Shown: piece by piece, positions 1 to 64,000 of the stretch
Position numbering within the stretch: position 1 is the stretch's first letter
Layout of the letters: every line of letters begins with the position of its first letter
Source of the DNA: a virus
Strand: one strand, 5' to 3'
Length of the DNA stretch: 64,000 bases
IMG/VR virus record: IMGVR_UViG_3300027659_000020
Location: 25,557 to 89,556 of that record
The notes under the pieces: model-generated
Told to the model about the DNA's origin: nothing
Database searches by the model: none
What the model saw: the letters and a program-made list of their open reading frames with translations, nothing else
Position numbers and translations under genes: made by a program

Positions 1-1047
1 TGGACCATCGAGATTCAAGGCGATAAGTACCGCACAACTCATGGTCAAACTGATGGCAAGAAGCAGACTACTGAATGGACTGTAGTCACGCCCACCAACG
101 TTGGGCGCTCTAATGAGCGCGAGGGCGACCAGCAAGCCGACTTTGAGGCCCGTGCTGTCTGGAAGAAGCGTACCGAGCGGGGTTACTATGAGAATCTCAA
201 GGACATTGACAAGCCACCGTTCATTGAGCCAATGCTTGCTCAGAAGTACGAGGACCGCAAGGATGAAATCACATTCCCTCTCTGGAGTCAGCCAAAGCTA
301 GATGGAATTCGCTGTATCTGTACCCGTCAGGGTATGTTCAGCCGTAATGGCAAGAAGATTGTTTCTGCGCCACATATCTATGCATCGCTGCAGCGTTTCT
401 TTGAGAAGAATCCAGATATCACTTTGGATGGCGAGTTGTATGCCGACAAGCTTGCTAATGACTTTAATAAGATCTGCTCGCTCGTCAAGAAACAGAAGCC
501 ATCGCCCGATGAACTCGAGGAATCAAAGCAAAAGATTGAGTATCACATCTACGATGTACTTGATATTACGCTTAAGTTTTCTGAGCGCATCGATTGGCTT
601 TGGAAGAATATAACCCATGACGGGTCAATCAAGTTGGTCACCACGCATCATGTAGAGAATACCACTAAACTGGATACTCTCTATGAATTGTATCTTGCCG
701 AAAGCTTCGAAGGCCAGATGATTCGCGTAGATGCTCCTTATGAGCAGAAACGCAGCAAGAACCTTCTGAAGCGCAAGGAGTTTCAGGATGCTGAGTATCG
801 TATCGTCGGTATTGGCGAGGGCCTCGGTAACCGATCATCTATGGCTGGATATGCAATCATGGAAAATAAAGACGGCACTAGTTTCCGATCAAATATCAAA
901 GGTACCCATGAGTTCCTGACAGAACTTTGGAAAAACCGTTCCAGCGAAGAAGTTATGGGCGCATACGCTACCGTCCAGTTCTTTAACCTAACTCCAGATG
1001 GAGTTCCACGCTTTCCGTATATCACTGCAATCCGGAATTACGAATAA
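1..1047 (+). CDS. ATP-dependent DNA ligase (T4 gp30-like), 5'-truncated
   Basis: Frame is open from base 1 (WTIEIQGDKYRTTHG...EPMLAQKY). Motifs PKLDGIR (KxDG), LDGELY, EGQMIR, LLKRK and C-terminal GVPRFP. Confidence 0.95.
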   Translation, partial: WTIEIQGDKYRTTHGQTDGKKQTTEWTVVTPTNVGRSNEREGDQQADFEARAVWKKRTERGYYENLKDIDKPPFIEPMLAQKYEDRKDEITFPLWSQPKLDGIRCICTRQGMFSRNGKKIVSAPHIYASLQRFFEKNPDITLDGELYADKLANDFNKICSLVKKQKPSPDELEESKQKIEYHIYDVLDITLKFSERIDWLWKNITHDGSIKLVTTHHVENTTKLDTLYELYLAESFEGQMIRVDAPYEQKRSKNLLKRKEFQDAEYRIVGIGEGLGNRSSMAGYAIMENKDGTSFRSNIKGTHEFLTELWKNRSSEEVMGAYATVQFFNLTPDGVPRFPYITAIRNYE

Positions 1048-1053
1048 GAAACC

Positions 1054-1081
1054 TTGCATTCTATCATACTCTCAATAAGAT
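1054..1081 (+). promoter_or_regulatory. sigma70/T4-early-like promoter
   Basis: TTGCAT-16bp-TAAGAT just upstream of ATG 1089; same geometry as other promoters in the window. Confidence 0.45.
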
Positions 1082-1088
1082 CTATACT

Positions 1089-1331
1089 ATGACTAACGAT
1101 AATCCTATCACCGACACGCCCTCAATTACTAAACAGGATGTCTTTCGCCCTGAAATGATTCGACTTGTCTCTATGGAAGATATCAACTACGCTAAGAGCG
1201 CATTATATGCTGCGCTCTTAAAGCGCGATCTTCATTTTGCCTCTGTTGAGGAAGACGATAAATTCCATGATAGCTTGAGCTTGTTCCTCGAAGAAAGCTT
1301 TAACTGGCCTGACTATAATAACTTTAATTAA
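1089..1331 (+). CDS. hypothetical protein
   Basis: 80-aa ORF downstream of a promoter-like motif. Confidence 0.7.
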   Translation: MTNDNPITDTPSITKQDVFRPEMIRLVSMEDINYAKSALYAALLKRDLHFASVEEDDKFHDSLSLFLEESFNWPDYNNFN

Positions 1332-1386
1332 AACTAGACTTATTATAATAATTTTATCACAGCTATAACAGTTTTAACTAATATAT

Positions 1387-1599
1387 ATGAAAATGAAAAT
1401 GGAAATTGACGGAGACACAGCGGATCGGATCGTGATTTGTTCTCTTGCAGATAGTATGGCTAATCTTAAGGAAGATATAGCTCAGCTCAAACGTAAGAAG
1501 AAACTTATGGCTTATGAAAAAGAGACTATGGCGGATTGTGTTCATAATCTCCATGCTATGGAATTAGTATATGATTACTTTGGAGGAAATCTAAAATGA
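1387..1599 (+). CDS. hypothetical protein
   Basis: 70-aa ORF with ATGA overlap into the next gene. Confidence 0.75.
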   Translation: MKMKMEIDGDTADRIVICSLADSMANLKEDIAQLKRKKKLMAYEKETMADCVHNLHAMELVYDYFGGNLK

Positions 1600-2213
1600 G
1601 CCCAGAACTCGATAAACAGCTTTGTGAGAAATACCCTAAGATATTTGTTAATCGTAATGCAAGCCCGCAAGAGTCATGTATGTACTGGGGGCTTGAAATT
1701 GGTGATGGCTGGTATAATCTGATCGATCTTCTTTGTGAGGCAGTGACATACACCTACAGTACAGCGGTTGAGATCGATGAGGAAGATGCCAAACGTCTCG
1801 GTATAGAAGGTTATGCCTTGGGCGGCGACACTCAAAAGCGATACTTTTTTAATGTCAAAGCTCCTCAGGTTATAGCTGATCAAGTGAAGGAGAAGTTTGG
1901 AACACTTCGCTTTTACCACCATTTAGAGTACGATCCGCAGAACCTTGAGTTAGTCAAGTCCGGCAAGTATCCGAAACTTGCTGAGGCCAATGATCGCTAT
2001 GCCAACTATATCGATGGCATCGTTCATTTTGCAGATATTGCATCCGCTCATTTTTGTGAAGTATCTGGTTCTCGAGGCGAACTTCATAAGCGAGGCGGCA
2101 AGGGAGGCGGCGGCTGGTTCAAAACGCTTAGCAAAGAGGTCGTAGAGCAAGAAGAAACGCTTAAAGGCTATAAGACTACTATTACCGAAGTAAAGAAAGA
2201 TATCATACCATGA
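1596..2213 (+). CDS. conserved phage hypothetical protein
   Basis: GDGWYNLI...QVKEKFGTLRFY...CEVSG pattern typical of a widespread phage family; ATGA-coupled at both ends. Confidence 0.8.
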   Translation: MSPELDKQLCEKYPKIFVNRNASPQESCMYWGLEIGDGWYNLIDLLCEAVTYTYSTAVEIDEEDAKRLGIEGYALGGDTQKRYFFNVKAPQVIADQVKEKFGTLRFYHHLEYDPQNLELVKSGKYPKLAEANDRYANYIDGIVHFADIASAHFCEVSGSRGELHKRGGKGGGGWFKTLSKEVVEQEETLKGYKTTITEVKKDIIP

Positions 2214-2419
2214 ATACTCTAAAAATTGAAAAGAAGCACATTCCAGCTATTATGACAGCCAGGCTTGTAATTGAGAGTCATCAGAAGTGCCAAGACAATC
2301 TAATAAAGCAGATTGCAAAACGCATGGGCGTAAAGACGGCAGAGGAAGAAGAAATCCTCTGGGACTATATTTGCAATGATAGCGAATGGATGGTCGAGAT
2401 TGTGCAAGATACTAAATAG
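2210..2419 (+). CDS. hypothetical protein
   Basis: 69-aa ORF with ATGA overlap. Confidence 0.7.
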   Translation: MNTLKIEKKHIPAIMTARLVIESHQKCQDNLIKQIAKRMGVKTAEEEEILWDYICNDSEWMVEIVQDTK

Positions 2420-2426
2420 ATCACAT

Positions 2427-2762
2427 ATGAGTGATTACCGCGATCCATCTATCATCTGGCAAGAGTTCCGTCAGGAGCTTGATACACTCAAAGCTGAGAA
2501 TGCTTCTTTACAAAAAGAAGTCACCGATCTTAAGCAACAGCAGCCAAAATATCCAGAAGGAGTTGATGCCGAAACGATGGACGCACTTGCCGAGCTTGAT
2601 GCTGATTTAGCTATCAATAGCGATCAGGAAGGTGCCAAGAAACAATTGTTGGGATTACTCGATGACCTCGAGGAAATGATCGGATCCCTTAATGCTGGCA
2701 CGGGCATGGGCTTAAAAGTGCCAGACAAACTTAACGAGATCAGAAATTCACTAACTGCATGA
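2427..2762 (+). CDS. hypothetical coiled-coil protein
   Basis: Likely start MSDYRDPS at 2427, after a CTAAATA late-promoter-like motif; heptad pattern. Confidence 0.65.
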   Translation: MSDYRDPSIIWQEFRQELDTLKAENASLQKEVTDLKQQQPKYPEGVDAETMDALAELDADLAINSDQEGAKKQLLGLLDDLEEMIGSLNAGTGMGLKVPDKLNEIRNSLTA

Positions 2763-2918
2763 CCAATGGAAAAGGATCTAAGCCTCGACCCCTTTCAGTT
2801 CCGTTTGATGCTTTTGCGTCTAACTGGGAAAGAATATTTGCGCCGAAAGAAGAAACGTCTGCTATTTCGGTACCACACACAAACACACAGACACCACAGA
2901 AAAAGAAAAGGAAATCAT

Positions 2919-3161
2919 ATGAACCAATGCAACGGTAAAAACGCCTACGAGATTCGTCTCGAGGTTCTCAGTATCGCAGTCAGCCAAGCTGACGGCGCAT
3001 ACTACAATCAGGTTGATCTTGCCCGCACCACTGCAGGTGAAGGCAAAGTATACCAGCTGCCAGAGGATAAGCGCACCCGCGAAGCACTCAAGACTGCCAA
3101 GAAGCTTTATGCTTTTGTAGAAGGCGAAGGTAGAGATTCTGACTCAGAAGGCGCAGAATAA
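2919..3161 (+). CDS. conserved T4-like phage hypothetical protein (NAYEIRLEVL motif)
   Basis: AAGGAAA 5 nt before ATG 2919. The upstream extension to 2766 is low-complexity and probably not coding. Confidence 0.7.
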   Translation: MNQCNGKNAYEIRLEVLSIAVSQADGAYYNQVDLARTTAGEGKVYQLPEDKRTREALKTAKKLYAFVEGEGRDSDSEGAE

Positions 3162-3181
3162 TCTGCGCTAGTTTATAGATC

Positions 3182-3221
3182 ATTGATGGCCAATGCCTTA
3201 TAATAGGTGTTGGCCATCAAT
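3182..3221. terminator. stem-loop, probable terminator
   Basis: ATTGATGGCCAA-TGCCT-tataat-AGGTG-TTGGCCATCAAT inverted repeat after the stop at 3161. Confidence 0.6.
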
Positions 3222-3232
3222 ACTTTACGCTA

Positions 3233-3260
3233 TTTACATTTTCTGCGTATTTGTTAGGAT
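3233..3260 (+). promoter_or_regulatory. T4-early-like promoter
   Basis: TTTACA-16bp-TAGGAT with a TGn extended -10. Confidence 0.55.
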
Positions 3261-3316
3261 TGTGGCATGATTGATACTAACCACCGTTTTACTTCTGAGC
3301 AATAACTAATTTTATT

Positions 3317-3532
3317 ATGAATACTGAATCCGATACCATCAATATTGAATCTCATACTTCCGGCGAAAATTACCGGAAATTTCTACAAAGCATAGCTGAC
3401 GATGTTAAACGCACATCAATTGAAATTGGAATTACGCCATCCGATGCTCTACAGAATATCATTGAATGCATTCATGAAGATGCTGAAGAACTTATCCAGT
3501 TGTCAATTGACAATATTAACGAATTTAACTAA
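3317..3532 (+). CDS. hypothetical protein
   Basis: 71-aa acidic ORF. Confidence 0.65.
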   Translation: MNTESDTINIESHTSGENYRKFLQSIADDVKRTSIEIGITPSDALQNIIECIHEDAEELIQLSIDNINEFN

Positions 3533-3684
3533 TGAACGATCTCATCCTCAACATTCGATACATCAAGTGGCATCTTCAAATCACCGAAGGATTTCGGGTT
3601 CGAATCTTTCGCAATGATTATCACTGCTGGTCAGTTAAACCAATTGTAAAAGTCTATCAATTTGGAGAATACTTCTCCGGATGA
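3532..3684 (+). CDS. small hypothetical protein (50 aa)
   Basis: TAATG overlap with the previous stop; MNDLILNIRYIKWHLQITEGF...GEYFSG. Not in the ORF track. Confidence 0.5.
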   Translation: MNDLILNIRYIKWHLQITEGFRVRIFRNDYHCWSVKPIVKVYQFGEYFSG

Positions 3685-3713
3685 ACCGGTAAGAATAACG
3701 GCAAGGATAGCAA

Positions 3714-4703
3714 CTACGCAGATGGTAAAGTTGTAGGCGGAGGTGCCAATGGTGGCGCTTCCGCCTTTTTCTTGGCAAAATGCGGGCGGCCTTTTGGATC
3801 AAGCAACACCATCGCAAGTACTCCCAATCCCATTACTGTGGCAACAACCCAGAATGGGATAGTAGCAGCTACATAAGACAGTCCGAGCATTGAAATACCA
3901 GAAATAATGAATGTTGGTGACTTCATTAAGAAGCCCACGAGCAAGAGCAAAACTCCTACTGCAAGTAACGACTTGACGATCCATCCGACCATCTCTAGAC
4001 GTTGCTTTTCCTTTGCGATCTCAACAGCATCCCGAGCTTCCTTGAGCATACGCTCGCGCACGACAGCCTGTTCTTCCTGAAGTTTATTGAGCGCGATAGC
4101 CTGATCGTTGCGCAGCTTTGATTTCTCAGCTTCTTTCTTTTTGACTGAAGCATCAGCTTCCTCATAGCGTTTAGCTGCAGCCTGAGCTTCCTTGGCGCGT
4201 GTCTCGTAAATCTTAGCGATTTCAGCTGCTTCCTTTTTTGCGGCAGCATCGATGTCAGCAGCAATTGCTTTCTTTCTATCCTCCGGCACGGGCATGAGCA
4301 TTTCTGCATTTTCCTTAGACTTCAGATTTGCAATCAGCACGCGTTTGTCGAGCCCAACGACTTCCTCAGTTGCAACCATAATACCATAGTTGATCTCAGA
4401 GATCTTGTCAAAGTTCTCGTTATCCACCTTCTCACGATTTGCATATGCTGCAGCAAGTTCTTGGCGAAACTTTTCATACTGTGCCTCAAGCGCTTTGCGT
4501 GCATCTGACTCACGACGAGCAATTTCTGTCATCCTATCAACAGCGCCAGCAGTAGCTGTAGCACCTGCTACTGTGCCCGAGGTATCCCCGCCTTTATTGT
4601 TCAATCTGTCGCCCAGACTACCTATCTTGCTACCCAGGCCCATCATCATTTGACATCCTGTAAGCAGCGCCAGCATAGGTAATACTATAAGCAATCGCTT
4701 CAT
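3714..4703 (-). CDS. lipoprotein with long coiled coil and C-terminal transmembrane helices (candidate unimolecular spanin-like)
   Basis: Lipobox LLTG-C17, roughly 180 aa Ala/Glu/Lys helical region, 2-3 hydrophobic helices, TATAAATA immediately upstream. Confidence 0.75.
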   Translation of the reverse strand: MKRLLIVLPMLALLTGCQMMMGLGSKIGSLGDRLNNKGGDTSGTVAGATATAGAVDRMTEIARRESDARKALEAQYEKFRQELAAAYANREKVDNENFDKISEINYGIMVATEEVVGLDKRVLIANLKSKENAEMLMPVPEDRKKAIAADIDAAAKKEAAEIAKIYETRAKEAQAAAKRYEEADASVKKKEAEKSKLRNDQAIALNKLQEEQAVVRERMLKEARDAVEIAKEKQRLEMVGWIVKSLLAVGVLLLLVGFLMKSPTFIISGISMLGLSYVAATIPFWVVATVMGLGVLAMVLLDPKGRPHFAKKKAEAPPLAPPPTTLPSA

Positions 4704-4710
4704 TTGTTCC

Positions 4711-4718
4711 TATTTATA
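4711..4718 (-). promoter_or_regulatory. T4 late promoter TATAAATA
   Basis: Exact consensus on the minus strand, 7 nt before ATG 4703. Confidence 0.75.
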
Positions 4719-4745
4719 CTTAGTTAGGTGCCAAGTCATGATTGC

Positions 4746-4753
4746 TATAAATA
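4746..4753 (+). promoter_or_regulatory. T4 late promoter TATAAATA
   Basis: Exact consensus, 8 nt before ATG 4762. Confidence 0.75.
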
Positions 4754-4761
4754 GCAATACT

Positions 4762-5016
4762 ATGGTATCACCAATTCTAAAAGTACTAGGCCAAGAAGTT
4801 GCTGTCGGCACTGGCGGTAATAATTTCAACGGAAGCACTCTCATCAGAGTATACAATAACACTGCTTCGGATGTTTCGGTTCTTGTAAAAGATGCTGAAG
4901 CAGTTACTACTGGTAGTTTTACCCTTCGTTCATACGAAACGGTATTTGTCAGAAAACTACCAGCAGAAAGCATGTTTAGTACCGCTACCATCCGCATGGT
5001 TCCTATTGCTTTCTAA
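4762..5016 (+). CDS. small beta-rich late protein
   Basis: Start MVSPILK placed after the late promoter. Confidence 0.7.
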   Translation: MVSPILKVLGQEVAVGTGGNNFNGSTLIRVYNNTASDVSVLVKDAEAVTTGSFTLRSYETVFVRKLPAESMFSTATIRMVPIAF

Positions 5017-5019
5017 TAT

Positions 5020-5610
5020 ATGTCCGCTGATAAGAATTACGAATCCCATGTTGCAGCAATTGGCACAGTAGTCGAGGGCCGAGCAATTCCTCAGATTGGG
5101 GTTAGCCCGCTCGATTACTCAGACATTCTGAAGTTTTCAAACTGCACCAATATCCTGGTCAATAGATGCACCATTCAGGGCGGCAAGGAAGACTGCATCG
5201 ATGCAGTGCGCGGATCAAACTATACTATTATGAATACCAAGCTGATTCCAAGTCAAAATGGAATCACGCTTAAAGGATCTATTGATGGGGCGCTAATCGA
5301 AAACGTAGAGTTCGATGGGCACGGAGCGGATTGCGACATTGACATCGGCCAGTTTGATAATTACTGGTGGACTGGCCGAGCGCCCACGCGCAATGTGGTA
5401 ATCCGAAATGTCTACTGTGCAAATGGTTCTCCGATAAAGGTTCGCCTATGGGATGCTGCTAATCCAGTAATCGAAAAATCGAATGTCCAGATTATTCGTG
5501 TTCCAAAGATTATCTGGTGGCCATACTTTGTATTCCGCGCTGCTCAGACTCGTGGAATTAGGAATGTCGCTAAGCCAGTCAATCCAACTATGTTTATCAC
5601 TACCAAGTAA
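5020..5610 (+). CDS. right-handed parallel beta-helix (pectin-lyase-like fold) protein
   Basis: Repeated N-x-(V/I)-x-(N/R)-x-(T/V)-I strands and EDCIDAVRGSNYTI. Confidence 0.65.
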   Translation: MSADKNYESHVAAIGTVVEGRAIPQIGVSPLDYSDILKFSNCTNILVNRCTIQGGKEDCIDAVRGSNYTIMNTKLIPSQNGITLKGSIDGALIENVEFDGHGADCDIDIGQFDNYWWTGRAPTRNVVIRNVYCANGSPIKVRLWDAANPVIEKSNVQIIRVPKIIWWPYFVFRAAQTRGIRNVAKPVNPTMFITTK

Positions 5611-5768
5611 TGCAATCGCCTGAGGAAAAGAAGAATTGGAAGTATGCTCTTGATTCGATTGGTAATCGAATCTGGTGTAATACAGATATGTACCTCGCAA
5701 TGACGTGTGGCGGTATATGCGGATTTTGGCTTGGAATGATTGTCTGGATACTCGTCAAGCATAGATAA
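5610..5768 (+). CDS. small single-pass membrane protein (52 aa)
   Basis: TAATG overlap; MQSPEEKKNW...LAMTCGGICGFWLGMIVWILVKHR. Fills the gap between neighbours exactly. Confidence 0.55.
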   Translation: MQSPEEKKNWKYALDSIGNRIWCNTDMYLAMTCGGICGFWLGMIVWILVKHR

Positions 5769-5770
5769 AA

Positions 5771-6031
5771 ATGGCTGCTGCACCGAAAGACTTATTTGAC
5801 TTCGGATTCACTGCAGTAGCAGAGCAAGATCTTGATGCCACGAAGCAAGTTGATGTGGCATACAAGCAAGCTGCAAAACACGAGGACAAGCTCGCCAAAC
5901 TATATGATGCGATCCTTCCTTTGCTGCAGAATTTAAAGAAGAATCCTGAGAAGGAATACATTAAATGGCCTAACCGAGTGAAGAAGGTCGAAGAATTTGA
6001 GAAGATGATTTCGGAGATTGTCAATGGATGA
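5771..6031 (+). CDS. conserved T4-like hypothetical protein
   Basis: FDFGFTAV...LPLLQNLKKNPEKEYIKWPNR motif. Confidence 0.8.
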   Translation: MAAAPKDLFDFGFTAVAEQDLDATKQVDVAYKQAAKHEDKLAKLYDAILPLLQNLKKNPEKEYIKWPNRVKKVEEFEKMISEIVNG

Positions 6032-6312
6032 ATCTAGATACATTCAAATCAATCATGGATCTGGGCTTCTCAGTTGCAGCCGTGACTGTTGGCGGCGTTT
6101 TCATTGTTATCCTACTTAAGTATATTTTGGCAGGAGTTGTTTCTGATGTAAAGTCTATCAGCGGTCTAGCAGGAATGCTGAATAACCGCGTGCGCACAAT
6201 GAACAACGATCTGGTCCGGATCGATGCTCTAATTTCTTCTCGATTTGGGTTGCGCGTCGATCTTGAGCGGCTATCGCGCACTGATGGCAAGACCGATGCT
6301 CGAAAGGACTGA
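6028..6312 (+). CDS. membrane-anchored coiled-coil protein A
   Basis: N-terminal TM (LGFSVAAVTVGGVFIVILLKYIL) followed by NRVRTMNNDLVRID. Confidence 0.8.
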   Translation: MNLDTFKSIMDLGFSVAAVTVGGVFIVILLKYILAGVVSDVKSISGLAGMLNNRVRTMNNDLVRIDALISSRFGLRVDLERLSRTDGKTDARKD

Positions 6313-6317
6313 CCGTG

Positions 6318-6656
6318 ATGGAGGAGATCAATACATTCAAGACGATGGTCAACCAGTATGGCCTACCGATTATGGCAGCTGGTGGAATGGGCTACTTTAT
6401 TTACTTTGTCTGGAAATTTGTAACTGAGAATATCAATGTAGAGCTCTCGAACGCGAAGAAAATAATGATTGAGCTAATCGATAGAATTAGAATGCTAGAT
6501 AACGATTTAATACGTCTCGAGCAGAAGATCAATACTGCTATCGAGGTTAAACGTGTAGAGAATCCGCTTAAAGCTAACCCCGAACGGCCTGCTGGAACAA
6601 CTTCGCCATTTAATCTACCTCCTACCGATGGACAATCACAGCCGAAACAGCTATAA
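6318..6656 (+). CDS. membrane-anchored coiled-coil protein B (paralog of A)
   Basis: TM YGLPIMAAGGMGYFIYFVWKFV followed by DRIRMLDNDLIRLE. Confidence 0.8.
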   Translation: MEEINTFKTMVNQYGLPIMAAGGMGYFIYFVWKFVTENINVELSNAKKIMIELIDRIRMLDNDLIRLEQKINTAIEVKRVENPLKANPERPAGTTSPFNLPPTDGQSQPKQL

Positions 6657-7137
6657 GGCCGCCGATACTGGATTCCTATTACTAGTAGGAATTTTGCTAT
6701 TCCTGTGTGTATTGCAGTCGTGTGGCCGGGCCTCGGATATGGTACATTCATTTAAGTCGCCGGCATTTAGCGGAATTGGCTACTCCTCGCATATATTTAC
6801 TCAGGAGAATTTAGCACGCACTCGCAAGCAAACAATCAAAGATGTTGCTAAAGCAGAGGCAGAAAATCTAAAGCTTGCAAGCCAGAATACTCCTCTGAAT
6901 AGCTTCATTGTGAATCTGCAGGCGCGTATTTACTCGCAGCTTGCATCTCAGGTAACAGATCAGATCTTCAATGCATCTGGTGCAACTTTTGGTGTCATTA
7001 ACTTGCAAGGTGGATCAACAGTAACATGGAATCGAGCGGGTGACTTTGTCACTCTATACATTACTGATCCTTCCACCGGCAACATTACTTCAATTCAGGT
7101 GCCGGTAGGATCTCTATCGCCGCCTCCATCTAGCTGA
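6628..7137 (+). CDS. csgF: curli assembly protein CsgF-like
   Basis: Signal peptide, then SDMVHSFKSPAFSG (CsgF N-terminal motif), FIVNLQARIYSQLA and ITDPSTGNITSIQVPV; adjacent to csgG. Confidence 0.8.
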   Translation: MDNHSRNSYKAADTGFLLLVGILLFLCVLQSCGRASDMVHSFKSPAFSGIGYSSHIFTQENLARTRKQTIKDVAKAEAENLKLASQNTPLNSFIVNLQARIYSQLASQVTDQIFNASGATFGVINLQGGSTVTWNRAGDFVTLYITDPSTGNITSIQVPVGSLSPPPSS

Positions 7138-7946
7138 TGAAAGTAATTGCCATGAGCCTACTCGCGCTGTCTTTAGTTGGCTGCGCTTCAATACCTCGCT
7201 CGCCGAGTATTCTTGAGATGCCACGCAGCCAAGTATCTCCGCTTGAGAAGCAATTGATCGGGGTTCCACCAATTGATGGTAACCGGATCACTGTTGCTAT
7301 CTACGGTTTCGCAGATAAGACAGGTCAGCGCAAGACTCAGGATGCTTATGCTTCATTCTCATCAGCGGTCACACAAGGAGCAGATTCTTGGCTAATTGAC
7401 TCACTGCGCACTGCTGGATCAGGTAGGTGGTTTCAGGTGCTAGAGCGAACATCCTTGGACAATCTAATTAAGGAACGGCAGCTTATTGCACAGACGCGCG
7501 AGTCGTTTCTGGGCAGAGATGCTGAAAAACTTTCTCCGATGCTATTCGCCGGTATCATTGCTGAGGGCGGGATTATCGGATACGATACTAACATTTTGAC
7601 TGGAGGTGCCGGAGCTAGTCTCTTAGGTATATCCGGAAATACACAATACCGAAAAGATGTCGTGACAGTCTCCTTGAGATTTGTCTCGGTTCAGACTGGA
7701 GAAGTACTGCTTTCTGTAGCAGTTACAAAAACAATCACAAGTGTGAGCGTCTCTGGAAATCTTTTCAAGTTCTATGAACACGGTACAACGCCCGCAGAAT
7801 CTGAATTGGGCCTGACAGCTAATGAGCCGAATACTATCGCGGTTCGTAGCGCAATTGATCAGGCTGTTATAGAGATCATACATCAAGGGGCGAAGACTGG
7901 ATTATGGAAATTCGTCACGACACTACCACTAACCACAAATCCTTAA
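7137..7946 (+). CDS. csgG: curli secretion channel CsgG-like lipoprotein
   Basis: Lipobox LVGC; VAIYGFADKTGQRK, FSSAVTQGA, WFQVLERTSLDNLIKERQLI, EGGIIGYD, LRFVSVQTGEVL. Confidence 0.93.
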   Translation: MKVIAMSLLALSLVGCASIPRSPSILEMPRSQVSPLEKQLIGVPPIDGNRITVAIYGFADKTGQRKTQDAYASFSSAVTQGADSWLIDSLRTAGSGRWFQVLERTSLDNLIKERQLIAQTRESFLGRDAEKLSPMLFAGIIAEGGIIGYDTNILTGGAGASLLGISGNTQYRKDVVTVSLRFVSVQTGEVLLSVAVTKTITSVSVSGNLFKFYEHGTTPAESELGLTANEPNTIAVRSAIDQAVIEIIHQGAKTGLWKFVTTLPLTTNP

Positions 7947-7958
7947 GATAATTGCACT

Positions 7959-8771
7959 ATGAAAACTCTCATTAAGCTAATAATCGGATTTGCACTGATC
8001 GGATTGTTCCTCACCGCAGCATATGCGCAGAACCAGATCTATGTAAATCAAGTTACTACAGGCGGAAATACCACCTTAGTCCAAGTCGGAAGCCTCAATA
8101 AAGTCGGGACCTCACAAACTCCGAGTGACATCACCGGAGATAATATCGTGTTTGAAATGCGTCAGATTGGCGACAGCAATGACACCAAGTTTTCCATTGC
8201 TAGCGCAAACAACCTGAAGCTGCTTACTGTTGCTACCGGCAATAGCAATGCCCAGCAGTATTACTTCTCTGGTGCTAGCAATAATGTAAATATACTACTG
8301 AATGGAAACTCAAATAAGTTCTTACTCAACGGAGACACTACCGTGGATCACACATCGAGCACAGATACAGCTAAGGCTACCTTTACCAATTCGGACCTGT
8401 TGTTCGACGTTCAAGGTAACTCGAATGACATCCGTCTTGGAATTAGTTCAGGTAAATACAACTATCTGGACTACAAAGTCACTGGTAACTCCAATACTAT
8501 CAAATCAACTCAAATCGGAAACACGGCGGGTTCTGCTGCAAAGGCTGGCCATGAACAGACCGTTGTGCTTACCGGATCTTCCAATGACTTGACAATCTAT
8601 CAGGGCGGACTCGAAAAGCAACTGTTCAACTACACACTGGCCGGATCAACCAATACGGTGCGCATTGTGCAGACCACGACCGGTTATGCTCCGGTGATGA
8701 CTACATCCGGAACAAATGGCCCAGCAGGTCCTGCCACTACCACCAATTCAATCGTTCCTCCTTCACTTTAA
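7959..8771 (+). CDS. curlin-like (CsgA/CsgB-type) secreted beta-solenoid protein
   Basis: Signal peptide ending AYA; repeated Q-x-G-x-x-N and G-x-S-N turns at roughly 22-24 aa spacing; N/G/S/T/Q-rich; follows csgG. Confidence 0.65.
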   Translation: MKTLIKLIIGFALIGLFLTAAYAQNQIYVNQVTTGGNTTLVQVGSLNKVGTSQTPSDITGDNIVFEMRQIGDSNDTKFSIASANNLKLLTVATGNSNAQQYYFSGASNNVNILLNGNSNKFLLNGDTTVDHTSSTDTAKATFTNSDLLFDVQGNSNDIRLGISSGKYNYLDYKVTGNSNTIKSTQIGNTAGSAAKAGHEQTVVLTGSSNDLTIYQGGLEKQLFNYTLAGSTNTVRIVQTTTGYAPVMTTSGTNGPAGPATTTNSIVPPSL

Positions 8772-8774
8772 TCC

Positions 8775-9938
8775 GTGAATATTAAAGCCGCTATTGCTAT
8801 TAGCTTAGCGGCTTTTTCGTCTGCGTATGGGTCGATTGGAAAGATGCTAGAGGTAACTGGGCCTACTCAGATTGTTCGTGGGAAAGATAAGATTGAGGGC
8901 AAAGTCAATGTAGAAGTTGAGATGAACGATTCAGTGGAAACGCTTAAGTCTCGTGTCTCGATTACATTCGAGGATAATACCCGGATGCAGGTTACAGAAT
9001 TCTCAAAGCTAAAAATTGATGAATTTGTATATGACTCAAAGACTGGTAAAGGTAGTCTGGGTATAAAAGCTGCATTTGGCACTGTGCGGTATGCTTCTGG
9101 AGCAATCGCCAAGAACAGCCGTGAAAACGTCAAGGTGCAGACACCTACCGCAAAAGTATCGGTGCGTGGCACTGACTTTTCAATGACAGTATCTGAAGAT
9201 GGCAAGAGTCTGATTGTACTTCTACCATCAATTCCTAACGCCGCTGGCGAAAAAGCAATAGTAGGAGAGATTGAGGTCTCGAATATGAGCGGCACTGTGC
9301 TAATGACTAAAGCATATCAGGCAACATTCGTATCCTCGGCAAATACCGCTCCCACTCCTCCCATCATTCTAGACTTTCAGGATGAGTCTAAGATCAACAA
9401 TATGCTAATGGTCGAGACACCTAAGCAAGTCACGCAGGCAGTGAAAGAACAGAAGAAAGACAAACAATCACAATCCACAAGCGACAATGAAGATAATAAG
9501 CCAAAAAAATCTGCTGCGAAAGCAGATGCTAAGGTTGCAGTTTCTCAGATTGATACGCCAGCAAATAATGAACCAGTGGCTAAAGCAGAAGATATACCTG
9601 CCGTCGAGACTAAGTTAGATCTAAGCTCTATACAGCCACAGGTGATGCAAGCGGTTGCTGAGGCAATTTCAAAGACTATTGCTCCAGCAGCTCCAGCAGT
9701 TTCAGTTATAGCAGTGGAGCCACCTACTAATATGATAGTGTCTGCAACAGTAAATACTGGCTGGTCAACTGATGGAGTTAACGCCACGCTGTATATCGAT
9801 AGTAGCGGAAATATCATTCGGTATAGCACTAAAGCAAATATCAGCGCTACAGTTGAAGTCACTAACGGTGAGGGAGCCAAGACATATCCTCTCAACTTCG
9901 GTGATAAATTAAATGTGAAGATCATACAAAAGAAATAA
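8775..9938 (+). CDS. exported FecR-domain protein
   Basis: GTG start and signal peptide; ITFEDNTRMQVTEFSKLKID, GTVRYASG, VQTPTAKVSVRGTDF; low-complexity linker and C-terminal beta domain. Confidence 0.85.
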   Translation: MNIKAAIAISLAAFSSAYGSIGKMLEVTGPTQIVRGKDKIEGKVNVEVEMNDSVETLKSRVSITFEDNTRMQVTEFSKLKIDEFVYDSKTGKGSLGIKAAFGTVRYASGAIAKNSRENVKVQTPTAKVSVRGTDFSMTVSEDGKSLIVLLPSIPNAAGEKAIVGEIEVSNMSGTVLMTKAYQATFVSSANTAPTPPIILDFQDESKINNMLMVETPKQVTQAVKEQKKDKQSQSTSDNEDNKPKKSAAKADAKVAVSQIDTPANNEPVAKAEDIPAVETKLDLSSIQPQVMQAVAEAISKTIAPAAPAVSVIAVEPPTNMIVSATVNTGWSTDGVNATLYIDSSGNIIRYSTKANISATVEVTNGEGAKTYPLNFGDKLNVKIIQKK

Positions 9939-9940
9939 TT

Positions 9941-11983
9941 ATGAAGAAACATATGCTCAAGACTCTTGCTGTGGGATTTGGCGTGCTTGCAGCCGCGGCC
10001 ATTCTGCGAATCTTGGATCCATACCCAATTGAAGTACTTCGTCTAAAAGGTCTAGATTACTACCAACGAGCGCAAGAAAAGAAGCTATCCGAGAATATCG
10101 CGGTTATTGAGATCGACGAGAATGCTCTAGAAGCAAATGGGCAATGGCCCTGGAAACGCGATGTACTTGCTGCCGGTATACAACGCGCCGCAGACGCAGG
10201 AGCAACAGCAGTAGTTCTGCCCGTCATCTTTGCAGAGCCTGACCGGCTTGGCGGAGATGTTCAGTTCGTAGAGCAGCTTAATAAAACAGCAGTAATCATT
10301 TCTCAGTCTGCATCCCAAAAGGGCAAAGGATATCCAGTGCCTCGGGGCCTAGCTACTATCGGTGGAGCAGCAGAGGATTGGCTGTTCGACTATCCTGCTG
10401 CAATTGGGCCGATTGATGAAATTGGCAAAGCCGCAGCAGGTGTCGGTATGCTGCTAACAGCACCTGAACTTGATGGCGTGGTACGTCGCCTTCCGCTAAT
10501 CATACAAGTCAAAGGTGAGAAGTATCCTACTTTACCACTCGAGGTGCTGCGCGTCTTTGGCGGTGAGGCGAGTAATCAGGCAAAAGTCACAGAAGCTGGT
10601 ATTGCGGCAGTGCGCGTGGCAGGTATTGCGCCAATTAAGACTGATGCTAATGCCAGAGTCTGGCTTAACTTTAAGTATACCTTTTCTTCAGTATCTTACA
10701 CTGATAAAGACTGGAGCAGTCTAAAGGGTCGTATTGCTATTATTGCACCGACGGCAGAAGGTCTGGCAAATACTGTAGCATCACCTCTGGGTACTACATA
10801 CGGTTATGAGGTCAATCTTCATGCATTGCAGATGCTGATTGATGAGGCGCGTTTGGAACGGCCAGCGGAATTTGATCTTTATGAGCTTGCTGCAGGTGTG
10901 CTGATTTGCGCAATAGCAGTAGTGACTATCTGCTATCTGAGTTATAAACTTGCCGGGCTGATCTTTGTGCTACTTGCTGCAATTCCCATCGGTATAGGAT
11001 TCTACCTATTTCACCTCGGATTGCTAGCCGACTATACATGGCTGATAATCGCGTTGACAGCAAGCTGGGGATCTGCGCTGTTCATGCGATTCGTGATGGA
11101 ATTTAAGTTAAAGCAGCAGATTAAAAAGCAGTTTGAGACATACCTATCGCCAGATCAGGTTGCGCAGTTACAGAAGAATCCAGATGCACTCAAACTCGGA
11201 GGTGAGGAACGCGAGCTTTCCATCATGTTCACCGATGTCCGTGGGTTTACCGCAATCTCTGAGCACTACGGAAAGAACGTCCAGGGACTGACTCAGATCA
11301 TGAATCGCTACATGACAGCAATGACTAGGTCAATCATTGAGAAGAAAGGTACTCTCGACAAGTACATCGGCGATGCTCAGATGGCATTCTGGAATGCTCC
11401 TCTCGATGACAATTCTCATGCCATTCATGCGGTTGAAACTGGTCTGGAGATGATGAGAAGTCTGAAGGCTTTTAATGCAGAGATCACTCAGGAAGGTGTC
11501 CCGGCTTTTGGTATGGGTCTGGGTATCAACACCGGAACTGTGGTGGTAGGCAATATGGGATCTGAGCAGCGATTTGACTACACCTGCCTGGGCGATCATG
11601 TCAATCTTGCATCACGCCTAGAAGGACAGTCAAAACCGTACGGTGTGAAGATCGTTCTGGGACCACTTACTCGTGAGCGCGTGAAGGATGTCTATCCTAC
11701 GCTAGAGCTTGATTGCATCGCAGTAAAAGGTAAGAAAGAAGGCGTGCGAATCTACACCGTCTTTGACAAAGGCACTCATATCTATCCGGTGAGCCATGAT
11801 AGCTTTCTGGATCTATATCGTACTCGCGAATGGAATGAAGCAATCAGGCTGGCAAAGCACCTTGCTGCTAGTATGGACTTCATGGCTGGATACTACGAGA
11901 TGATGGTCGAGCGGATTGAGTATCTGCGCGATAATGATCCCGGAACAAGTTGGGATACTATTTTTAGAGCCACCTCGAAATAA
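9941..11983 (+). CDS. CHASE2-domain class III adenylate cyclase
   Basis: N-terminal TM, CHASE2 (GQWPWKR, IFAEPDR, ELDGVVRRLPL), three TMs, cyclase domain (MFTDVRGFT, DKYIGDAQM, DYTCLGDHVNLASRLEG). Confidence 0.93.
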   Translation: MKKHMLKTLAVGFGVLAAAAILRILDPYPIEVLRLKGLDYYQRAQEKKLSENIAVIEIDENALEANGQWPWKRDVLAAGIQRAADAGATAVVLPVIFAEPDRLGGDVQFVEQLNKTAVIISQSASQKGKGYPVPRGLATIGGAAEDWLFDYPAAIGPIDEIGKAAAGVGMLLTAPELDGVVRRLPLIIQVKGEKYPTLPLEVLRVFGGEASNQAKVTEAGIAAVRVAGIAPIKTDANARVWLNFKYTFSSVSYTDKDWSSLKGRIAIIAPTAEGLANTVASPLGTTYGYEVNLHALQMLIDEARLERPAEFDLYELAAGVLICAIAVVTICYLSYKLAGLIFVLLAAIPIGIGFYLFHLGLLADYTWLIIALTASWGSALFMRFVMEFKLKQQIKKQFETYLSPDQVAQLQKNPDALKLGGEERELSIMFTDVRGFTAISEHYGKNVQGLTQIMNRYMTAMTRSIIEKKGTLDKYIGDAQMAFWNAPLDDNSHAIHAVETGLEMMRSLKAFNAEITQEGVPAFGMGLGINTGTVVVGNMGSEQRFDYTCLGDHVNLASRLEGQSKPYGVKIVLGPLTRERVKDVYPTLELDCIAVKGKKEGVRIYTVFDKGTHIYPVSHDSFLDLYRTREWNEAIRLAKHLAASMDFMAGYYEMMVERIEYLRDNDPGTSWDTIFRATSK

Positions 11984-12182
11984 GTATTGTGACATAAGCA
12001 GAACGGCTTACTGGTTTAAGCGCGTATTTCATTAGAAAACAATGTCAGTTTTTGCTAAAAGCACAGTATTTTAAGTCGTTGCTAGTGTGCAACTTAGGAA
12101 AATAGCAGCACAAATGCTTATTTTGTTATTTACATTGGTTGGTAGCCGCAATTGAATATGCGAGTCAGGTGGACAACGCAAA

Positions 12183-12471
12183 ACCAACTTAAACAAAAAA
12201 CAAAATGAAAATACATCTATCTACTACTCATAGCGACGGCAGCATTATTTCGTATTCAGCCAAGGTTGTTAGAGCTTCGGGGGAATACGCCCAACCCAAC
12301 CTAACATGGGTTGAGATTCCAGCTAGAGTTAGAGCTCTCCGTTTCCCACCTTACGGCGGGCGACGGTATGTCGCTTTCAAAACATCGACGATCGCGACGC
12401 GACGCGACGCGGCGCTCGCCTGATAGCGCAAATAACCCAACGACCAACTTAAACAAAAAACAAAATGAAAA
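12183..12471 (+). repeat. 29-bp exact direct repeat (12183-12211 and 12443-12471) spanning leader and start codon
   Basis: ACCAACTTAAACAAAAAACAAAATGAAAA occurs twice, 260 bp apart. Confidence 0.95.
12205..12423 (+). CDS. hypothetical early protein
   Basis: Starts within repeat copy 1. Confidence 0.6.
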   Translation: MKIHLSTTHSDGSIISYSAKVVRASGEYAQPNLTWVEIPARVRALRFPPYGGRRYVAFKTSTIATRRDAALA

Positions 12472-12734
12472 CCCTAACTCCAGCCTCCCTCAACTTGCTG
12501 CTCAATCTCATCGCCGACTCCGGCAATTGGTCAAACATGCCAATGCTTGACCTCTCGCCCAGCGAGAAGGGGAATTACACTGACCTAAAGAAACACGGCC
12601 TAGTTAAATCTCACCGTGACGAGGGAATTGACTGGTGTAACTTCAAGTTTACTACCGGGACCATCGTCACTGATGGAACGCGCACCTTTATCCTTGAGGA
12701 TCACGGTGATTTTTCAGAGTCAAGGGTTGCGTGA
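12465..12734 (+). CDS. hypothetical early protein
   Basis: Starts within repeat copy 2. Confidence 0.7.
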   Translation: MKTLTPASLNLLLNLIADSGNWSNMPMLDLSPSEKGNYTDLKKHGLVKSHRDEGIDWCNFKFTTGTIVTDGTRTFILEDHGDFSESRVA

Positions 12735-12759
12735 ATCATCATTCTCTATCTCAATCAAC

Positions 12760-12954
12760 ATGAAAGCTAATCAACTCACTTCCATCAAAATGAATAATAC
12801 CCAAGTGCTCGCTCCTGCAAATGACGGTAAAATCGGCGAGCCGCTCGGCGTTTGGCTTCGCCGACTGAATGATAAGGTTATGAGTACCCCGTCCGACCTT
12901 GAGGAGATGCTGGCAGTTAAATCTTCAGGCGCGACAGGAATTCTTTGGAAATAA
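12760..12954 (+). CDS. hypothetical protein
   Basis: MKANQLTSIK... 64-aa ORF; start uncertain. Confidence 0.45.
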   Translation: MKANQLTSIKMNNTQVLAPANDGKIGEPLGVWLRRLNDKVMSTPSDLEEMLAVKSSGATGILWK

Positions 12955-12965
12955 TAAAACGCAAC

Positions 12966-13436
12966 ATGAAAACACGCACGCGCATGATCCTCAACCGTAC
13001 CAAGACTTTACTGCTCCTTGGATCAATGCTCGCCGTGGGTTCCTTTGCTCGCGCTCAGGATACTGACAGAATGATCGTTGCTCTGGCGAAAGTCGAGTCA
13101 AATGGCAATGCTGCCGCGGTTGGAGATAACGGTAAGGCCTTCGGTATCCTCCAGATTCATCTCTCGATGGTACTCGACGCTAACCGCATCGCTAGCACAC
13201 ACTTCACACACCGTGAGATGCTTGATCCAGTAAAAGCTCGTTCTGTAGCGAAGATTGTGCTAACCTATTACTCTAAACACATTAGTAAAACCACTGGCCG
13301 CAATGCAACCAACAAGGAGCTCGCGTTCATCTGGAACGGCGGTGCGGGCGCATGGAAGCGAGCTAGCGTCCCTATCGATGATGCGAAACAGCGCAACCTC
13401 GAGGTATACTGGAACAAGGTCGCTAAAGCCCTCTAA
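12966..13436 (+). CDS. lysozyme-superfamily / lytic transglycosylase-like enzyme with signal peptide
   Basis: Hydrophobic segment ending ARA; ALAKVESNG (catalytic Glu), GDNGKAFGILQI, FIWNGG. Start uncertain. Confidence 0.75.
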   Translation: MKTRTRMILNRTKTLLLLGSMLAVGSFARAQDTDRMIVALAKVESNGNAAAVGDNGKAFGILQIHLSMVLDANRIASTHFTHREMLDPVKARSVAKIVLTYYSKHISKTTGRNATNKELAFIWNGGAGAWKRASVPIDDAKQRNLEVYWNKVAKAL

Positions 13437-13443
13437 TTACATT

Positions 13444-13641
13444 ATGAATAAAATAATTGTCGGTGATAAAACCGAGAAAACCACGCCCACCTGCCAACAG
13501 GAGCTAGCATATGCACGAGCCAAGAAGCTTTCCGAGGCAAGTAATGCGCAACTTTCTCTAATCTGCGGAGAACTTACTGCCAAAGAATTCAGGACTATCC
13601 GAGCTATTCTAAGCTATATCCTTTTAACTCAATCCGCTTAA
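13444..13641 (+). CDS. hypothetical protein
   Basis: MNKIIVGDK... 65-aa ORF. Confidence 0.55.
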   Translation: MNKIIVGDKTEKTTPTCQQELAYARAKKLSEASNAQLSLICGELTAKEFRTIRAILSYILLTQSA

Positions 13642-13918
13642 ATGAAAAAACCAACACCCAGCCTTCGTCTGCCCCTCTGCCACAGTGCCGCGAAAAATAT
13701 CTTAGTCGAAGAAGTCAGCCGGCGCTGAATACCCACGGGCGCAAAACCTCTAAATAATAAATACGTTTGTTCTTTCAGATGAGCCTACTTCTAGTAAGTA
13801 GATCTAGATTATACACCCCGGCCCTCGTTTCATCCATATGCTGAACACTATTGGCCTAACTAAAATAAAGCATACTTCAACTCAAATTGAAGTAGGTTCA
13901 TTTGAAAGAATTTTTTGA

Positions 13919-13946
13919 TTTACATTCCGCCAATTTAAGGTAGAAT
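13919..13946 (+). promoter_or_regulatory. T4-early-like promoter
   Basis: TTTACA-16bp-TAGAAT before ATG 13958. Confidence 0.65.
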
Positions 13947-13957
13947 GATTCTACATT

Positions 13958-14242
13958 ATGACTAAGACCAAATATGATCGCGAGCAATTGCTCGAACTCC
14001 TGCGTGCCAAAGATCCGGTAGTGGTGACATTCACCAAGATCGACGGAACTGTTCGTGACCTATACTGCACGCTTAACTTACAACTGATTCCTAAGGATAA
14101 AGTTCCGAAGAACACTAAGAAGATCAAGGAGAATCTTACAGTGATTCGTGCCTTTGATCTTGGCGAGGCAGATGAATGGCGCTCATTCCGCGTGGATTCT
14201 GTCACTGCACACAGCGTCATTCCTCTCATCGAGGCTAGCTAA
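13958..14242 (+). CDS. WYL-like/SH3 beta-barrel phage protein (DUF2693-like)
   Basis: VTFTKIDGTVRDLYCTL...AFDLGEADEWRSFRVDSV. Confidence 0.75.
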   Translation: MTKTKYDREQLLELLRAKDPVVVTFTKIDGTVRDLYCTLNLQLIPKDKVPKNTKKIKENLTVIRAFDLGEADEWRSFRVDSVTAHSVIPLIEAS

Positions 14243-14252
14243 TACTATCAAT

Positions 14253-15446
14253 ATGGCGCGCAACGCAAAAGTTCCGAATACTAGCTACAAGATCCGTGCA
14301 ACTGATAGCCGCTACACTGGTGATGAGCCAGTGTGGGATGGATGGTCAAGCTGGGATCTCGAGAAGTTCAAGAACGAGCGCTCTCGCGCCTTTAACTTCT
14401 ATAACTACTATCTGGATGCAGTACAGACCAAAAGTGCTGTCTCCGAGTGGATGGAGCACAATGGTTACTCTGCTGACGCTGTTGCTGCTGTAAAGGCTGC
14501 TCCAGGTTACTTGCCGGGTATTACTGCTGGCACGCTCTGCATCTGTATGAATCGCGGCATGCCAGCCGTTCATCCGGATCTGAGTGCCACGCAGATGCCT
14601 GATAACTTATTTGTACGCGATGCTCTGGCCGCTGCAATTGCTGCTGGCCAGAATGCTGAGAAGCAACAGAGCATTCCACAGGCTGAATCTGCACCTGCAG
14701 TATCACCCATGGTTTTGCTGCAGGCCAAGGCACAGCGTACTGTCATCCTCGATCTAGATGTTCTACTTGATGTCTGGATCAAGACTAAAGGCGAGAAAGT
14801 GCAACGCATTGATCTGTATGAGGCAATGAAGCGGCATGATCTATCTGCACTAGCTTGCCCAATGGCTGAACGCTGGCTGACACGTCTGCTTGGTGAAATG
14901 TTGGCAGCTCGCGATAAAACCGATCCTGACTGCGTGGAAGGTTATCGCCTCCTTACTGGCGCCGAGTTGCGCGATAGAATTGCTGCAATTGAGCAGATGC
15001 TGGCTGATCTAGGCCGTTATTCCCATGCTGCAAAGGCTACACGAGCGCCACGCAAGAAGCGAGTCAAGCCTGCAGATAAGCAGATCACCAAGCTCAAGTA
15101 TCTCAAGGAAGACACTGACTTCAAGATTGCATCGATCAATCCAACGCGAGTGGTGGGCGCATATCGTCTGCTTGCATTTAATACAAAGAGGCGCATACTA
15201 CTTGACTATGTTGCTCAATCCGCTGAAGGTTTCTCGATCAAGGGTAGTTCCCTGAAGAATGTCGATGAAACGAACAGCCGATGCACTCGTCTCCGTAAAC
15301 CCAATGAGTTTCTAGAGATCGCATTAAATAATACCGCTAAGCAGATTGAAAAGGCATGGGAAAAGCTGACGACCAAGGAAAGCAAACCTAAGGTACGAAT
15401 CAATGAGGACGTGGTATTGCTGCGCGTCTTTGATAAGAAAGACTAA
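14253..15446 (+). CDS. conserved T4-like hypothetical protein
   Basis: AFNFYNYY, ITKLKYLKED, SINPTRVVGA, FNTKRR, RINEDVVLLRV; sits upstream of gp33. Confidence 0.8.
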   Translation: MARNAKVPNTSYKIRATDSRYTGDEPVWDGWSSWDLEKFKNERSRAFNFYNYYLDAVQTKSAVSEWMEHNGYSADAVAAVKAAPGYLPGITAGTLCICMNRGMPAVHPDLSATQMPDNLFVRDALAAAIAAGQNAEKQQSIPQAESAPAVSPMVLLQAKAQRTVILDLDVLLDVWIKTKGEKVQRIDLYEAMKRHDLSALACPMAERWLTRLLGEMLAARDKTDPDCVEGYRLLTGAELRDRIAAIEQMLADLGRYSHAAKATRAPRKKRVKPADKQITKLKYLKEDTDFKIASINPTRVVGAYRLLAFNTKRRILLDYVAQSAEGFSIKGSSLKNVDETNSRCTRLRKPNEFLEIALNNTAKQIEKAWEKLTTKESKPKVRINEDVVLLRVFDKKD

Positions 15447-15473
15447 ATACATCGATCACCGACTATTTTATTA

Positions 15474-15502
15474 TTTACAAGTTCCGCACTATGATGTATT
15501 AT
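15474..15502 (+). promoter_or_regulatory. sigma70-like promoter
   Basis: TTTACA-17bp-TATTAT before gp33. Confidence 0.6.
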
Positions 15503-15522
15503 CTATATTCTTGAAACTACTA

Positions 15523-15750
15523 ATGTTAGACAATATTTTAACTAAAACCACATTAACTCAACGAGTAGAAGAACTTGTTTCTCTTGAGAAGATGTCCTAT
15601 ATCGAAGCTATGCTTTATGTCTGCAATGAGCATGGAATAGATCCTGCTGACATCAGTAAGCTAATTGTTCCTTCGATCAAATCTAAAATTGAAGCTGAAG
15701 CAATGGCTGTCAATCTTCTTCCTAAGTCAAACTCTCTGAAATTTTCCTGA
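15523..15750 (+). CDS. gp33: late transcription co-activator gp33
   Basis: MSYIEAMLYVCNEHGID...IKSKIEAEAMAVNLLPK; 33-59-32 synteny. Confidence 0.88.
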   Translation: MLDNILTKTTLTQRVEELVSLEKMSYIEAMLYVCNEHGIDPADISKLIVPSIKSKIEAEAMAVNLLPKSNSLKFS

Positions 15751-15759
15751 TAAGCGGGT

Positions 15760-16386
15760 ATGATCGTGAAACCTTTTGAGGCATATCAAATATATACAGC
15801 GGTAAAGCTGCATTTTGAGTCCGAATCATATGATGCTCTAAAGTACAACTTCAGGACTAATGCTACGCAGAAGTCGTTTCTTAACAGACGGGATCGCTTT
15901 CACTTTGCTAAGCTTGCGAAGAAGTATCCCGAACAAAAAACCTTGGTCAACTTTCTAGTTGCTAATTTCGTCAAACACGGAAAAGGCAAATGGGCTGGTG
16001 ACCTTCTTGACGGCACAGCGGAGGAAGTATACCGAGACTGGCTTAAAAGGCGAGACTCGTTCTCATATTACTTCACTGAGCAAGTCAATGTCATTGCGGC
16101 ATTCAGTGAGAAAAACAATTACTCATTTGAGCAGTTATTTGCTCGAATTGGTAATCGCACTTATCCCACAATCGTCTTCCTGGCGGAGAGTGGATCGATC
16201 TCAATCGACACACTCACCGTCTTTGACGAGCTACTCAACTTTATGAAGCATCAGAACGTAACAGAGACGATCTTCTGGCCGGAGTTTGAGAAGTCAATTC
16301 GCAAGTATAGGCCTTTCCTGCGTCAAAACGTGGACCTCAAAAAGTGTAAACAAATTGCACTAAAAAGGTTTGCAAACGCCGGATGA
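15760..16386 (+). CDS. gp59: helicase loader gp59
   Basis: YTAVKLHF...YDALKY...FLNRRDRFHFAKLAKKY; synteny. Confidence 0.9.
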   Translation: MIVKPFEAYQIYTAVKLHFESESYDALKYNFRTNATQKSFLNRRDRFHFAKLAKKYPEQKTLVNFLVANFVKHGKGKWAGDLLDGTAEEVYRDWLKRRDSFSYYFTEQVNVIAAFSEKNNYSFEQLFARIGNRTYPTIVFLAESGSISIDTLTVFDELLNFMKHQNVTETIFWPEFEKSIRKYRPFLRQNVDLKKCKQIALKRFANAG

Positions 16387-16397
16387 TAGCATACAAT
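16370..16397 (+). promoter_or_regulatory. promoter upstream of gp32
   Basis: TTGCAA-16bp-TACAAT. Confidence 0.55.
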
Positions 16398-16425
16398 ACG
16401 TTAACCATACTAAACACATACTAAA

Positions 16426-17364
16426 ATGTCATTCGCAGATCTAAAAAATAATCGCTCAGCAAATAACATCGCGCACCTGCAATCGCAGGCGGCTAAAGCG
16501 GTCGGAAACGGTGAGAAGTCCTATAAGGACGACACACTCTGGGCTCCAACGGTGGACAAAGCTGGTAACGGCTATGCAGTGATCCGCTTTCTTCCTGCTG
16601 GTAAAGGCGAGGAACTTCCATGGGTTCGTTACTGGAATCATGGATTCAAGGGTTCCACTGGTAAGTGGTACATCGAGAATTCATTAACATCCATCGGTCA
16701 AAAGGATCCAGTTGCCGAGCTTAATTCAAAGCTTTGGAACTCAGGCCTTGATTCCGATAAGGAGCTTGCTCGCGAGCGCAAACGTCGGTTACACTATGTC
16801 GCCAATATCATGGTGATCTCTGATCCTTCAAACCCGAGTAATGATGGAAAGGTGTTCCGCTACAAGTTCGGTAAGAAGATCTTTGATAAGATCCTGGACT
16901 TGATGCAGCCACAATTCCAGGACGAGAAACCAGTTAATCCGTTTGACTTCTGGACGGGTGCTGACCTTAAACTCAAGATTCGTAATGTTGAGGGATACCG
17001 CAACTACGACAAATCTGAGTTCTCGGCTCCCACGCAGTTGTTTGCAGGCGATGAAGCCAAGCTCGAGGCAGTTTACAATCAACTGCATCCTTTGGCTGAG
17101 TTTATTGACCCTAAGAGCTACAAGTCATACGATGAGCTTTCTCGTAAGCTCAGTGATGTGCTGGGTGAATCGGGCCAGGTGCTCAGCACTGCTGAACGCA
17201 CTCAACTCGATGAGACTACACCTGCTCCGCGCAAAGCCGCTGCTGACGCTTCTGCACCTCGCGAGGCTGCTCCTGCTCATAAGGCTGCAGTTCAGGCAGA
17301 CAGTGATGAAGCTGGCGATGAGGATACACTGAGTTACTTCGCTAAGCTTGCGAAGGAAGACTGA
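16426..17364 (+). CDS. gp32: single-stranded DNA-binding protein gp32
   Basis: DKAGNGYAVIRFLP, WYIENSLTSIG, FGKKIFDKI, GYRNYDKSEF, acidic tail LSYFAKLAKED. Confidence 0.97.
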   Translation: MSFADLKNNRSANNIAHLQSQAAKAVGNGEKSYKDDTLWAPTVDKAGNGYAVIRFLPAGKGEELPWVRYWNHGFKGSTGKWYIENSLTSIGQKDPVAELNSKLWNSGLDSDKELARERKRRLHYVANIMVISDPSNPSNDGKVFRYKFGKKIFDKILDLMQPQFQDEKPVNPFDFWTGADLKLKIRNVEGYRNYDKSEFSAPTQLFAGDEAKLEAVYNQLHPLAEFIDPKSYKSYDELSRKLSDVLGESGQVLSTAERTQLDETTPAPRKAAADASAPREAAPAHKAAVQADSDEAGDEDTLSYFAKLAKED

Positions 17365-17393
17365 TCCTAACTAAAAACAGTTAACTCAATACT

Positions 17394-17421
17394 GAGTGGA
17401 TCTTAATTGATCCACTCTTTT
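17394..17421 (+). terminator. intrinsic terminator
   Basis: GAGTGGATC-ttaatt-GATCCACTC-TTTT between convergent genes. Confidence 0.85.
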
Positions 17422-20062
17422 AGTATCCAAACGCAGGCATCATAAAGTTCTGCGTTCGATCCGGCATATTGGTATTATTAACAGTTGTCGAATTTACAGT
17501 TGAGCTATTGACGATTGGAGCAGAAGCAGCAGGCGCCACCACATTACTCGTGGTGGCTGAAGTATTCAGCTCATTCGTTTGATTCTGATATGCTGCCATT
17601 TCAGCACCAGTATTGTTAGCAGTAGATAGATTTGCTTGCGGGCTAACAATTCGCATTTCTGGCGTTGGCAAATCTGTACGGCCGCGTTGAATACGCTCTT
17701 TCAATTGAGGCAGTGACTCGCCCTCGATCATTTGGATCGGCCCGTTTGTTGGCCCAATCTCTTTACTTATCCGAGCCATTGTAGTTGCTGTATCTTCACC
17801 TTCAAGCGCAAGGCCGCGAATGGTGGCTGCGCTGCTGAGAAGCTTCTCAGGCTTGCTATCACCATCTGTCTTAGCCGCATCAGTATTCGGTACGGCTGAA
17901 TCTGCAATTTTAGCCGCATCAGTATTCGGTACGGCTGAATCTGCAATTTTAGCCACAGTAGTAGCACCGGATCCAGTCTTTGGTAATCCTAGGAGGTCAA
18001 GTACTTTATCGGTTATATTAAATCCAGCAAGTTTAGCAATAAAATTAAATGGCGCGAGCAGTGAAGTAAGGACTCCCGCAAGCGCTTTTTTGACAAAGGT
18101 CAATAAGTCAATTTTTCCAGAGAATAGATCTTTAATTCCCCCAACAATCTCGGTTATTGCTGCAAAATATTCGGTGAAATATCCAATCAGATTATCAAAA
18201 AGGCTCGACACCATTTCAGTAATAACATCTTTGATTGAGAAACTATCCAGTGCTGCCGCAACGCCATCGAATCCAAATGCTTTTGCCAACCACGATATGC
18301 CGTCTTTCAATAGGTCTAGCAAGCCTCCAATTAGACCGTTGATAACTCCAGAGACCATTCCTTTCAGCCCTCCTACAATCTTATCAAGCAGAGATCCTTC
18401 TGTTTTCGTAAATCCATCAATAAAGCCAGTGATTCCATCAAATACTGACAACAGGATTGTAAGCGGCAATGCAATTTTTCCAATAACAGTTTTGAATAGG
18501 TTGAATACTTTTGGCAGGAATTTTAGCAGTGAAAACGTTTCTCCTAATTTTCCCATTGCTTGCAAGACCATTGGCAGAAATTTTAGCATCGGCGCAAAGA
18601 TTACTTTTCCACCATCCACAATAGCGCTGATCGTTTTTGCAATTATCTCTACAAACGAGAAACTGTCTAAGAATGTTTCAATTTTCTTGCCAGTTTCGCC
18701 AAAGAAACTAGCAAACCATGAAATCAAACTTTTAAGCAAATCGGCCGGTGCACCAATTAGACCTTGTAGTAACTTAATAATTCCGCCTTTCAGGCCACCG
18801 ATCAGTTTTTGCACAATATTTCCAGAAGTTTTTGTGAAGCCATCGATTGCTCCAGTAATCGAATCCCATACTGACATGATGATAGTAAGCGGTGCCGCAA
18901 GTTTTGCAATAGTACGACCGATCGTCTTGCCAACATTGAAGGCGGTCTTCAGACCACTTATCCAGTTGCCAATTGCGGCGGGAAATGTTGCAAGTTTCTT
19001 GGCAAAAGTCTTGATCGCTGTTGCTACTGGATCAGTTTTCCCCAATAGGTCTGGGAATGCTTTAAGGAAAGATCGGTAAAGCTTTTCTGGGCGTAGGTCG
19101 GTTAGTGTAGTCCAGAACGCCTTCATTTCGGTGAAGAATCCTCCGAACGCTGTCTTCAAGGGTTTTGCCCATTCTGCAGTAGAGGCTACAGCCTTAGAAA
19201 AGGCAGAGGATACTGATCCGAATAGACCTTTTACCGCTACACCAATACTAGAAGATATCACTTTTGCTTCAGCCTTTATGATATTAAATGAGTCTAATAT
19301 CGGATCTAGATATTTACCAAGCTTTGCTGCAAGCATCATTTTTCCAGCAAGCTGAATTGACTTAAACCACTTAATGATCGGGGCAAGCAATGGCCCCATC
19401 TTGAATTCCACTAATCGTCCGAGAGCTTTAAACTTAGACGATACTGCTTCAAAGGCTCCAGCAATCTTTGTTGTTACTACACCTAATAGGTTCTTTAATG
19501 GACCTGCTACAATAGCTAGCGCAGATTTTATCATTTTGGTTAGCTCAATTATCAATCCGGTAACAAATCCAACTAGCATACCGCCAATCATTGCCACTGT
19601 CTTTCCAAAATCCATATTCCCTACATTTACTTTAATTTTTGTCTGCTTTTGTACCTCTGAGGTTGCTGTCTTCTTAGACTCCGCCGTATTCTCCATGCCT
19701 TGTAGTTTCTTAAGGCCGGCGCCGCGCCGTGACTCCAAAAATTCATCTCTTAACCCCATCAGATTATTTCTGATATCCTGCAGAACCGCGTTTGAATCGC
19801 CTGCAGATTTTACTAGGTATTCTAGACTATCTGCCATATTCTGGGCACTTGCCAAAATCTGTGAGCAGCAATCTGATAGCTGTAGTTGTGAGCTTTCGCT
19901 GTTACCGGTCTCTTTTAGCTCATTCTGTGGCTCTTTTGCAGCTGTTAGAACTGAATCTAGCAAGGGAAGCAAAGACGAGGAATTCTTCTCAATTTTTTCT
20001 AAGGTCTCGTTTGCGACCATCAACTCGAGTAGAATATCCTGAAATGTAGCGTCTTTGTCCAT
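17420..20062 (-). CDS. tail length determinant / baseplate hub (gp29-like tape measure)
   Basis: 880-aa helical amphipathic protein downstream of gp26/gp51, with an N/T/S-rich C-terminus. Confidence 0.7.
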   Translation of the reverse strand: MDKDATFQDILLELMVANETLEKIEKNSSSLLPLLDSVLTAAKEPQNELKETGNSESSQLQLSDCCSQILASAQNMADSLEYLVKSAGDSNAVLQDIRNNLMGLRDEFLESRRGAGLKKLQGMENTAESKKTATSEVQKQTKIKVNVGNMDFGKTVAMIGGMLVGFVTGLIIELTKMIKSALAIVAGPLKNLLGVVTTKIAGAFEAVSSKFKALGRLVEFKMGPLLAPIIKWFKSIQLAGKMMLAAKLGKYLDPILDSFNIIKAEAKVISSSIGVAVKGLFGSVSSAFSKAVASTAEWAKPLKTAFGGFFTEMKAFWTTLTDLRPEKLYRSFLKAFPDLLGKTDPVATAIKTFAKKLATFPAAIGNWISGLKTAFNVGKTIGRTIAKLAAPLTIIMSVWDSITGAIDGFTKTSGNIVQKLIGGLKGGIIKLLQGLIGAPADLLKSLISWFASFFGETGKKIETFLDSFSFVEIIAKTISAIVDGGKVIFAPMLKFLPMVLQAMGKLGETFSLLKFLPKVFNLFKTVIGKIALPLTILLSVFDGITGFIDGFTKTEGSLLDKIVGGLKGMVSGVINGLIGGLLDLLKDGISWLAKAFGFDGVAAALDSFSIKDVITEMVSSLFDNLIGYFTEYFAAITEIVGGIKDLFSGKIDLLTFVKKALAGVLTSLLAPFNFIAKLAGFNITDKVLDLLGLPKTGSGATTVAKIADSAVPNTDAAKIADSAVPNTDAAKTDGDSKPEKLLSSAATIRGLALEGEDTATTMARISKEIGPTNGPIQMIEGESLPQLKERIQRGRTDLPTPEMRIVSPQANLSTANNTGAEMAAYQNQTNELNTSATTSNVVAPAASAPIVNSSTVNSTTVNNTNMPDRTQNFMMPAFGY
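17871..17954. repeat. 39-bp tandem duplication (AKIADSAVPNTDA x2)
   Basis: TTAGCCGCATCAGTATTCGGTACGGCTGAATCTGCAATT twice, exact. Confidence 0.95.
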
Positions 20063-20074
20063 AGCTATATTGTG

Positions 20075-20209
20075 TTACTTTCGTGCTCGCGCTTTCGCCT
20101 TTTCGTTTTCTTCCTTGATATGCTGTACCAATAACGAAACATAGATTTCCCTCTCCCAAGGCATCATCTCATTCAATTCAGACAAACTGTATTTATGATG
20201 CTGCATCAT
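20075..20209 (-). CDS. gp51: baseplate hub assembly chaperone gp51-like (probably reached by -1 frameshift from gp26)
   Basis: MMQHHKYSLSELNEMMPWEREIYVSLLVQHIKEENEK; the frame stays open upstream to the gp26 slippery site. Confidence 0.85.
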   Translation of the reverse strand: MMQHHKYSLSELNEMMPWEREIYVSLLVQHIKEENEKAKARARK

Positions 20210-20256
20210 AGCAAAATTTGTCTGAAAGTGATTAGCCAGGTTGTCATGCGAGAGGG

Positions 20257-20973
20257 CTAGGCGAAAAAACTGGCCATCCCAGAGATCGTCAGCACATTGT
20301 GGTGCTTACAATCTTTATTCGTGCAATCAAATTCTATAGTATGCTCAAGCTTAGGCATCTTCTCGATATACTCCTGAATCTTAGCAAATTGAGATTGATT
20401 GAGCGAATCCAGGAATTGAACTAGTTCCTCGCGAGTCTGTTCATCTGCTGGGTAAACCTTTTTGTCATCGAAGATATTGTCAATGCAGGATAGCACAATG
20501 TCAGTGATGTTATTCAGCTTGCTGTCTTTATTAGCTCCCTCAAGCTGGTCAATTAGCTTTACCTTAGGCCATGTCATCGTCACTCCGATTGTTTCCGTCA
20601 GCTTGATCTTGCTGTCCGGCAAGTCATCCGTCTTTACCGCAATCTCATCGAGATTGACATCAACTGTGGTGGCTTTCTCGCACTTTTCACATTTCAGACC
20701 GACCTTGCTGATCTCTCCGACTGATTTTGCTCGAAGCTTGAGAAAAAGATACTCCAGATCAAATGTGCATAGCTTGTCAGGCTCGATCTTATCGAAGGTA
20801 CATGCTTTAACGACATCCTTGATAGCCTGCAATATCTGTGCTTGGTTCTCAGATTCCATGGCAATCATTAGAATCTTTTCCTCGCCGACGAGGTATGGTC
20901 GATACTGAAATGTCTTTCCAGTAGACGGAATTTTTACGCTGTATTTTGGAGCTTCAATCCTTGGTAGTGCCAT
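20257..20973 (-). CDS. gp26: baseplate hub assembly protein gp26
   Basis: MALPRI...YRPYLVGEEKILMIAMES...FDLEYLFLKLRAKSVGE, CxxC, ends GMASFF. Confidence 0.92.
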   Translation of the reverse strand: MALPRIEAPKYSVKIPSTGKTFQYRPYLVGEEKILMIAMESENQAQILQAIKDVVKACTFDKIEPDKLCTFDLEYLFLKLRAKSVGEISKVGLKCEKCEKATTVDVNLDEIAVKTDDLPDSKIKLTETIGVTMTWPKVKLIDQLEGANKDSKLNNITDIVLSCIDNIFDDKKVYPADEQTREELVQFLDSLNQSQFAKIQEYIEKMPKLEHTIEFDCTNKDCKHHNVLTISGMASFFA

Positions 20974-20995
20974 AATGCAATAATAATTTAATGGT

Positions 20996-21529
20996 TTATG
21001 CTATAACTTCAAAATTCTCATATGTCATCACAACTAACAACTTCTGAATACTATTTTCTGCGGTATTATCTAGATTTATCCCACCAATAGTAACGGGAAA
21101 TGCATTCCTTAGAACAACGCCATAGACAGTATTATCGTCCTTTTCACCTTTTGATGTCTGAAATACTCGCACATCAGCGACGTGTTTGTCTAGATACTTT
21201 GCTCTATATGTCTTAAAGTCAATAATTGCTTCAGCCCATGCATCGAAGACTTTCTTGATATAGTAATCATTCGTTAGTAAGAAAGTGAATGTCACATCCT
21301 CATTCAAAAATCCATATGGCACCTTGATTGATTGCTTCTGTGCCTGATAATCCAAAGTGGCGATTTGACGCCCGGGCAAGCTAGTAGCATCACAAAGAAG
21401 GTTCAGAACGCGCATATCACTATTATACGGTATGGAGTCTGGTATACTCATCTCAATCCGATACCGATTTGCCATGGCAAGACCTTCTCTGTTTTTCAGC
21501 TGTCCTACGAAATCAGTGATAGATGGCAT
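20996..21529 (-). CDS. baseplate tail-tube initiator (gp54/gp19-like fold)
   Basis: GLAMANRY, LCDATSLPGR, FDAW, LRNAFPVTIG; start MPSITDF. Confidence 0.75.
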   Translation of the reverse strand: MPSITDFVGQLKNREGLAMANRYRIEMSIPDSIPYNSDMRVLNLLCDATSLPGRQIATLDYQAQKQSIKVPYGFLNEDVTFTFLLTNDYYIKKVFDAWAEAIIDFKTYRAKYLDKHVADVRVFQTSKGEKDDNTVYGVVLRNAFPVTIGGINLDNTAENSIQKLLVVMTYENFEVIA

Positions 21530-21536
21530 AGTTGTA

Positions 21537-22139
21537 TTAGCGCTGCTTGAGATATTGTTTCCTAGACTCAGCCCAGACTTTCGTCTTTGATGCTCCGCTA
21601 AAGTGTTCAGTGGGCAAGAAGATAGCAATGTCCCATTCTGCGGCAGGAACTAGCGATGCTCGAGTCTTCATGTGATCAAAAAGATAATGCTTAAAACATG
21701 GGGCAAACTCTCGATATTTTTTAACGCCTTTAAGAATCTGATATCTTAAGCGGATACGACTGCGCTCAGTAAGAATATCGTCCGTGACCATTGTATTGAC
21801 TAACCTATCTAGAAAAAGCGCACGAATGTTGGGCGCCAGATAATGCAAATTAAGCCCATAGAATCCGCCAGGAGCTTTGTCGACCATTATGATAAGCGGA
21901 AACTTATCATAATACGGCATATCTTCCTTTGTTTTGGGATCATATGCAAACATATACATATATCCCCACATAGGTGTCTTCTTTATTTTTAGAGCTTCGT
22001 CCCTTAGCAAAACATTTCGGTTGATTCTGCCGGTCAAGCTCTTGACGCGATCTGTAAACCAGAGCCGTGAGCGCCTAGAACGTTCCTCTAGGCCATATTT
22101 GGCCAGTTCGTCGTGCAGCTTTTGAAAAAGTGAAGCCAT
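21537..22139 (-). CDS. gp2: DNA end protector gp2
   Basis: MYMFAYDPKTK..PYYDKFPL, FYGLNLHYL, PCFKHYL, WDIAIFLPT. Confidence 0.93.
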   Translation of the reverse strand: MASLFQKLHDELAKYGLEERSRRSRLWFTDRVKSLTGRINRNVLLRDEALKIKKTPMWGYMYMFAYDPKTKEDMPYYDKFPLIIMVDKAPGGFYGLNLHYLAPNIRALFLDRLVNTMVTDDILTERSRIRLRYQILKGVKKYREFAPCFKHYLFDHMKTRASLVPAAEWDIAIFLPTEHFSGASKTKVWAESRKQYLKQR

Positions 22140-22146
22140 AAACATC

Positions 22147-22154
22147 TATTTATA
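22147..22154 (-). promoter_or_regulatory. T4 late promoter
   Basis: TATAAATA on the minus strand before gp2. Confidence 0.75.
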
Positions 22155-22163
22155 GGCAATTTC

Positions 22164-22610
22164 TTACCCTGTCAGTATCTTAATACCCATAGCTTTGAGT
22201 GTGTCCTCATGCCAGATCTGAAAGGACCAGCCTCGATCTGCAGCATACTCTTCTGCCGCTTCCCACTTACTGATGTTCTTAACATACGTCATAACTTCCG
22301 TGATAAAGCGCTTAGTCTTGCGCCCAGGATTGACTGGCGGAATCGTCTCTTTCTTAGGTTTGATCTCGATAATGAATGTCTTGCCATCAGCAAGAGTCAT
22401 CTTAACATCCACGAAATAGCGATGCATTTTGCCATCTGTCTTGCAGCGATACGGGACTACAACTTCCTCGGATGACCATGAGTGCACATTGGATTGCTCG
22501 TCCAGCCAGCGAAATACCTGCCTTTCCCAGAGTGATCGATAGACTATATTCGTGACATCGCCACGATATTTAGATGGATTGCGCGGCGAGAATTTACCTT
22601 GGTAAGTCAT
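22164..22610 (-). CDS. gp4: head completion nuclease gp4
   Basis: YQGKFSPRNPSKYRGD..IVYRSLWE, WSSEE, HRYFVD, IEIKPK. Confidence 0.95.
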   Translation of the reverse strand: MTYQGKFSPRNPSKYRGDVTNIVYRSLWERQVFRWLDEQSNVHSWSSEEVVVPYRCKTDGKMHRYFVDVKMTLADGKTFIIEIKPKKETIPPVNPGRKTKRFITEVMTYVKNISKWEAAEEYAADRGWSFQIWHEDTLKAMGIKILTG

Positions 22611-22617
22611 ATAAATA
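22610..22617 (+). promoter_or_regulatory. T4 late promoter
   Basis: TATAAATA before gp48. Confidence 0.75.
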
Positions 22618-22641
22618 GGTACTTATCTAAGCTCCACGATT

Positions 22642-23412
22642 ATGCTCGTCTTCCCCAAAGATTTCAGACAGTCAGTAGCAGGCAAGCAATATCCTGCTAT
22701 TTGCTTTGCGTATTGTTCAAAAGACCGAGTTCCGGGGGAAAAGATCTTTCTGCCGATGCCGCCCGGTTTAGAAATCAGCGATTCAATGCAATACAGCCCG
22801 ATTGAGTTGGGACAGATCGGTGGAATAGTCGATGAAGCAGTTAAGGGTGGCACAGAAGCTGGCCTGGGCAAAGCAATTACTGCAGGATCTGCAAAGTCAT
22901 TGGAAAAGATCAAAACCATGAATGCCGCTGCAGCACTTTCAATTGCTGCTAAAGCATTGCCCACCATAGATTCATCCTCATCTATATCTGGTATAGTTGA
23001 CTTTGGTGCTAAGCAATTACTCGCGCCAAATTCAAATACCAATTTTCAAAACTCGAATATTCGATCTTTTTCATTCAGGTTTAAGCTAGTTTCTCGCTCT
23101 GAGGATGAATCTGAGACAATTACCTCTATCGTCGAAGCATTCCGCGAAAATATGTATCCCGGAGGTAATGAAACTATCATGGAATATCCCGGTACATGGT
23201 ATATCAGTTTTCTGGATAACGGCGGCCGCAATATATGGATTCCCGCAATCTATGAGTCATACTTGACTTCTTTTAGCTCAACATATAATTCATCCTCTAA
23301 TATGTTCCATGAGGACGGAAGCCCAGTTGAGGTTGATGTCTCGATGGCATTCCAGGAAGTTAAAGCGCTGAACAGATCGCAGATCGAGAAACTAAATCAA
23401 GGTATAATCTAA
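22642..23412 (+). CDS. gp48: baseplate tail tube cap gp48
   Basis: IFLPMP, RSFSFRFKL, EYP, DGSPVEVDVSMAFQE. Confidence 0.8.
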   Translation: MLVFPKDFRQSVAGKQYPAICFAYCSKDRVPGEKIFLPMPPGLEISDSMQYSPIELGQIGGIVDEAVKGGTEAGLGKAITAGSAKSLEKIKTMNAAAALSIAAKALPTIDSSSSISGIVDFGAKQLLAPNSNTNFQNSNIRSFSFRFKLVSRSEDESETITSIVEAFRENMYPGGNETIMEYPGTWYISFLDNGGRNIWIPAIYESYLTSFSSTYNSSSNMFHEDGSPVEVDVSMAFQEVKALNRSQIEKLNQGII

Positions 23413-23424
23413 TAATCTCTCACA

Positions 23425-24240
23425 ATGTCATTCTTCCGACAATTTCCTAAGACTGTTTATGACTTTCAGAGTGATGGTATTGACACACAAGTTGTAGATC
23501 TTTTTCGATCTGTAAAAGTTCAGAATTTATACTCTGATGATTTATCGATATATACCTATTACAATATCAATAATGGCGAGAGGCCAGATATTCTGTCTAA
23601 TACGCTATATGGAACACCTGAGTATTACTGGACATTCTTTGTGGTAAATGACAAACTTAAGTCTGGGCTGTCGGAATGGCCAATGAGCGCTGGCGAGTTT
23701 GATGCCTATATGGATCAGGAATATGCTGGCACTGTTATTCAGACATATCCTCAACTTGGTCTGGCGGCAAACGGAGTCTCTATTTTATACACAAATTCGC
23801 TAGCCGGGCCGGATATGTTTCACCCAGGAGATCGCGTGCAAGGAGTACGATCTGGTGCAAATGGATTTGTAGTATCCACTGATGTTCAGCTCAGCCAGTT
23901 GCTTTTAAGAGATGTAACAGATGGATCTGGTGGCGCGTTTTTCAAAGAGAATGGAACGGAAAATCTTGTATACTATACTGGTACTAACGATAGATCGGTA
24001 ACAATTGCTAAAGTTTTTAGCCATAGAGATGCACCACACCACTATGAAGATGCAGATGGGCTTATTACATATACTAGTTTATCGATAAATGAGGGAGTAT
24101 CACCGTCACGGGTATTAACTACTGTTTCAAATTACGAGTACGAGATGCAGCTCAATGATGAGCGAGCAAATCTTCGAATAGTTCGTCCTGAAGCAATTTA
24201 CAATTTTGCAAAGACATTTCGAGAACTGATCAATGCCTAA
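23425..24240 (+). CDS. gp53: baseplate wedge gp53
   Basis: FFRQFP, GERPDILSNTLYGTPEYYW, VSNYEYE..LNDER. Confidence 0.88.
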   Translation: MSFFRQFPKTVYDFQSDGIDTQVVDLFRSVKVQNLYSDDLSIYTYYNINNGERPDILSNTLYGTPEYYWTFFVVNDKLKSGLSEWPMSAGEFDAYMDQEYAGTVIQTYPQLGLAANGVSILYTNSLAGPDMFHPGDRVQGVRSGANGFVVSTDVQLSQLLLRDVTDGSGGAFFKENGTENLVYYTGTNDRSVTIAKVFSHRDAPHHYEDADGLITYTSLSINEGVSPSRVLTTVSNYEYEMQLNDERANLRIVRPEAIYNFAKTFRELINA

Positions 24241-25588
24241 GAATATCAATGTCAGTTTGCGCGGAGATACAGTTCCGTATCCCACAGCATACAGAGTACA
24301 TGAAATGGTTCTTACCAACCATGCTGGGCGTAAATATGATATTTATCCGCTAGTCACAGATTTCACGATCACCGAGAGCATATACACTCCTTCGCTGCTT
24401 CTAAGTGTCAGCATCAAGGATCCAATCAATATGCTGGAAGAACTAGAGCTATCTGGCCAGGAAAAGATAACTGTCAGTATTTGGAAAAAGCGGAGTACTG
24501 GTGAAGAAGAACATATTCAGCATGAGTTTCTGATATCCGAGTACCCAGTATACGGAAAGTTCAAGAATTATTTGCAGGTCTATACTGTCAAAGGTATCTC
24601 GCCTCATGTCTTTTACAATAAGTTTAAGATTATATCTCGAGCATGGAGCGGAACAATTCAGGACTTTGTCTTTAGTGTTCTGACCAAAGATCTTGGATAT
24701 AATCCTGACTTTATTGAAAAGTCAGAAAAGCAAACCGCTAACATCTCTTTCATTGTTCCTGCTCTCAATCCAATCGATGCAATTGCATGGGCGCTACGCC
24801 GAGCATATGACGAGACTGGAAGCCCATGGTATTGCTACGAATCATTGCAAGAAGGAGGATCAGTTCCGGGCGGTACAATCTGGATACTGCCGCAGTCTGA
24901 CCTATCTTCTTACTATGACTCGTACTCAGAGTATGAGCAAGCAGTAGCATTTACATATGCGCCAAATACTCCAGAAGACTATGAACAGCGCCGTAAGCGT
25001 ATTCTTTCAATTTCGAGCAGATTCAATATGTCAAAGTATATCTCCGGAGGAAATGGCGCATACGGAGCAACTACCGAATATGTGGATATTGCTACAAAAA
25101 GCCGAGTAATCAAGAAGTTTAATTACTTACAGGAATTTTCTCAAATGCGCTGGAGTAATAAAGGCGTCAATCTAGCCAGCGACTTTAAGCTAGATGATCA
25201 GACATTAGCATCTTTGCCTGATGCTAAGATCAATTATATTCCAATCAATAGTAAAGCATTTTCTAGTGGTAGTGGCAACTATCACTCACCTACACAGAAT
25301 GGCATGCTAAATCGCGCTAATTCCTATGTGGAGAATCTTGAGAATATCATTCATGATCTGACATTGGCGGGTGACTTTTATATGAACGCAGGCAATAAAC
25401 TTGAGCTAAAACTGCCGAAAGCAATTGATCCTAGCGCAAATGTAAAGCGAAGTAAACATTCTGATGGCGATTATGATCTATTGCTATCTGGGCAGTATAT
25501 TGCTACCACCGTAGTACACAATTTTAGCGAAGAACATACCTGCGAGGTGCGTGTAAAGAGAGACTCAATGTCAGAGAAGTTTACCTAA
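24233..25588 (+). CDS. baseplate hub protein (gp27-like)
   Basis: Lies between gp53 and gp5; ITESIY, LSGQEKI, LSGQYIATTVVH. Confidence 0.6.
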   Translation: MPKNINVSLRGDTVPYPTAYRVHEMVLTNHAGRKYDIYPLVTDFTITESIYTPSLLLSVSIKDPINMLEELELSGQEKITVSIWKKRSTGEEEHIQHEFLISEYPVYGKFKNYLQVYTVKGISPHVFYNKFKIISRAWSGTIQDFVFSVLTKDLGYNPDFIEKSEKQTANISFIVPALNPIDAIAWALRRAYDETGSPWYCYESLQEGGSVPGGTIWILPQSDLSSYYDSYSEYEQAVAFTYAPNTPEDYEQRRKRILSISSRFNMSKYISGGNGAYGATTEYVDIATKSRVIKKFNYLQEFSQMRWSNKGVNLASDFKLDDQTLASLPDAKINYIPINSKAFSSGSGNYHSPTQNGMLNRANSYVENLENIIHDLTLAGDFYMNAGNKLELKLPKAIDPSANVKRSKHSDGDYDLLLSGQYIATTVVHNFSEEHTCEVRVKRDSMSEKFT

Positions 25589-26697
25589 TGAATACAGTAG
25601 ATGATTTAATCAGTCAGAACTTCGCATGGTTTACCGGTGTAGTAGAGGACGTAAAAGATCCCATGCAAATGGGACGAGTACGCGTCCGGTGTATCGGTTA
25701 TCATACTGAGGACAGGAACGAGATTCCCACAGATTCGTTGCCATGGTCTATTGTCATGACTTCGATTCAGTCAGCATCTATGTCTGGTATCGGCCAGTCA
25801 GCTACTGGTATTCTGCCTGGATCATGGGTGATTGGATTCTTTCGCGATGGTCGTTCTGCACAAGATCCAATTGTGCTAGGCACTATTCCATCATACTCGT
25901 CACCGGCAGATAAGAGTAAGGGATTCAGCGATCCATCTGGTAAGTATCCCGCCAGAGAAGGAATCGATACTCCCAGAGAGGCAACAGCAAATTATGGAAG
26001 TGCAGAATCGCTAATCAAGAGAGAATCACTAACAGAAAATGGTATCAAACTTGCATCTGTTCCAGCAATGAGCGCTGGATCTGCAACTGCATCGCCCGAG
26101 CAGGCCTGGGATATGAAGAGCCGCTATGATATAGTAGCTCCGCAATATCCCAAGAATCAAGTATTCAGATCAGAATCTGGCCATGTGCGTGAGGTCGATG
26201 ACACTCCCGGATCTGAGCGTACTCTGGATATGCACAGAACTGGCACTTATGTTGAGGTCGATGCAGCGGGCGATAAAACAACTGTAGTGACAGGCGATAA
26301 CTACGAGGTGCTTATCAAGGACAATAACGTCTATATTAAGGGTGAATGTAACCTAACTGTGGAAGGTAACCTACGCACCTATGTGAAGGGCAATTACATT
26401 CTGGAGGTCGATGGCGATAAGTTTGAGAAAATCAAGGGTAGCCGATTCTCCAGTGTTGCTAAATTTGATCAGATGGACAGCAAGCAATCAGTGACTGCAG
26501 TTGATAGCACTATCACCCTTGCTCTAAAATCAAAAATATCTGATTTAGAAGGTTTATCTGGCATTTCATTCGTTCATCCTCAGATTGATGCTTTTGGGAA
26601 CTTTGCGTGCGATATTGCTCCGAATTCTAATTTTACTACAACTGATGGAAAGAACATTACTGTGGTCAAAGGCATTGTTACTAATATCTCACCTTAA
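25588..26697 (+). CDS. gp5: baseplate central spike gp5 (no lysozyme domain)
   Basis: WFTGVVEDVKDPMQMGRVRVRCIGYH OB-fold, GSWVIGFFRDG, SESGHVREVDDTPGSER, VxG beta-helix repeats. Confidence 0.9.
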   Translation: MNTVDDLISQNFAWFTGVVEDVKDPMQMGRVRVRCIGYHTEDRNEIPTDSLPWSIVMTSIQSASMSGIGQSATGILPGSWVIGFFRDGRSAQDPIVLGTIPSYSSPADKSKGFSDPSGKYPAREGIDTPREATANYGSAESLIKRESLTENGIKLASVPAMSAGSATASPEQAWDMKSRYDIVAPQYPKNQVFRSESGHVREVDDTPGSERTLDMHRTGTYVEVDAAGDKTTVVTGDNYEVLIKDNNVYIKGECNLTVEGNLRTYVKGNYILEVDGDKFEKIKGSRFSSVAKFDQMDSKQSVTAVDSTITLALKSKISDLEGLSGISFVHPQIDAFGNFACDIAPNSNFTTTDGKNITVVKGIVTNISP

Positions 26698-26715
26698 CCA
26701 TCGACCAACTAAATT

Positions 26716-27624
26716 ATGGCTGATATAAACACTCAATGGCTTAAAAACCTTAAAGAGCAGATCGAAGCAATTCCAGATTGCAAATCTCTAAATAAGCTGA
26801 TTGCCTGGCTAAAAGAGATGTTTATGGAACTCATCGAGGATATTCTTGAGCAGATTGCCAAGCTCGTGGGCATGGTTCTTCCACCCACAAGCCTGGCAAA
26901 GATCATCAAGTACCTCAAGAATTTGGCTACACAGTACCTTGGGCCGTATCTGGCTGCTATTCGTCAAATGGTTATAATGATTAAAGCATTTGCAGAGGTG
27001 CTTAAAGCTATTCAGGATAAACTTGCTAATCTGCGTTGCTCAATTTCTGCGTCTTCCATTATCAATCAGCTAAAGATTGATATGCAAAGTAAAGCATATC
27101 AGAAGCTATATTCCGGAAACTCGTCGTTATCGCAGCTGCTAGACATTGCAACTAAGCTTAAAAATGGAGTGCCTCCTCTCTCAGTGATTGCATCTGGATT
27201 GGGCGTGAATATAGATGGTCTGCCAGCCTTAGCAAATCAATACGGCGGTACACTTCCGTTTATGTCAAAGATGCTTGACAAATATCAGCCAGCAGTTGTT
27301 CCGGATGTACCCGCTATACCCACATTTGTATCACCCACGGATATTATATTGGAAAATCCTGCACCGACTATTGATGAAGATGGTATTGCCCCCAGTTTTG
27401 GGAGATATCAGACGCCAATCATTATCACTGGCTCTGGATTTCTCGAAGGTGTTACAGTTACGATGGGCGATGTCGAGTGTGGCAATATTGAGATCATTAA
27501 CGGCCGTATTCAATGTACTGTACCGGGACTGGTCACAGGCTTTCCATACGCAATCACTGTTACTAATACCGATGGCCAAAGCGCTACGCTAGATCAGGCC
27601 TTCGCATACACCGGCCGTAGCTAA
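26716..27624 (+). CDS. helical protein with C-terminal IPT/TIG Ig-like domain
   Basis: IIITGSGFLEGVTVTMG...ITVTNTDGQSATLDQAFAY is an IPT/TIG signature. Confidence 0.7.
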   Translation: MADINTQWLKNLKEQIEAIPDCKSLNKLIAWLKEMFMELIEDILEQIAKLVGMVLPPTSLAKIIKYLKNLATQYLGPYLAAIRQMVIMIKAFAEVLKAIQDKLANLRCSISASSIINQLKIDMQSKAYQKLYSGNSSLSQLLDIATKLKNGVPPLSVIASGLGVNIDGLPALANQYGGTLPFMSKMLDKYQPAVVPDVPAIPTFVSPTDIILENPAPTIDEDGIAPSFGRYQTPIIITGSGFLEGVTVTMGDVECGNIEIINGRIQCTVPGLVTGFPYAITVTNTDGQSATLDQAFAYTGRS

Positions 27625-27629
27625 AACAA

Positions 27630-27637
27630 TATAAATA
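27630..27637 (+). promoter_or_regulatory. T4 late promoter
   Basis: TATAAATA before gp25. Confidence 0.75.
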
Positions 27638-27652
27638 GTCATTACCTAACAG

Positions 27653-28093
27653 ATGAGCACCGGCCTTCTTTCAGATAAAAATGTCTATGAAAAACAGGCC
27701 TTAATAGTTTCTAGACGACAGCAGTACTCTGATCTGGATCTTAGCCTGGTGCGTACTAGCAAGAAAGACATTGTACCGCTGACAGATCTAGATGCAGTTA
27801 AGACATCTGTGCGAAATATACTGCTGACAAATCATGGAGATAGGCCGTTTCAGCCTTATCTGGGCGCTAACCTGCGCGCACTGCTTTTTGAGCCAGCAGA
27901 TCAGTTCACGATCTTTGCAATCCATGAGGACATTAGATTTGCCATTACTAAATTTGAGCCCAGAATAGATCAGGTCAGAATCAGAGTTGACTTCAATGAT
28001 AGCAGCAGTCAATACAACGTCTCACTGGCATTCCGAGTAATTGCTCAAAATCAGAGTGCAGATATGATTGTCAGACTAGAGCGGATCAGGTAA
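27653..28093 (+). CDS. gp25: baseplate wedge gp25
   Basis: YSDLDLS, AVKTSVRNILLTNHGDRPFQP, FEPRI. Confidence 0.92.
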   Translation: MSTGLLSDKNVYEKQALIVSRRQQYSDLDLSLVRTSKKDIVPLTDLDAVKTSVRNILLTNHGDRPFQPYLGANLRALLFEPADQFTIFAIHEDIRFAITKFEPRIDQVRIRVDFNDSSSQYNVSLAFRVIAQNQSADMIVRLERIR

Positions 28094-28112
28094 TTTTAGA
28101 AATACTCACCCA

Positions 28113-29969
28113 ATGGCACAATTCAATGTTACTGAACTCGACTTTGATAAGATCAAAGCATCGATCAAAGCTCACTTTCGTTCTCAAACTAAGTATAGCG
28201 ATTGGGACTTTGACGGCGCGGGCCTATCGACTGTGGTAGATATTCTAGCATACAATACGCACTACAATGCAATGGTGGCGCATTTCTCGCTAAATGAGAC
28301 ATTCTTGGATTCAGCGCAGATTCGCGGTAATGTAGTGTCTCATGCTAAGCTGATAGGATATACGCCCAAGTCTGTCAATGCACCTACTGCAGTACTTGAT
28401 ATTACCGTTACTGCACCTGCTATCAGCCCACCGAGCACACTTAACATTCCTCGCGGAACTCGATTTAATACACAAATCGATAATATACTATATCCATTTG
28501 TGACTATTTCCTCGGCTGAAGCTAGTCTGAGCGGCGGCACACATTATCTGTTCGATGCTGAGCACCTAAATCAGCTTCATATCAAGCAAGGTGTATTAAA
28601 GAGAATGATCTATCGCGTAGATACATCAATTGAAAATCAGAAATTTATTATTCCTGAGGAAAATGTGGACATATCTACTCTACGAGTGCGCGTGAAGCCA
28701 ACTGAGACCTCTACTGATTATATCACATATAGCAAATTCTACACACTGACTGCAGTTACATCTACATCAGCCATTTACTTTACTCAAGAAAATTCTTCAG
28801 GCAAATTTGAGGTATACTTCGGTGATAACTACATAGGAAAGAAGCCTACGTCGAATAGCATTGTTGAATTAGAGTATGTCTATGGTAATGGCGAGTTTGC
28901 AAACGGCGCAAGTGTATTCACTGCTGTAGATCGAGTTAACTCGCTTGAGCTTAATGCTACTACTGCCACCATCGCTAGCGGTGGATCAGCACGTGAGTCT
29001 ATTGAATCTATTCGCTATAATGCACCACTTACTTTTGCATCGCAGAATCGCGCAGTAACTGCTGATGACTATAAGGCGATCATTTCAAAAGAATTCAGTG
29101 GAATTGATTCGATCTCTGTCTGGGGCGGCGAGAATGCGGTTGAACCTGACTTTGGAAAAGTGTTTATCTCTATTAAAAAATCTAACACCAACCTTTTACT
29201 AACTGCTGAAGATAAACAAGTGATTCTGAATACTATTCTAGCAGGAAAGAATGTAGTATCAATTCGCCCGTATATCGTCGATCCAGAATACACCTATCTT
29301 GAGCTTGATGTATTCTTTAAGTATAATCCAAATTTGACAGATGAACTCAAATTTGAGTTACAGAGGAAAGTGCGAGCAACTATTCAGACCTATGCTGATG
29401 ATAATCTAAAGAGGTTCGACGGCGTGTTTCGTTACTCAAATCTGCTCAAGAATATTGATCAGACTGATCGATCTATATTGAACTCAGATTTGCGCGTTTA
29501 TATGCACAAGTATGCAATTCCGCGCGCTAGTGGAATAAATTACTTTGATCTTTTGTTCTCCTCACCGATCTATCAGACATCCTCAAGCAGCCCAGTATTG
29601 AGCTCTAGTATCTTTCAGATTGCGGCGGTTGACCATGAAATTGGAGATATTCCCATTGTCGGATCAGTCAACCGCACAGTATTCTTATATAAGTATATCG
29701 GCGGCGTCAAAACTGCAGTTCGCGCGGTGGGCACAATTTATACTGCTGATGGCCGAGTAGTTATCAATGGAGTTCAGCCAGATACTACTGCTCGTATTCG
29801 TATTACTGTAACTCCGAATTCGCATGATCTCGCACCGAAGAGAAATCAGCTTCTAGATATTGATTTTAACTTTGTCTCAATTACTGGAGAGGTTGATAGT
29901 ATCGCTGTTGGCGGATCTTCTGGCGGAATTACATATACCACTCCTTCGCGTCACCGCGCAGGATCATAA
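28113..29969 (+). CDS. gp6: baseplate wedge gp6
   Basis: ELDFDKIK, LAYNTHYNA, ETFLDSA, QNRAVTADDY, WGGE. Confidence 0.95.
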   Translation: MAQFNVTELDFDKIKASIKAHFRSQTKYSDWDFDGAGLSTVVDILAYNTHYNAMVAHFSLNETFLDSAQIRGNVVSHAKLIGYTPKSVNAPTAVLDITVTAPAISPPSTLNIPRGTRFNTQIDNILYPFVTISSAEASLSGGTHYLFDAEHLNQLHIKQGVLKRMIYRVDTSIENQKFIIPEENVDISTLRVRVKPTETSTDYITYSKFYTLTAVTSTSAIYFTQENSSGKFEVYFGDNYIGKKPTSNSIVELEYVYGNGEFANGASVFTAVDRVNSLELNATTATIASGGSARESIESIRYNAPLTFASQNRAVTADDYKAIISKEFSGIDSISVWGGENAVEPDFGKVFISIKKSNTNLLLTAEDKQVILNTILAGKNVVSIRPYIVDPEYTYLELDVFFKYNPNLTDELKFELQRKVRATIQTYADDNLKRFDGVFRYSNLLKNIDQTDRSILNSDLRVYMHKYAIPRASGINYFDLLFSSPIYQTSSSSPVLSSSIFQIAAVDHEIGDIPIVGSVNRTVFLYKYIGGVKTAVRAVGTIYTADGRVVINGVQPDTTARIRITVTPNSHDLAPKRNQLLDIDFNFVSITGEVDSIAVGGSSGGITYTTPSRHRAGS

Positions 29970-29984
29970 TTTTCTTATCATCAT

Positions 29985-31802
29985 ATGCCGAACTCAATAG
30001 AGTTACTCGCTAGCACGCGCAAGAAAACTAGAGAAGTAGCTCGTGTTGAGCAATTACTACCCGAGGGGCTGAGAGATAAATCTGCCAATTTAATTGAGCT
30101 GCTACAAGATTACTACACTTTTATCAATAAAAGCGGTGAGGCAAGTTATGCGCTCAATTCTATTAGCCCTGCTCGAGACATAGATCAAGCAGATTCAATC
30201 TTCTTGGATAAGCTTCAGCAAGAAATCGCGGTATCGATTCCTCGGACAACTATTGCAAACCGAGTGAATCTTTATAAGAATATTGTTCGGTACTACACCA
30301 CTCGCGGATCGCCAGAATCAATTGAGCTATTTTTCCGAATTATATTCAATGATTCCGCAGAGGTATATTATCCACGCAATGATATGCTCATTGCTAGCGA
30401 TGGAGTATGGGATGCAACCGCTAACCGCTCAATATATGCTACTGCTCCTGAAGTAATTATTGAAGGCGCCGGAAAAGGTGCTAGAGCTCGAGCAATAATG
30501 ACGCGCGGCGCGCTGTATCGAATTGCAATCGTCAATGGCGGATCTGGATACATATCTGCGCCCACGCTGACAGTTACTGGAGACTCTTCGGTAACTGCTA
30601 CAGCTACTGCGACAATTAGCAATGGCCAAATAAACCGTATAGAGGTGACAACAGGCGGATCTCATTATGCATATCCTGCTACAGTGGCAATTGTCGGTAA
30701 TGGTACGGGCGCGACAGCCGAAGTACATTTAAGGCAGGATGGCGGAATTGCATATATTGAAATTACTAATCAAGGATCTGGATATACATCTGCAACTGCA
30801 AGTATCACTTGTGCATCTCATGTTAGTGGTGCAGGCGTGGTTGATGCGGTATTATCAGTTATACCTGATACTATTGGAGTAATTACTAGAGTAAATATTA
30901 CTAATTTTGGAGCGGATTACGATACAGCCGCTATTACCGTTACTGGTGGCGGTGGGAGCGGAGCAAATCTAAATGCATATATTGGCGATAGTATCACGAG
31001 TATTGCACCTGTTAATTTTGGGTCTGGATACAACAATGTTGTGCCTGGATATTATGCTGGCGCCAAAGTAACTATTCCGATGTATGACGCTCCCAGTAAT
31101 TGGGAGCCAGCACGCGTAATTCCAAACATTACTGATGGCGAGATTCGATCATACAATCTAGTATATCCTGGAGCAAATTATACATCTGAAACTACTTTTC
31201 CAGGCACTTTAATCGGTGATCAATCTGGCGTTTATATTGATAATAAAGGATTTCTCTCAGATACTAGTAAACTGCAGGATTCATTGTTCTATCAGAAGTT
31301 CTCGTATGTTATTCGTACTGGAAACAATGTAGATCTATGGCAGGATAGCTTTAACAAGCTAGTACATCCTGCAGGATTCAAATTCTTTGGGCAGATTCTC
31401 ATATTCCTTGAGTTTCTGAAAGATAAGGCTAAGATGCCAGACTTTTCTCCTGGGTTTGTAGATAGCACGCAATTGGCTCAGGTTTACATATTTCAGGATA
31501 TAATCAATAGCCTTGCACCGTCTATTCCACTATATCTAGATAGTGGGATCGAAAACCCACGCGTTAAGATAACTTCACAGATTTCGAGTGCTATCGATAC
31601 AAGCGAGCTTATGCACTTTCATAACGGATGGCCGATGAATCTTTGGTCTCATCTGACGATACAGCAGGCAGATGACAATGGCGGTTCAAATCCGCGGTAT
31701 CCTCATGGAAATTATACCATTAACTATATGATAAATAACACTATCGTATACTCGGATAATAATTCTACTACAACTCTGGGAGTCGAACTCATTTCTTCCT
31801 AA
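29985..31802 (+). CDS. gp7: baseplate wedge gp7-like
   Basis: YYTTRGSPESIELFFRIIF, LQDSLFYQKFSYVI, LVHPAGFKFFG; internal GSGY repeats. Confidence 0.75.
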   Translation: MPNSIELLASTRKKTREVARVEQLLPEGLRDKSANLIELLQDYYTFINKSGEASYALNSISPARDIDQADSIFLDKLQQEIAVSIPRTTIANRVNLYKNIVRYYTTRGSPESIELFFRIIFNDSAEVYYPRNDMLIASDGVWDATANRSIYATAPEVIIEGAGKGARARAIMTRGALYRIAIVNGGSGYISAPTLTVTGDSSVTATATATISNGQINRIEVTTGGSHYAYPATVAIVGNGTGATAEVHLRQDGGIAYIEITNQGSGYTSATASITCASHVSGAGVVDAVLSVIPDTIGVITRVNITNFGADYDTAAITVTGGGGSGANLNAYIGDSITSIAPVNFGSGYNNVVPGYYAGAKVTIPMYDAPSNWEPARVIPNITDGEIRSYNLVYPGANYTSETTFPGTLIGDQSGVYIDNKGFLSDTSKLQDSLFYQKFSYVIRTGNNVDLWQDSFNKLVHPAGFKFFGQILIFLEFLKDKAKMPDFSPGFVDSTQLAQVYIFQDIINSLAPSIPLYLDSGIENPRVKITSQISSAIDTSELMHFHNGWPMNLWSHLTIQQADDNGGSNPRYPHGNYTINYMINNTIVYSDNNSTTTLGVELISS

Positions 31803-31817
31803 CACACATACAGATAT

Positions 31818-33263
31818 ATGGCAGCTACAATCACAACCAAGTTTCGCCTGGAGAATGCTAACACATTCATCAAATCCATAGCCAATGACAGCGTGTATAT
31901 TATGCTGGGCAAGTCAGATGCGTGGTCAGCCAATAAAGATACTAGCCAAGATAGCCCTGCTCCTACTCCACTGGATGTTCAGCTTGAGGAGAATGATATG
32001 TGGCAGAACGCAATTGCGCTGAAGAAGCTTGGAGCATCTGATGCAATCAATGTAGTTCCTCGCTATAACTGGGTTAGCGGTACTAGGTATGTTGGCTGGG
32101 ATGATTTTGATGCAGCAATTTTTACTAAAAGGTTTTATGTGCTGAATGAGAACTACGATCTTTTTAAGTGTCTAAAAGCGCCACTCGACCCTCTTATTAC
32201 TTCTACTAATGCACCGGCCATTACGGCATCTCCGCACGCATTTAGTACCCCGGACGGATATATCTGGAAGTATATGGGTAAGATTTCCACACCGAATGTC
32301 ACGAAGTTCATGACAGTCAATTATATGCCGGTTAAGACAATCACTCTTCTGCCCGGCGTTGACGCCAGCTCGTTGAGTGCTGATGAAGCAACACAATATG
32401 CTTATCAGACAAGTTGTGCTACTGATACTTCTGGAAAGATTTACCGTTATGTAGTAACTAACGGAGGAAGTGGATATAGTACGCAGAATCCACCTACTGT
32501 TACTATATCTGGAAATGGCAGTGGCGCTGCAGCAACAGCAGTTGTTGTTAATGGTATAATTACTGCCATAAATGTGACGGGAGAAAGTGCTATGATGGAT
32601 GCCACCGGCAACGGCCCACAAACATATAGAAACAATTGTGGAATTGGATATACTAGTGCATATGTTACGATTGCAAGCCCCGTGGCCGGTGTTACGGCGA
32701 CCGCTCGTGCAATTCTTTCACCTAAGAATGGGCATGGAACTGATCAGACGCGGGAGCTTGGCGGATTCTATGTAGAAACAAATGTGACATTGACAGGAGC
32801 AGAAGGAGCAGGCGCCGACTTTATCACCGGTGCTAATTTCCGTCAGATTGCGCTTGTTAAGAATCCACTTAACTTTAATACAGCTGTTATCTCAAACACA
32901 GCCACACTATCCGCACTAAAAACAATGAGATTGACCGCCGCCCCCAGCGGTGGTACACTTGCATCTGGCGATTATATCACTGGCAGTTCAAGCACTGCGT
33001 GTGCATTTGTGGATTCATATGCCCTAGAAGATACAACTCATATTATCCGTTACCATCAGAATGATAAGACTGGATATGGCACATTTTCTAGCGGCGAGGC
33101 AATTACCTCATTCGGCGATCAAAGCGCTACAATTGCTTCTGGTGGCTTAGGTAATCCTGAAGTTAAGCCGTGTTCTGGTGATATTATGTTTATTGAAAAC
33201 CGCGCGCCGATTACTCGAGCAATATCGCAGATTGAAGATATTCGTTTGGTCATTGAATTCTAA
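31818..33263 (+). CDS. gp8: baseplate wedge gp8
   Basis: VVPRYNWVSG, FYVLN, DGYIWKYM, FRQIALVKNP, IENRAPITR..QIEDIRLVIEF. Confidence 0.9.
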   Translation: MAATITTKFRLENANTFIKSIANDSVYIMLGKSDAWSANKDTSQDSPAPTPLDVQLEENDMWQNAIALKKLGASDAINVVPRYNWVSGTRYVGWDDFDAAIFTKRFYVLNENYDLFKCLKAPLDPLITSTNAPAITASPHAFSTPDGYIWKYMGKISTPNVTKFMTVNYMPVKTITLLPGVDASSLSADEATQYAYQTSCATDTSGKIYRYVVTNGGSGYSTQNPPTVTISGNGSGAAATAVVVNGIITAINVTGESAMMDATGNGPQTYRNNCGIGYTSAYVTIASPVAGVTATARAILSPKNGHGTDQTRELGGFYVETNVTLTGAEGAGADFITGANFRQIALVKNPLNFNTAVISNTATLSALKTMRLTAAPSGGTLASGDYITGSSSTACAFVDSYALEDTTHIIRYHQNDKTGYGTFSSGEAITSFGDQSATIASGGLGNPEVKPCSGDIMFIENRAPITRAISQIEDIRLVIEF

Positions 33264-33271
33264 GAAAACCC

Positions 33272-36200
33272 ATGTCAATTACAACTTACAACGTTCCTCC
33301 TTACTACGACGACTTCGATCCAGAGAAGAATTATCTTCGTGTGCTATTTCGTCCTGGGTATGCAGTACAGGCACGCGAGCTGACGCAGCTTCAGACTGCA
33401 ATTCAATCTCAGATTGAACGTTTCGGTAACCATGTATTTCAGAATGGTTCTCAAGTTATGGGCGGTCAGGCCTCGCTGGATACGTCCTATGCTTATATTA
33501 AGCTAGAGACATCATTTAATTATACAGCTGCAGATTTAGTTGGGCCGACTACCAATTATCCACAGGGAAATACTGGTACAGGTGCTACCGAATATCTGAC
33601 TGCTTCAGTAGGCGAAACTCTTAAGCTTATTACCGATACAGGTATTGGAAGTCCAACTGGTATTACTGCCACAATTCTAGAGTTTCTGCCCAGCACAACA
33701 TCAGATTATCTGACAGCTTATGTTAAGTATACTGCCGCCAATGAAACCGCCCATGTCTTTTCTGCCGGGGCAATCTTAAATACTGTTGAAACCCCAGTGT
33801 ATATCCCCGCCAACGGCACCACCCCGGCTGTGTACGCTCATAGATTCAAGGTTGTTGCAGCTAGCGCAACAGGATATGGAACTCGTGTAGCAGTAAACGA
33901 TGGTGTGTACTACATCAATGGCAATTTTGTCTATACACCTGCTTCTTCCATTATTGTCTCGAAGTATAGTTCATATCCTTCAGCACGTGTGGTCTATAAG
34001 ATCTCAGAGAATATCGTCACATCTGCAGAAGATCCATCATTGGTCGACAATGCTCTAGGCACTCCAAATGATTCTGCTCCTGGTGCACATCGCTATCAGA
34101 TTGCATTAGATCTAGCAGTTGAATCTCTAGATCTGCCTAAACGCGTTGAAGATGATATTATCAATGTTCTATCGATTCGCAACGGAGCAATCATTGGTAA
34201 AGCGCGCACAGAATATTCTGAGCTAGCAAATACTCTAGCTACTCGTACTTATGAGGAGTCTGGAAATTACACAGTTCGCGCATTTCAGCTCAATGTCCGT
34301 GAGTACTACAATGATGGCACAAATGGCGGGCTGTATACTGCATTACAGATTGTTTCAAAAGATGGAGTGGCAGCAGCGCAAGCTATTACTTATGGTGGTA
34401 ATCGCTTAGCAGTAGGTCTTGAGCCCGCTGTTGCATATGTCAATGGATACCGAATAGAAACACTAGACACTACATATGTTCCAGTACTGAAGGCGCGGGA
34501 TATTGCAATTTCTAATTCTGCAGTGCTGTCATGCGAGCTTGGAGGATATGTCTATATTGACACGCTTGTGGGTATACCAAATATCACCACTTATTCTGTA
34601 ATTACACTAAAGAAAGCTGACGCTGTCTCAATCGGTACTGCGCGCGCTCGTGGTCTTCAATATGTTTCGGGGACAAGATACAAGCTTTATCTATTCGATA
34701 TTAACATTCCTGCAACATCTTATAATTATACATTTGCGGACGTTCGTACTCTCGTTGATAGCAATTTGCCTGTTCCCTTCAGCGCCGCCATTAGCGATAT
34801 TAGTACTGGTATTAGTGATGCAGTGCTATACAACACATCCACGAGTTCTTTGTTGTATAAGTTGCCTTCAACCGCAACTAAAACACTTCGCGATCTAAAT
34901 AATTCAGTTGATCTAGTTTACAATGTTCGACGTAAGTTTGATAGCATTACTGCCAGTAGCGGCATTGTTCAGCTTGACACCGGATCGTCGAATAAGGTCT
35001 TCACCTCAAATAATGCTGCAGATTTTATCTGTGTGAATAACACCAGCAACGGTGCAGTAGCAACACCGATGACTATTACTTCTGCCGGCTTACAAACAAT
35101 TTCCCTAACATTCGCGGGTAGTGCATCTAATTCGTTTACGATTATTGCTCCGGTGACACACAGCAATATCAGTGAGAAATCCAAGACACTAACGGTAAAT
35201 TCACAAATCACGCTTTCTACTCCAAATACTACTTTAGGTAATTATGATGTTCTGGGCAAAACTGATGTGCTGCGTATAAAGGGCATCTATATGTCTGCTA
35301 ATCGTAATACTGTTCCAGATATTGCTAATGATCCAGATATATCTGGTCGTTACGAACTAGATAATGGACAACGCGAGAATTTCTATGATCTTGCTCGTAT
35401 TCGTCTTAAACCAGGAAGTTCTGCACCAACTGGCCAAATAACAGTTGTGTTTGATTATTTCGCACACGGAGCTGGTGATTACTTCTCGGTTAACTCTTAT
35501 GATTCAACACTGTATAGTCTAATTCCTTCCTTCGATTCTATCAAGGGTAAGATTGAGCTACGGGATGCTCTTGACTTTCGCCCCACAAAGGATACTACAG
35601 GAACTGCATTTACTGGTACCGGCGGCAATACCTCACATACAATTGTTCCAGGATCATTGATTATCACTGATATTCAGTATTACCTTCCGCGCACCGATAA
35701 GATCTATGTCAATAAGACTGGCACATTCGGCGTGCAATACGGTATCTCAGATGCTAAACCGGCTGCTCCATCTAATCCTACAGATTCTATGGTGCTATAC
35801 GCGCTCTCGCTGGGTGCATATACCTTCGGTAAATCTGATCTAACTGCTACTGCAGTCGATAACCGCCGCTACACTATGCGCGACATCGGTCGTCTTGAAC
35901 AGCGCATTGCAAATGTAGAATACTACACCTCGCTATCGCTGCTTGAAAAAGAAACTGCCTCAAAGCAGATCATGGATGGCACGAACCAACGGTACAAGAA
36001 TGGATTTGTAGTAGATTCTTTTGTGGGTCATGGCATTGGCGCTATCAGCCATCCAGATTACCATTGTTCTGTGGATATTGATAAAGGTATTCTGCGTCCA
36101 GAATTCTATCAGGACAATACTGCGCTGGTTGTTAATCTAACCGATAGCGGTACAAGTAGAGTGAGGAAGACTGGGCCGCTTATTACTCTCGACTATACTG

Positions 36201-37489
36201 AGGTACCCGCAATTACTCAGCCCTATGCATCTGGCTCAGAAATCGTGAATCCTCATGCTATCTGGGGATGGCGTGGAGAAATCAGATTATCTCCTCCAGG
36301 TGATGACTGGAAGGAAACACAGATTGCACCTGCTCTTGCTGCAAATGCCGATCCTCAACTTAGCTGGTTCTCTGATATTAGTGAAAATTCCAGCAATAAA
36401 GTCATTTATAATGCATGGACTGGCAATTGGTATGGATCCCCGCCAGTATCTGGTACAACTGCAGGTGGAACAGAACTACAAGTAAATTCTATATCCTCGC
36501 TAACTGCCCAGCAATCTGGCAGCAGCACATTGAGCGGAACAGCATATCTCAATAGCGGAACATACAACTTTACTACTACACAAACATATAGTGACTTAAT
36601 TGTAAGCACATCGCTGGTGTCGTATATTCGCTCGCGCAAGGTATACTTCAGTGTATCTGGATTAAAGCCCAATTCTCGTCTATATGCTTTCTTTGATGGA
36701 ATTCAGATTGCAGATTACATCAACTCTACAGATACATTTGTAGACTACACAACTGCGGCAGATAATACCAATTATCTAGATTATACTGTGCACCCATCTC
36801 CATCTGGCGCTAGCACATTGACAACAGATGCTAGCGGAAATATCGCTGGATCGTTCATTATTCCAAATAATTCTACTCTCAAATTCCTAACAGGTAGCCG
36901 AGTGTTTCGTCTGATAGATAATGTAACCAATAATATCAATGCTGCGTACACTTATGCAGATATTACTTATACTGCCTCTGGAATTCTTGAGACACATCAG
37001 ACTAGCGTGGCAAATAATACAGTGGTTTCTACTGTTCCAGCTATAGTGCGGCCAGTTGCTCAGATAGTTCAGCCGCAATATTCTAGACCAGCTGAACCAT
37101 CTGTGCTTATGTATACCCCAGGAGCTGAATTGAATTATTCGGGCTTTCTGGCCCAGCGGGCTCGGGGTCCGGCAACGGGATATCTTGGAAGTCCGATCGA
37201 CCTGAAAATAGGTCTAAATGACGGAATGCAATACTCTTACAATGAAGCCGATAAGATTACTTCCGTCATCGTGCGAGGACGTTCTGGAGCAACATCATCG
37301 AGCGAGGGAAATTGGGTGCCGGTAGCAACTAACCTACAACCGCCGGAGCGTGGCGAGGCGGTCTACACAGTGTCCTACACCGGGCCTGTAGGCTTGCAAG
37401 GGCAGTATGAATGGGAAGTAATTGCTACAACTGCGAGCGGTAAAACAGTAACTTCTAACCTCATACAGAATTTGGTTAATCCACCGTAA
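33272..37489 (+). CDS. large virion structural protein (VrlC/DUF4815-like), N-terminal part
   Basis: PYYDDFD..KNYLRVLFRPG.AVQARELTQLQ, APGAHRY, RTYEESGNY, NRRYTMRDIGRLE. Confidence 0.88.
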   Translation: MSITTYNVPPYYDDFDPEKNYLRVLFRPGYAVQARELTQLQTAIQSQIERFGNHVFQNGSQVMGGQASLDTSYAYIKLETSFNYTAADLVGPTTNYPQGNTGTGATEYLTASVGETLKLITDTGIGSPTGITATILEFLPSTTSDYLTAYVKYTAANETAHVFSAGAILNTVETPVYIPANGTTPAVYAHRFKVVAASATGYGTRVAVNDGVYYINGNFVYTPASSIIVSKYSSYPSARVVYKISENIVTSAEDPSLVDNALGTPNDSAPGAHRYQIALDLAVESLDLPKRVEDDIINVLSIRNGAIIGKARTEYSELANTLATRTYEESGNYTVRAFQLNVREYYNDGTNGGLYTALQIVSKDGVAAAQAITYGGNRLAVGLEPAVAYVNGYRIETLDTTYVPVLKARDIAISNSAVLSCELGGYVYIDTLVGIPNITTYSVITLKKADAVSIGTARARGLQYVSGTRYKLYLFDINIPATSYNYTFADVRTLVDSNLPVPFSAAISDISTGISDAVLYNTSTSSLLYKLPSTATKTLRDLNNSVDLVYNVRRKFDSITASSGIVQLDTGSSNKVFTSNNAADFICVNNTSNGAVATPMTITSAGLQTISLTFAGSASNSFTIIAPVTHSNISEKSKTLTVNSQITLSTPNTTLGNYDVLGKTDVLRIKGIYMSANRNTVPDIANDPDISGRYELDNGQRENFYDLARIRLKPGSSAPTGQITVVFDYFAHGAGDYFSVNSYDSTLYSLIPSFDSIKGKIELRDALDFRPTKDTTGTAFTGTGGNTSHTIVPGSLIITDIQYYLPRTDKIYVNKTGTFGVQYGISDAKPAAPSNPTDSMVLYALSLGAYTFGKSDLTATAVDNRRYTMRDIGRLEQRIANVEYYTSLSLLEKETASKQIMDGTNQRYKNGFVVDSFVGHGIGAISHPDYHCSVDIDKGILRPEFYQDNTALVVNLTDSGTSRVRKTGPLITLDYTEVPAITQPYASGSEIVNPHAIWGWRGEIRLSPPGDDWKETQIAPALAANADPQLSWFSDISENSSNKVIYNAWTGNWYGSPPVSGTTAGGTELQVNSISSLTAQQSGSSTLSGTAYLNSGTYNFTTTQTYSDLIVSTSLVSYIRSRKVYFSVSGLKPNSRLYAFFDGIQIADYINSTDTFVDYTTAADNTNYLDYTVHPSPSGASTLTTDASGNIAGSFIIPNNSTLKFLTGSRVFRLIDNVTNNINAAYTYADITYTASGILETHQTSVANNTVVSTVPAIVRPVAQIVQPQYSRPAEPSVLMYTPGAELNYSGFLAQRARGPATGYLGSPIDLKIGLNDGMQYSYNEADKITSVIVRGRSGATSSSEGNWVPVATNLQPPERGEAVYTVSYTGPVGLQGQYEWEVIATTASGKTVTSNLIQNLVNPP

Positions 37490-37532
37490 TCCACCGACAG
37501 GGACATTCGGTTAATCCACCGACGGGCACATT
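37474..37532 (+). repeat. three copies of TAATCCACCG at the end of the 33272 gene
   Basis: GGTTAATCCACCG-TAATCCACCGACAGGGACATTC-GGTTAATCCACCGACGGGCACATTC. Confidence 0.9.
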
Positions 37533-37572
37533 CAACACCTTACCTTAACATTACCATTACTCTGTCAAAAAT

Positions 37573-39489
37573 ATGAGCAACGTTTCCCTAACATCAGCAC
37601 AGATATCAACTGCTACACAAACCGTTAGCTCGATATATCCGCTGGCACAGACATTTGTAATAGATACTCCCGGCGGGGCCTTTGTAACATCACTTGATCT
37701 TTTCTTTAAACAGAAAGACACTATTGATAGCATGCCAGTGACTGTGCGTCTACGGACTATTGAGAATGGCACACCAACCTCTGTTATCATTCCTTTCTCA
37801 ACAGTAACAGTATCTGCAGCAAACATTGCAGTATCTGCTGCTGCAGCAACCCCAACTCGATTCACATTTGAGGCTCCTATATTTCTGCGTGATACCACTG
37901 AGTATTGCTTTGAAATCACGGCCAATTCTGGGCTATACAAACTATGGTGTGCAAATATTGGCGGAAGAGATGTTATAAACCCATCATTCTTGATTGACAA
38001 GCAGCCATATAGCGGAGTGATGTTTAAGTCACAGAATGCATCAACCTGGACTCCGGAGCTCACCAAGGATATTAAGTTCACGATGTACCGTGCAAACTTT
38101 TTGACATCCGGATCTGTTGTGCTAAATGAGGCAACGATTCCTCCTGTTACACTGGATGCTAATCCGCTTGAGACATATACCACCACTCTTGCTGTAACTG
38201 GCATGGATATTATCGCTGGCACCACTGGCGGCGATGCTGGATACAAAGTAATTACTGTTACGTTATCCAATATATCGCCGAATACCGGTAATACCGGCTT
38301 GGCGGTAAACGATTCGATCACTATCTCCGGTGCTACCAATGCACCAAATGGAACATGGCTCATTACCTCTATTCCAGTCGGTTCCGGAACCGACTTCGTA
38401 TTTCGTGTTCCATCTACAAACACTGTTGCTATTCCGTCGCCGCGTGTCTTAATCACTACTGGACTCGGGCTGGTGGTAAAAGGCTCAAAGACCGTTCGCG
38501 TATATCATCCGGATCATGGCCATGTTGCAGCGGCCGCAGAGGTAGTTATTGCTGGTATTGTTGCAGGTACTACAGTCAATGGTATTCCAGCAGCATCAAT
38601 CAACGGAACTCATGAAGTGACATCAGTTGAGCAGGATTCATACACCATTGAGATTGCTTCTGCTTCGCCTTTGTACTTAGCTGCTACTGCAGCTGGTCGA
38701 TGCGGTGGAAACGCAGTTACTGCTACTGAGAATCGTATGTTCGATGTGCTATATCCGAATGTCCAGCAATTGGCATTTCAGACTACCAATACTAATTGGT
38801 CAGTTCGCACTACTAACGGAAAATCGCTGGCAGGCGACGAAAGTCCTTATAGCAACCTAGAAAGTTACTATAACATTCCGGTTAATTCTAGCGTCTATAT
38901 GCCTTCTCCTAAGGTCATTCGCTACGACCCCTCTAACCCTACCACGAAGAGTTTCTATCTGAAAGCCACGATGACCAGTGAGACAACTACACTCTCACCG
39001 GTAATTGATCTAAACCGAGTATCTGTTGTCACAATCAATAACCGTCTGGATAATCCTGCTGCAACTGACATAAGCGAACATAATGTAGTACTGAATTATA
39101 AACCAGAAACTACAGCACACGGATCATCTGCTTTGGCAAAGTATATCACTCGTCGCATTGATTTGAGTCATGCTGCATTTGCGCTGAGAATGTTTATCTC
39201 GATCAATCGGCCGGCCGGGAGCAGTATCGATGTTTACTATAAGATTCTTGCTACTGACAATTCAGATATAGACTTTGATTCTTTGCCATGGGCTGCAGTA
39301 TCGCCAAACTCTTCTATTCCCACAAGTTCTAATCCAAATAACTATACCGAGATCGAGTATAATGTCACTGAAGAAGCGCTGAATAATAATTCAGGATTTA
39401 CCGCATTTGCAGTAAAGATTGTATTCCTCTCAAGCAATTCATCTGCCGCGCCGTCCTGCCGCGATTTCCGCGCAATTGCAGTGACATAA
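37573..39489 (+). CDS. large virion structural protein (VrlC-like), C-terminal part
   Basis: PLAQTF, FVTSLDLFF, GVMFKSQNASTWTP, LSPVIDL, AKYITR, FAVKIV...DFRAIA. Confidence 0.85.
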   Translation: MSNVSLTSAQISTATQTVSSIYPLAQTFVIDTPGGAFVTSLDLFFKQKDTIDSMPVTVRLRTIENGTPTSVIIPFSTVTVSAANIAVSAAAATPTRFTFEAPIFLRDTTEYCFEITANSGLYKLWCANIGGRDVINPSFLIDKQPYSGVMFKSQNASTWTPELTKDIKFTMYRANFLTSGSVVLNEATIPPVTLDANPLETYTTTLAVTGMDIIAGTTGGDAGYKVITVTLSNISPNTGNTGLAVNDSITISGATNAPNGTWLITSIPVGSGTDFVFRVPSTNTVAIPSPRVLITTGLGLVVKGSKTVRVYHPDHGHVAAAAEVVIAGIVAGTTVNGIPAASINGTHEVTSVEQDSYTIEIASASPLYLAATAAGRCGGNAVTATENRMFDVLYPNVQQLAFQTTNTNWSVRTTNGKSLAGDESPYSNLESYYNIPVNSSVYMPSPKVIRYDPSNPTTKSFYLKATMTSETTTLSPVIDLNRVSVVTINNRLDNPAATDISEHNVVLNYKPETTAHGSSALAKYITRRIDLSHAAFALRMFISINRPAGSSIDVYYKILATDNSDIDFDSLPWAAVSPNSSIPTSSNPNNYTEIEYNVTEEALNNNSGFTAFAVKIVFLSSNSSAAPSCRDFRAIAVT

Positions 39490-39494
39490 CGAGT

Positions 39495-39725
39495 ATGGCA
39501 TCTGCTGGACATTCTATTGTAAAAGAGGATCCATCGCTAACACGGGATGGATCCAATAGTGCTATCATAAATAGAAACAATAATGACTACTTTCGACGTC
39601 TTTCCATTAAACGCGCCACACAGGCTAAGGAAATAGAGATGGAAAAACTTAAGTGTGAAGTATCCGAACTCAAGGATTTAGTCAAACAGCTTATCTCGGT
39701 GCAGCAGAATAATCTTTCAAAGTAA
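39495..39725 (+). CDS. small conserved coiled-coil protein
   Basis: LTRD..SAIIN motif of the gene that typically follows VrlC-like genes. Confidence 0.75.
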   Translation: MASAGHSIVKEDPSLTRDGSNSAIINRNNNDYFRRLSIKRATQAKEIEMEKLKCEVSELKDLVKQLISVQQNNLSK

Positions 39726-39731
39726 AACATC

Positions 39732-40541
39732 ATGGCAACTCAACAGGTATATCGTACTGACACATTCGAGCAATGGCGCGTTAAGTCAAATGAGAATGCT
39801 GGTACGCTGCAGTCGCTTCAGGGCATTGTTGCTGCAGTTCAGGCCATTACTGGCGCTCAAGGATTGCAAGGCATTCAGGGGCGCCAAGGTGTTACTGGAT
39901 CTCAAGGTACTCAAGGCCAACAAGGTATTACTGGAGCTGGCACACAAGGTATTCAAGGAATCCAAGGTGTCACCGGTGCTCAAGGCACAGTTGGAACTGC
40001 TGGTCCGTCAACCGCGATTAACTCCGCTGCAAATACCAACGATACCATACTATACCCAGTAATGGTTGGCGCCACAGGTTCAATTCAGGCACCACAGTCA
40101 ACTACTACAGTTGGGTATTTCCAGTTCAATCCATCTACTGGCGATTTAGGAATTAAAAGCCTGAGTGTTGGTGGGCCCACTGGATCTGCAGTTGCAGGTG
40201 AAATCCGTGCTACTGGTAATATTACTGCATACGCTGCATCTGACGAGCGCCTTAAGACCAACATCGTCAAGATCGATAATGCTCTCAACAAACTATCTCA
40301 GATTGACGGTGTGATCTATAACTGGAACAACGAATATAAGAAAATACATGGTCAGGTAGATGGATATTTCGTGCGCGACAATAACTCCGGTATCATTGCT
40401 CAGCAGGTTGAAGCGGTATTTCCAAATGTAGTAGCTACGCGTCCTGATGGATATAAAGCTGTGCGCTACGAATTGCTCGTTCCTCTACTTATTGAAGCCA
40501 TCAAAGAATTGAAGGCTGAAGTAGATTTACTTAAAAAATAA
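39732..40541 (+). CDS. short fibre with collagen-like repeats and C-terminal S74 intramolecular chaperone
   Basis: TDTFEQWRVKSN N-terminal motif; GxQ repeats; SDERLK...GIIAQQVE...[17 protein letters not shown]. Confidence 0.85.
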   Translation: MATQQVYRTDTFEQWRVKSNENAGTLQSLQGIVAAVQAITGAQGLQGIQGRQGVTGSQGTQGQQGITGAGTQGIQGIQGVTGAQGTVGTAGPSTAINSAANTNDTILYPVMVGATGSIQAPQSTTTVGYFQFNPSTGDLGIKSLSVGGPTGSAVAGEIRATGNITAYAASDERLKTNIVKIDNALNKLSQIDGVIYNWNNEYKKIHGQVDGYFVRDNNSGIIAQQVEAVFPNVVATRPDGYKAVRYELLVPLLIEAIKELKAEVDLLKK

Positions 40542-40543
40542 GA

Positions 40544-40571
40544 TTTACTTCTGGCAGGACATATACATAAT
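40544..40571 (+). promoter_or_regulatory. T4-early-like promoter for the glyco-cassette
   Basis: TTTACT-16bp-CATAAT. Confidence 0.5.
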
Positions 40572-40598
40572 GATGATCGGCATGCACGCCGTCATCTT

Positions 40599-41609
40599 AT
40601 GAATAACTTCGTCAAATCTGCTATCCAAGCTGGTGGATCGATCCACCCTCTAATTGTTCCGTCTAATCTAACGGGCGGAACTGGCCTGATGAATCCGTCT
40701 GTCTTCAATGACAACGGTAAGATTCTGGTAAATATCCGGCATGTGAACTACACGTTCTACCATTCCGAGAATAAGGTATTTCTGCACCCATGGGGTCCGC
40801 TGACATATCTCCATCCTGAGAATGACCTCAAGCTCAGGACCACGAATTATTACTGCGAGATGGATGATAAGCTCAACATTTCGCGTCTCGACAAAATCGA
40901 CATGACGTTTGGCGATAGCCAGTACACACCAATCTGGGACTTCATCGGTCTCGAGGATGCGCGCCTATTTCGGTGGGATGGCAAGTTGTATATCTGCGGT
41001 GTGCGCCGCGATACCACCACGAATGGCCAAGGGCGCATGGAACTCTGCGAGATTGTGGTTGGGCCTGACTCAGTCAAGGAAGTAAGCCGCTTCCGTATTC
41101 CTGCACCAAATAATCCAAACTCATACTGTGAGAAGAACTGGATGCCAGTACTCGATATGCCATACCACTTCGTCAAGTGGTCAGCACCTACTGAAGTTGT
41201 TCAGGCATTTCCTGAGACCAAGGAGTGTAAGACAGTAGTAATGAATGAGAATAGTAGCCCAGAGAATAAGCCAGGACTTCGCCGAGATGTTCGCGGTGGT
41301 TCTCAGATTGTTCCACTGGGTAATGGCAATCGAATTGCTATGACTCATGAGGTCGATCTGTTTAGCTCAGAGGTTGGGCGAAAAGATGGTGTCTACCATC
41401 ACCGCTTTCTGATGTGGGATAAAGACTGGAATATCGTTAAGTACTCAAAGGAATTCTTTATGATGGACGGCCGCGTAGAATTCGGTGTGGGTATGTGCCA
41501 TCTCAATGATCGCGAACTGCTCATTACCTTTGGTTTCCAAGACAATGCAGCATATATTCTGCGAGTTCCCACACAGCACGTAATTAACTTTATCAATGAA
41601 AATTCTTGA
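40599..41609 (+). CDS. beta-propeller glycoside hydrolase/phosphorylase-like protein
   Basis: MNPSVF, GLEDARLF, EKNWMP, RGGS, VEFGVG, ITFGFQD. Confidence 0.7.
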   Translation: MNNFVKSAIQAGGSIHPLIVPSNLTGGTGLMNPSVFNDNGKILVNIRHVNYTFYHSENKVFLHPWGPLTYLHPENDLKLRTTNYYCEMDDKLNISRLDKIDMTFGDSQYTPIWDFIGLEDARLFRWDGKLYICGVRRDTTTNGQGRMELCEIVVGPDSVKEVSRFRIPAPNNPNSYCEKNWMPVLDMPYHFVKWSAPTEVVQAFPETKECKTVVMNENSSPENKPGLRRDVRGGSQIVPLGNGNRIAMTHEVDLFSSEVGRKDGVYHHRFLMWDKDWNIVKYSKEFFMMDGRVEFGVGMCHLNDRELLITFGFQDNAAYILRVPTQHVINFINENS

Positions 41610-43053
41610 TTGCTTTCCATACTTTAACGAGAAAGAGCTGATGGAGTTTCGTATCCGTCTGCTGTCTCCAGTTGTAGATCATTTTGTGATCTGTGATGCA
41701 AACCGCACGCACAATGGCGATCCTAAGCCATTTAGCGCTCGCAAGACTCTTGAAGAACTTGGCTTATTTAATGAAAAAGTAACTGTTATAGAGATCACCT
41801 TGCCATCGCGCGAGGAAGTCCCGGACAACTGGATTCGCGAGAATTTGCAGCGCGATGCTTTAACTCGTATGGTTACTGACTATGAGACAGTCTGTATTGT
41901 TACCGATACAGATGAGATCATGGATCCGTCCTTCGTGAAGTATTATGCTAATGTAGCATACCAGAACAAGAAAGGAATCCTGCGTATTCCAATGGCCTAT
42001 CTTAACGCAAAAGCTGATCTTCAGCTTATTGCCGACAATGGAAGCGATGCGCTCTGGGCCTCAGGTTTCATGGGTATGAAGCATCATTTTGACTGCTACT
42101 CTCCAAGTAAGATTCGTGAGTCTCATGCATGGCGCAGAAACAACGTCAAGTTTGCAGATATGTTTCAGCTTGATGGGGGTATTAACTTAATGGCCGGATG
42201 GCACTTTGCATGGATGGGCGGGCGCGAAAAGATGCTAGAAAAATGGCAAGCGTTTGCAGATCAGAATGACAAGCTGCCTACTGCAGCTGGCGCGGGCAAT
42301 AAACAAGAAGTTGAGAAGTTCATTTCAGCATATGATCCTCAGCAAGGATCTACTGATCCGATCGGCCGAACAAATCACCGCCTGCGTAGATACCCGATTC
42401 ATTCTCTGCCACGACAAGTATTCGAGCATAAACGCATTAAGAACTACTTATTCCCGCCAGAATTCAAACGCGAGCACTTCCATGAGAATGATGCAATCTT
42501 CGGCGAGAACTGGTTCACATATCCAAACCTTTATCGAGAGATGGTTAACCGCTTTCCGTCTGGTAGCAAGTTCGTGGAAGTAGGTGTCTGGAAAGGGCGG
42601 TCGATTGCATATCTTACCACCGAAGTTTACAACTCAAAAAAGAACATCGAGTGCTACTGCGTGGATACCTGGGAAGGATCATCTGAGCATAAGACGAATG
42701 GCAGCTGGGCTGTAAGCGATAAAGAGCTTGCAGGCTTATATGACATCTTTGAGAACAATCTTCTGCCATTGAAAGAGTACTGTATTCCGATGAAGATGGA
42801 ATCACTGAAAGCGGCCGAACGATTCAATGATGAATCGGTAGACTTCGTTTTCATCGATGCAGCCCACGAGTATGAGCTTGTAAAAGCTGACATTCTTAAG
42901 TGGTATCCCAAAGTTAAGAAAGGCGGGGTTTTTGCGGGGCATGACTGCTATCCGAACAACCCAGAATTTGGTGGTGTATATAAAGCTGTAACCGAGATCT
43001 TCGGCACCGGCTTTCGCGTGAATGAAAATTGTTTTATCGTGGACAAACTATGA
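41596..43053 (+). CDS. GT17-like glycosyltransferase fused to class I SAM methyltransferase
   Basis: DCFPYFNEKEL, WIRENLQRD, TDTDE, AGWHFAWMG; VEVGVWKGRS, VDTWEGS, FIDAAHEY, AGHD. Confidence 0.85.
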   Translation: MKILDCFPYFNEKELMEFRIRLLSPVVDHFVICDANRTHNGDPKPFSARKTLEELGLFNEKVTVIEITLPSREEVPDNWIRENLQRDALTRMVTDYETVCIVTDTDEIMDPSFVKYYANVAYQNKKGILRIPMAYLNAKADLQLIADNGSDALWASGFMGMKHHFDCYSPSKIRESHAWRRNNVKFADMFQLDGGINLMAGWHFAWMGGREKMLEKWQAFADQNDKLPTAAGAGNKQEVEKFISAYDPQQGSTDPIGRTNHRLRRYPIHSLPRQVFEHKRIKNYLFPPEFKREHFHENDAIFGENWFTYPNLYREMVNRFPSGSKFVEVGVWKGRSIAYLTTEVYNSKKNIECYCVDTWEGSSEHKTNGSWAVSDKELAGLYDIFENNLLPLKEYCIPMKMESLKAAERFNDESVDFVFIDAAHEYELVKADILKWYPKVKKGGVFAGHDCYPNNPEFGGVYKAVTEIFGTGFRVNENCFIVDKL

Positions 43054-44249
43054 ATCGTACTTCCTTAATTAACTCGCTGATCGCCAAGATCGGCGCTAAA
43101 TCTTATCTTGAGATCGGTGTGCACCAAGGTGAGAACTTTAATAAGATCTGCTGTGCTAATCGTACGGCAGTTGATCCGGTCACGCCACCACCAATAACGG
43201 GAGAGTACAAGTACTTTCATAGCACATCAAATGAATTCTTCAATTCAATTGCTGATGACCATATGTTCGATGTCATCTTTATCGATGGACTTCATACTGC
43301 TGCTCAGGTAAAGCTTGACATCAGCAATGCAATGAAACGTCTGAGTACCGGAGGCTTCATTCTTTGCCATGATATGAATCCTTTGATTGAGGAGCACCAG
43401 ACACCGGAGTACAATGGTGGGCATTGGAATGGAGATTGCTGGAAAGCATTTGTGGAACTGCGTGCTAAAAATACAGACTGGAATTTTGCCACTGTTGATA
43501 CTGATCAGGGGTGTGGCGTGATCTGGAAAGGAGTTGGTAATACGTTCACAAATCGTCTTCCTCTTACATGGAATAACTTTAAGCAGAATCGTGCAAATTG
43601 GCTAAATCTAATAAGCGTGCAGCGGTTTGTTAATGATATTCTCGGCGGTGCACAACTGCCTATTCTGCTCAATACATATCTGGGCGATCCGGAATATGAT
43701 GAGAACAACTTCGCGCTTGCAATGTACTATGACGGCATTGGACAGAAAGCCTCTGCTATTTCATTCTACATCCGTGCAGCTGAACGTTCCAGCAATGTCT
43801 TACTACAGTATGAGTCATTAGTGCGCGCAGCGCTGTGTTTCATTTCTCAGGGAACGCGCGGTCTTTCAGTACGTGGATTGCTGCAGCGTGCGATGGCACT
43901 TCTTCCTAAGCGGCCTGAAGCATACTTCTTGCTAAGCCGTTGGTGGGAACGTGACGCTACAGTAGAAGGTTGGGTCAACGGTTATACTTTAGCATCAATG
44001 GGACTAGTGATTGCAAACGATACCAGCTCGCCATTGCGTACCTGGGTAGAATATCCCGGCCCATATGGACTCATGTTTGAGAAGGCTGTGACAGGATGGT
44101 GGGTAGGTCAATGTGCTGAGGCGCGTGATATTTTCAGCGATCTGCTACTTAACTACAATCTAGATGATGGCCATCGAGTGTCTGTCATCAATAATCTAAA
44201 GCATCTTAAGTCATACACACCAGAAATGATTGCTAAATTCGGTGCCTGA
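43050..44249 (+). CDS. SAM methyltransferase (Methyltransf_24-like) plus TPR-like helical domain
   Basis: YLEIGV, FIDGLH, GGFILCHD, WNGDCWK; C-terminal PKRPEAYFLLSR. Confidence 0.8.
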   Translation: MNRTSLINSLIAKIGAKSYLEIGVHQGENFNKICCANRTAVDPVTPPPITGEYKYFHSTSNEFFNSIADDHMFDVIFIDGLHTAAQVKLDISNAMKRLSTGGFILCHDMNPLIEEHQTPEYNGGHWNGDCWKAFVELRAKNTDWNFATVDTDQGCGVIWKGVGNTFTNRLPLTWNNFKQNRANWLNLISVQRFVNDILGGAQLPILLNTYLGDPEYDENNFALAMYYDGIGQKASAISFYIRAAERSSNVLLQYESLVRAALCFISQGTRGLSVRGLLQRAMALLPKRPEAYFLLSRWWERDATVEGWVNGYTLASMGLVIANDTSSPLRTWVEYPGPYGLMFEKAVTGWWVGQCAEARDIFSDLLLNYNLDDGHRVSVINNLKHLKSYTPEMIAKFGA

Positions 44250-44250
44250 G

Positions 44251-45813
44251 ATGAATCCACTAGAAGGATTTCCTCCAGTCTACTGGATCACACTAGCTGA
44301 TTCAGTAGATCGTCATACCTCAATGAAACAGCAGTTCGCTGAGTTTGACTTAATTGCTACAACAAAGATGGCGCACGGAAACGGTGTGGGATTCGATGGC
44401 CGAACTAACGACTATCGAAACCACCCAGCTGTGCGCGGCCCATACTTTGTCTCTATGAAGTCGCAGGAGATTGCAGTCTCGCTTGGACATATTGAAATGC
44501 TCAATGCATGGCTGAAGACATCAGATTCTGAGTATGCAGTATTTCTGGAAGATGATGTTAACTTACGCAATTGCTACAACTGGAGCTTTACCTGGAAAGA
44601 GTTTGCTGCATCGCTACCTGCAGACTGGGACTGTATTCAGATGTGCCTCATCAAAGCTGAGGAGATTCCTAGCATCTGCTTTCGCGCTCGTGTGACTGCA
44701 GATTGGTCAGTGACAGCATATCTGATGCGCCGAGAATATGCCCAGAAACTGGTAGATTGGTATATTAAAGATACCAATTACCAAATCGATGTGCCCGGCG
44801 ATTCAAAGGCTATTCCGATTGTGGAGAATCTAATGTACTTTCCAGGAAAGACATACATCGCTCCGCTATTTACTGAAATGAACACCTTCAGCACTAATTT
44901 TACAGTTGCTGGAAAGAAGGTGAAAGACTACAATGCTGATTCGTGCAGAGACGTCACCAGCTGGTGGCTAAATAATGGAAAGGTTACCTCGCTATACAAG
45001 TTTATGAATACTCAAGTTGAAGCACCAGAAATCCCAATGATCGGCACTGCTGTTGTTAAGAACACCAAGTGGCTTAAGCGACTAATTGGCAGCGTAGATC
45101 ATCCAGTCAAAGAATTCTTCGTTATCAATAACAATGGTAAAGGTGAGATCGATGCAGAGCTTGATGAAATTGCTAAGACACCGCATCCATTCATCGGGAA
45201 AATCCGAGTAACCCATATGCCCGCCAATATTGGTGTAGCTGCATCATGGAATCTAATGATTAAGGCATATATGAAGTGCCCATATTGGATTATAGTAAAT
45301 GATGACGTGGCTTTTGGCGAAGGATTTTTGAAAGAGATGCACAATGAGACTCTGAAAGATCCTTCTTTAGGAACGATTCATGGTTACCAAGGTGAGCACG
45401 GTATTGGCAGCTGGGACCTCTTTCTGATTCGAGATCATGTCATTGCAGAGTATGGTCTATTTGACGAGAATCTCTATCCAGCGTATAACGAGGATTCTGA
45501 CTATTTTCTGAGGTTTATACACAAGCCAATTCGCAGGCTGATGAGTCTAAAGTCTGAGTATTATCATGGAGAAGGCAAGAAAAACGAGTACCACATTCAC
45601 GGTAGCCAGACTCGAAAGACTGATCAGGTTATGAGCAGTAAACTTGACAGAGCTAATGAGCTAAATATAGAGTATATGACTCGTAAATGGGGCGCTGGCT
45701 GGCGTCATTGCTCTCCTACCGAGACGCCCTTCAGCGACTGTAATGGAGCGTTTCCAATTTCATCTACCACATATGATTTAAGGTTTGTTAGACAGAAGCA
45801 CCTTGGATTTTAG
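44251..45813 (+). CDS. GT25-like glycosyltransferase fused to GT2-like domain
   Basis: VYWITL..DR, FDGR, SLGH, VFLEDD, LPADWDCIQ; NIGVAASWN, IVNDD, GLFDENLYPAYNED. Confidence 0.8.
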   Translation: MNPLEGFPPVYWITLADSVDRHTSMKQQFAEFDLIATTKMAHGNGVGFDGRTNDYRNHPAVRGPYFVSMKSQEIAVSLGHIEMLNAWLKTSDSEYAVFLEDDVNLRNCYNWSFTWKEFAASLPADWDCIQMCLIKAEEIPSICFRARVTADWSVTAYLMRREYAQKLVDWYIKDTNYQIDVPGDSKAIPIVENLMYFPGKTYIAPLFTEMNTFSTNFTVAGKKVKDYNADSCRDVTSWWLNNGKVTSLYKFMNTQVEAPEIPMIGTAVVKNTKWLKRLIGSVDHPVKEFFVINNNGKGEIDAELDEIAKTPHPFIGKIRVTHMPANIGVAASWNLMIKAYMKCPYWIIVNDDVAFGEGFLKEMHNETLKDPSLGTIHGYQGEHGIGSWDLFLIRDHVIAEYGLFDENLYPAYNEDSDYFLRFIHKPIRRLMSLKSEYYHGEGKKNEYHIHGSQTRKTDQVMSSKLDRANELNIEYMTRKWGAGWRHCSPTETPFSDCNGAFPISSTTYDLRFVRQKHLGF

Positions 45814-45827
45814 TAATTGATTCTATG

Positions 45828-45835
45828 TATAAATA
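45828..45835 (+). promoter_or_regulatory. T4 late promoter
   Basis: TATAAATA. Confidence 0.75.
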
Positions 45836-45845
45836 GACGCTATAT

Positions 45846-46181
45846 ATGGCTGTCTATGCAAATTTCTCGGTTGATTCTGGAATTAGTTTTACCACAACAC
45901 TTACAGTTGAGGGCTTAGATGGCATGGTTTTTGACCTGACAGGATACACAGCTAGAGGCCAGATTCGCAAAACATATTTGTCTACTACAGCAGTTGATTT
46001 TGTAACAGAAATCAACGAGCCAGTTCATGGCAAACTCGTTTTGCACTTAAGTGCAGTGACTACTGCAACGATGAAGCCGGGCCGTTATCAATTCGATGTT
46101 GAAATTGTTTCTGCCGCTATTGTGATGCGCGTTGTTGAAGGGCAGATCGAGGTTAATCCTCGCATTACTCGCCCTTCATAA
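45846..46181 (+). CDS. small virion/fibre adaptor protein
   Basis: DLTGYTARGQIRK...GRYQFDVEI..RVVEG motif common in T4-like structural regions. Confidence 0.75.
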   Translation: MAVYANFSVDSGISFTTTLTVEGLDGMVFDLTGYTARGQIRKTYLSTTAVDFVTEINEPVHGKLVLHLSAVTTATMKPGRYQFDVEIVSAAIVMRVVEGQIEVNPRITRPS

Positions 46182-46215
46182 TCTTTAGCCTGAATTGCAC
46201 TGATCAATCGCAAAA

Positions 46216-48351
46216 ATGCGCCAATCTGACCAAAATATAACTGTCAAAGCAATTGGTGTAGGTGCGCGTGGCCCGCAGGGTATACAGGGTATTCAAGGGC
46301 GCCAAGGTATTACTGGTGCCGGAACACAGGGTATCCAAGGACTTCAAGGAATTCAAGGAGCTCAAGGAATTCAGGGCACATTGGGCGCACAAGGTATCCA
46401 GGGCGTGCAAGGCGCGCTGGGCACACAGGGAATTCAGGGTATCCAAGGTGAGCAAGGAATCCAAGGTATCCAGGGTATCCAAGGGATTACCGGTACTCAA
46501 GGCACACAGGGAATTCAGGGTATCCAAGGTGAGCAAGGAATCCAAGGTATCCAGGGTATCCAAGGGATTACCGGTACTCAAGGCACACAGGGAATTCAGG
46601 GTATCCAAGGTGGTCAAGGAATCCAAGGAATTACCGGTACTCAAGGAACGCTAGGTGAACAAGGAATCCAAGGCGCTCAGGGTACTCAAGGCCAGCAAGG
46701 TATTCAAGGCACTCAAGGCCAGCAAGGTATTCAAGGCACTCAAGGTGCAACCGGTCTAGCATTTACTGTTGCTAAGACTTATGTTTCTGTCGCAGCGCTG
46801 GTTGCCGATACATCTCCTACCGGAATTATTGCTGGTCAATTTGCGCTTATTGATTCCGGAAATCTTGAAGATTCGGATAACTCGAAACTTTATCTTTGGG
46901 ACGGCACCTCATATTCTTTTGTTAATGATCTTTCTGGATCTGCTGGCATTCAAGGAATTACCGGTACTCAAGGCACGCAAGGTATTCAGGGTATTCAGGG
47001 TGAGCAAGGTATTCAGGGTATCCAGGGCGAGCAAGGTATCCAGGGCGAGCAAGGTACTCAGGGAACTCAAGGTACTCAGGGAACTCAAGGTATCCAGGGT
47101 GAGCAAGGTATACAGGGTATCCAAGGTTTAACGCCTTTGCTCAATACGCCATTTTTGGCAGGAGATTATTATTTTCAGGCTGTAGGCAGTCTCTACAACG
47201 GCCTCTCATTTGCAGGAATGGCGTGGTCTGCCGGCCAGGTATTATCTGTATGGGCTCCGAATGAAGGCGGTATAGTACAGCACATTTTAATTAGTTCATA
47301 TAATTCTGTAGACGGAACGCTTGTTGCGACTGTTACAGATTCGGCAAATCCTGGATATAAGACACAGGCCGGTGTTTATATTTCTCTCTCAGGACAAACT
47401 GGAGCACAGGGCATTCAAGGCATTCAGGGTATTCAAGGTATTCAAGGGGAGCAAGGAATCCAGGGCACACAAGGAACTCAAGGCACACAGGGTATCCAAG
47501 GTGAGCAAGGTATTCAGGGTATTCAAGGTACTATCCTAAACTTTATTGGAACCTGGTATAGTTCTTCTTTCGTAAAAGACACTATTGCAGTATCTACGGT
47601 GGATGGAAATACTTATATTTCTATTCGATCAACTGAACTTGTTTATACTGATCCGGCCAATGCGTCAGCAGATTGGGTTTTATATGCAACTCGCGGAATT
47701 CAGGGTGTGCAAGGTATTCAAGGAATACAGGGAATTCAGGGCACTCAAGGAACTCAGGGCGAAACAGGTATCCAAGGCATTCAAGGCATTCAAGGTATAA
47801 CTGCCGCAAACGCAAACATTCTTACAAGCGATGAAGCCCCAGCTTATGCTGCCGCTGGCGATCTATGGTGGGATTCGAGCGTGGGTATGCTCCGCATTTA
47901 CTATAATGACGGAACATCCTCACAATGGGTTGATGCTGACCCAGGTTTTACTCCGGTAGTAGGAGTAAATGAAGCAATCGAAATAAGCGCAACTGTAGCA
48001 ACGGGAATAATCAATATTGATATTCTTTTGGGCACATTATATTACTATACTGCTAACTCAAGTGCAAATTGGACATTCAATTTTAGAGGTGCTGGATCAG
48101 AAGCCTCGTTCGATTCAGCAATTGAAACTGGTCGTCGCGTAATAGTAACGATTATGGTAACAAATGGAAGTTCTGCCTTTTATCCGCAAGCAATCACTAT
48201 TGATTCTGTTGCAGTTACTCCAAAATGGTCAGGAGGCGTGACTCCTATTTCGGGCAATTCAAATTCAATAGATTCGTATACTTATACTATTGTTAAGACT
48301 GCCGCCACGCCAACTTATTCTGTATTTGCTTCACAAACCAGATTTGCGTAA
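46216..48351 (+). CDS. collagen-like fibre protein (711 aa)
   Basis: G-X-Q blocks interrupted by globular domains; 81-bp exact tandem repeat at 46421-46582. Confidence 0.85.
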   Translation: MRQSDQNITVKAIGVGARGPQGIQGIQGRQGITGAGTQGIQGLQGIQGAQGIQGTLGAQGIQGVQGALGTQGIQGIQGEQGIQGIQGIQGITGTQGTQGIQGIQGEQGIQGIQGIQGITGTQGTQGIQGIQGGQGIQGITGTQGTLGEQGIQGAQGTQGQQGIQGTQGQQGIQGTQGATGLAFTVAKTYVSVAALVADTSPTGIIAGQFALIDSGNLEDSDNSKLYLWDGTSYSFVNDLSGSAGIQGITGTQGTQGIQGIQGEQGIQGIQGEQGIQGEQGTQGTQGTQGTQGIQGEQGIQGIQGLTPLLNTPFLAGDYYFQAVGSLYNGLSFAGMAWSAGQVLSVWAPNEGGIVQHILISSYNSVDGTLVATVTDSANPGYKTQAGVYISLSGQTGAQGIQGIQGIQGIQGEQGIQGTQGTQGTQGIQGEQGIQGIQGTILNFIGTWYSSSFVKDTIAVSTVDGNTYISIRSTELVYTDPANASADWVLYATRGIQGVQGIQGIQGIQGTQGTQGETGIQGIQGIQGITAANANILTSDEAPAYAAAGDLWWDSSVGMLRIYYNDGTSSQWVDADPGFTPVVGVNEAIEISATVATGIINIDILLGTLYYYTANSSANWTFNFRGAGSEASFDSAIETGRRVIVTIMVTNGSSAFYPQAITIDSVAVTPKWSGGVTPISGNSNSIDSYTYTIVKTAATPTYSVFASQTRFA

Positions 48352-48441
48352 TAGCATATATCTCCACCTTCAATTTCGTTAAGAGTATCACGCAGAATAA
48401 TTCTGCTTTCAGTTATCTATTTTAATAAATACTAAAAACTT

Positions 48442-51400
48442 ATGGCACTAAATTTCCCACAATCACCCTTCGTAGGGCAACAAGTTACTTCAGGTACCAG
48501 AACATGGACATGGAGTGGTAGTCACTGGGCCAATAACACCGTCACCGGTGTTCAAGGCAGCCAGGGTATCCAAGGCACACAAGGCCAACAGGGTATCCAA
48601 GGCCAACAAGGTATCCAAGGTACCCAAGGCGCTCAAGGTACTCAAGGTGCACAAGGACACCAAGGTATTCAAGGCCAACAGGGTATTCAGGGTACTCAGG
48701 GCACACAAGGTACGCAAGGTGCACAAGGACACCAAGGTATTCAAGGTATCCAAGGCCAACAAGGTATCCAAGGCATCCAAGGAACTCAGGGTACTCAAGG
48801 TACTCAAGGCGAACAGGGTATCCAAGGTACTCAAGGTGAGCAAGGTATCCAGGGTATTCAAGGAACTCAAGGCCGCCAGGGTATTCAAGGAACTCAAGGC
48901 ACTCAAGGCACGCAAGGTCAACAGGGTATCCAAGGAACCCAAGGTGCACAGGGACACCAAGGGATCCAAGGCACACAGGGTACTCAGGGAACTCAAGGTG
49001 AGCAGGGTATTCAAGGAACTCAAGGTACTCAAGGCCAACAAGGAATCCAAGGTACTCAAGGCACGCAAGGAACTCAAGGCCAACAAGGCATTCAAGGAAC
49101 TCAAGGCGCTCAAGGCCATCAAGGAATCCAAGGTACACAAGGAACTCAGGGCACGCAAGGCGAGCAAGGAATCCAGGGTATCCAAGGGCAACAAGGAATC
49201 CAAGGTACTCAAGGTACTCAAGGCCAGCAAGGAATTCAAGGCACACAAGGCACACAGGGTGAACAAGGAATCCAAGGTACACAAGGTACTCAGGGCCAAC
49301 AAGGAACCCAAGGCACACAAGGAACCCAAGGCACACAAGGAACCCAAGGCACACAAGGCCAACAAGGTATTCAAGGAACTCAGGGTACTCAAGGCCAGCA
49401 AGGTATCCAAGGAACTCAAGGCACTCAAGGCCAGCAAGGTATCCAAGGCCAACAGGGAATCCAAGGCACTCAAGGAACTCAAGGTGAACAGGGAATCCAA
49501 GGCACGCAAGGAACTCAAGGCCAGCAAGGTATCCAAGGCACTCAGGGAACTCAGGGTACACAAGGCACGCAAGGAACTCAAGGAACTCAAGGCGAACAAG
49601 GTATCCAGGGTATTCAAGGAACTCAAGGTACTCAAGGCACACAAGGAACCCAAGGTACACAAGGAACCCAAGGTACGCAAGGCCAACAAGGTATCCAAGG
49701 TACAACCGGAATGGCCTTTACCGTTGCCAAGACTTATGTCTCTGTCGCTGCACTTATTGCTGATACATCTCCCACTGCAATTGTTGCCGGCCAATTTGCG
49801 CTAATTAACACTAACGATGTTGAAGATCCAGATAATTCTAAACTTTATCTGTGGAACGGCTCATCATATATTTTCGTTAATGACCTTTCTGGAACTGCTG
49901 GTATTCAAGGAATAACCGGCGCTCAAGGTGCACAGGGCACACAGGGAACTCAGGGTACACAAGGAACTCAAGGTACACAAGGTACACAGGGCCAGCAAGG
50001 TATCCAAGGTATCCAAGGTACTCAAGGCACTCAAGGCCAACAAGGTATCCAAGGCACACAAGGTACACAAGGTGAACAAGGAATCCAAGGTACACAAGGT
50101 ACTCAAGGCCAACAAGGTATCCAAGGTACGCAAGGAACTCAAGGCACTCAAGGAACACAAGGTACACAGGGAACACAGGGAACACAAGGTACACAAGGCC
50201 AACAAGGTATTCAAGGCACACAGGGAACCCAAGGCGAACAGGGTATCCAAGGTATTCAAGGCACTCAGGGAACTCAAGGCACACAGGGCCAACAGGGTAT
50301 TCAAGGTACACAAGGTACACAAGGCCAACAAGGTATCCAAGGAATCCAAGGCACACAAGGAACCCAAGGTGAGCAAGGTATCCAAGGCACGCAAGGTACA
50401 CAGGGTCAACAAGGAATCCAAGGTATCCAAGGAACTCAAGGCACTCAAGGCCAACAGGGTATCCAAGGAACTCAAGGCACTCAAGGAACTCAAGGTGAGC
50501 AAGGTATCCAAGGAATCCAGGGGCGCCAAGGTACTCAAGGTACTCAAGGAACGCAAGGTACTCAAGGAACACAGGGCGAGCAAGGTATCCAAGGCATCCA
50601 AGGCCAACAAGGAATCCAAGGTACGCAAGGAACACAGGGCACGCAAGGCACGCAAGGCGAGCAGGGTATTCAAGGTATCCAAGGGCAACAGGGCATCCAA
50701 GGTACTCAAGGAACGCAAGGCACACAGGGAACTCAGGGTGAGCAAGGTATCCAAGGCACCCAAGGTACTCAAGGCACCCAAGGTACTCAAGGTACTCAAG
50801 GTACTCAAGGTACTCAAGGTGAGCAAGGTATCCAAGGCACACAAGGTCGTCAAGGTATCCAAGGGACTCAAGGAACTCAAGGCACCCAAGGTGCTCAAGG
50901 CCAACAGGGAATCCAAGGTACACAAGGCACGCAAGGAACTCAAGGTGAGCAAGGTATCCAAGGAACTCAAGGTACTCAAGGACGCCAAGGCATTCAGGGA
51001 ACGCAAGGCACACAAGGCACACAAGGTGAGCAAGGAATCCAAGGAACTCAAGGTGCACAGGGACATCAAGGTATCCAAGGTACTCAGGGAACTCAGGGAA
51101 CTCAGGGAACTCAAGGTACGCAAGGTACACAAGGAACCCAAGGTACACAAGGAACCCAAGGTACACAAGGAACTCAAGGCCAACAGGGTATTCAAGGAAC
51201 CCAAGGTACTCAAGGAACTCAAGGCCAACAAGGTATCCAAGGAACTCAAGGCACTCAAGGTGAACAGGGTATCCAAGGAACTCAAGGCACACAAGGCACG
51301 CAAGGTACACAGGGTCAACAAGGAATCCAAGGTATCCAAGGCACTCAAGGCACTCAAGGCCAACAAGGAATCCAAGGAACTCAAGGTACGCAAGGAACGC

Positions 51401-54400
51401 AGGGCGAACAAGGCATTCAGGGTATCCAAGGCACGCAAGGCACTCAAGGCCAACAAGGTATCCAAGGCACTCAAGGAACTCAGGGAACTCAAGGTGCCCA
51501 AGGCACGCAAGGCACTCAAGGCCAACAAGGTATCCAAGGTATCCAAGGAATCCAAGGAATCCAAGGTGTGCAAGGCGCCACCGGGCTTGCCTTCACCATT
51601 GCTAAAACTTACGTTTCCGTTGCTGCACTGACAGCAGACACTTCACCAACTGCAATTGTTGCTGGCCAATTTGCGCTAATCAATACGAATGACGTTGAAG
51701 ATGCAGATAATTCTAAGTTGTATCTGTGGAATGGCTCATCGTATATTTTTGTCGATGACTTGTCTGGTTCTGCTGGTATTCAAGGAATCACTGGTGCTCA
51801 AGGCACTCAAGGAACTCAAGGCCAACAAGGCATCCAAGGCCAACAAGGTATCCAAGGAACTCAAGGCACTCAAGGCCAACAAGGTATCCAAGGAACTCAA
51901 GGCACTCAAGGCCAACAAGGTATCCAAGGAACTCAAGGCACTCAAGGCCAACAAGGAATCCAAGGAACTCAAGGCACTCAAGGCACTCAAGGCGAACAGG
52001 GTATCCAAGGAACTCAAGGCACTCAAGGTACTCAAGGTACTCAAGGTACTCAAGGCCAACAAGGTATTCAGGGAATCCAAGGAATCCAAGGTACTCAAGG
52101 TACACAAGGTGAACAGGGTATCCAAGGCACTCAAGGAACTCAAGGCCAACAAGGTATCCAAGGCACACAAGGAACTCAAGGCACACAAGGCCAACAAGGT
52201 ATCCAAGGTACGCAAGGCACACAAGGCACCCAAGGAACTCAAGGCCAACAAGGTATCCAAGGCACGCAAGGCACACAAGGCACACAAGGTGAACAAGGTA
52301 TTCAAGGTATCCAAGGCCAACAAGGAATCCAAGGTACTCAGGGAACTCAAGGTACTCAAGGCACACAAGGTGAACAAGGAATCCAAGGTATCCAAGGCCA
52401 ACAGGGAATCCAAGGGCGCCAAGGAACTCAGGGCACTCAGGGCACTCAAGGTGAACAAGGAACTCAAGGCATCCAAGGTACTCAAGGCACACAAGGTACT
52501 CAAGGTACTCAAGGACGCCAAGGTATTCAAGGCACACAGGGAACCCAAGGTGAGCAAGGTATCCAAGGAACTCAAGGAACTCAAGGCCGCCAAGGAATCC
52601 AAGGTAATCAAGGAACACAGGGCGAACAAGGTATCCAAGGAATCCAAGGCGCTCAAGGTATTCAGGGTATCACTGCTGCAAATGCAAATGTTCTAGTAAG
52701 TGATGAAGCTCCTGCTTATCCTGTCCCAGGTGATCTATGGTGGGATACCGTCGAAGGTATGCTTCGCATTTACTATTCTGACGGTGATTCCGCACAGTGG
52801 ATCGACACTGTTCCTGGTTCTGTCCAAGGTATCCAAGGTATTACTGGTATTCAAGGAACACAAGGAACACAAGGAACTCAAGGACGCCAAGGAATCCAAG
52901 GTGCAACTGGTCTAGCATTTACTATTGCCAAGACTTACGTTTCTGTTGCTGCACTGACAGCAGATACTTCACCAACTGTAATTGTTTCTGGTCAATTTGC
53001 ATTGATCGATACTGCAAATGTGGAGGATCCAGATAATTCTAAGCTGTACCTATGGAACGGTTCATCGTATGTTTTTGTTAGCGACTTGTCTGGTTCTGCT
53101 GGTATTCAAGGTATTACTGGATCACAGGGTATCCAAGGCACACAAGGCACACAAGGCACACAAGGCACACAAGGCACACAAGGCACTCAGGGTACTCAAG
53201 GACGCCAGGGAATCCAAGGTATTCAAGGTGAGCAAGGAACTCAAGGTACTCAAGGTACTCAAGGACGCCAAGGAATCCAAGGAACTCAAGGTACACAAGG
53301 CGAGCAAGGCATCCAAGGTAATCAAGGAACTCAAGGCCAACAAGGTACTCAAGGACGCCAAGGAACTCAAGGTGAGCAAGGTGTTCAAGGTGAACAAGGA
53401 ACCCAGGGTATCCAAGGAACTCAAGGTACACAAGGACGCCAAGGAACTCAAGGCACACAAGGTCAACAAGGCATTACCGGATCGCAAGGCGCGCAAGGTA
53501 CTCAAGGTACGCAAGGTACTCAAGGCACGCAGGGTGAACAAGGTATCCAAGGTACTCAAGGAACTCAAGGCCGCCAGGGAATCACTGGATCTCAAGGAAC
53601 TCAAGGAACTCAAGGTCAACAAGGCATTACCGGATCGCAAGGAACTCAAGGTACGCAAGGCCAACAAGGAATCCAAGGTATTACTGGTGCTCAAGGAACT
53701 CAAGGAACTCAAGGCACCCAAGGAACTCAAGGCACTCAAGGCCAACAAGGAATCCAAGGTATTACTGGTGCTCAAGGCACTCAAGGTACTCAAGGCACTC
53801 AAGGTACTCAAGGTACGCAAGGCCAACAGGGTATCCAAGGCACTCAGGGAACTCAAGGCACTCAAGGCCAACAAGGAATCCAGGGTATTACTGGTAGCCA
53901 AGGCACACTCGGTACTCAAGGTACGCAGGGAACTCAAGGTACTCAAGGCCAACAAGGAATCCAGGGTATTCAAGGAACTCAAGGACGCCAAGGAATCCAA
54001 GGTATAACGGGTCTGGCATTTACAATTGGTAAAACATATGCATCTGTTGCTGCACTAACAGCAGATACTTCACCAACTGTAATTGTTGCCGGCCAATTTG
54101 CGCTGATTGATACTGGAAATGTTCAAGATGCAGATAATTCTAAGCTGTACCTATGGAATGGTTCAACCTATACCTTCATCAATGACCTTTCTGGAACCGC
54201 TGGAATCCAAGGTAATACTGGTGCCACAGGAAATACGGGAAATACTGGATCCCAAGGTACTCAAGGTACTCAAGGTCAACAAGGTATAACTGGTAATACT
54301 GGAAATACGGGTAATACTGGATCCCAAGGTACACAAGGAACCCAAGGCCAACAAGGTATTACTGGTAACCAAGGTACACAAGGAACCCAAGGACAACAAG

Positions 54401-56406
54401 GTATTACTGGTAACCAAGGTAACCAAGGTACACAGGGCCAACAAGGTATTACTGGATCTCAAGGCGCGCAAGGTCAACAAGGTATTACTGGTAATACTGG
54501 TGCACAAGGTACACAAGGCCAACAAGGAACACAGGGAACACAGGGCCAACTCGGTACTCAAGGTACTCAAGGTACTCAAGGTCAACAAGGTATTACTGGA
54601 TCCCAAGGTACTCAAGGTACTCAAGGTCAACAAGGTATTACTGGATCTCAAGGCACACTAGGTACTCAAGGAACACAGGGACGCCAGGGTACTCAAGGCG
54701 AGCAAGGTATCCAAGGAATCCAAGGGCGCCAAGGTATCCAAGGTAATACCGGTACTACCGGTAATACTGGTAATACTGGATCTCAAGGCACTCAAGGTCA
54801 ACAAGGTATCACTGGAAATACGGGTAATACCGGAACTACCGGTACTACAGGTAATACTGGATCTCAAGGCACTCAAGGTCAACAAGGTATCCAAGGTAAT
54901 ACAGGAAATACTGGAACTACAGGAACTACAGGAAATACTGGATCTCAAGGTACTCAAGGCACTCAAGGCCAATACGGTATTACAGGTAATACAGGATCTC
55001 AAGGTACACAAGGTCAACAAGGAATCCAAGGAATCCAAGGGCGCCAAGGTATCCAAGGTAATACTGGTACTACAGGTAATACTGGAAATACTGGATCTCA
55101 AGGTACTCAAGGCACTCAAGGCCAATACGGTATTACAGGTAATACTGGATCTCAAGGCACTCAAGGTCAACAAGGTATCACTGGCAATACTGGAAATACT
55201 GGAACTACTGGTAATACTGGATCTCAAGGTACTCAGGGTACAATTGGTACTACTGGAACTACTGGAACTACAGGTAATACAGGATCTCAAGGTACACAAG
55301 GTCAACAAGGAATCCAAGGAATCCAAGGGCGCCAAGGTATCCAAGGTAATACTGGTACTACAGGTAATACTGGATCTCAAGGCACAATTGGTACTACAGG
55401 TAATACTGGATCCCAAGGCACAATTGGTACTACAGGTAATACTGGATCTCAAGGCACTCAAGGTCAACAAGGTATCACTGGTAATACTGGTAATACTGGT
55501 AATACTGGAAATACTGGTAATACTGGATCTCAAGGCACTCAGGGTACAATTGGTACTACTGGAACTACAGGTAATACAGGATCTCAAGGTACACAAGGTC
55601 AACAAGGAATCCAAGGAATCCAAGGGCGCCAAGGTATCACAGGTAATACTGGAAATACTGGAACTACTGGTAATACTGGATCTCAAGGCACTCAGGGTAC
55701 AATTGGTACTACAGGTAATACTGGAAATACTGGAACTACTGGTAATACTGGATCTCAAGGTACTCAAGGCACACTTGGTACTACAGGTAATACAGGAACT
55801 ACTGGTAATACTGGATCTCAAGGTACTCAAGGCACACTTGGTACTACAGGTAATACAGGAACTACTGGTGCTGCTGGACCTTCGACATCAGTAAATTCCG
55901 CTGCTAATACTACATCCACCGTACTGTATCCTGTGATGGTTACTACTACTGGAAGTAATGCAACTCCATATTCGACCACGACCGCTGGATACTTCTCGTT
56001 CAATGCAACTAACGGTGGATTGCAAGTAGCCTCGCTAGGTATCGGTACCGCTCCTTCTGGTACCGCTGGCGAAATTCGCGCAACCAACAACATCACTGCT
56101 TATTACTCTGATGAGCGCCTCAAGACACGTATCGGAAAAATCGATGATCCTATTGCCAAGGTTCAGTCGCTATCCGGATTCTACTTCGTTCCAAATGACA
56201 CCGCGATTGCTCTAGGATATGAAAAGAAGATTGATGTCGGTGTCTCTGCTCAGGAAGTTGAGGCAATACTGCCAGAAATTATCGCTCCAGCGCCAATTGA
56301 CTCGAAGTATATGACTGTTCGCTACGAAAAGCTTGTGCCTCTGCTGATTGAAGCAATCAAGGTACTTGCCGATCGCGTCAATGAGCTAGAAAATCGTGCT
56401 AAGTAA
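48442..56406 (+). CDS. giant collagen-like fibre (2654 aa) with S74 chaperone
   Basis: Uninterrupted ORF of G-X-Q then G-(N/T)-T triplets, five inserted domains, YYSDERLK C-terminal chaperone; AATAAATA at 48424. Confidence 0.85.
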
Positions 56407-56422
56407 TTAGCGCCGATTGACA

Positions 56423-56457
56423 TAGTGCTCAGGCGGCATAAATATGCCTGAGCACTA
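56423..56457 (+). promoter_or_regulatory. 12-bp hairpin with late-promoter variant CATAAATA in its loop
   Basis: TAGTGCTCAGGC-ggcataaatat-GCCTGAGCACTA, ending 7 nt before ATG 56465. Confidence 0.7.
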
Positions 56458-56464
56458 ATATATT

Positions 56465-57703
56465 ATGTCTACCTCACCTTCACTGATCACGCGGAGTATC
56501 CAAGTTATTGGCGATGTCACCGCAGTCAAATACTACGGTGACGGTAGCGCCTTAACGGGAATTACGGGTGGGGGCGGAGGTACTGGAACTCAAGGTACAC
56601 AAGGAACGCAAGGCCAGCAAGGAATCCAGGGCCAGCAAGGTATTACTGGTAACCAAGGGATACAAGGGCAGCAAGGAATTACTGGATCTGGTGCACAGGG
56701 TACTCAAGGCCGACAAGGTATTACCGGAACTCAAGGCACTCAAGGTAATACTGGTGCCGGCACACAAGGCACTCAGGGCCAACAGGGCATCACTGGATCT
56801 CAAGGCATCACTGGATCTCAAGGCACTCAGGGTAATACTGGATCTCAAGGCACACAAGGCACTCAAGGCCAACAAGGAATTACTGGTGCTGGAACTCAAG
56901 GTATTACCGGATCTCAGGGTATTCAAGGTAGCACTGGTGCTGGAGCTCAAGGAATCCAGGGTGTTCAAGGAGCTCAAGGAATCCAGGGTGTTCAAGGAGT
57001 CAAAGGCACAAAGGTTACTGCTGCTGCTTCACCACCTGCTTCTCCTTCCGTTAATGACTTTTGGTGGAATTCAGATTATGGCGTGCTGATGGTTTATTAC
57101 GACGATGGAGATTCTCAGCAATGGGTATCTGCTATGTCTGGAATCACCGGAATACAAGGAACTGCTGGATCTAGTGGTAGTTCAGCATCTATTGATTCCA
57201 CAAACGATGTATCTTCTAATTCTACATTTTATCCAGTAATCGTTGCAGGTAGCGGCGCTCAAACCGCTAAAATAAGTAATACTAAATTTACATTTAATCC
57301 ATCGACCGGAGATTTAGCTGCAGCCGGAAATGTGACTGCTTACTTTTCTGATGATCGTCTAAAAGATAAGCAAGGCAATATCACTAATGCTTTGGAAAAA
57401 GTTAATAAACTAAACGGATTCTACTTTATTCCGAACGATACAGCAGCTAAATTGGGATATGCTAAAAGAATGGATGTGGGCATCTCTGCTCAGGAGGCAG
57501 AGATGGTATTGCCCGAAGTTGTTGTTCCAGCGCAATCTAATTCAGAATATCTTACAGTTAGGTACGAGCGCTTAATTCCATTGCTGATTGAATCTATCAA
57601 AGAAATAACTTTAGATCGCAATTATATGCTAGTTCAAATAGAATGCATTAAAGAGCACGTTAAAGCGCTGCAGCAACGCATAATTGATCTTACCGATAAA
57701 TAG
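56465..57703 (+). CDS. collagen-like fibre with S74 chaperone
   Basis: GxQ repeats; FSDDRLK...VRYERLIPLLIE. Confidence 0.85.
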   Translation: MSTSPSLITRSIQVIGDVTAVKYYGDGSALTGITGGGGGTGTQGTQGTQGQQGIQGQQGITGNQGIQGQQGITGSGAQGTQGRQGITGTQGTQGNTGAGTQGTQGQQGITGSQGITGSQGTQGNTGSQGTQGTQGQQGITGAGTQGITGSQGIQGSTGAGAQGIQGVQGAQGIQGVQGVKGTKVTAAASPPASPSVNDFWWNSDYGVLMVYYDDGDSQQWVSAMSGITGIQGTAGSSGSSASIDSTNDVSSNSTFYPVIVAGSGAQTAKISNTKFTFNPSTGDLAAAGNVTAYFSDDRLKDKQGNITNALEKVNKLNGFYFIPNDTAAKLGYAKRMDVGISAQEAEMVLPEVVVPAQSNSEYLTVRYERLIPLLIESIKEITLDRNYMLVQIECIKEHVKALQQRIIDLTDK

Positions 57704-57708
57704 AATCT

Positions 57709-58809
57709 ATGGCACTTAATTTTCCATCAGGTCCAGCGACTAACGAGATATACACTTCTGGTGGAAAAAGCTGGCAATGGACTGGCGCGTTTTGGAATGC
57801 TGTCAATCAGGGTATCCAAGGTGTGCAGGGTATCACCGGCGCTGGAGCACAAGGCATTCAAGGCCACCAAGGAATTACAGGTGCTCAGGGAACTCAAGGT
57901 CAACAAGGTATCACTGGCACTGGAGCCCAAGGCACTCAAGGCCAACAAGGTATTACTGGTAATCAAGGCACTATTGGTGCTCAGGGCACTCAAGGCCAAC
58001 AAGGCACTACTGGTACTCAGGGTACTCAAGGCCAACAAGGTATCCAAGGCACGTTAGGCCAACAAGGAATCACTGGATCCGGAACGCAAGGCACTCAAGG
58101 TCAGCAAGGTATTACTGGTAACCAAGGTATCCAGGGCGTTCAAGGTATAAAAGGCACTAAAGTAAGCTCATCAGAAACTGCACCTACTAGTCCATCGGTA
58201 AATGATTTTTGGTGGGATTCGGGAAATGGCGTGCTGATGGTTTATTATGATGATGGAAATTCCCAGCAATGGGTATCTGCTATGTCTGGAATCACCGGAA
58301 TACAAGGAACTGCTGGAGCAAGTACCGCTTCATCTATTGATACTGCCCTCGACACGGTTTCTAGTTCTGATTTTTATCCAGTAATTGTTGCAGGAGCAGG
58401 TACGCAGCTTGCTAAAACTTGTACTAAATTTACATTTAATCCATCGACCGGAGATTTCGGTACAACTGGAAATGTGACAGCTTACTTTTCCGATGATCGG
58501 CTAAAAGATCGTCAGGGCAACATTACAGATGCAATGAATAAGGTTGATACTCTAAATGGATTCTACTTTATTCCCAATGAAAAAGCTCAAAGCCTGGGGT
58601 ATCGTAAGAAATTAGAGATAGGAGTATCTGCTCAGGAAGTTGAAGCTATTCTGCCCGAGATTATTACTCAAGCTCCAATTGATGCAAACTATAAGACAGT
58701 ATATTATGATCGATTGATTCCATTGCTCATTGAGGCACTTAAAGAGCAGAATGTGGTTATTCGGCAGATCAAAGAAAAATTGATTGAGCTAGATAATAAG
58801 TGTAAATAG
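57709..58809 (+). CDS. collagen-like fibre with S74 chaperone
   Basis: MALNFP N-terminus, GxQ repeats, FSDDRLK. Confidence 0.85.
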   Translation: MALNFPSGPATNEIYTSGGKSWQWTGAFWNAVNQGIQGVQGITGAGAQGIQGHQGITGAQGTQGQQGITGTGAQGTQGQQGITGNQGTIGAQGTQGQQGTTGTQGTQGQQGIQGTLGQQGITGSGTQGTQGQQGITGNQGIQGVQGIKGTKVSSSETAPTSPSVNDFWWDSGNGVLMVYYDDGNSQQWVSAMSGITGIQGTAGASTASSIDTALDTVSSSDFYPVIVAGAGTQLAKTCTKFTFNPSTGDFGTTGNVTAYFSDDRLKDRQGNITDAMNKVDTLNGFYFIPNEKAQSLGYRKKLEIGVSAQEVEAILPEIITQAPIDANYKTVYYDRLIPLLIEALKEQNVVIRQIKEKLIELDNKCK

Positions 58810-58814
58810 AAAAA

Positions 58815-60002
58815 ATGGCGCTTGATTTTCCCACAGGGCCCACACTTAACCAGGTTTATATTTCCGGCACAAAAAGCTGGGCATGGAATGGTACATACTG
58901 GAATGCGGTAAATACTGGGATTCAGGGTACTCAGGGCATTCAGGGCGCTCAAGGTCAACAAGGTATTACTGGATCGCAGGGTGCTATTGGATCTCAAGGC
59001 ATTACTGGTAACCAAGGTACCATTGGATTGCAAGGCACTCAAGGTCAACAAGGTATTACTGGATCGCAAGGTACTCAAGGCCAACAGGGCATTACTGGTA
59101 ACCAAGGTACCATTGGATCGCAAGGTACTCAAGGCCAACAAGGTATTACTGGATCGCAAGGTGCTATTGGATCTCAAGGTACCATTGGATCGCAAGGTAC
59201 TCAAGGCCAACAGGGCATTACCGGATCTCAAGGTACTTTTGGTTCTCAAGGCACTATTGGTTCTCAAGGTGCCATTGGATCGCAAGGTACTCAAGGCCAA
59301 CAAGGAACTATTGGATCTCAGGGTACTATTGGATCGCAAGGTACTCAAGGCCAACAAGGAACTATTGGATCTCAGGGTACTATTGGTTCTCAAGGCACTC
59401 TAGGCACACAAGGTACTATTGGTGCTGGAACACAAGGAACACAAGGTCAACAAGGCATTAGTGGATCATCTACATCCATTAACGTAACCGCAAATACTAC
59501 ATCTAATCCGCTATATCCTGTCATGGTTGCCGCTACTGGCAGCAACCAAACTCCATATGCAACGACGACATCTGGATATTTTCAGTTTGATGCATCTACT
59601 GGATCTCTGGGAATTCAGGGACTGGGCGTGGGCACTGCCGCATCCGGAACTTCAGGTGAAATCCGTGCAACCAATAATATCACCGCGTATTACTCAGATG
59701 AGCGTCTGAAGACACGCATTGGAAACATTGCTAGTCCCATTGATAAAGTTAAAGCGCTGAGCGGTTTCTACTTTGTGCCAAATGATACCGCTGTGGCACT
59801 GGGATATGATAAAAAAGTTGATATTGGTGTATCTGCCCAGGAGGTAGCAGCGCTATTCCCAGAAATCATTGCTCCTGCGCCAATTGACTCGCAATATATG
59901 ACTGTCCGATATGAAAAGCTTATACCTCTGCTGATCGAGGCAATTAAAGCACAACAAATAGAGATCGATGACCTTCGCAAGTCTATAAATAAACACAACT
60001 AA
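58815..60002 (+). CDS. collagen-like fibre with S74 chaperone
   Basis: MALDFP N-terminus, GxQ repeats, YYSDERLK. Confidence 0.85.
   Translation: MALDFPTGPTLNQVYISGTKSWAWNGTYWNAVNTGIQGTQGIQGAQGQQGITGSQGAIGSQGITGNQGTIGLQGTQGQQGITGSQGTQGQQGITGNQGTIGSQGTQGQQGITGSQGAIGSQGTIGSQGTQGQQGITGSQGTFGSQGTIGSQGAIGSQGTQGQQGTIGSQGTIGSQGTQGQQGTIGSQGTIGSQGTLGTQGTIGAGTQGTQGQQGISGSSTSINVTANTTSNPLYPVMVAATGSNQTPYATTTSGYFQFDASTGSLGIQGLGVGTAASGTSGEIRATNNITAYYSDERLKTRIGNIASPIDKVKALSGFYFVPNDTAVALGYDKKVDIGVSAQEVAALFPEIIAPAPIDSQYMTVRYEKLIPLLIEAIKAQQIEIDDLRKSINKHN
59984..59991 (+). promoter_or_regulatory. T4 late promoter
   Basis: TATAAATA before ATG 60009. Confidence 0.7.
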
Positions 60003-60008
60003 TACTTT

Positions 60009-61157
60009 ATGCCATTACCAGTATACCCAAACGAAATTTCATTAGGGCTAGTTAATACTGAGCTCGGTTATGCATCGTCTACCCAGTCAATCACATTGAA
60101 CGATGCAGCGGTAAGAACTTTATTTGTTAAATCGAGTGGTGCAATAGCAATGAGTGATGGGCATGGAAAGAGTGCTGTAACTGCTCCAGTTATAACCGCT
60201 AATCCGAGTGCGTTCGTGTGGACTGCTGGCGGTAAAACCATCAGTTATAGCAATGCTAACCATACTAATCTGGAATACCTCACTGCCAATAATCCGCATA
60301 TATTGGTCAGAGACTCTGATTTAAGCGCCACAGAGGGCAGCTTGTATAGTAGTCCTTTGACTATAACGTATTCTGTCAGCGGTACTAATAACGTATACCG
60401 CTGGCAGCATTCCCCCAGCTTACCGGCACCGGGCGGGTATTATTCTGATGTCAGGGGCACTGCCGAGTCTGTCAACAACGTCAGCAGTCCAGGCAGCGGG
60501 GGGTGGTACTCTGATGGATTCGACTCTCCGCAATTTTATAACGCAAGCCCTCAGGCCAACGAGATGGGGTGGTACGACAACCCGAGCAATGGAACAGGCG
60601 GCGACAGACCGGTAGTCTCGAATACTTCAACTCTATCTATTACGCAGAGAGCTTTTGCCAGCGCGGCGGCTTATTATAATTCGCCTGACTATAACGGTCA
60701 AGGTCAATTTATCTTCCCGCCGCTCCCCGACTACAACTACTACACCTCCCAATCGTCATCTGGGTGGTGGAGATTAAAGGTATCGAATTCAGCTGGAACC
60801 ATATATTCTGGTTGGACTAAAGTGGAAAAGCGGTGGGCGCGCTATACATACAGCTGCAACTGCACTACCGGCTGCACCCCTTGCAATTGCACTGGCGGTT
60901 GCGATACTTGCTACGATGAGTGCTGCGACGAGAACAACGAAAATTGCGAAGAGTGCAATCCACACGACTGCTACTGCACTACGAATTGCGACGACTGCGA
61001 CTGCACTACTGGATGTAGCCAGTGCGCGGCGTGGGCCGGCGTTGACGAAGGTGGTACCGCCGGTGTCTACCTCGTTCGTCCATCAAGGTGGGACGGACAT
61101 TTCCCATACGCGAGAGCTGGTGCGCTTCCATACGACGCCAACCCATTTAACTTTTAG
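60009..61157 (+). CDS. fibre-tip adhesin-like protein with Cys-rich domain
   Basis: ISLGLVNTELG...LNDAAVRTL...GAIAMSDGHGKS resembles gp38-type attachment N-termini; 18 Cys in 57 aa near the C-terminus. Confidence 0.65.
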   Translation: MPLPVYPNEISLGLVNTELGYASSTQSITLNDAAVRTLFVKSSGAIAMSDGHGKSAVTAPVITANPSAFVWTAGGKTISYSNANHTNLEYLTANNPHILVRDSDLSATEGSLYSSPLTITYSVSGTNNVYRWQHSPSLPAPGGYYSDVRGTAESVNNVSSPGSGGWYSDGFDSPQFYNASPQANEMGWYDNPSNGTGGDRPVVSNTSTLSITQRAFASAAAYYNSPDYNGQGQFIFPPLPDYNYYTSQSSSGWWRLKVSNSAGTIYSGWTKVEKRWARYTYSCNCTTGCTPCNCTGGCDTCYDECCDENNENCEECNPHDCYCTTNCDDCDCTTGCSQCAAWAGVDEGGTAGVYLVRPSRWDGHFPYARAGALPYDANPFNF

Positions 61158-61184
61158 TCTTAACCAGTACGTAATCGCAAATCC

Positions 61185-61565
61185 ATGACAATAGTAAATC
61201 TAACAACCTTCGATGAAACACTACGAGCAGAAATGCTCAGATTGGCCACAGAATCTCTTGATTCTGGCAGCAGTGAATTCTTATACAACTCAACACAATA
61301 CACGGCAGTCAGAACTGATGCTGGAGGTGTTGATATATATGAAGGAATCTCGTCACAATCTATCATGTGGGACTGGCCATCACGAATCGAGATAGAGTTC
61401 AGAAACAAAGTAAAAACCGGAAAAGAGTCATCTAATCCAGATGATAGGAAATTTACAATTGGCGGCCTAAATATTGAAATTAAAGAGCCAACTACAGGTA
61501 GCTTTATCATACACACTTCTATTGTACCAACGGCTACAGTTGCTGTACCAACGCCTACAGCCTAA
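61185..61565 (+). CDS. hypothetical protein
   Basis: 126-aa ORF in operon context. Confidence 0.65.
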   Translation: MTIVNLTTFDETLRAEMLRLATESLDSGSSEFLYNSTQYTAVRTDAGGVDIYEGISSQSIMWDWPSRIEIEFRNKVKTGKESSNPDDRKFTIGGLNIEIKEPTTGSFIIHTSIVPTATVAVPTPTA

Positions 61566-61630
61566 CCGCAAAACCAGTTATATATTAGTATTTAAGTTGA
61601 TCTGTTAATGAAAACCTATATTATATTATC

Positions 61631-62431
61631 ATGAGCTGTGCTATCAAAGAAAATTTAACACCCGAAAATTATCAGGAAATAAAAACTAAACTTGAGAACG
61701 AAAATCTCGAGTCTTTTCCATCGGTGTTTCAGCAAGCACGAAATCTTGCAAAACAAGCTTGGTTGAGTGGAGTGGATGTTGCAAAGGGGAAGCCATTGCT
61801 ATCCACTGCAGAAAAAGCAGCAGAAAGAATAAAGATTTGTGAGGGCTGTGAGTTCTATAAGCAAGGTCGCTGCATAAAATGCGGATGTTTTATGACTGCT
61901 AAAATTCACGTAGAAAGTTCCAGATGTCCAATAAACAAATGGGGACCAGAACTACAAGTTATGAATTCGCCAGAGCAAGTGAATGCCGCAATGACTCGGG
62001 TTGAGCAGCCAGTTCAAAATATTAAGCAAAATGAGTTGCCGCGAAAAGAAATAAACGTAACAAATCTTTCAGAACAACCTACTGAAGAAATTTGGGTAGC
62101 ATCCAGGATTAACAATATTGTGTCTGAGATGAGCAAAATGATTGATTCTCCTGAGTTGGAGGCGAGATTTCCATACAAAGGGAACACCTATATGGTAAAA
62201 AAGATTAAGCCAGTTACAATCACAGTGGATAAAACCCGCGACTCAAATTTTGAAGATCTAGTGAAAAAGCATAGCAATCCGTCGGAACCGAAAACCTTCG
62301 ATTTTGAGAATGAGCAGTATTTTGTTGATATAACTTCAAGCAAAAACGAACCGCTTGTGTTCAAAATCAACAAAGAAATAATGCAGCATGCTTTTTCCCA
62401 AGTACATACTTTCAAGCTAGATCCGGTGTGA
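61631..62431 (+). CDS. hypothetical protein with Cys cluster (DUF6171-like)
   Basis: RIKICEGC...RCIKCGCFM.AK....CPINKW. Confidence 0.7.
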   Translation: MSCAIKENLTPENYQEIKTKLENENLESFPSVFQQARNLAKQAWLSGVDVAKGKPLLSTAEKAAERIKICEGCEFYKQGRCIKCGCFMTAKIHVESSRCPINKWGPELQVMNSPEQVNAAMTRVEQPVQNIKQNELPRKEINVTNLSEQPTEEIWVASRINNIVSEMSKMIDSPELEARFPYKGNTYMVKKIKPVTITVDKTRDSNFEDLVKKHSNPSEPKTFDFENEQYFVDITSSKNEPLVFKINKEIMQHAFSQVHTFKLDPV

Positions 62432-62438
62432 AATACAC

Positions 62439-62462
62439 CGCAAACCGCGGTTTGCGCTTTTT
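62439..62462 (+). terminator. intrinsic terminator
   Basis: CGCAAACCGCGGTTTGCG palindrome followed by CTTTTT. Confidence 0.7.
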
Positions 62463-62477
62463 GCGTTAAAGTAGTAG

Positions 62478-62485
62478 TATAAATA
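62478..62485 (+). promoter_or_regulatory. T4 late promoter
   Basis: TATAAATA before gp13. Confidence 0.75.
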
Positions 62486-62492
62486 GTATACT

Positions 62493-63242
62493 ATGGCTTT
62501 ACCATCCTCTAGACAAGAACTTGTTGACTACTGCCTGCGGAAACTAGGCGCTCCAGTCATCGAGATCAACATCGATGATGACCAGATCTCAGACCGCGTA
62601 GATGATGCAGTGCAGTATTACCGCGAGTATCACTCCGATGCGGTGATTCGTACCTACGTCAAGCATCAGATTACTACTGCTAATGCCACGAATAAGTATA
62701 TCGATATTCCGGATCGCTATATATTCGTCTCTCGCATCTTTCCGATGACGAATAACTCATCGAGCTCATCGGGTATGTGGTCTGCTCGCTATCAAATGCA
62801 TCTGAATGATGTCTATGATCTGCAGTATGCTGGCGCACTGGTCAACTACGAGATGACTCGCCAGTTTCTAGAGATGCTGGATATGACTCTGAATGGCGTT
62901 CCTCCGGTGCGGTTCAACCGCCATATGAATCGGCTGTATATTGATGTGGACTTTGCCAATACAATTATCCCTGGCGACTGGATTATAATTGATGCGTCCA
63001 CCACAATTGACCCGGATCAGTATACCGATGTCTATAACGATATGTTTTTGAAGCGCTATACCACTGCTCTTATCAAGAAACAATGGGGAGCGAATCTGAT
63101 CAAGTTTGAAGGTATTCAGCTTCCTGGTGGAGTTACTATGAATGGCCGCCAGCTTTGGGATGATGCTAATGCTGAGATCGACAAGCTTGAGGATGAAATG
63201 GAAAGCAAGTGGGAAAAACCGATCGACTTCTTTGTGGGATAA
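62493..63242 (+). CDS. gp13: neck protein gp13
   Basis: YCLRKLGAPVIEINIDDDQ, QWGANLIKFEGIQLPGGVTMNG. Confidence 0.95.
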   Translation: MALPSSRQELVDYCLRKLGAPVIEINIDDDQISDRVDDAVQYYREYHSDAVIRTYVKHQITTANATNKYIDIPDRYIFVSRIFPMTNNSSSSSGMWSARYQMHLNDVYDLQYAGALVNYEMTRQFLEMLDMTLNGVPPVRFNRHMNRLYIDVDFANTIIPGDWIIIDASTTIDPDQYTDVYNDMFLKRYTTALIKKQWGANLIKFEGIQLPGGVTMNGRQLWDDANAEIDKLEDEMESKWEKPIDFFVG

Positions 63243-63245
63243 TCT

Positions 63246-63836
63246 ATGAAAGAAGCATTCGTATATTCCTGGAGAAATAAAGACACTAATCGTCTTTACA
63301 TTGGATGGCACAAAGGCTCTCCAGATGATGGGTACGTCTGCTCAAGCAAAGTTCTGATGGAGGAGTATAAGAAAGATTGCAGCAAGTTTGAACGATTTAT
63401 CATTGCCGAAGGAACTGCTGAATATATGTCAGCACTTGAAGCTCAAATACTGAAAACAGTCAACGCCAAAGACAATCCAGAGTACTACAATCAGCATAAC
63501 GGGAATGGGCTGTATCATCTCAAACAACACACTGCTGAGGCCCGGGGGAAGATATCAAAGTCTAAGATCGGTAAGAAACGACCCGATTTGACGAAAAGAA
63601 ATTTAACAAACAACCCGGCACATAATCCAAATATCTCCAAAAAGATGGGAAGATGTATGAGGGGAGAGGCAAATCCTAGATTCGGCATTCAAGCTTCAGA
63701 GGAAACCAAGAAAAAAATATCTAAGTCTCTTTCGGGCAAATATGTTGGCATACAGCGTTCTGAGGAAACTAAAAGAAAAATATCCGAGGCCAAAAAATTT
63801 TATTGGGCAAACAGAAAATTAAAGCATAATGCCTAG
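63246..63836 (+). mobile_element. free-standing GIY-YIG homing endonuclease (Seg-like) with NUMOD3-type repeats
   Basis: FVYSW...LYIGWHKG..DDGYVCSS, YYNQ, HTAEARGKIS, SEETKKKIS, SEETKRKIS. Confidence 0.88.
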
Positions 63837-64000
63837 GAACGTTTATTTTTCTCAGAATGTTAGGTCCGAGCAGATTCTGTATGAAGATCTGATTGTTGAA
63901 TCACTTCGCATATACGGACAAGAAGTCATGTATCTTCCGCGGCATATGATTTCGCGAGACATGATTCTCAATGAAGCTATTGAGTCTAAGTTTGATGACG
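63829..64000 (+). CDS. gp14: neck protein gp14, 3'-truncated
   Basis: MPRNVYFSQNVRSEQILYEDLIVESLRIYGQEVMYLPR; follows gp13. Confidence 0.9.
   Translation, partial: MPRNVYFSQNVRSEQILYEDLIVESLRIYGQEVMYLPRHMISRDMILNEAIESKFDD

Follow-up and report, generated by a model that had tools for sequence, protein, structure and literature searches.

Curli-type secretion genes have been described in phages as part of a larger module. Wittmers et al. (2022, mSystems; PMC9599517) reported a viral T8SS module including FecR and an adenylate cyclase in marine pelagiphages, with the gene order HK-CsgF-CsgG-CsgA/B-FecR-[CsgA/B]-AC in myo- and podophages, and found it at all 65 ocean stations and also in metatranscriptomes; the podophage versions often lack the cyclase. 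In that work the small proteins preceding csgF are labelled histidine kinase ('HK') and FecR is labelled an iron/ferric-citrate regulator. Zaragoza-Solas et al. (2020; PMC7029224) located the block in a variable region between replication and structural genes. The term CHASE2 does not occur in the phage papers PMC7029224, PMC9004378, and PMC9599517. In bacteria, FecR-domain proteins are paired with CHASE2 sensors (PMC5192318, PMC9239204), and S. meliloti NsrA carries a FecR domain according to PMC9239204. As described in PMC13001267 and PMC7529298, outer-membrane NsrA of Sinorhizobium is needed for CHASE2 cyclases to raise cAMP on an external protein signal; the route runs from NsrA via CyaK/CyaD and cAMP to Clr and gives an experimental precedent for signalling from the envelope to cAMP.

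The stretch of DNA analysed here (the window, 64,000 nt) is part of an IMG/VR record of 89.6 kb with 54% completeness. It belongs to a T4-like myophage of a freshwater lineage, has a GC content of ~45%, and comes from freshwater or lake metagenomes. At 6028-11983, the ORF listing gives a cassette of seven tightly coupled + strand genes, namely:

6028-6312, + strand, small membrane protein TM_A, 94 aa
6315-6656, + strand, small membrane protein TM_B, 113 aa
6628-7137, + strand, CsgF-like protein, 169 aa
7137-7946, + strand, CsgG, 269 aa
7959-8771, + strand, curlin-like repeat protein, 270 aa
8775-9938, + strand, exported FecR-domain protein, 387 aa
9941-11983, + strand, CHASE2 class III adenylate cyclase, 680 aa

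The intergenic spacing in gene order is +2, -29, -1, +12, +3, and +2 nt; csgF and csgG are adjacent, with csgF first and a 1-nt overlap, and the FecR-domain and cyclase genes are 2 nt apart. A preliminary description had named all seven genes, and these identities were borne out. The tight co-directional coupling that it reported stands for the seven + strand genes, except that TM_B and CsgF overlap by 29 nt and that the coupling continues upstream to 4738. RNA-library contigs span the csgG/curlin and FecR/cyclase junctions, which is weak support for co-transcription because DNA carry-over is possible. An exported lysozyme/transglycosylase-like ORF lies ~1 kb downstream of the cassette, at 12945-13436.

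The block is a freshwater T4-like-phage copy of the published T8SS, FecR, and adenylate cyclase module and is not new; the novelty once claimed for the whole cassette is lost, since PMC9599517 already reported the complete module, FecR and cyclase included, in 2022. The module is annotated in identical order in phages HTVC008M (KC465899) and Melnitz (MZ577097), to which the window proteins are about 41-56% identical (curlin-like lower): 43-56% for the TM_A/TM_B homologues, 45-49% for the FecR-domain protein, 41-42% for the cyclase, and 26-29% (tblastn) for the curlin-like protein against the curlin repeat/curlin-associated genes. Non-homology to the published viral modules was excluded by this shared order and identity. 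Co-occurrence was counted in the 48 viral loci with enough flank. Downstream of csgG, FecR was present in 48/48, a cyclase in 47/48, and a curlin-like gene in 45/48, and the block occurs in at least three genomic backgrounds, one of them a 297-kb phage. The synteny check proposed in the preliminary description has hereby been run, and FecR and cyclase co-occur with csgFG in related phages (47/48); the seven genes do not all travel together, however, as the small TM proteins are found in 17/69 loci and are missing from most freshwater loci. One locus (L067) has FecR and lacks the cyclase, and because many podophage versions lack it as well, the cyclase is dispensable for the function of the remaining genes. 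What is added here is the freshwater lineage, the co-inheritance counts, the CHASE2 identity, the bacterial FecR-CHASE2 link, and the two-module origin.

TM_A and TM_B are not part of the module's conserved core. Both match phrog_18771 (1.2e-24 and 6e-31, respectively) and have in common the motif R-I-x-x-(M/L)-(N/D)-N-D-L-I-R; by sequence they are paralogues. TM_A is bitopic: it crosses the membrane once (TM at about residues 8-44), continues into a helical tail, and matches only viral hypothetical protein clusters. The 'histidine kinase' label was rejected for both, as no HisKA/DHp or HATPase_c domain was found in them with Pfam even at E<=10, and 94 and 113 aa are too short for both domains.

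The next three genes resemble a curli secretion unit. CsgG (Pfam PF03783, 2.4e-50) matches E. coli CsgG at 1.7e-43 across residues 9-259, i.e., nearly full length, has the lipobox L-V-G-C at residues 13-16, and keeps the Phe of the constriction loop, with Asn replaced by Ser; it is predicted to be an outer-membrane lipoprotein channel. The CsgF-like protein matches Pfam PF10614 above cut-off (9.4e-17) as well as phrog_35372 and has an N-terminal signal or anchor segment; phmmer gave no direct match to PDB CsgF. The curlin-like protein, the presumed CsgG substrate, has a Sec signal peptide followed by about 8-10 repeats of ~23 aa each with the consensus DNNTLTITQTGNSNTVDISQTGAN. A repeat profile was constructed from 26 homologues, across which the Q, G, and N columns of the Q-x-G-x-x-N repeats are invariant; the protein has no Pfam match, including Curlin_rpt, even at E<=10. 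CsgE was not found in the 89.6-kb record (54% complete) or among the cassette ORFs, nor were equivalents of CsgC/CsgH or CsgD found.

The FecR-domain protein (Pfam PF04773, 1.6e-10) consists of a signal peptide, a FecR fold (about 21-208), a disordered variable linker (209-324), and a C-terminal domain (324-384), a layout from which it is predicted to be a soluble exported protein. Its N-domain is modelled with pLDDT >90 and matches PupR (6ovk_R; Z 15.3, rmsd 2.5 A, 134 aa) and, as a second match, 4m0n (Z 14.3). The C-terminal domain is small and all-beta, without a recognisable fold (best structural Z 3.1); the possibility that it is curlin-like was rejected (probability 6%; repeat-profile E 3.5-11). 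No STN domain, TonB-dependent transducer, or ECF sigma region 4_2 (Sigma70_r4_2) was found in the record, which is 54% complete. The sole tie between FecR and CsgG is gene linkage, and CsgG has no STN-type signalling domain.

Class III cyclases contain two metal-binding Asp residues, a Lys/Asp pair that specifies the substrate, and an Asn/Arg pair that acts on the transition state. The cassette cyclase (Pfam CHASE2 2.2e-40, residues 19-328; Guanylate_cyc 3.2e-20) is organised as TM1 (4-27), CHASE2 (about 28-308), and a cytoplasmic cyclase domain (425-605), and it ends in a conserved extension (606-680). Hydrophobic segments lie at 4-27, 309-363, and 368-386, the stretch 309-386 being interpreted as three TMs, and CHASE2 is predicted to be periplasmic because it is placed between TM1 and this TM bundle. 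All six catalytic positions are present in an alignment to CyaB (3r5g) and Cya2: the metal Asp residues in FTD and IGD, Lys in LDKYIGD, Asp in FDYTCLG, and Asn/Arg in VNLASRLE. The enzyme is predicted to be catalytically intact and, by its Lys/Asp pair, ATP-specific. That no cAMP receptor is encoded, as noted earlier for the window, holds more widely: no cNMP-binding protein was found in the record or in the genomes of Melnitz and HTVC008M, both complete, which makes a host factor the default cAMP target.

In four alphaproteobacterial loci (Ensifer, Paracoccus, Shinella, Ruegeria), the CHASE2 cyclase adjoins a FecR-domain gene in 4/4, and in 3 of these the FecR-domain gene is directly upstream on the same strand. 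It stands beside the cyclase and not beside FecI/FecA-type genes, and genes for TPR, cNMP-binding, and MBL-hydrolase proteins are located nearby. The FecR-domain partner postulated for the CHASE2 cyclase is, in view of these loci and of PMC5192318 and PMC9239204, a real bacterial signalling pairing, and the postulated outer-membrane-to-cAMP signalling has its precedent in Sinorhizobium (PMC13001267, PMC7529298). The alphaproteobacterial csgH-csgF-csgG loci examined contain neither FecR nor cyclase. As bacterial curli loci lack this pair, the phage block appears to join two bacterial modules.

Transcription of the cassette was considered in relation to the following upstream features:

4711-4718, - strand, second TATAAATA copy, oriented toward the divergent gene 3714-4703
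4738-5016, + strand, coupled ORF
4746-4753, + strand, TATAAATA, T4-type late-promoter-like motif (motif scan)
5020-5610, + strand, coupled ORF, beta-helix (Beta_helix 1.2e-05)
5610-5768, + strand, coupled ORF
5771-6031, + strand, coupled ORF

TATAAATA occurs 8 times in the window versus 3.06 expected. The T4 late promoter proposed at 4746 does correspond to a motif on the + strand, but 1.28 kb with four coupled ORFs separates it from the cassette downstream, and a copy is present <=1.6 kb 5' of the cassette in only 14/56 unique related loci. The four ORFs, found only in loci L003, L005, L009, L015, L061, and L062, are specific to the window's clade and outside the conserved module. The cassette is possibly transcribed late, judging from a single motif at a distance of 1.28 kb that is not conserved in relatives.

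The best explanation, with a probability of roughly 0.55, is that the block is a known viral module, a chimera of two alphaproteobacterial-type modules in which FecR and CHASE2 signal to cAMP. One module would be a curli-type outer-membrane secretion unit in which a CsgG lipoprotein channel and CsgF go with a single secreted curlin-like protein of beta-solenoid type; the other, an envelope-sensor pair, would combine a CHASE2 receptor adenylate cyclase with a FecR-fold protein that is soluble in the periplasm. During infection, possibly at a late stage, the block would be transcribed as a single unit, after which CsgG and CsgF would enter the host outer membrane and the curlin-like protein would be exported. 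The periplasmic FecR-fold protein may serve as co-sensor or ligand-presenting partner of CHASE2, as in bacterial cyclases and kinases, and so control the phage cyclase, which would turn the periplasmic state into cytoplasmic cAMP acting on a host factor. The FecR input may be coupled to the CsgG/curlin apparatus. A direct CsgG-FecR contact, the outside cue, the tuning of lysis timing or exclusion, and a host CRP as the cAMP target, all put forward in the preliminary description, are hypothetical. Signalling from FecR to CHASE2 is plausible because of the bacterial FecR-CHASE2 adjacency and the Sinorhizobium NsrA precedent.

It is possible, though rather doubtful, that the system exists for the fibre itself, as in Zaragoza-Solas et al. 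(2020) and Wittmers et al. (2022): a curli-like amyloid on infected cells for 'sibling capture' aggregation or as a superinfection shield, with FecR and cyclase only regulating how the T8SS is expressed or secretes. Such a reading partly coincides with the chimeric signalling module and differs in the point of the system. The CsgF/CsgG pair is accompanied by its own secreted curlin-like substrate, marine relatives have a second curlin gene, and the module is abundant and seen in metatranscriptomes (PMC9599517); however, neither cytograms nor TEM revealed clumping in Melnitz infections (PMC9004378), CsgE, CsgC/H, and CsgD equivalents were not found, the window's curlin-like protein falls short of Pfam Curlin_rpt, and a lytic phage at a late stage is short of time for cAMP transcriptional feedback.

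Buchholz (2022; PMC9004378) viewed CsgG/CsgF as a repurposed gated pinholin-/secretin-like pore for lysis timing, to which FecR and cyclase would be the gate or clock. An outer-membrane CsgG would be unable to depolarise the inner membrane, and retention of the constriction loop, CsgF, and a dedicated secreted substrate (45/48 loci) argues for secretion. The block itself showed no homology to holins or spanins. A lysis pore is unlikely; in its favour are the late-promoter-like motif upstream, the exported lysozyme/transglycosylase-like ORF at 12945-13436, and, no more than a lead, a weak likeness of the small TM proteins to holin-like families (0.87 in the protein atlas). Very unlikely is a chance neighbourhood of two unrelated cargo modules in a hypervariable island, or FecR as an iron/ferric-citrate regulator. 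Conserved order and adjacency in 47/48 loci, several phage backgrounds, and 2-3 nt gaps speak against mere cargo, even though the block occupies a variable region between replication and structural genes (PMC7029224) and the bacterial versions of both halves are unlinked. An iron regulator is at odds with a phage FecR that has neither a cytoplasmic anti-sigma part nor a TM segment, with a record in which no ECF sigma region 4_2, STN, or TonB-dependent transducer was found, and with the position of FecR-domain genes beside CHASE2 cyclases, not FecI/FecA-type genes, in the four alphaproteobacterial loci.

Compared with known systems, the window copy has the same genes and order as the pelagiphage module, including one or two small TM proteins first and a position in the T4-like genome close to ssb and to the tape-measure and baseplate genes. 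It differs in having no second curlin gene between FecR and cyclase, in lying upstream of gp59/gp32 and not downstream of ssb, and in its freshwater or lake origin as opposed to a marine one. With E. coli CsgBAC/CsgDEFG it shares CsgG with a lipobox, CsgF at the Pfam level, and Q-x-G-x-x-N repeats in the presumed substrate. CsgE, CsgC/CsgH, and CsgD are lacking relative to E. coli curli and alphaproteobacterial csgH-csgF-csgG, and the block further departs from canonical curli in its gene order csgF-csgG-curlin, in a Ser at the position of the constriction-loop Asn, and in a substrate that stays under the Pfam Curlin_rpt threshold. The modelled periplasmic FecR fold is like that of FecR/PupR anti-sigma regulators (6ovk_R is the PupR C-terminal cell-surface signalling domain), whereas the phage protein has no cytoplasmic anti-sigma domain, TM helix, or STN-like subdomain. 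An extracytoplasmic FecR gene beside a CHASE2 TM sensor is likewise found in the S. meliloti pairs (NsrA/CyaD1, CyaD2, CyaK/Clr), in the Campylobacterota cyclase-PDE-FecR-TPR cluster, and in the Burkholderia BiofilmReg operon. Unlike these bacterial partners, the FecR protein of the phage, small at 387 aa, is soluble and has no beta-barrel, LysM, or TPR partner, and its block has no phosphodiesterase or cNMP-binding protein; in contrast to the bacterial FecR-CHASE2 loci examined, the phage pair is joined to a curli secretion unit.

The block is encoded on the plus strand of the window, and its seven ORFs lie exactly where the preliminary description had placed them. HMM searches bear out the identities it gave for CsgF, CsgG, FecR, and the CHASE2 cyclase, with Pfam matches that all exceed the curated cut-offs. 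The features are as follows:

6028-6312, plus strand: TM_A, small membrane protein of 94 aa (ORF)
6315-6656, plus strand: TM_B, small membrane protein of 113 aa (ORF)
6628-7137, plus strand: CsgF, 169 aa (Pfam, 9.4e-17)
7137-7946, plus strand: CsgG, 269 aa (Pfam, 2.4e-50)
7959-8771, plus strand: curlin-like protein, 270 aa (Q-x-G-x-x-N repeats, no Pfam match)
8775-9938, plus strand: FecR-domain protein, 387 aa (Pfam FecR, 1.6e-10)
9941-11983, plus strand: CHASE2 cyclase, 680 aa (Pfam CHASE2, 2.2e-40; class III cyclase domain, 3.2e-20)

From each gene to the next, the spacing is +2, -29, -1, +12, +3, and +2 nt. The window belongs to a T4-like myophage, as seen from gp32, gp59, a tape measure protein, and baseplate proteins resembling gp26, gp5, and gp6; the IMG/VR record from which it was taken has a length of 89.6 kb and an estimated completeness of 54%. 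TM_A and TM_B are paralogues, as both match phrog_18771; the histidine kinase label ('HK') used for them by Wittmers et al. 2022 (PMC9599517) found no support in domain or homologue searches. CsgF was identified by its Pfam profile only, and phmmer against the CsgF chains in the PDB gave no match. For the 270-aa protein, Curlin_rpt was not matched in Pfam even at E<=10. An alignment of 26 of its homologues has invariant Q, G, and N columns with a period of ~23 residues, and the consensus of the stacked unit, DNNTLTITQTGNSNTVDISQTGAN, is by its sequence pattern a curlin-type Q-x-G-x-x-N repeat.

A blastn search of the region against GenBank phages returned no match, and relatives emerged only from protein-level searches, in which cyclase and CsgG were found only in Pelagibacter phage HTVC008M and Methylophilales phage Melnitz (41-47% identity). 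Both cultured phages are annotated with the same gene order, namely, two small hypotheticals, CsgF, CsgG, a curlin-associated protein, a FecR-domain or hypothetical protein, a second curlin-like or hypothetical protein, and adenylate cyclase. Of this block, Zaragoza-Solas et al. 2020 (PMC7029224) and Buchholz et al. 2022 (PMC9004378) treated CsgF and CsgG alone and mentioned neither the cyclase nor FecR; the former also reported the module to be absent from freshwater fonsimyophages. Wittmers et al. listed the block as 'HK', CsgF, CsgG, CsgA/B, FecR, an optional second CsgA/B, and adenylate cyclase, reported it in podo- and myo-pelagiphages, at 65/65 GOV2.0 stations, and in metatranscriptomes, proposed an alphaproteobacterial origin, and described bacterial T8SS operons as lacking FecR and cyclase. 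CHASE2 goes unmentioned in all three papers, and none of them draws on the bacterial FecR-CHASE2 pairing. The block in the window is a freshwater member of this already published viral module. Near-identical DNA occurs in freshwater and lake-water metagenomes of many studies, and hence a module described from the ocean has a freshwater lineage here. What is new is limited to this member and to a sharper, testable reading of the FecR/cyclase half.

To assess co-inheritance, IMG/VR was scanned with the CsgG of the window, giving 350 viral contigs, and the best 80 of these 350 were compared with the seven cassette proteins by tblastn. Among the 48 loci of this set with at least 6.5 kb past the csgG start, FecR was found in all (48/48), the cyclase in 47/48, and the curlin-like gene in 45/48, and gene order was invariant among the loci compared. 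TM_A or TM_B was present in 17/69 loci of the same best 80 of 350 with sufficient upstream flank. In a large freshwater clade (L004-L060; GC ~0.37-0.39), which includes a complete 297-kb phage (L020), csgF is the first gene and is preceded by unrelated genes rather than TM_A/TM_B, so that the conserved core consists of five genes. The proposal that seven genes travel together was correct for this core, a linkage already present in Wittmers et al., and did not hold for the two small membrane proteins. The upstream neighbours vary by sub-clade: L017 and L020 have a 341-aa ORF resembling RNA ligase there, whereas the ORFs in L036 and L051 are unrelated; the five-gene core has moved among several phage backgrounds and been inserted at different places. 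The only ample-flank locus in which no cyclase was detected, L067 (IMGVR_UViG_3300002091_000847), retains CsgF, CsgG, curlin, and FecR; a weakly curlin-like 170-aa ORF follows its FecR gene. A contig scan of genomes (MAGs) gave only three contigs with matches, binned as 'Bacteroidetes'. In L085 (RGCF01000015.1, Bacteroidetes MAG bin), positions 4766-11986 hold the entire cassette including both small TM proteins, with an additional 484-aa ORF between FecR and cyclase, and the flanks contain UDP-galactopyranose mutase, a DruA-like gene, and five radical-SAM genes; this is probably a mis-binned phage contig and was set aside as evidence of host or origin.

Regarding expression, a late-promoter motif, TATAAATA, is located at 4746-4753, 1.28 kb upstream of the cassette, at a position that is not conserved among relatives. 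Four additional ORFs, also tightly coupled, lie in between and are conserved solely in the window's own clade. Scans for sigma-70 promoters and terminators gave no excess over shuffled sequence; a weak terminator-like hairpin is found at 11937-11956, within the 3' end of the cyclase gene. In two metatranscriptome libraries from lakes, short contigs match parts of the block, and some of them bridge csgG/curlin and FecR/cyclase; they give a weak hint that the block is transcribed, DNA carry-over being possible and the uncovered parts carrying no meaning. A second TATAAATA, at 4711-4718 on the minus strand, faces an ORF at 3714-4703 (minus strand, divergent from the cassette side) whose 329-aa product begins like a lipoprotein, contains a long coiled-coil region rich in Ala, Glu, and Lys, has hydrophobic segments towards its C-terminus, and matched no PHROG or Pfam family. 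On the other side, 11984-12944 (~960 nt 3' of the cyclase) contains short ORFs only (72 aa, 89 aa, and similar). The ORF at 12945-13436 (plus strand, 163 aa), ~1 kb downstream of the cyclase and kept in the window's clade, starts with a hydrophobic segment and contains a motif resembling that of lytic transglycosylases (…VESNGN…GILQI…); its sole match is a tape-measure PHROG segment (1.5e-4), and its product is possibly an exported endolysin. Further away, a 2654-aa ORF at 48442-56406 (plus strand) is situated in a region of extreme AT skew (up to 0.46) with numerous overlapping shadow ORFs.

The metal, substrate, and transition-state roles of class III cyclase residues are well established. 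In an alignment to solved class III cyclases, the two aspartates that bind metal (FTD, IGD) are present, as are the lysine (LDKYIGD) and aspartate (FDYTCLG) for the substrate and the Asn and Arg for the transition state (VNLASRLE). Since all catalytic positions are present, the protein should be an active, ATP-specific homodimeric adenylate cyclase. From its hydrophobic segments (residues 4-27, 309-363, and 368-386), the CHASE2 domain is predicted to be periplasmic and the catalytic domain cytoplasmic. The best plasmid- or chromid-borne homologues of this cyclase are alphaproteobacterial, and in the four loci examined (Ensifer PDNC004, Paracoccus aminophilus pAMI5, Shinella H4-D48, and Ruegeria THAF33) a FecR-domain gene adjoins the cyclase in 4/4, directly upstream and on the same strand in 3, frequently with TPR, cNMP-binding, and MBL-hydrolase genes nearby. 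A comparable arrangement is known from Burkholderia, where a LysM-FecR protein adjoins a CHASE2 histidine kinase (PMC5192318). The CHASE2 cyclases CyaK and CyaD1/D2 of Sinorhizobium depend on NsrA, an outer-membrane protein, when they raise cAMP upon exposure to an external protein, and the cAMP is received by the CRP-like regulator Clr (PMC13001267, PMC7529298). Neither FecR nor cyclase was found near alphaproteobacterial curli genes (csgH, csgF, csgG) in the loci examined; the phage block thus combines a curli secretion unit and a FecR/CHASE2-cyclase sensor pair in one fusion.

The FecR protein carries a signal peptide and has no TM helix or anti-sigma domain. Its AlphaFold model, built on 31 homologues, comprises a confident N-terminal domain (residues 21-208, pLDDT >90), a disordered and highly variable linker (209-324), and a small all-beta C-terminal domain. 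Structural matches to the N-terminal domain were found in PupR, in its periplasmic domain for cell-surface signalling (6ovk_R; Z 15.3, rmsd 2.5 A over 134 residues), and, at Z 14.3, in an anti-sigma factor from Bacteroides (4m0n). Within this fold, the first half (residues 18-113) additionally aligns over 73 residues with 5ix9 (Z 10.9, rmsd 2.3 A), a 'cell surface anchoring domain' of 76 aa, which we take to be the retention module of a giant RTX adhesin, plugging its outer-membrane pore; this match maps onto the N-terminal FecR fold, not the C-terminus. A fold search with the C-terminal domain modelled alone reached a best Z of 3.1, and nothing was assigned. A curlin-like nature had been suspected for this domain from the similarity of its last strand to the final curlin repeat, and was rejected, with an hhalign probability of 6% (P 0.006 over 28 columns) and a curlin-unit HMM that reached FecR C-termini only at E 3.5-11, i.e., noise level.

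Most likely, the block genes would be expressed together, CsgG/CsgF would export the curlin-like protein, the FecR-fold protein would serve in the periplasm as partner of the CHASE2 domain, and the cyclase would produce cAMP as a readout of periplasmic or envelope state. For the FecR-to-CHASE2 step, adjacency kept in phages and bacteria and experimental precedent argue in favor of the earlier interpretation; for the CsgG/curlin-to-FecR step, gene linkage alone points to it. The full reading, a phage-built trans-envelope sensor, is unlikely as it stands, with a probability of roughly 15%: CsgG/CsgF and the curlin-like product would supply a surface input (e.g., fibre contact, pore blockage, or envelope damage), the FecR-fold protein, whose long disordered linker and C-terminal beta domain might serve as a tether through the pore, would relay it across the periplasm to the CHASE2 cyclase, and cAMP would retune the infected cell (lysis timing, exclusion, metabolism). 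As for a cAMP receptor, a search with PF00027 only found no cNMP-binding domain in the record or in the complete Melnitz and HTVC008M genomes. The 297-kb phage encodes, ~14 kb from its csgF-csgG-curlin-FecR-cyclase block, a 218-aa protein (L092 1396-2052, on the same record as L020) that combines a cNMP-binding domain (1.2e-16) with a C-terminal half that is hydrophobic; this protein is a candidate phage-encoded cAMP receptor.

Several other explanations can be weighed against this sensor. The parts of the block are consistent with the making of fibres for aggregation or as a shield. In Melnitz infections, no clumping was seen (PMC9004378). A pore that sets lysis timing fits poorly with a location in the outer membrane and with the conservation of a dedicated substrate, and mere adjacency of unrelated cargo is contradicted by gaps of 2-3 nt and by the co-occurrence of the cyclase in all but one of the 48 loci from the best 80 of 350. 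If FecR were an iron regulator, it would lack every partner of such systems: no STN domain or ECF sigma region 4_2 was found in the 54% complete record, and the system here is not of the FecIRA type. A search of the same record for CsgE likewise gave no match.

The hosts killed by these phages include some of the most abundant aquatic bacteria, and 4-6 kb are devoted to the block; because it is kept together in myo-, podo-, and jumbo-type genomes in sea and lakes, it must pay its way. If the trans-envelope sensor is real, it would be the first viral receptor-to-second-messenger pathway across both membranes. A cAMP output that depends on the secretion half would make this an unusual example of a sensory pathway across two membranes that a virus brings with it, and an independent output would make it one more case of a known auxiliary gene cluster. 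Once the cyclase is seen as a CHASE2 receptor, paired as usual with a FecR-domain protein, the published 'iron regulator' label gives way to a concrete, testable model in which envelope state is converted to cAMP, and this model points to an existing experimental paradigm, the NsrA/CyaK/Clr system of Sinorhizobium.
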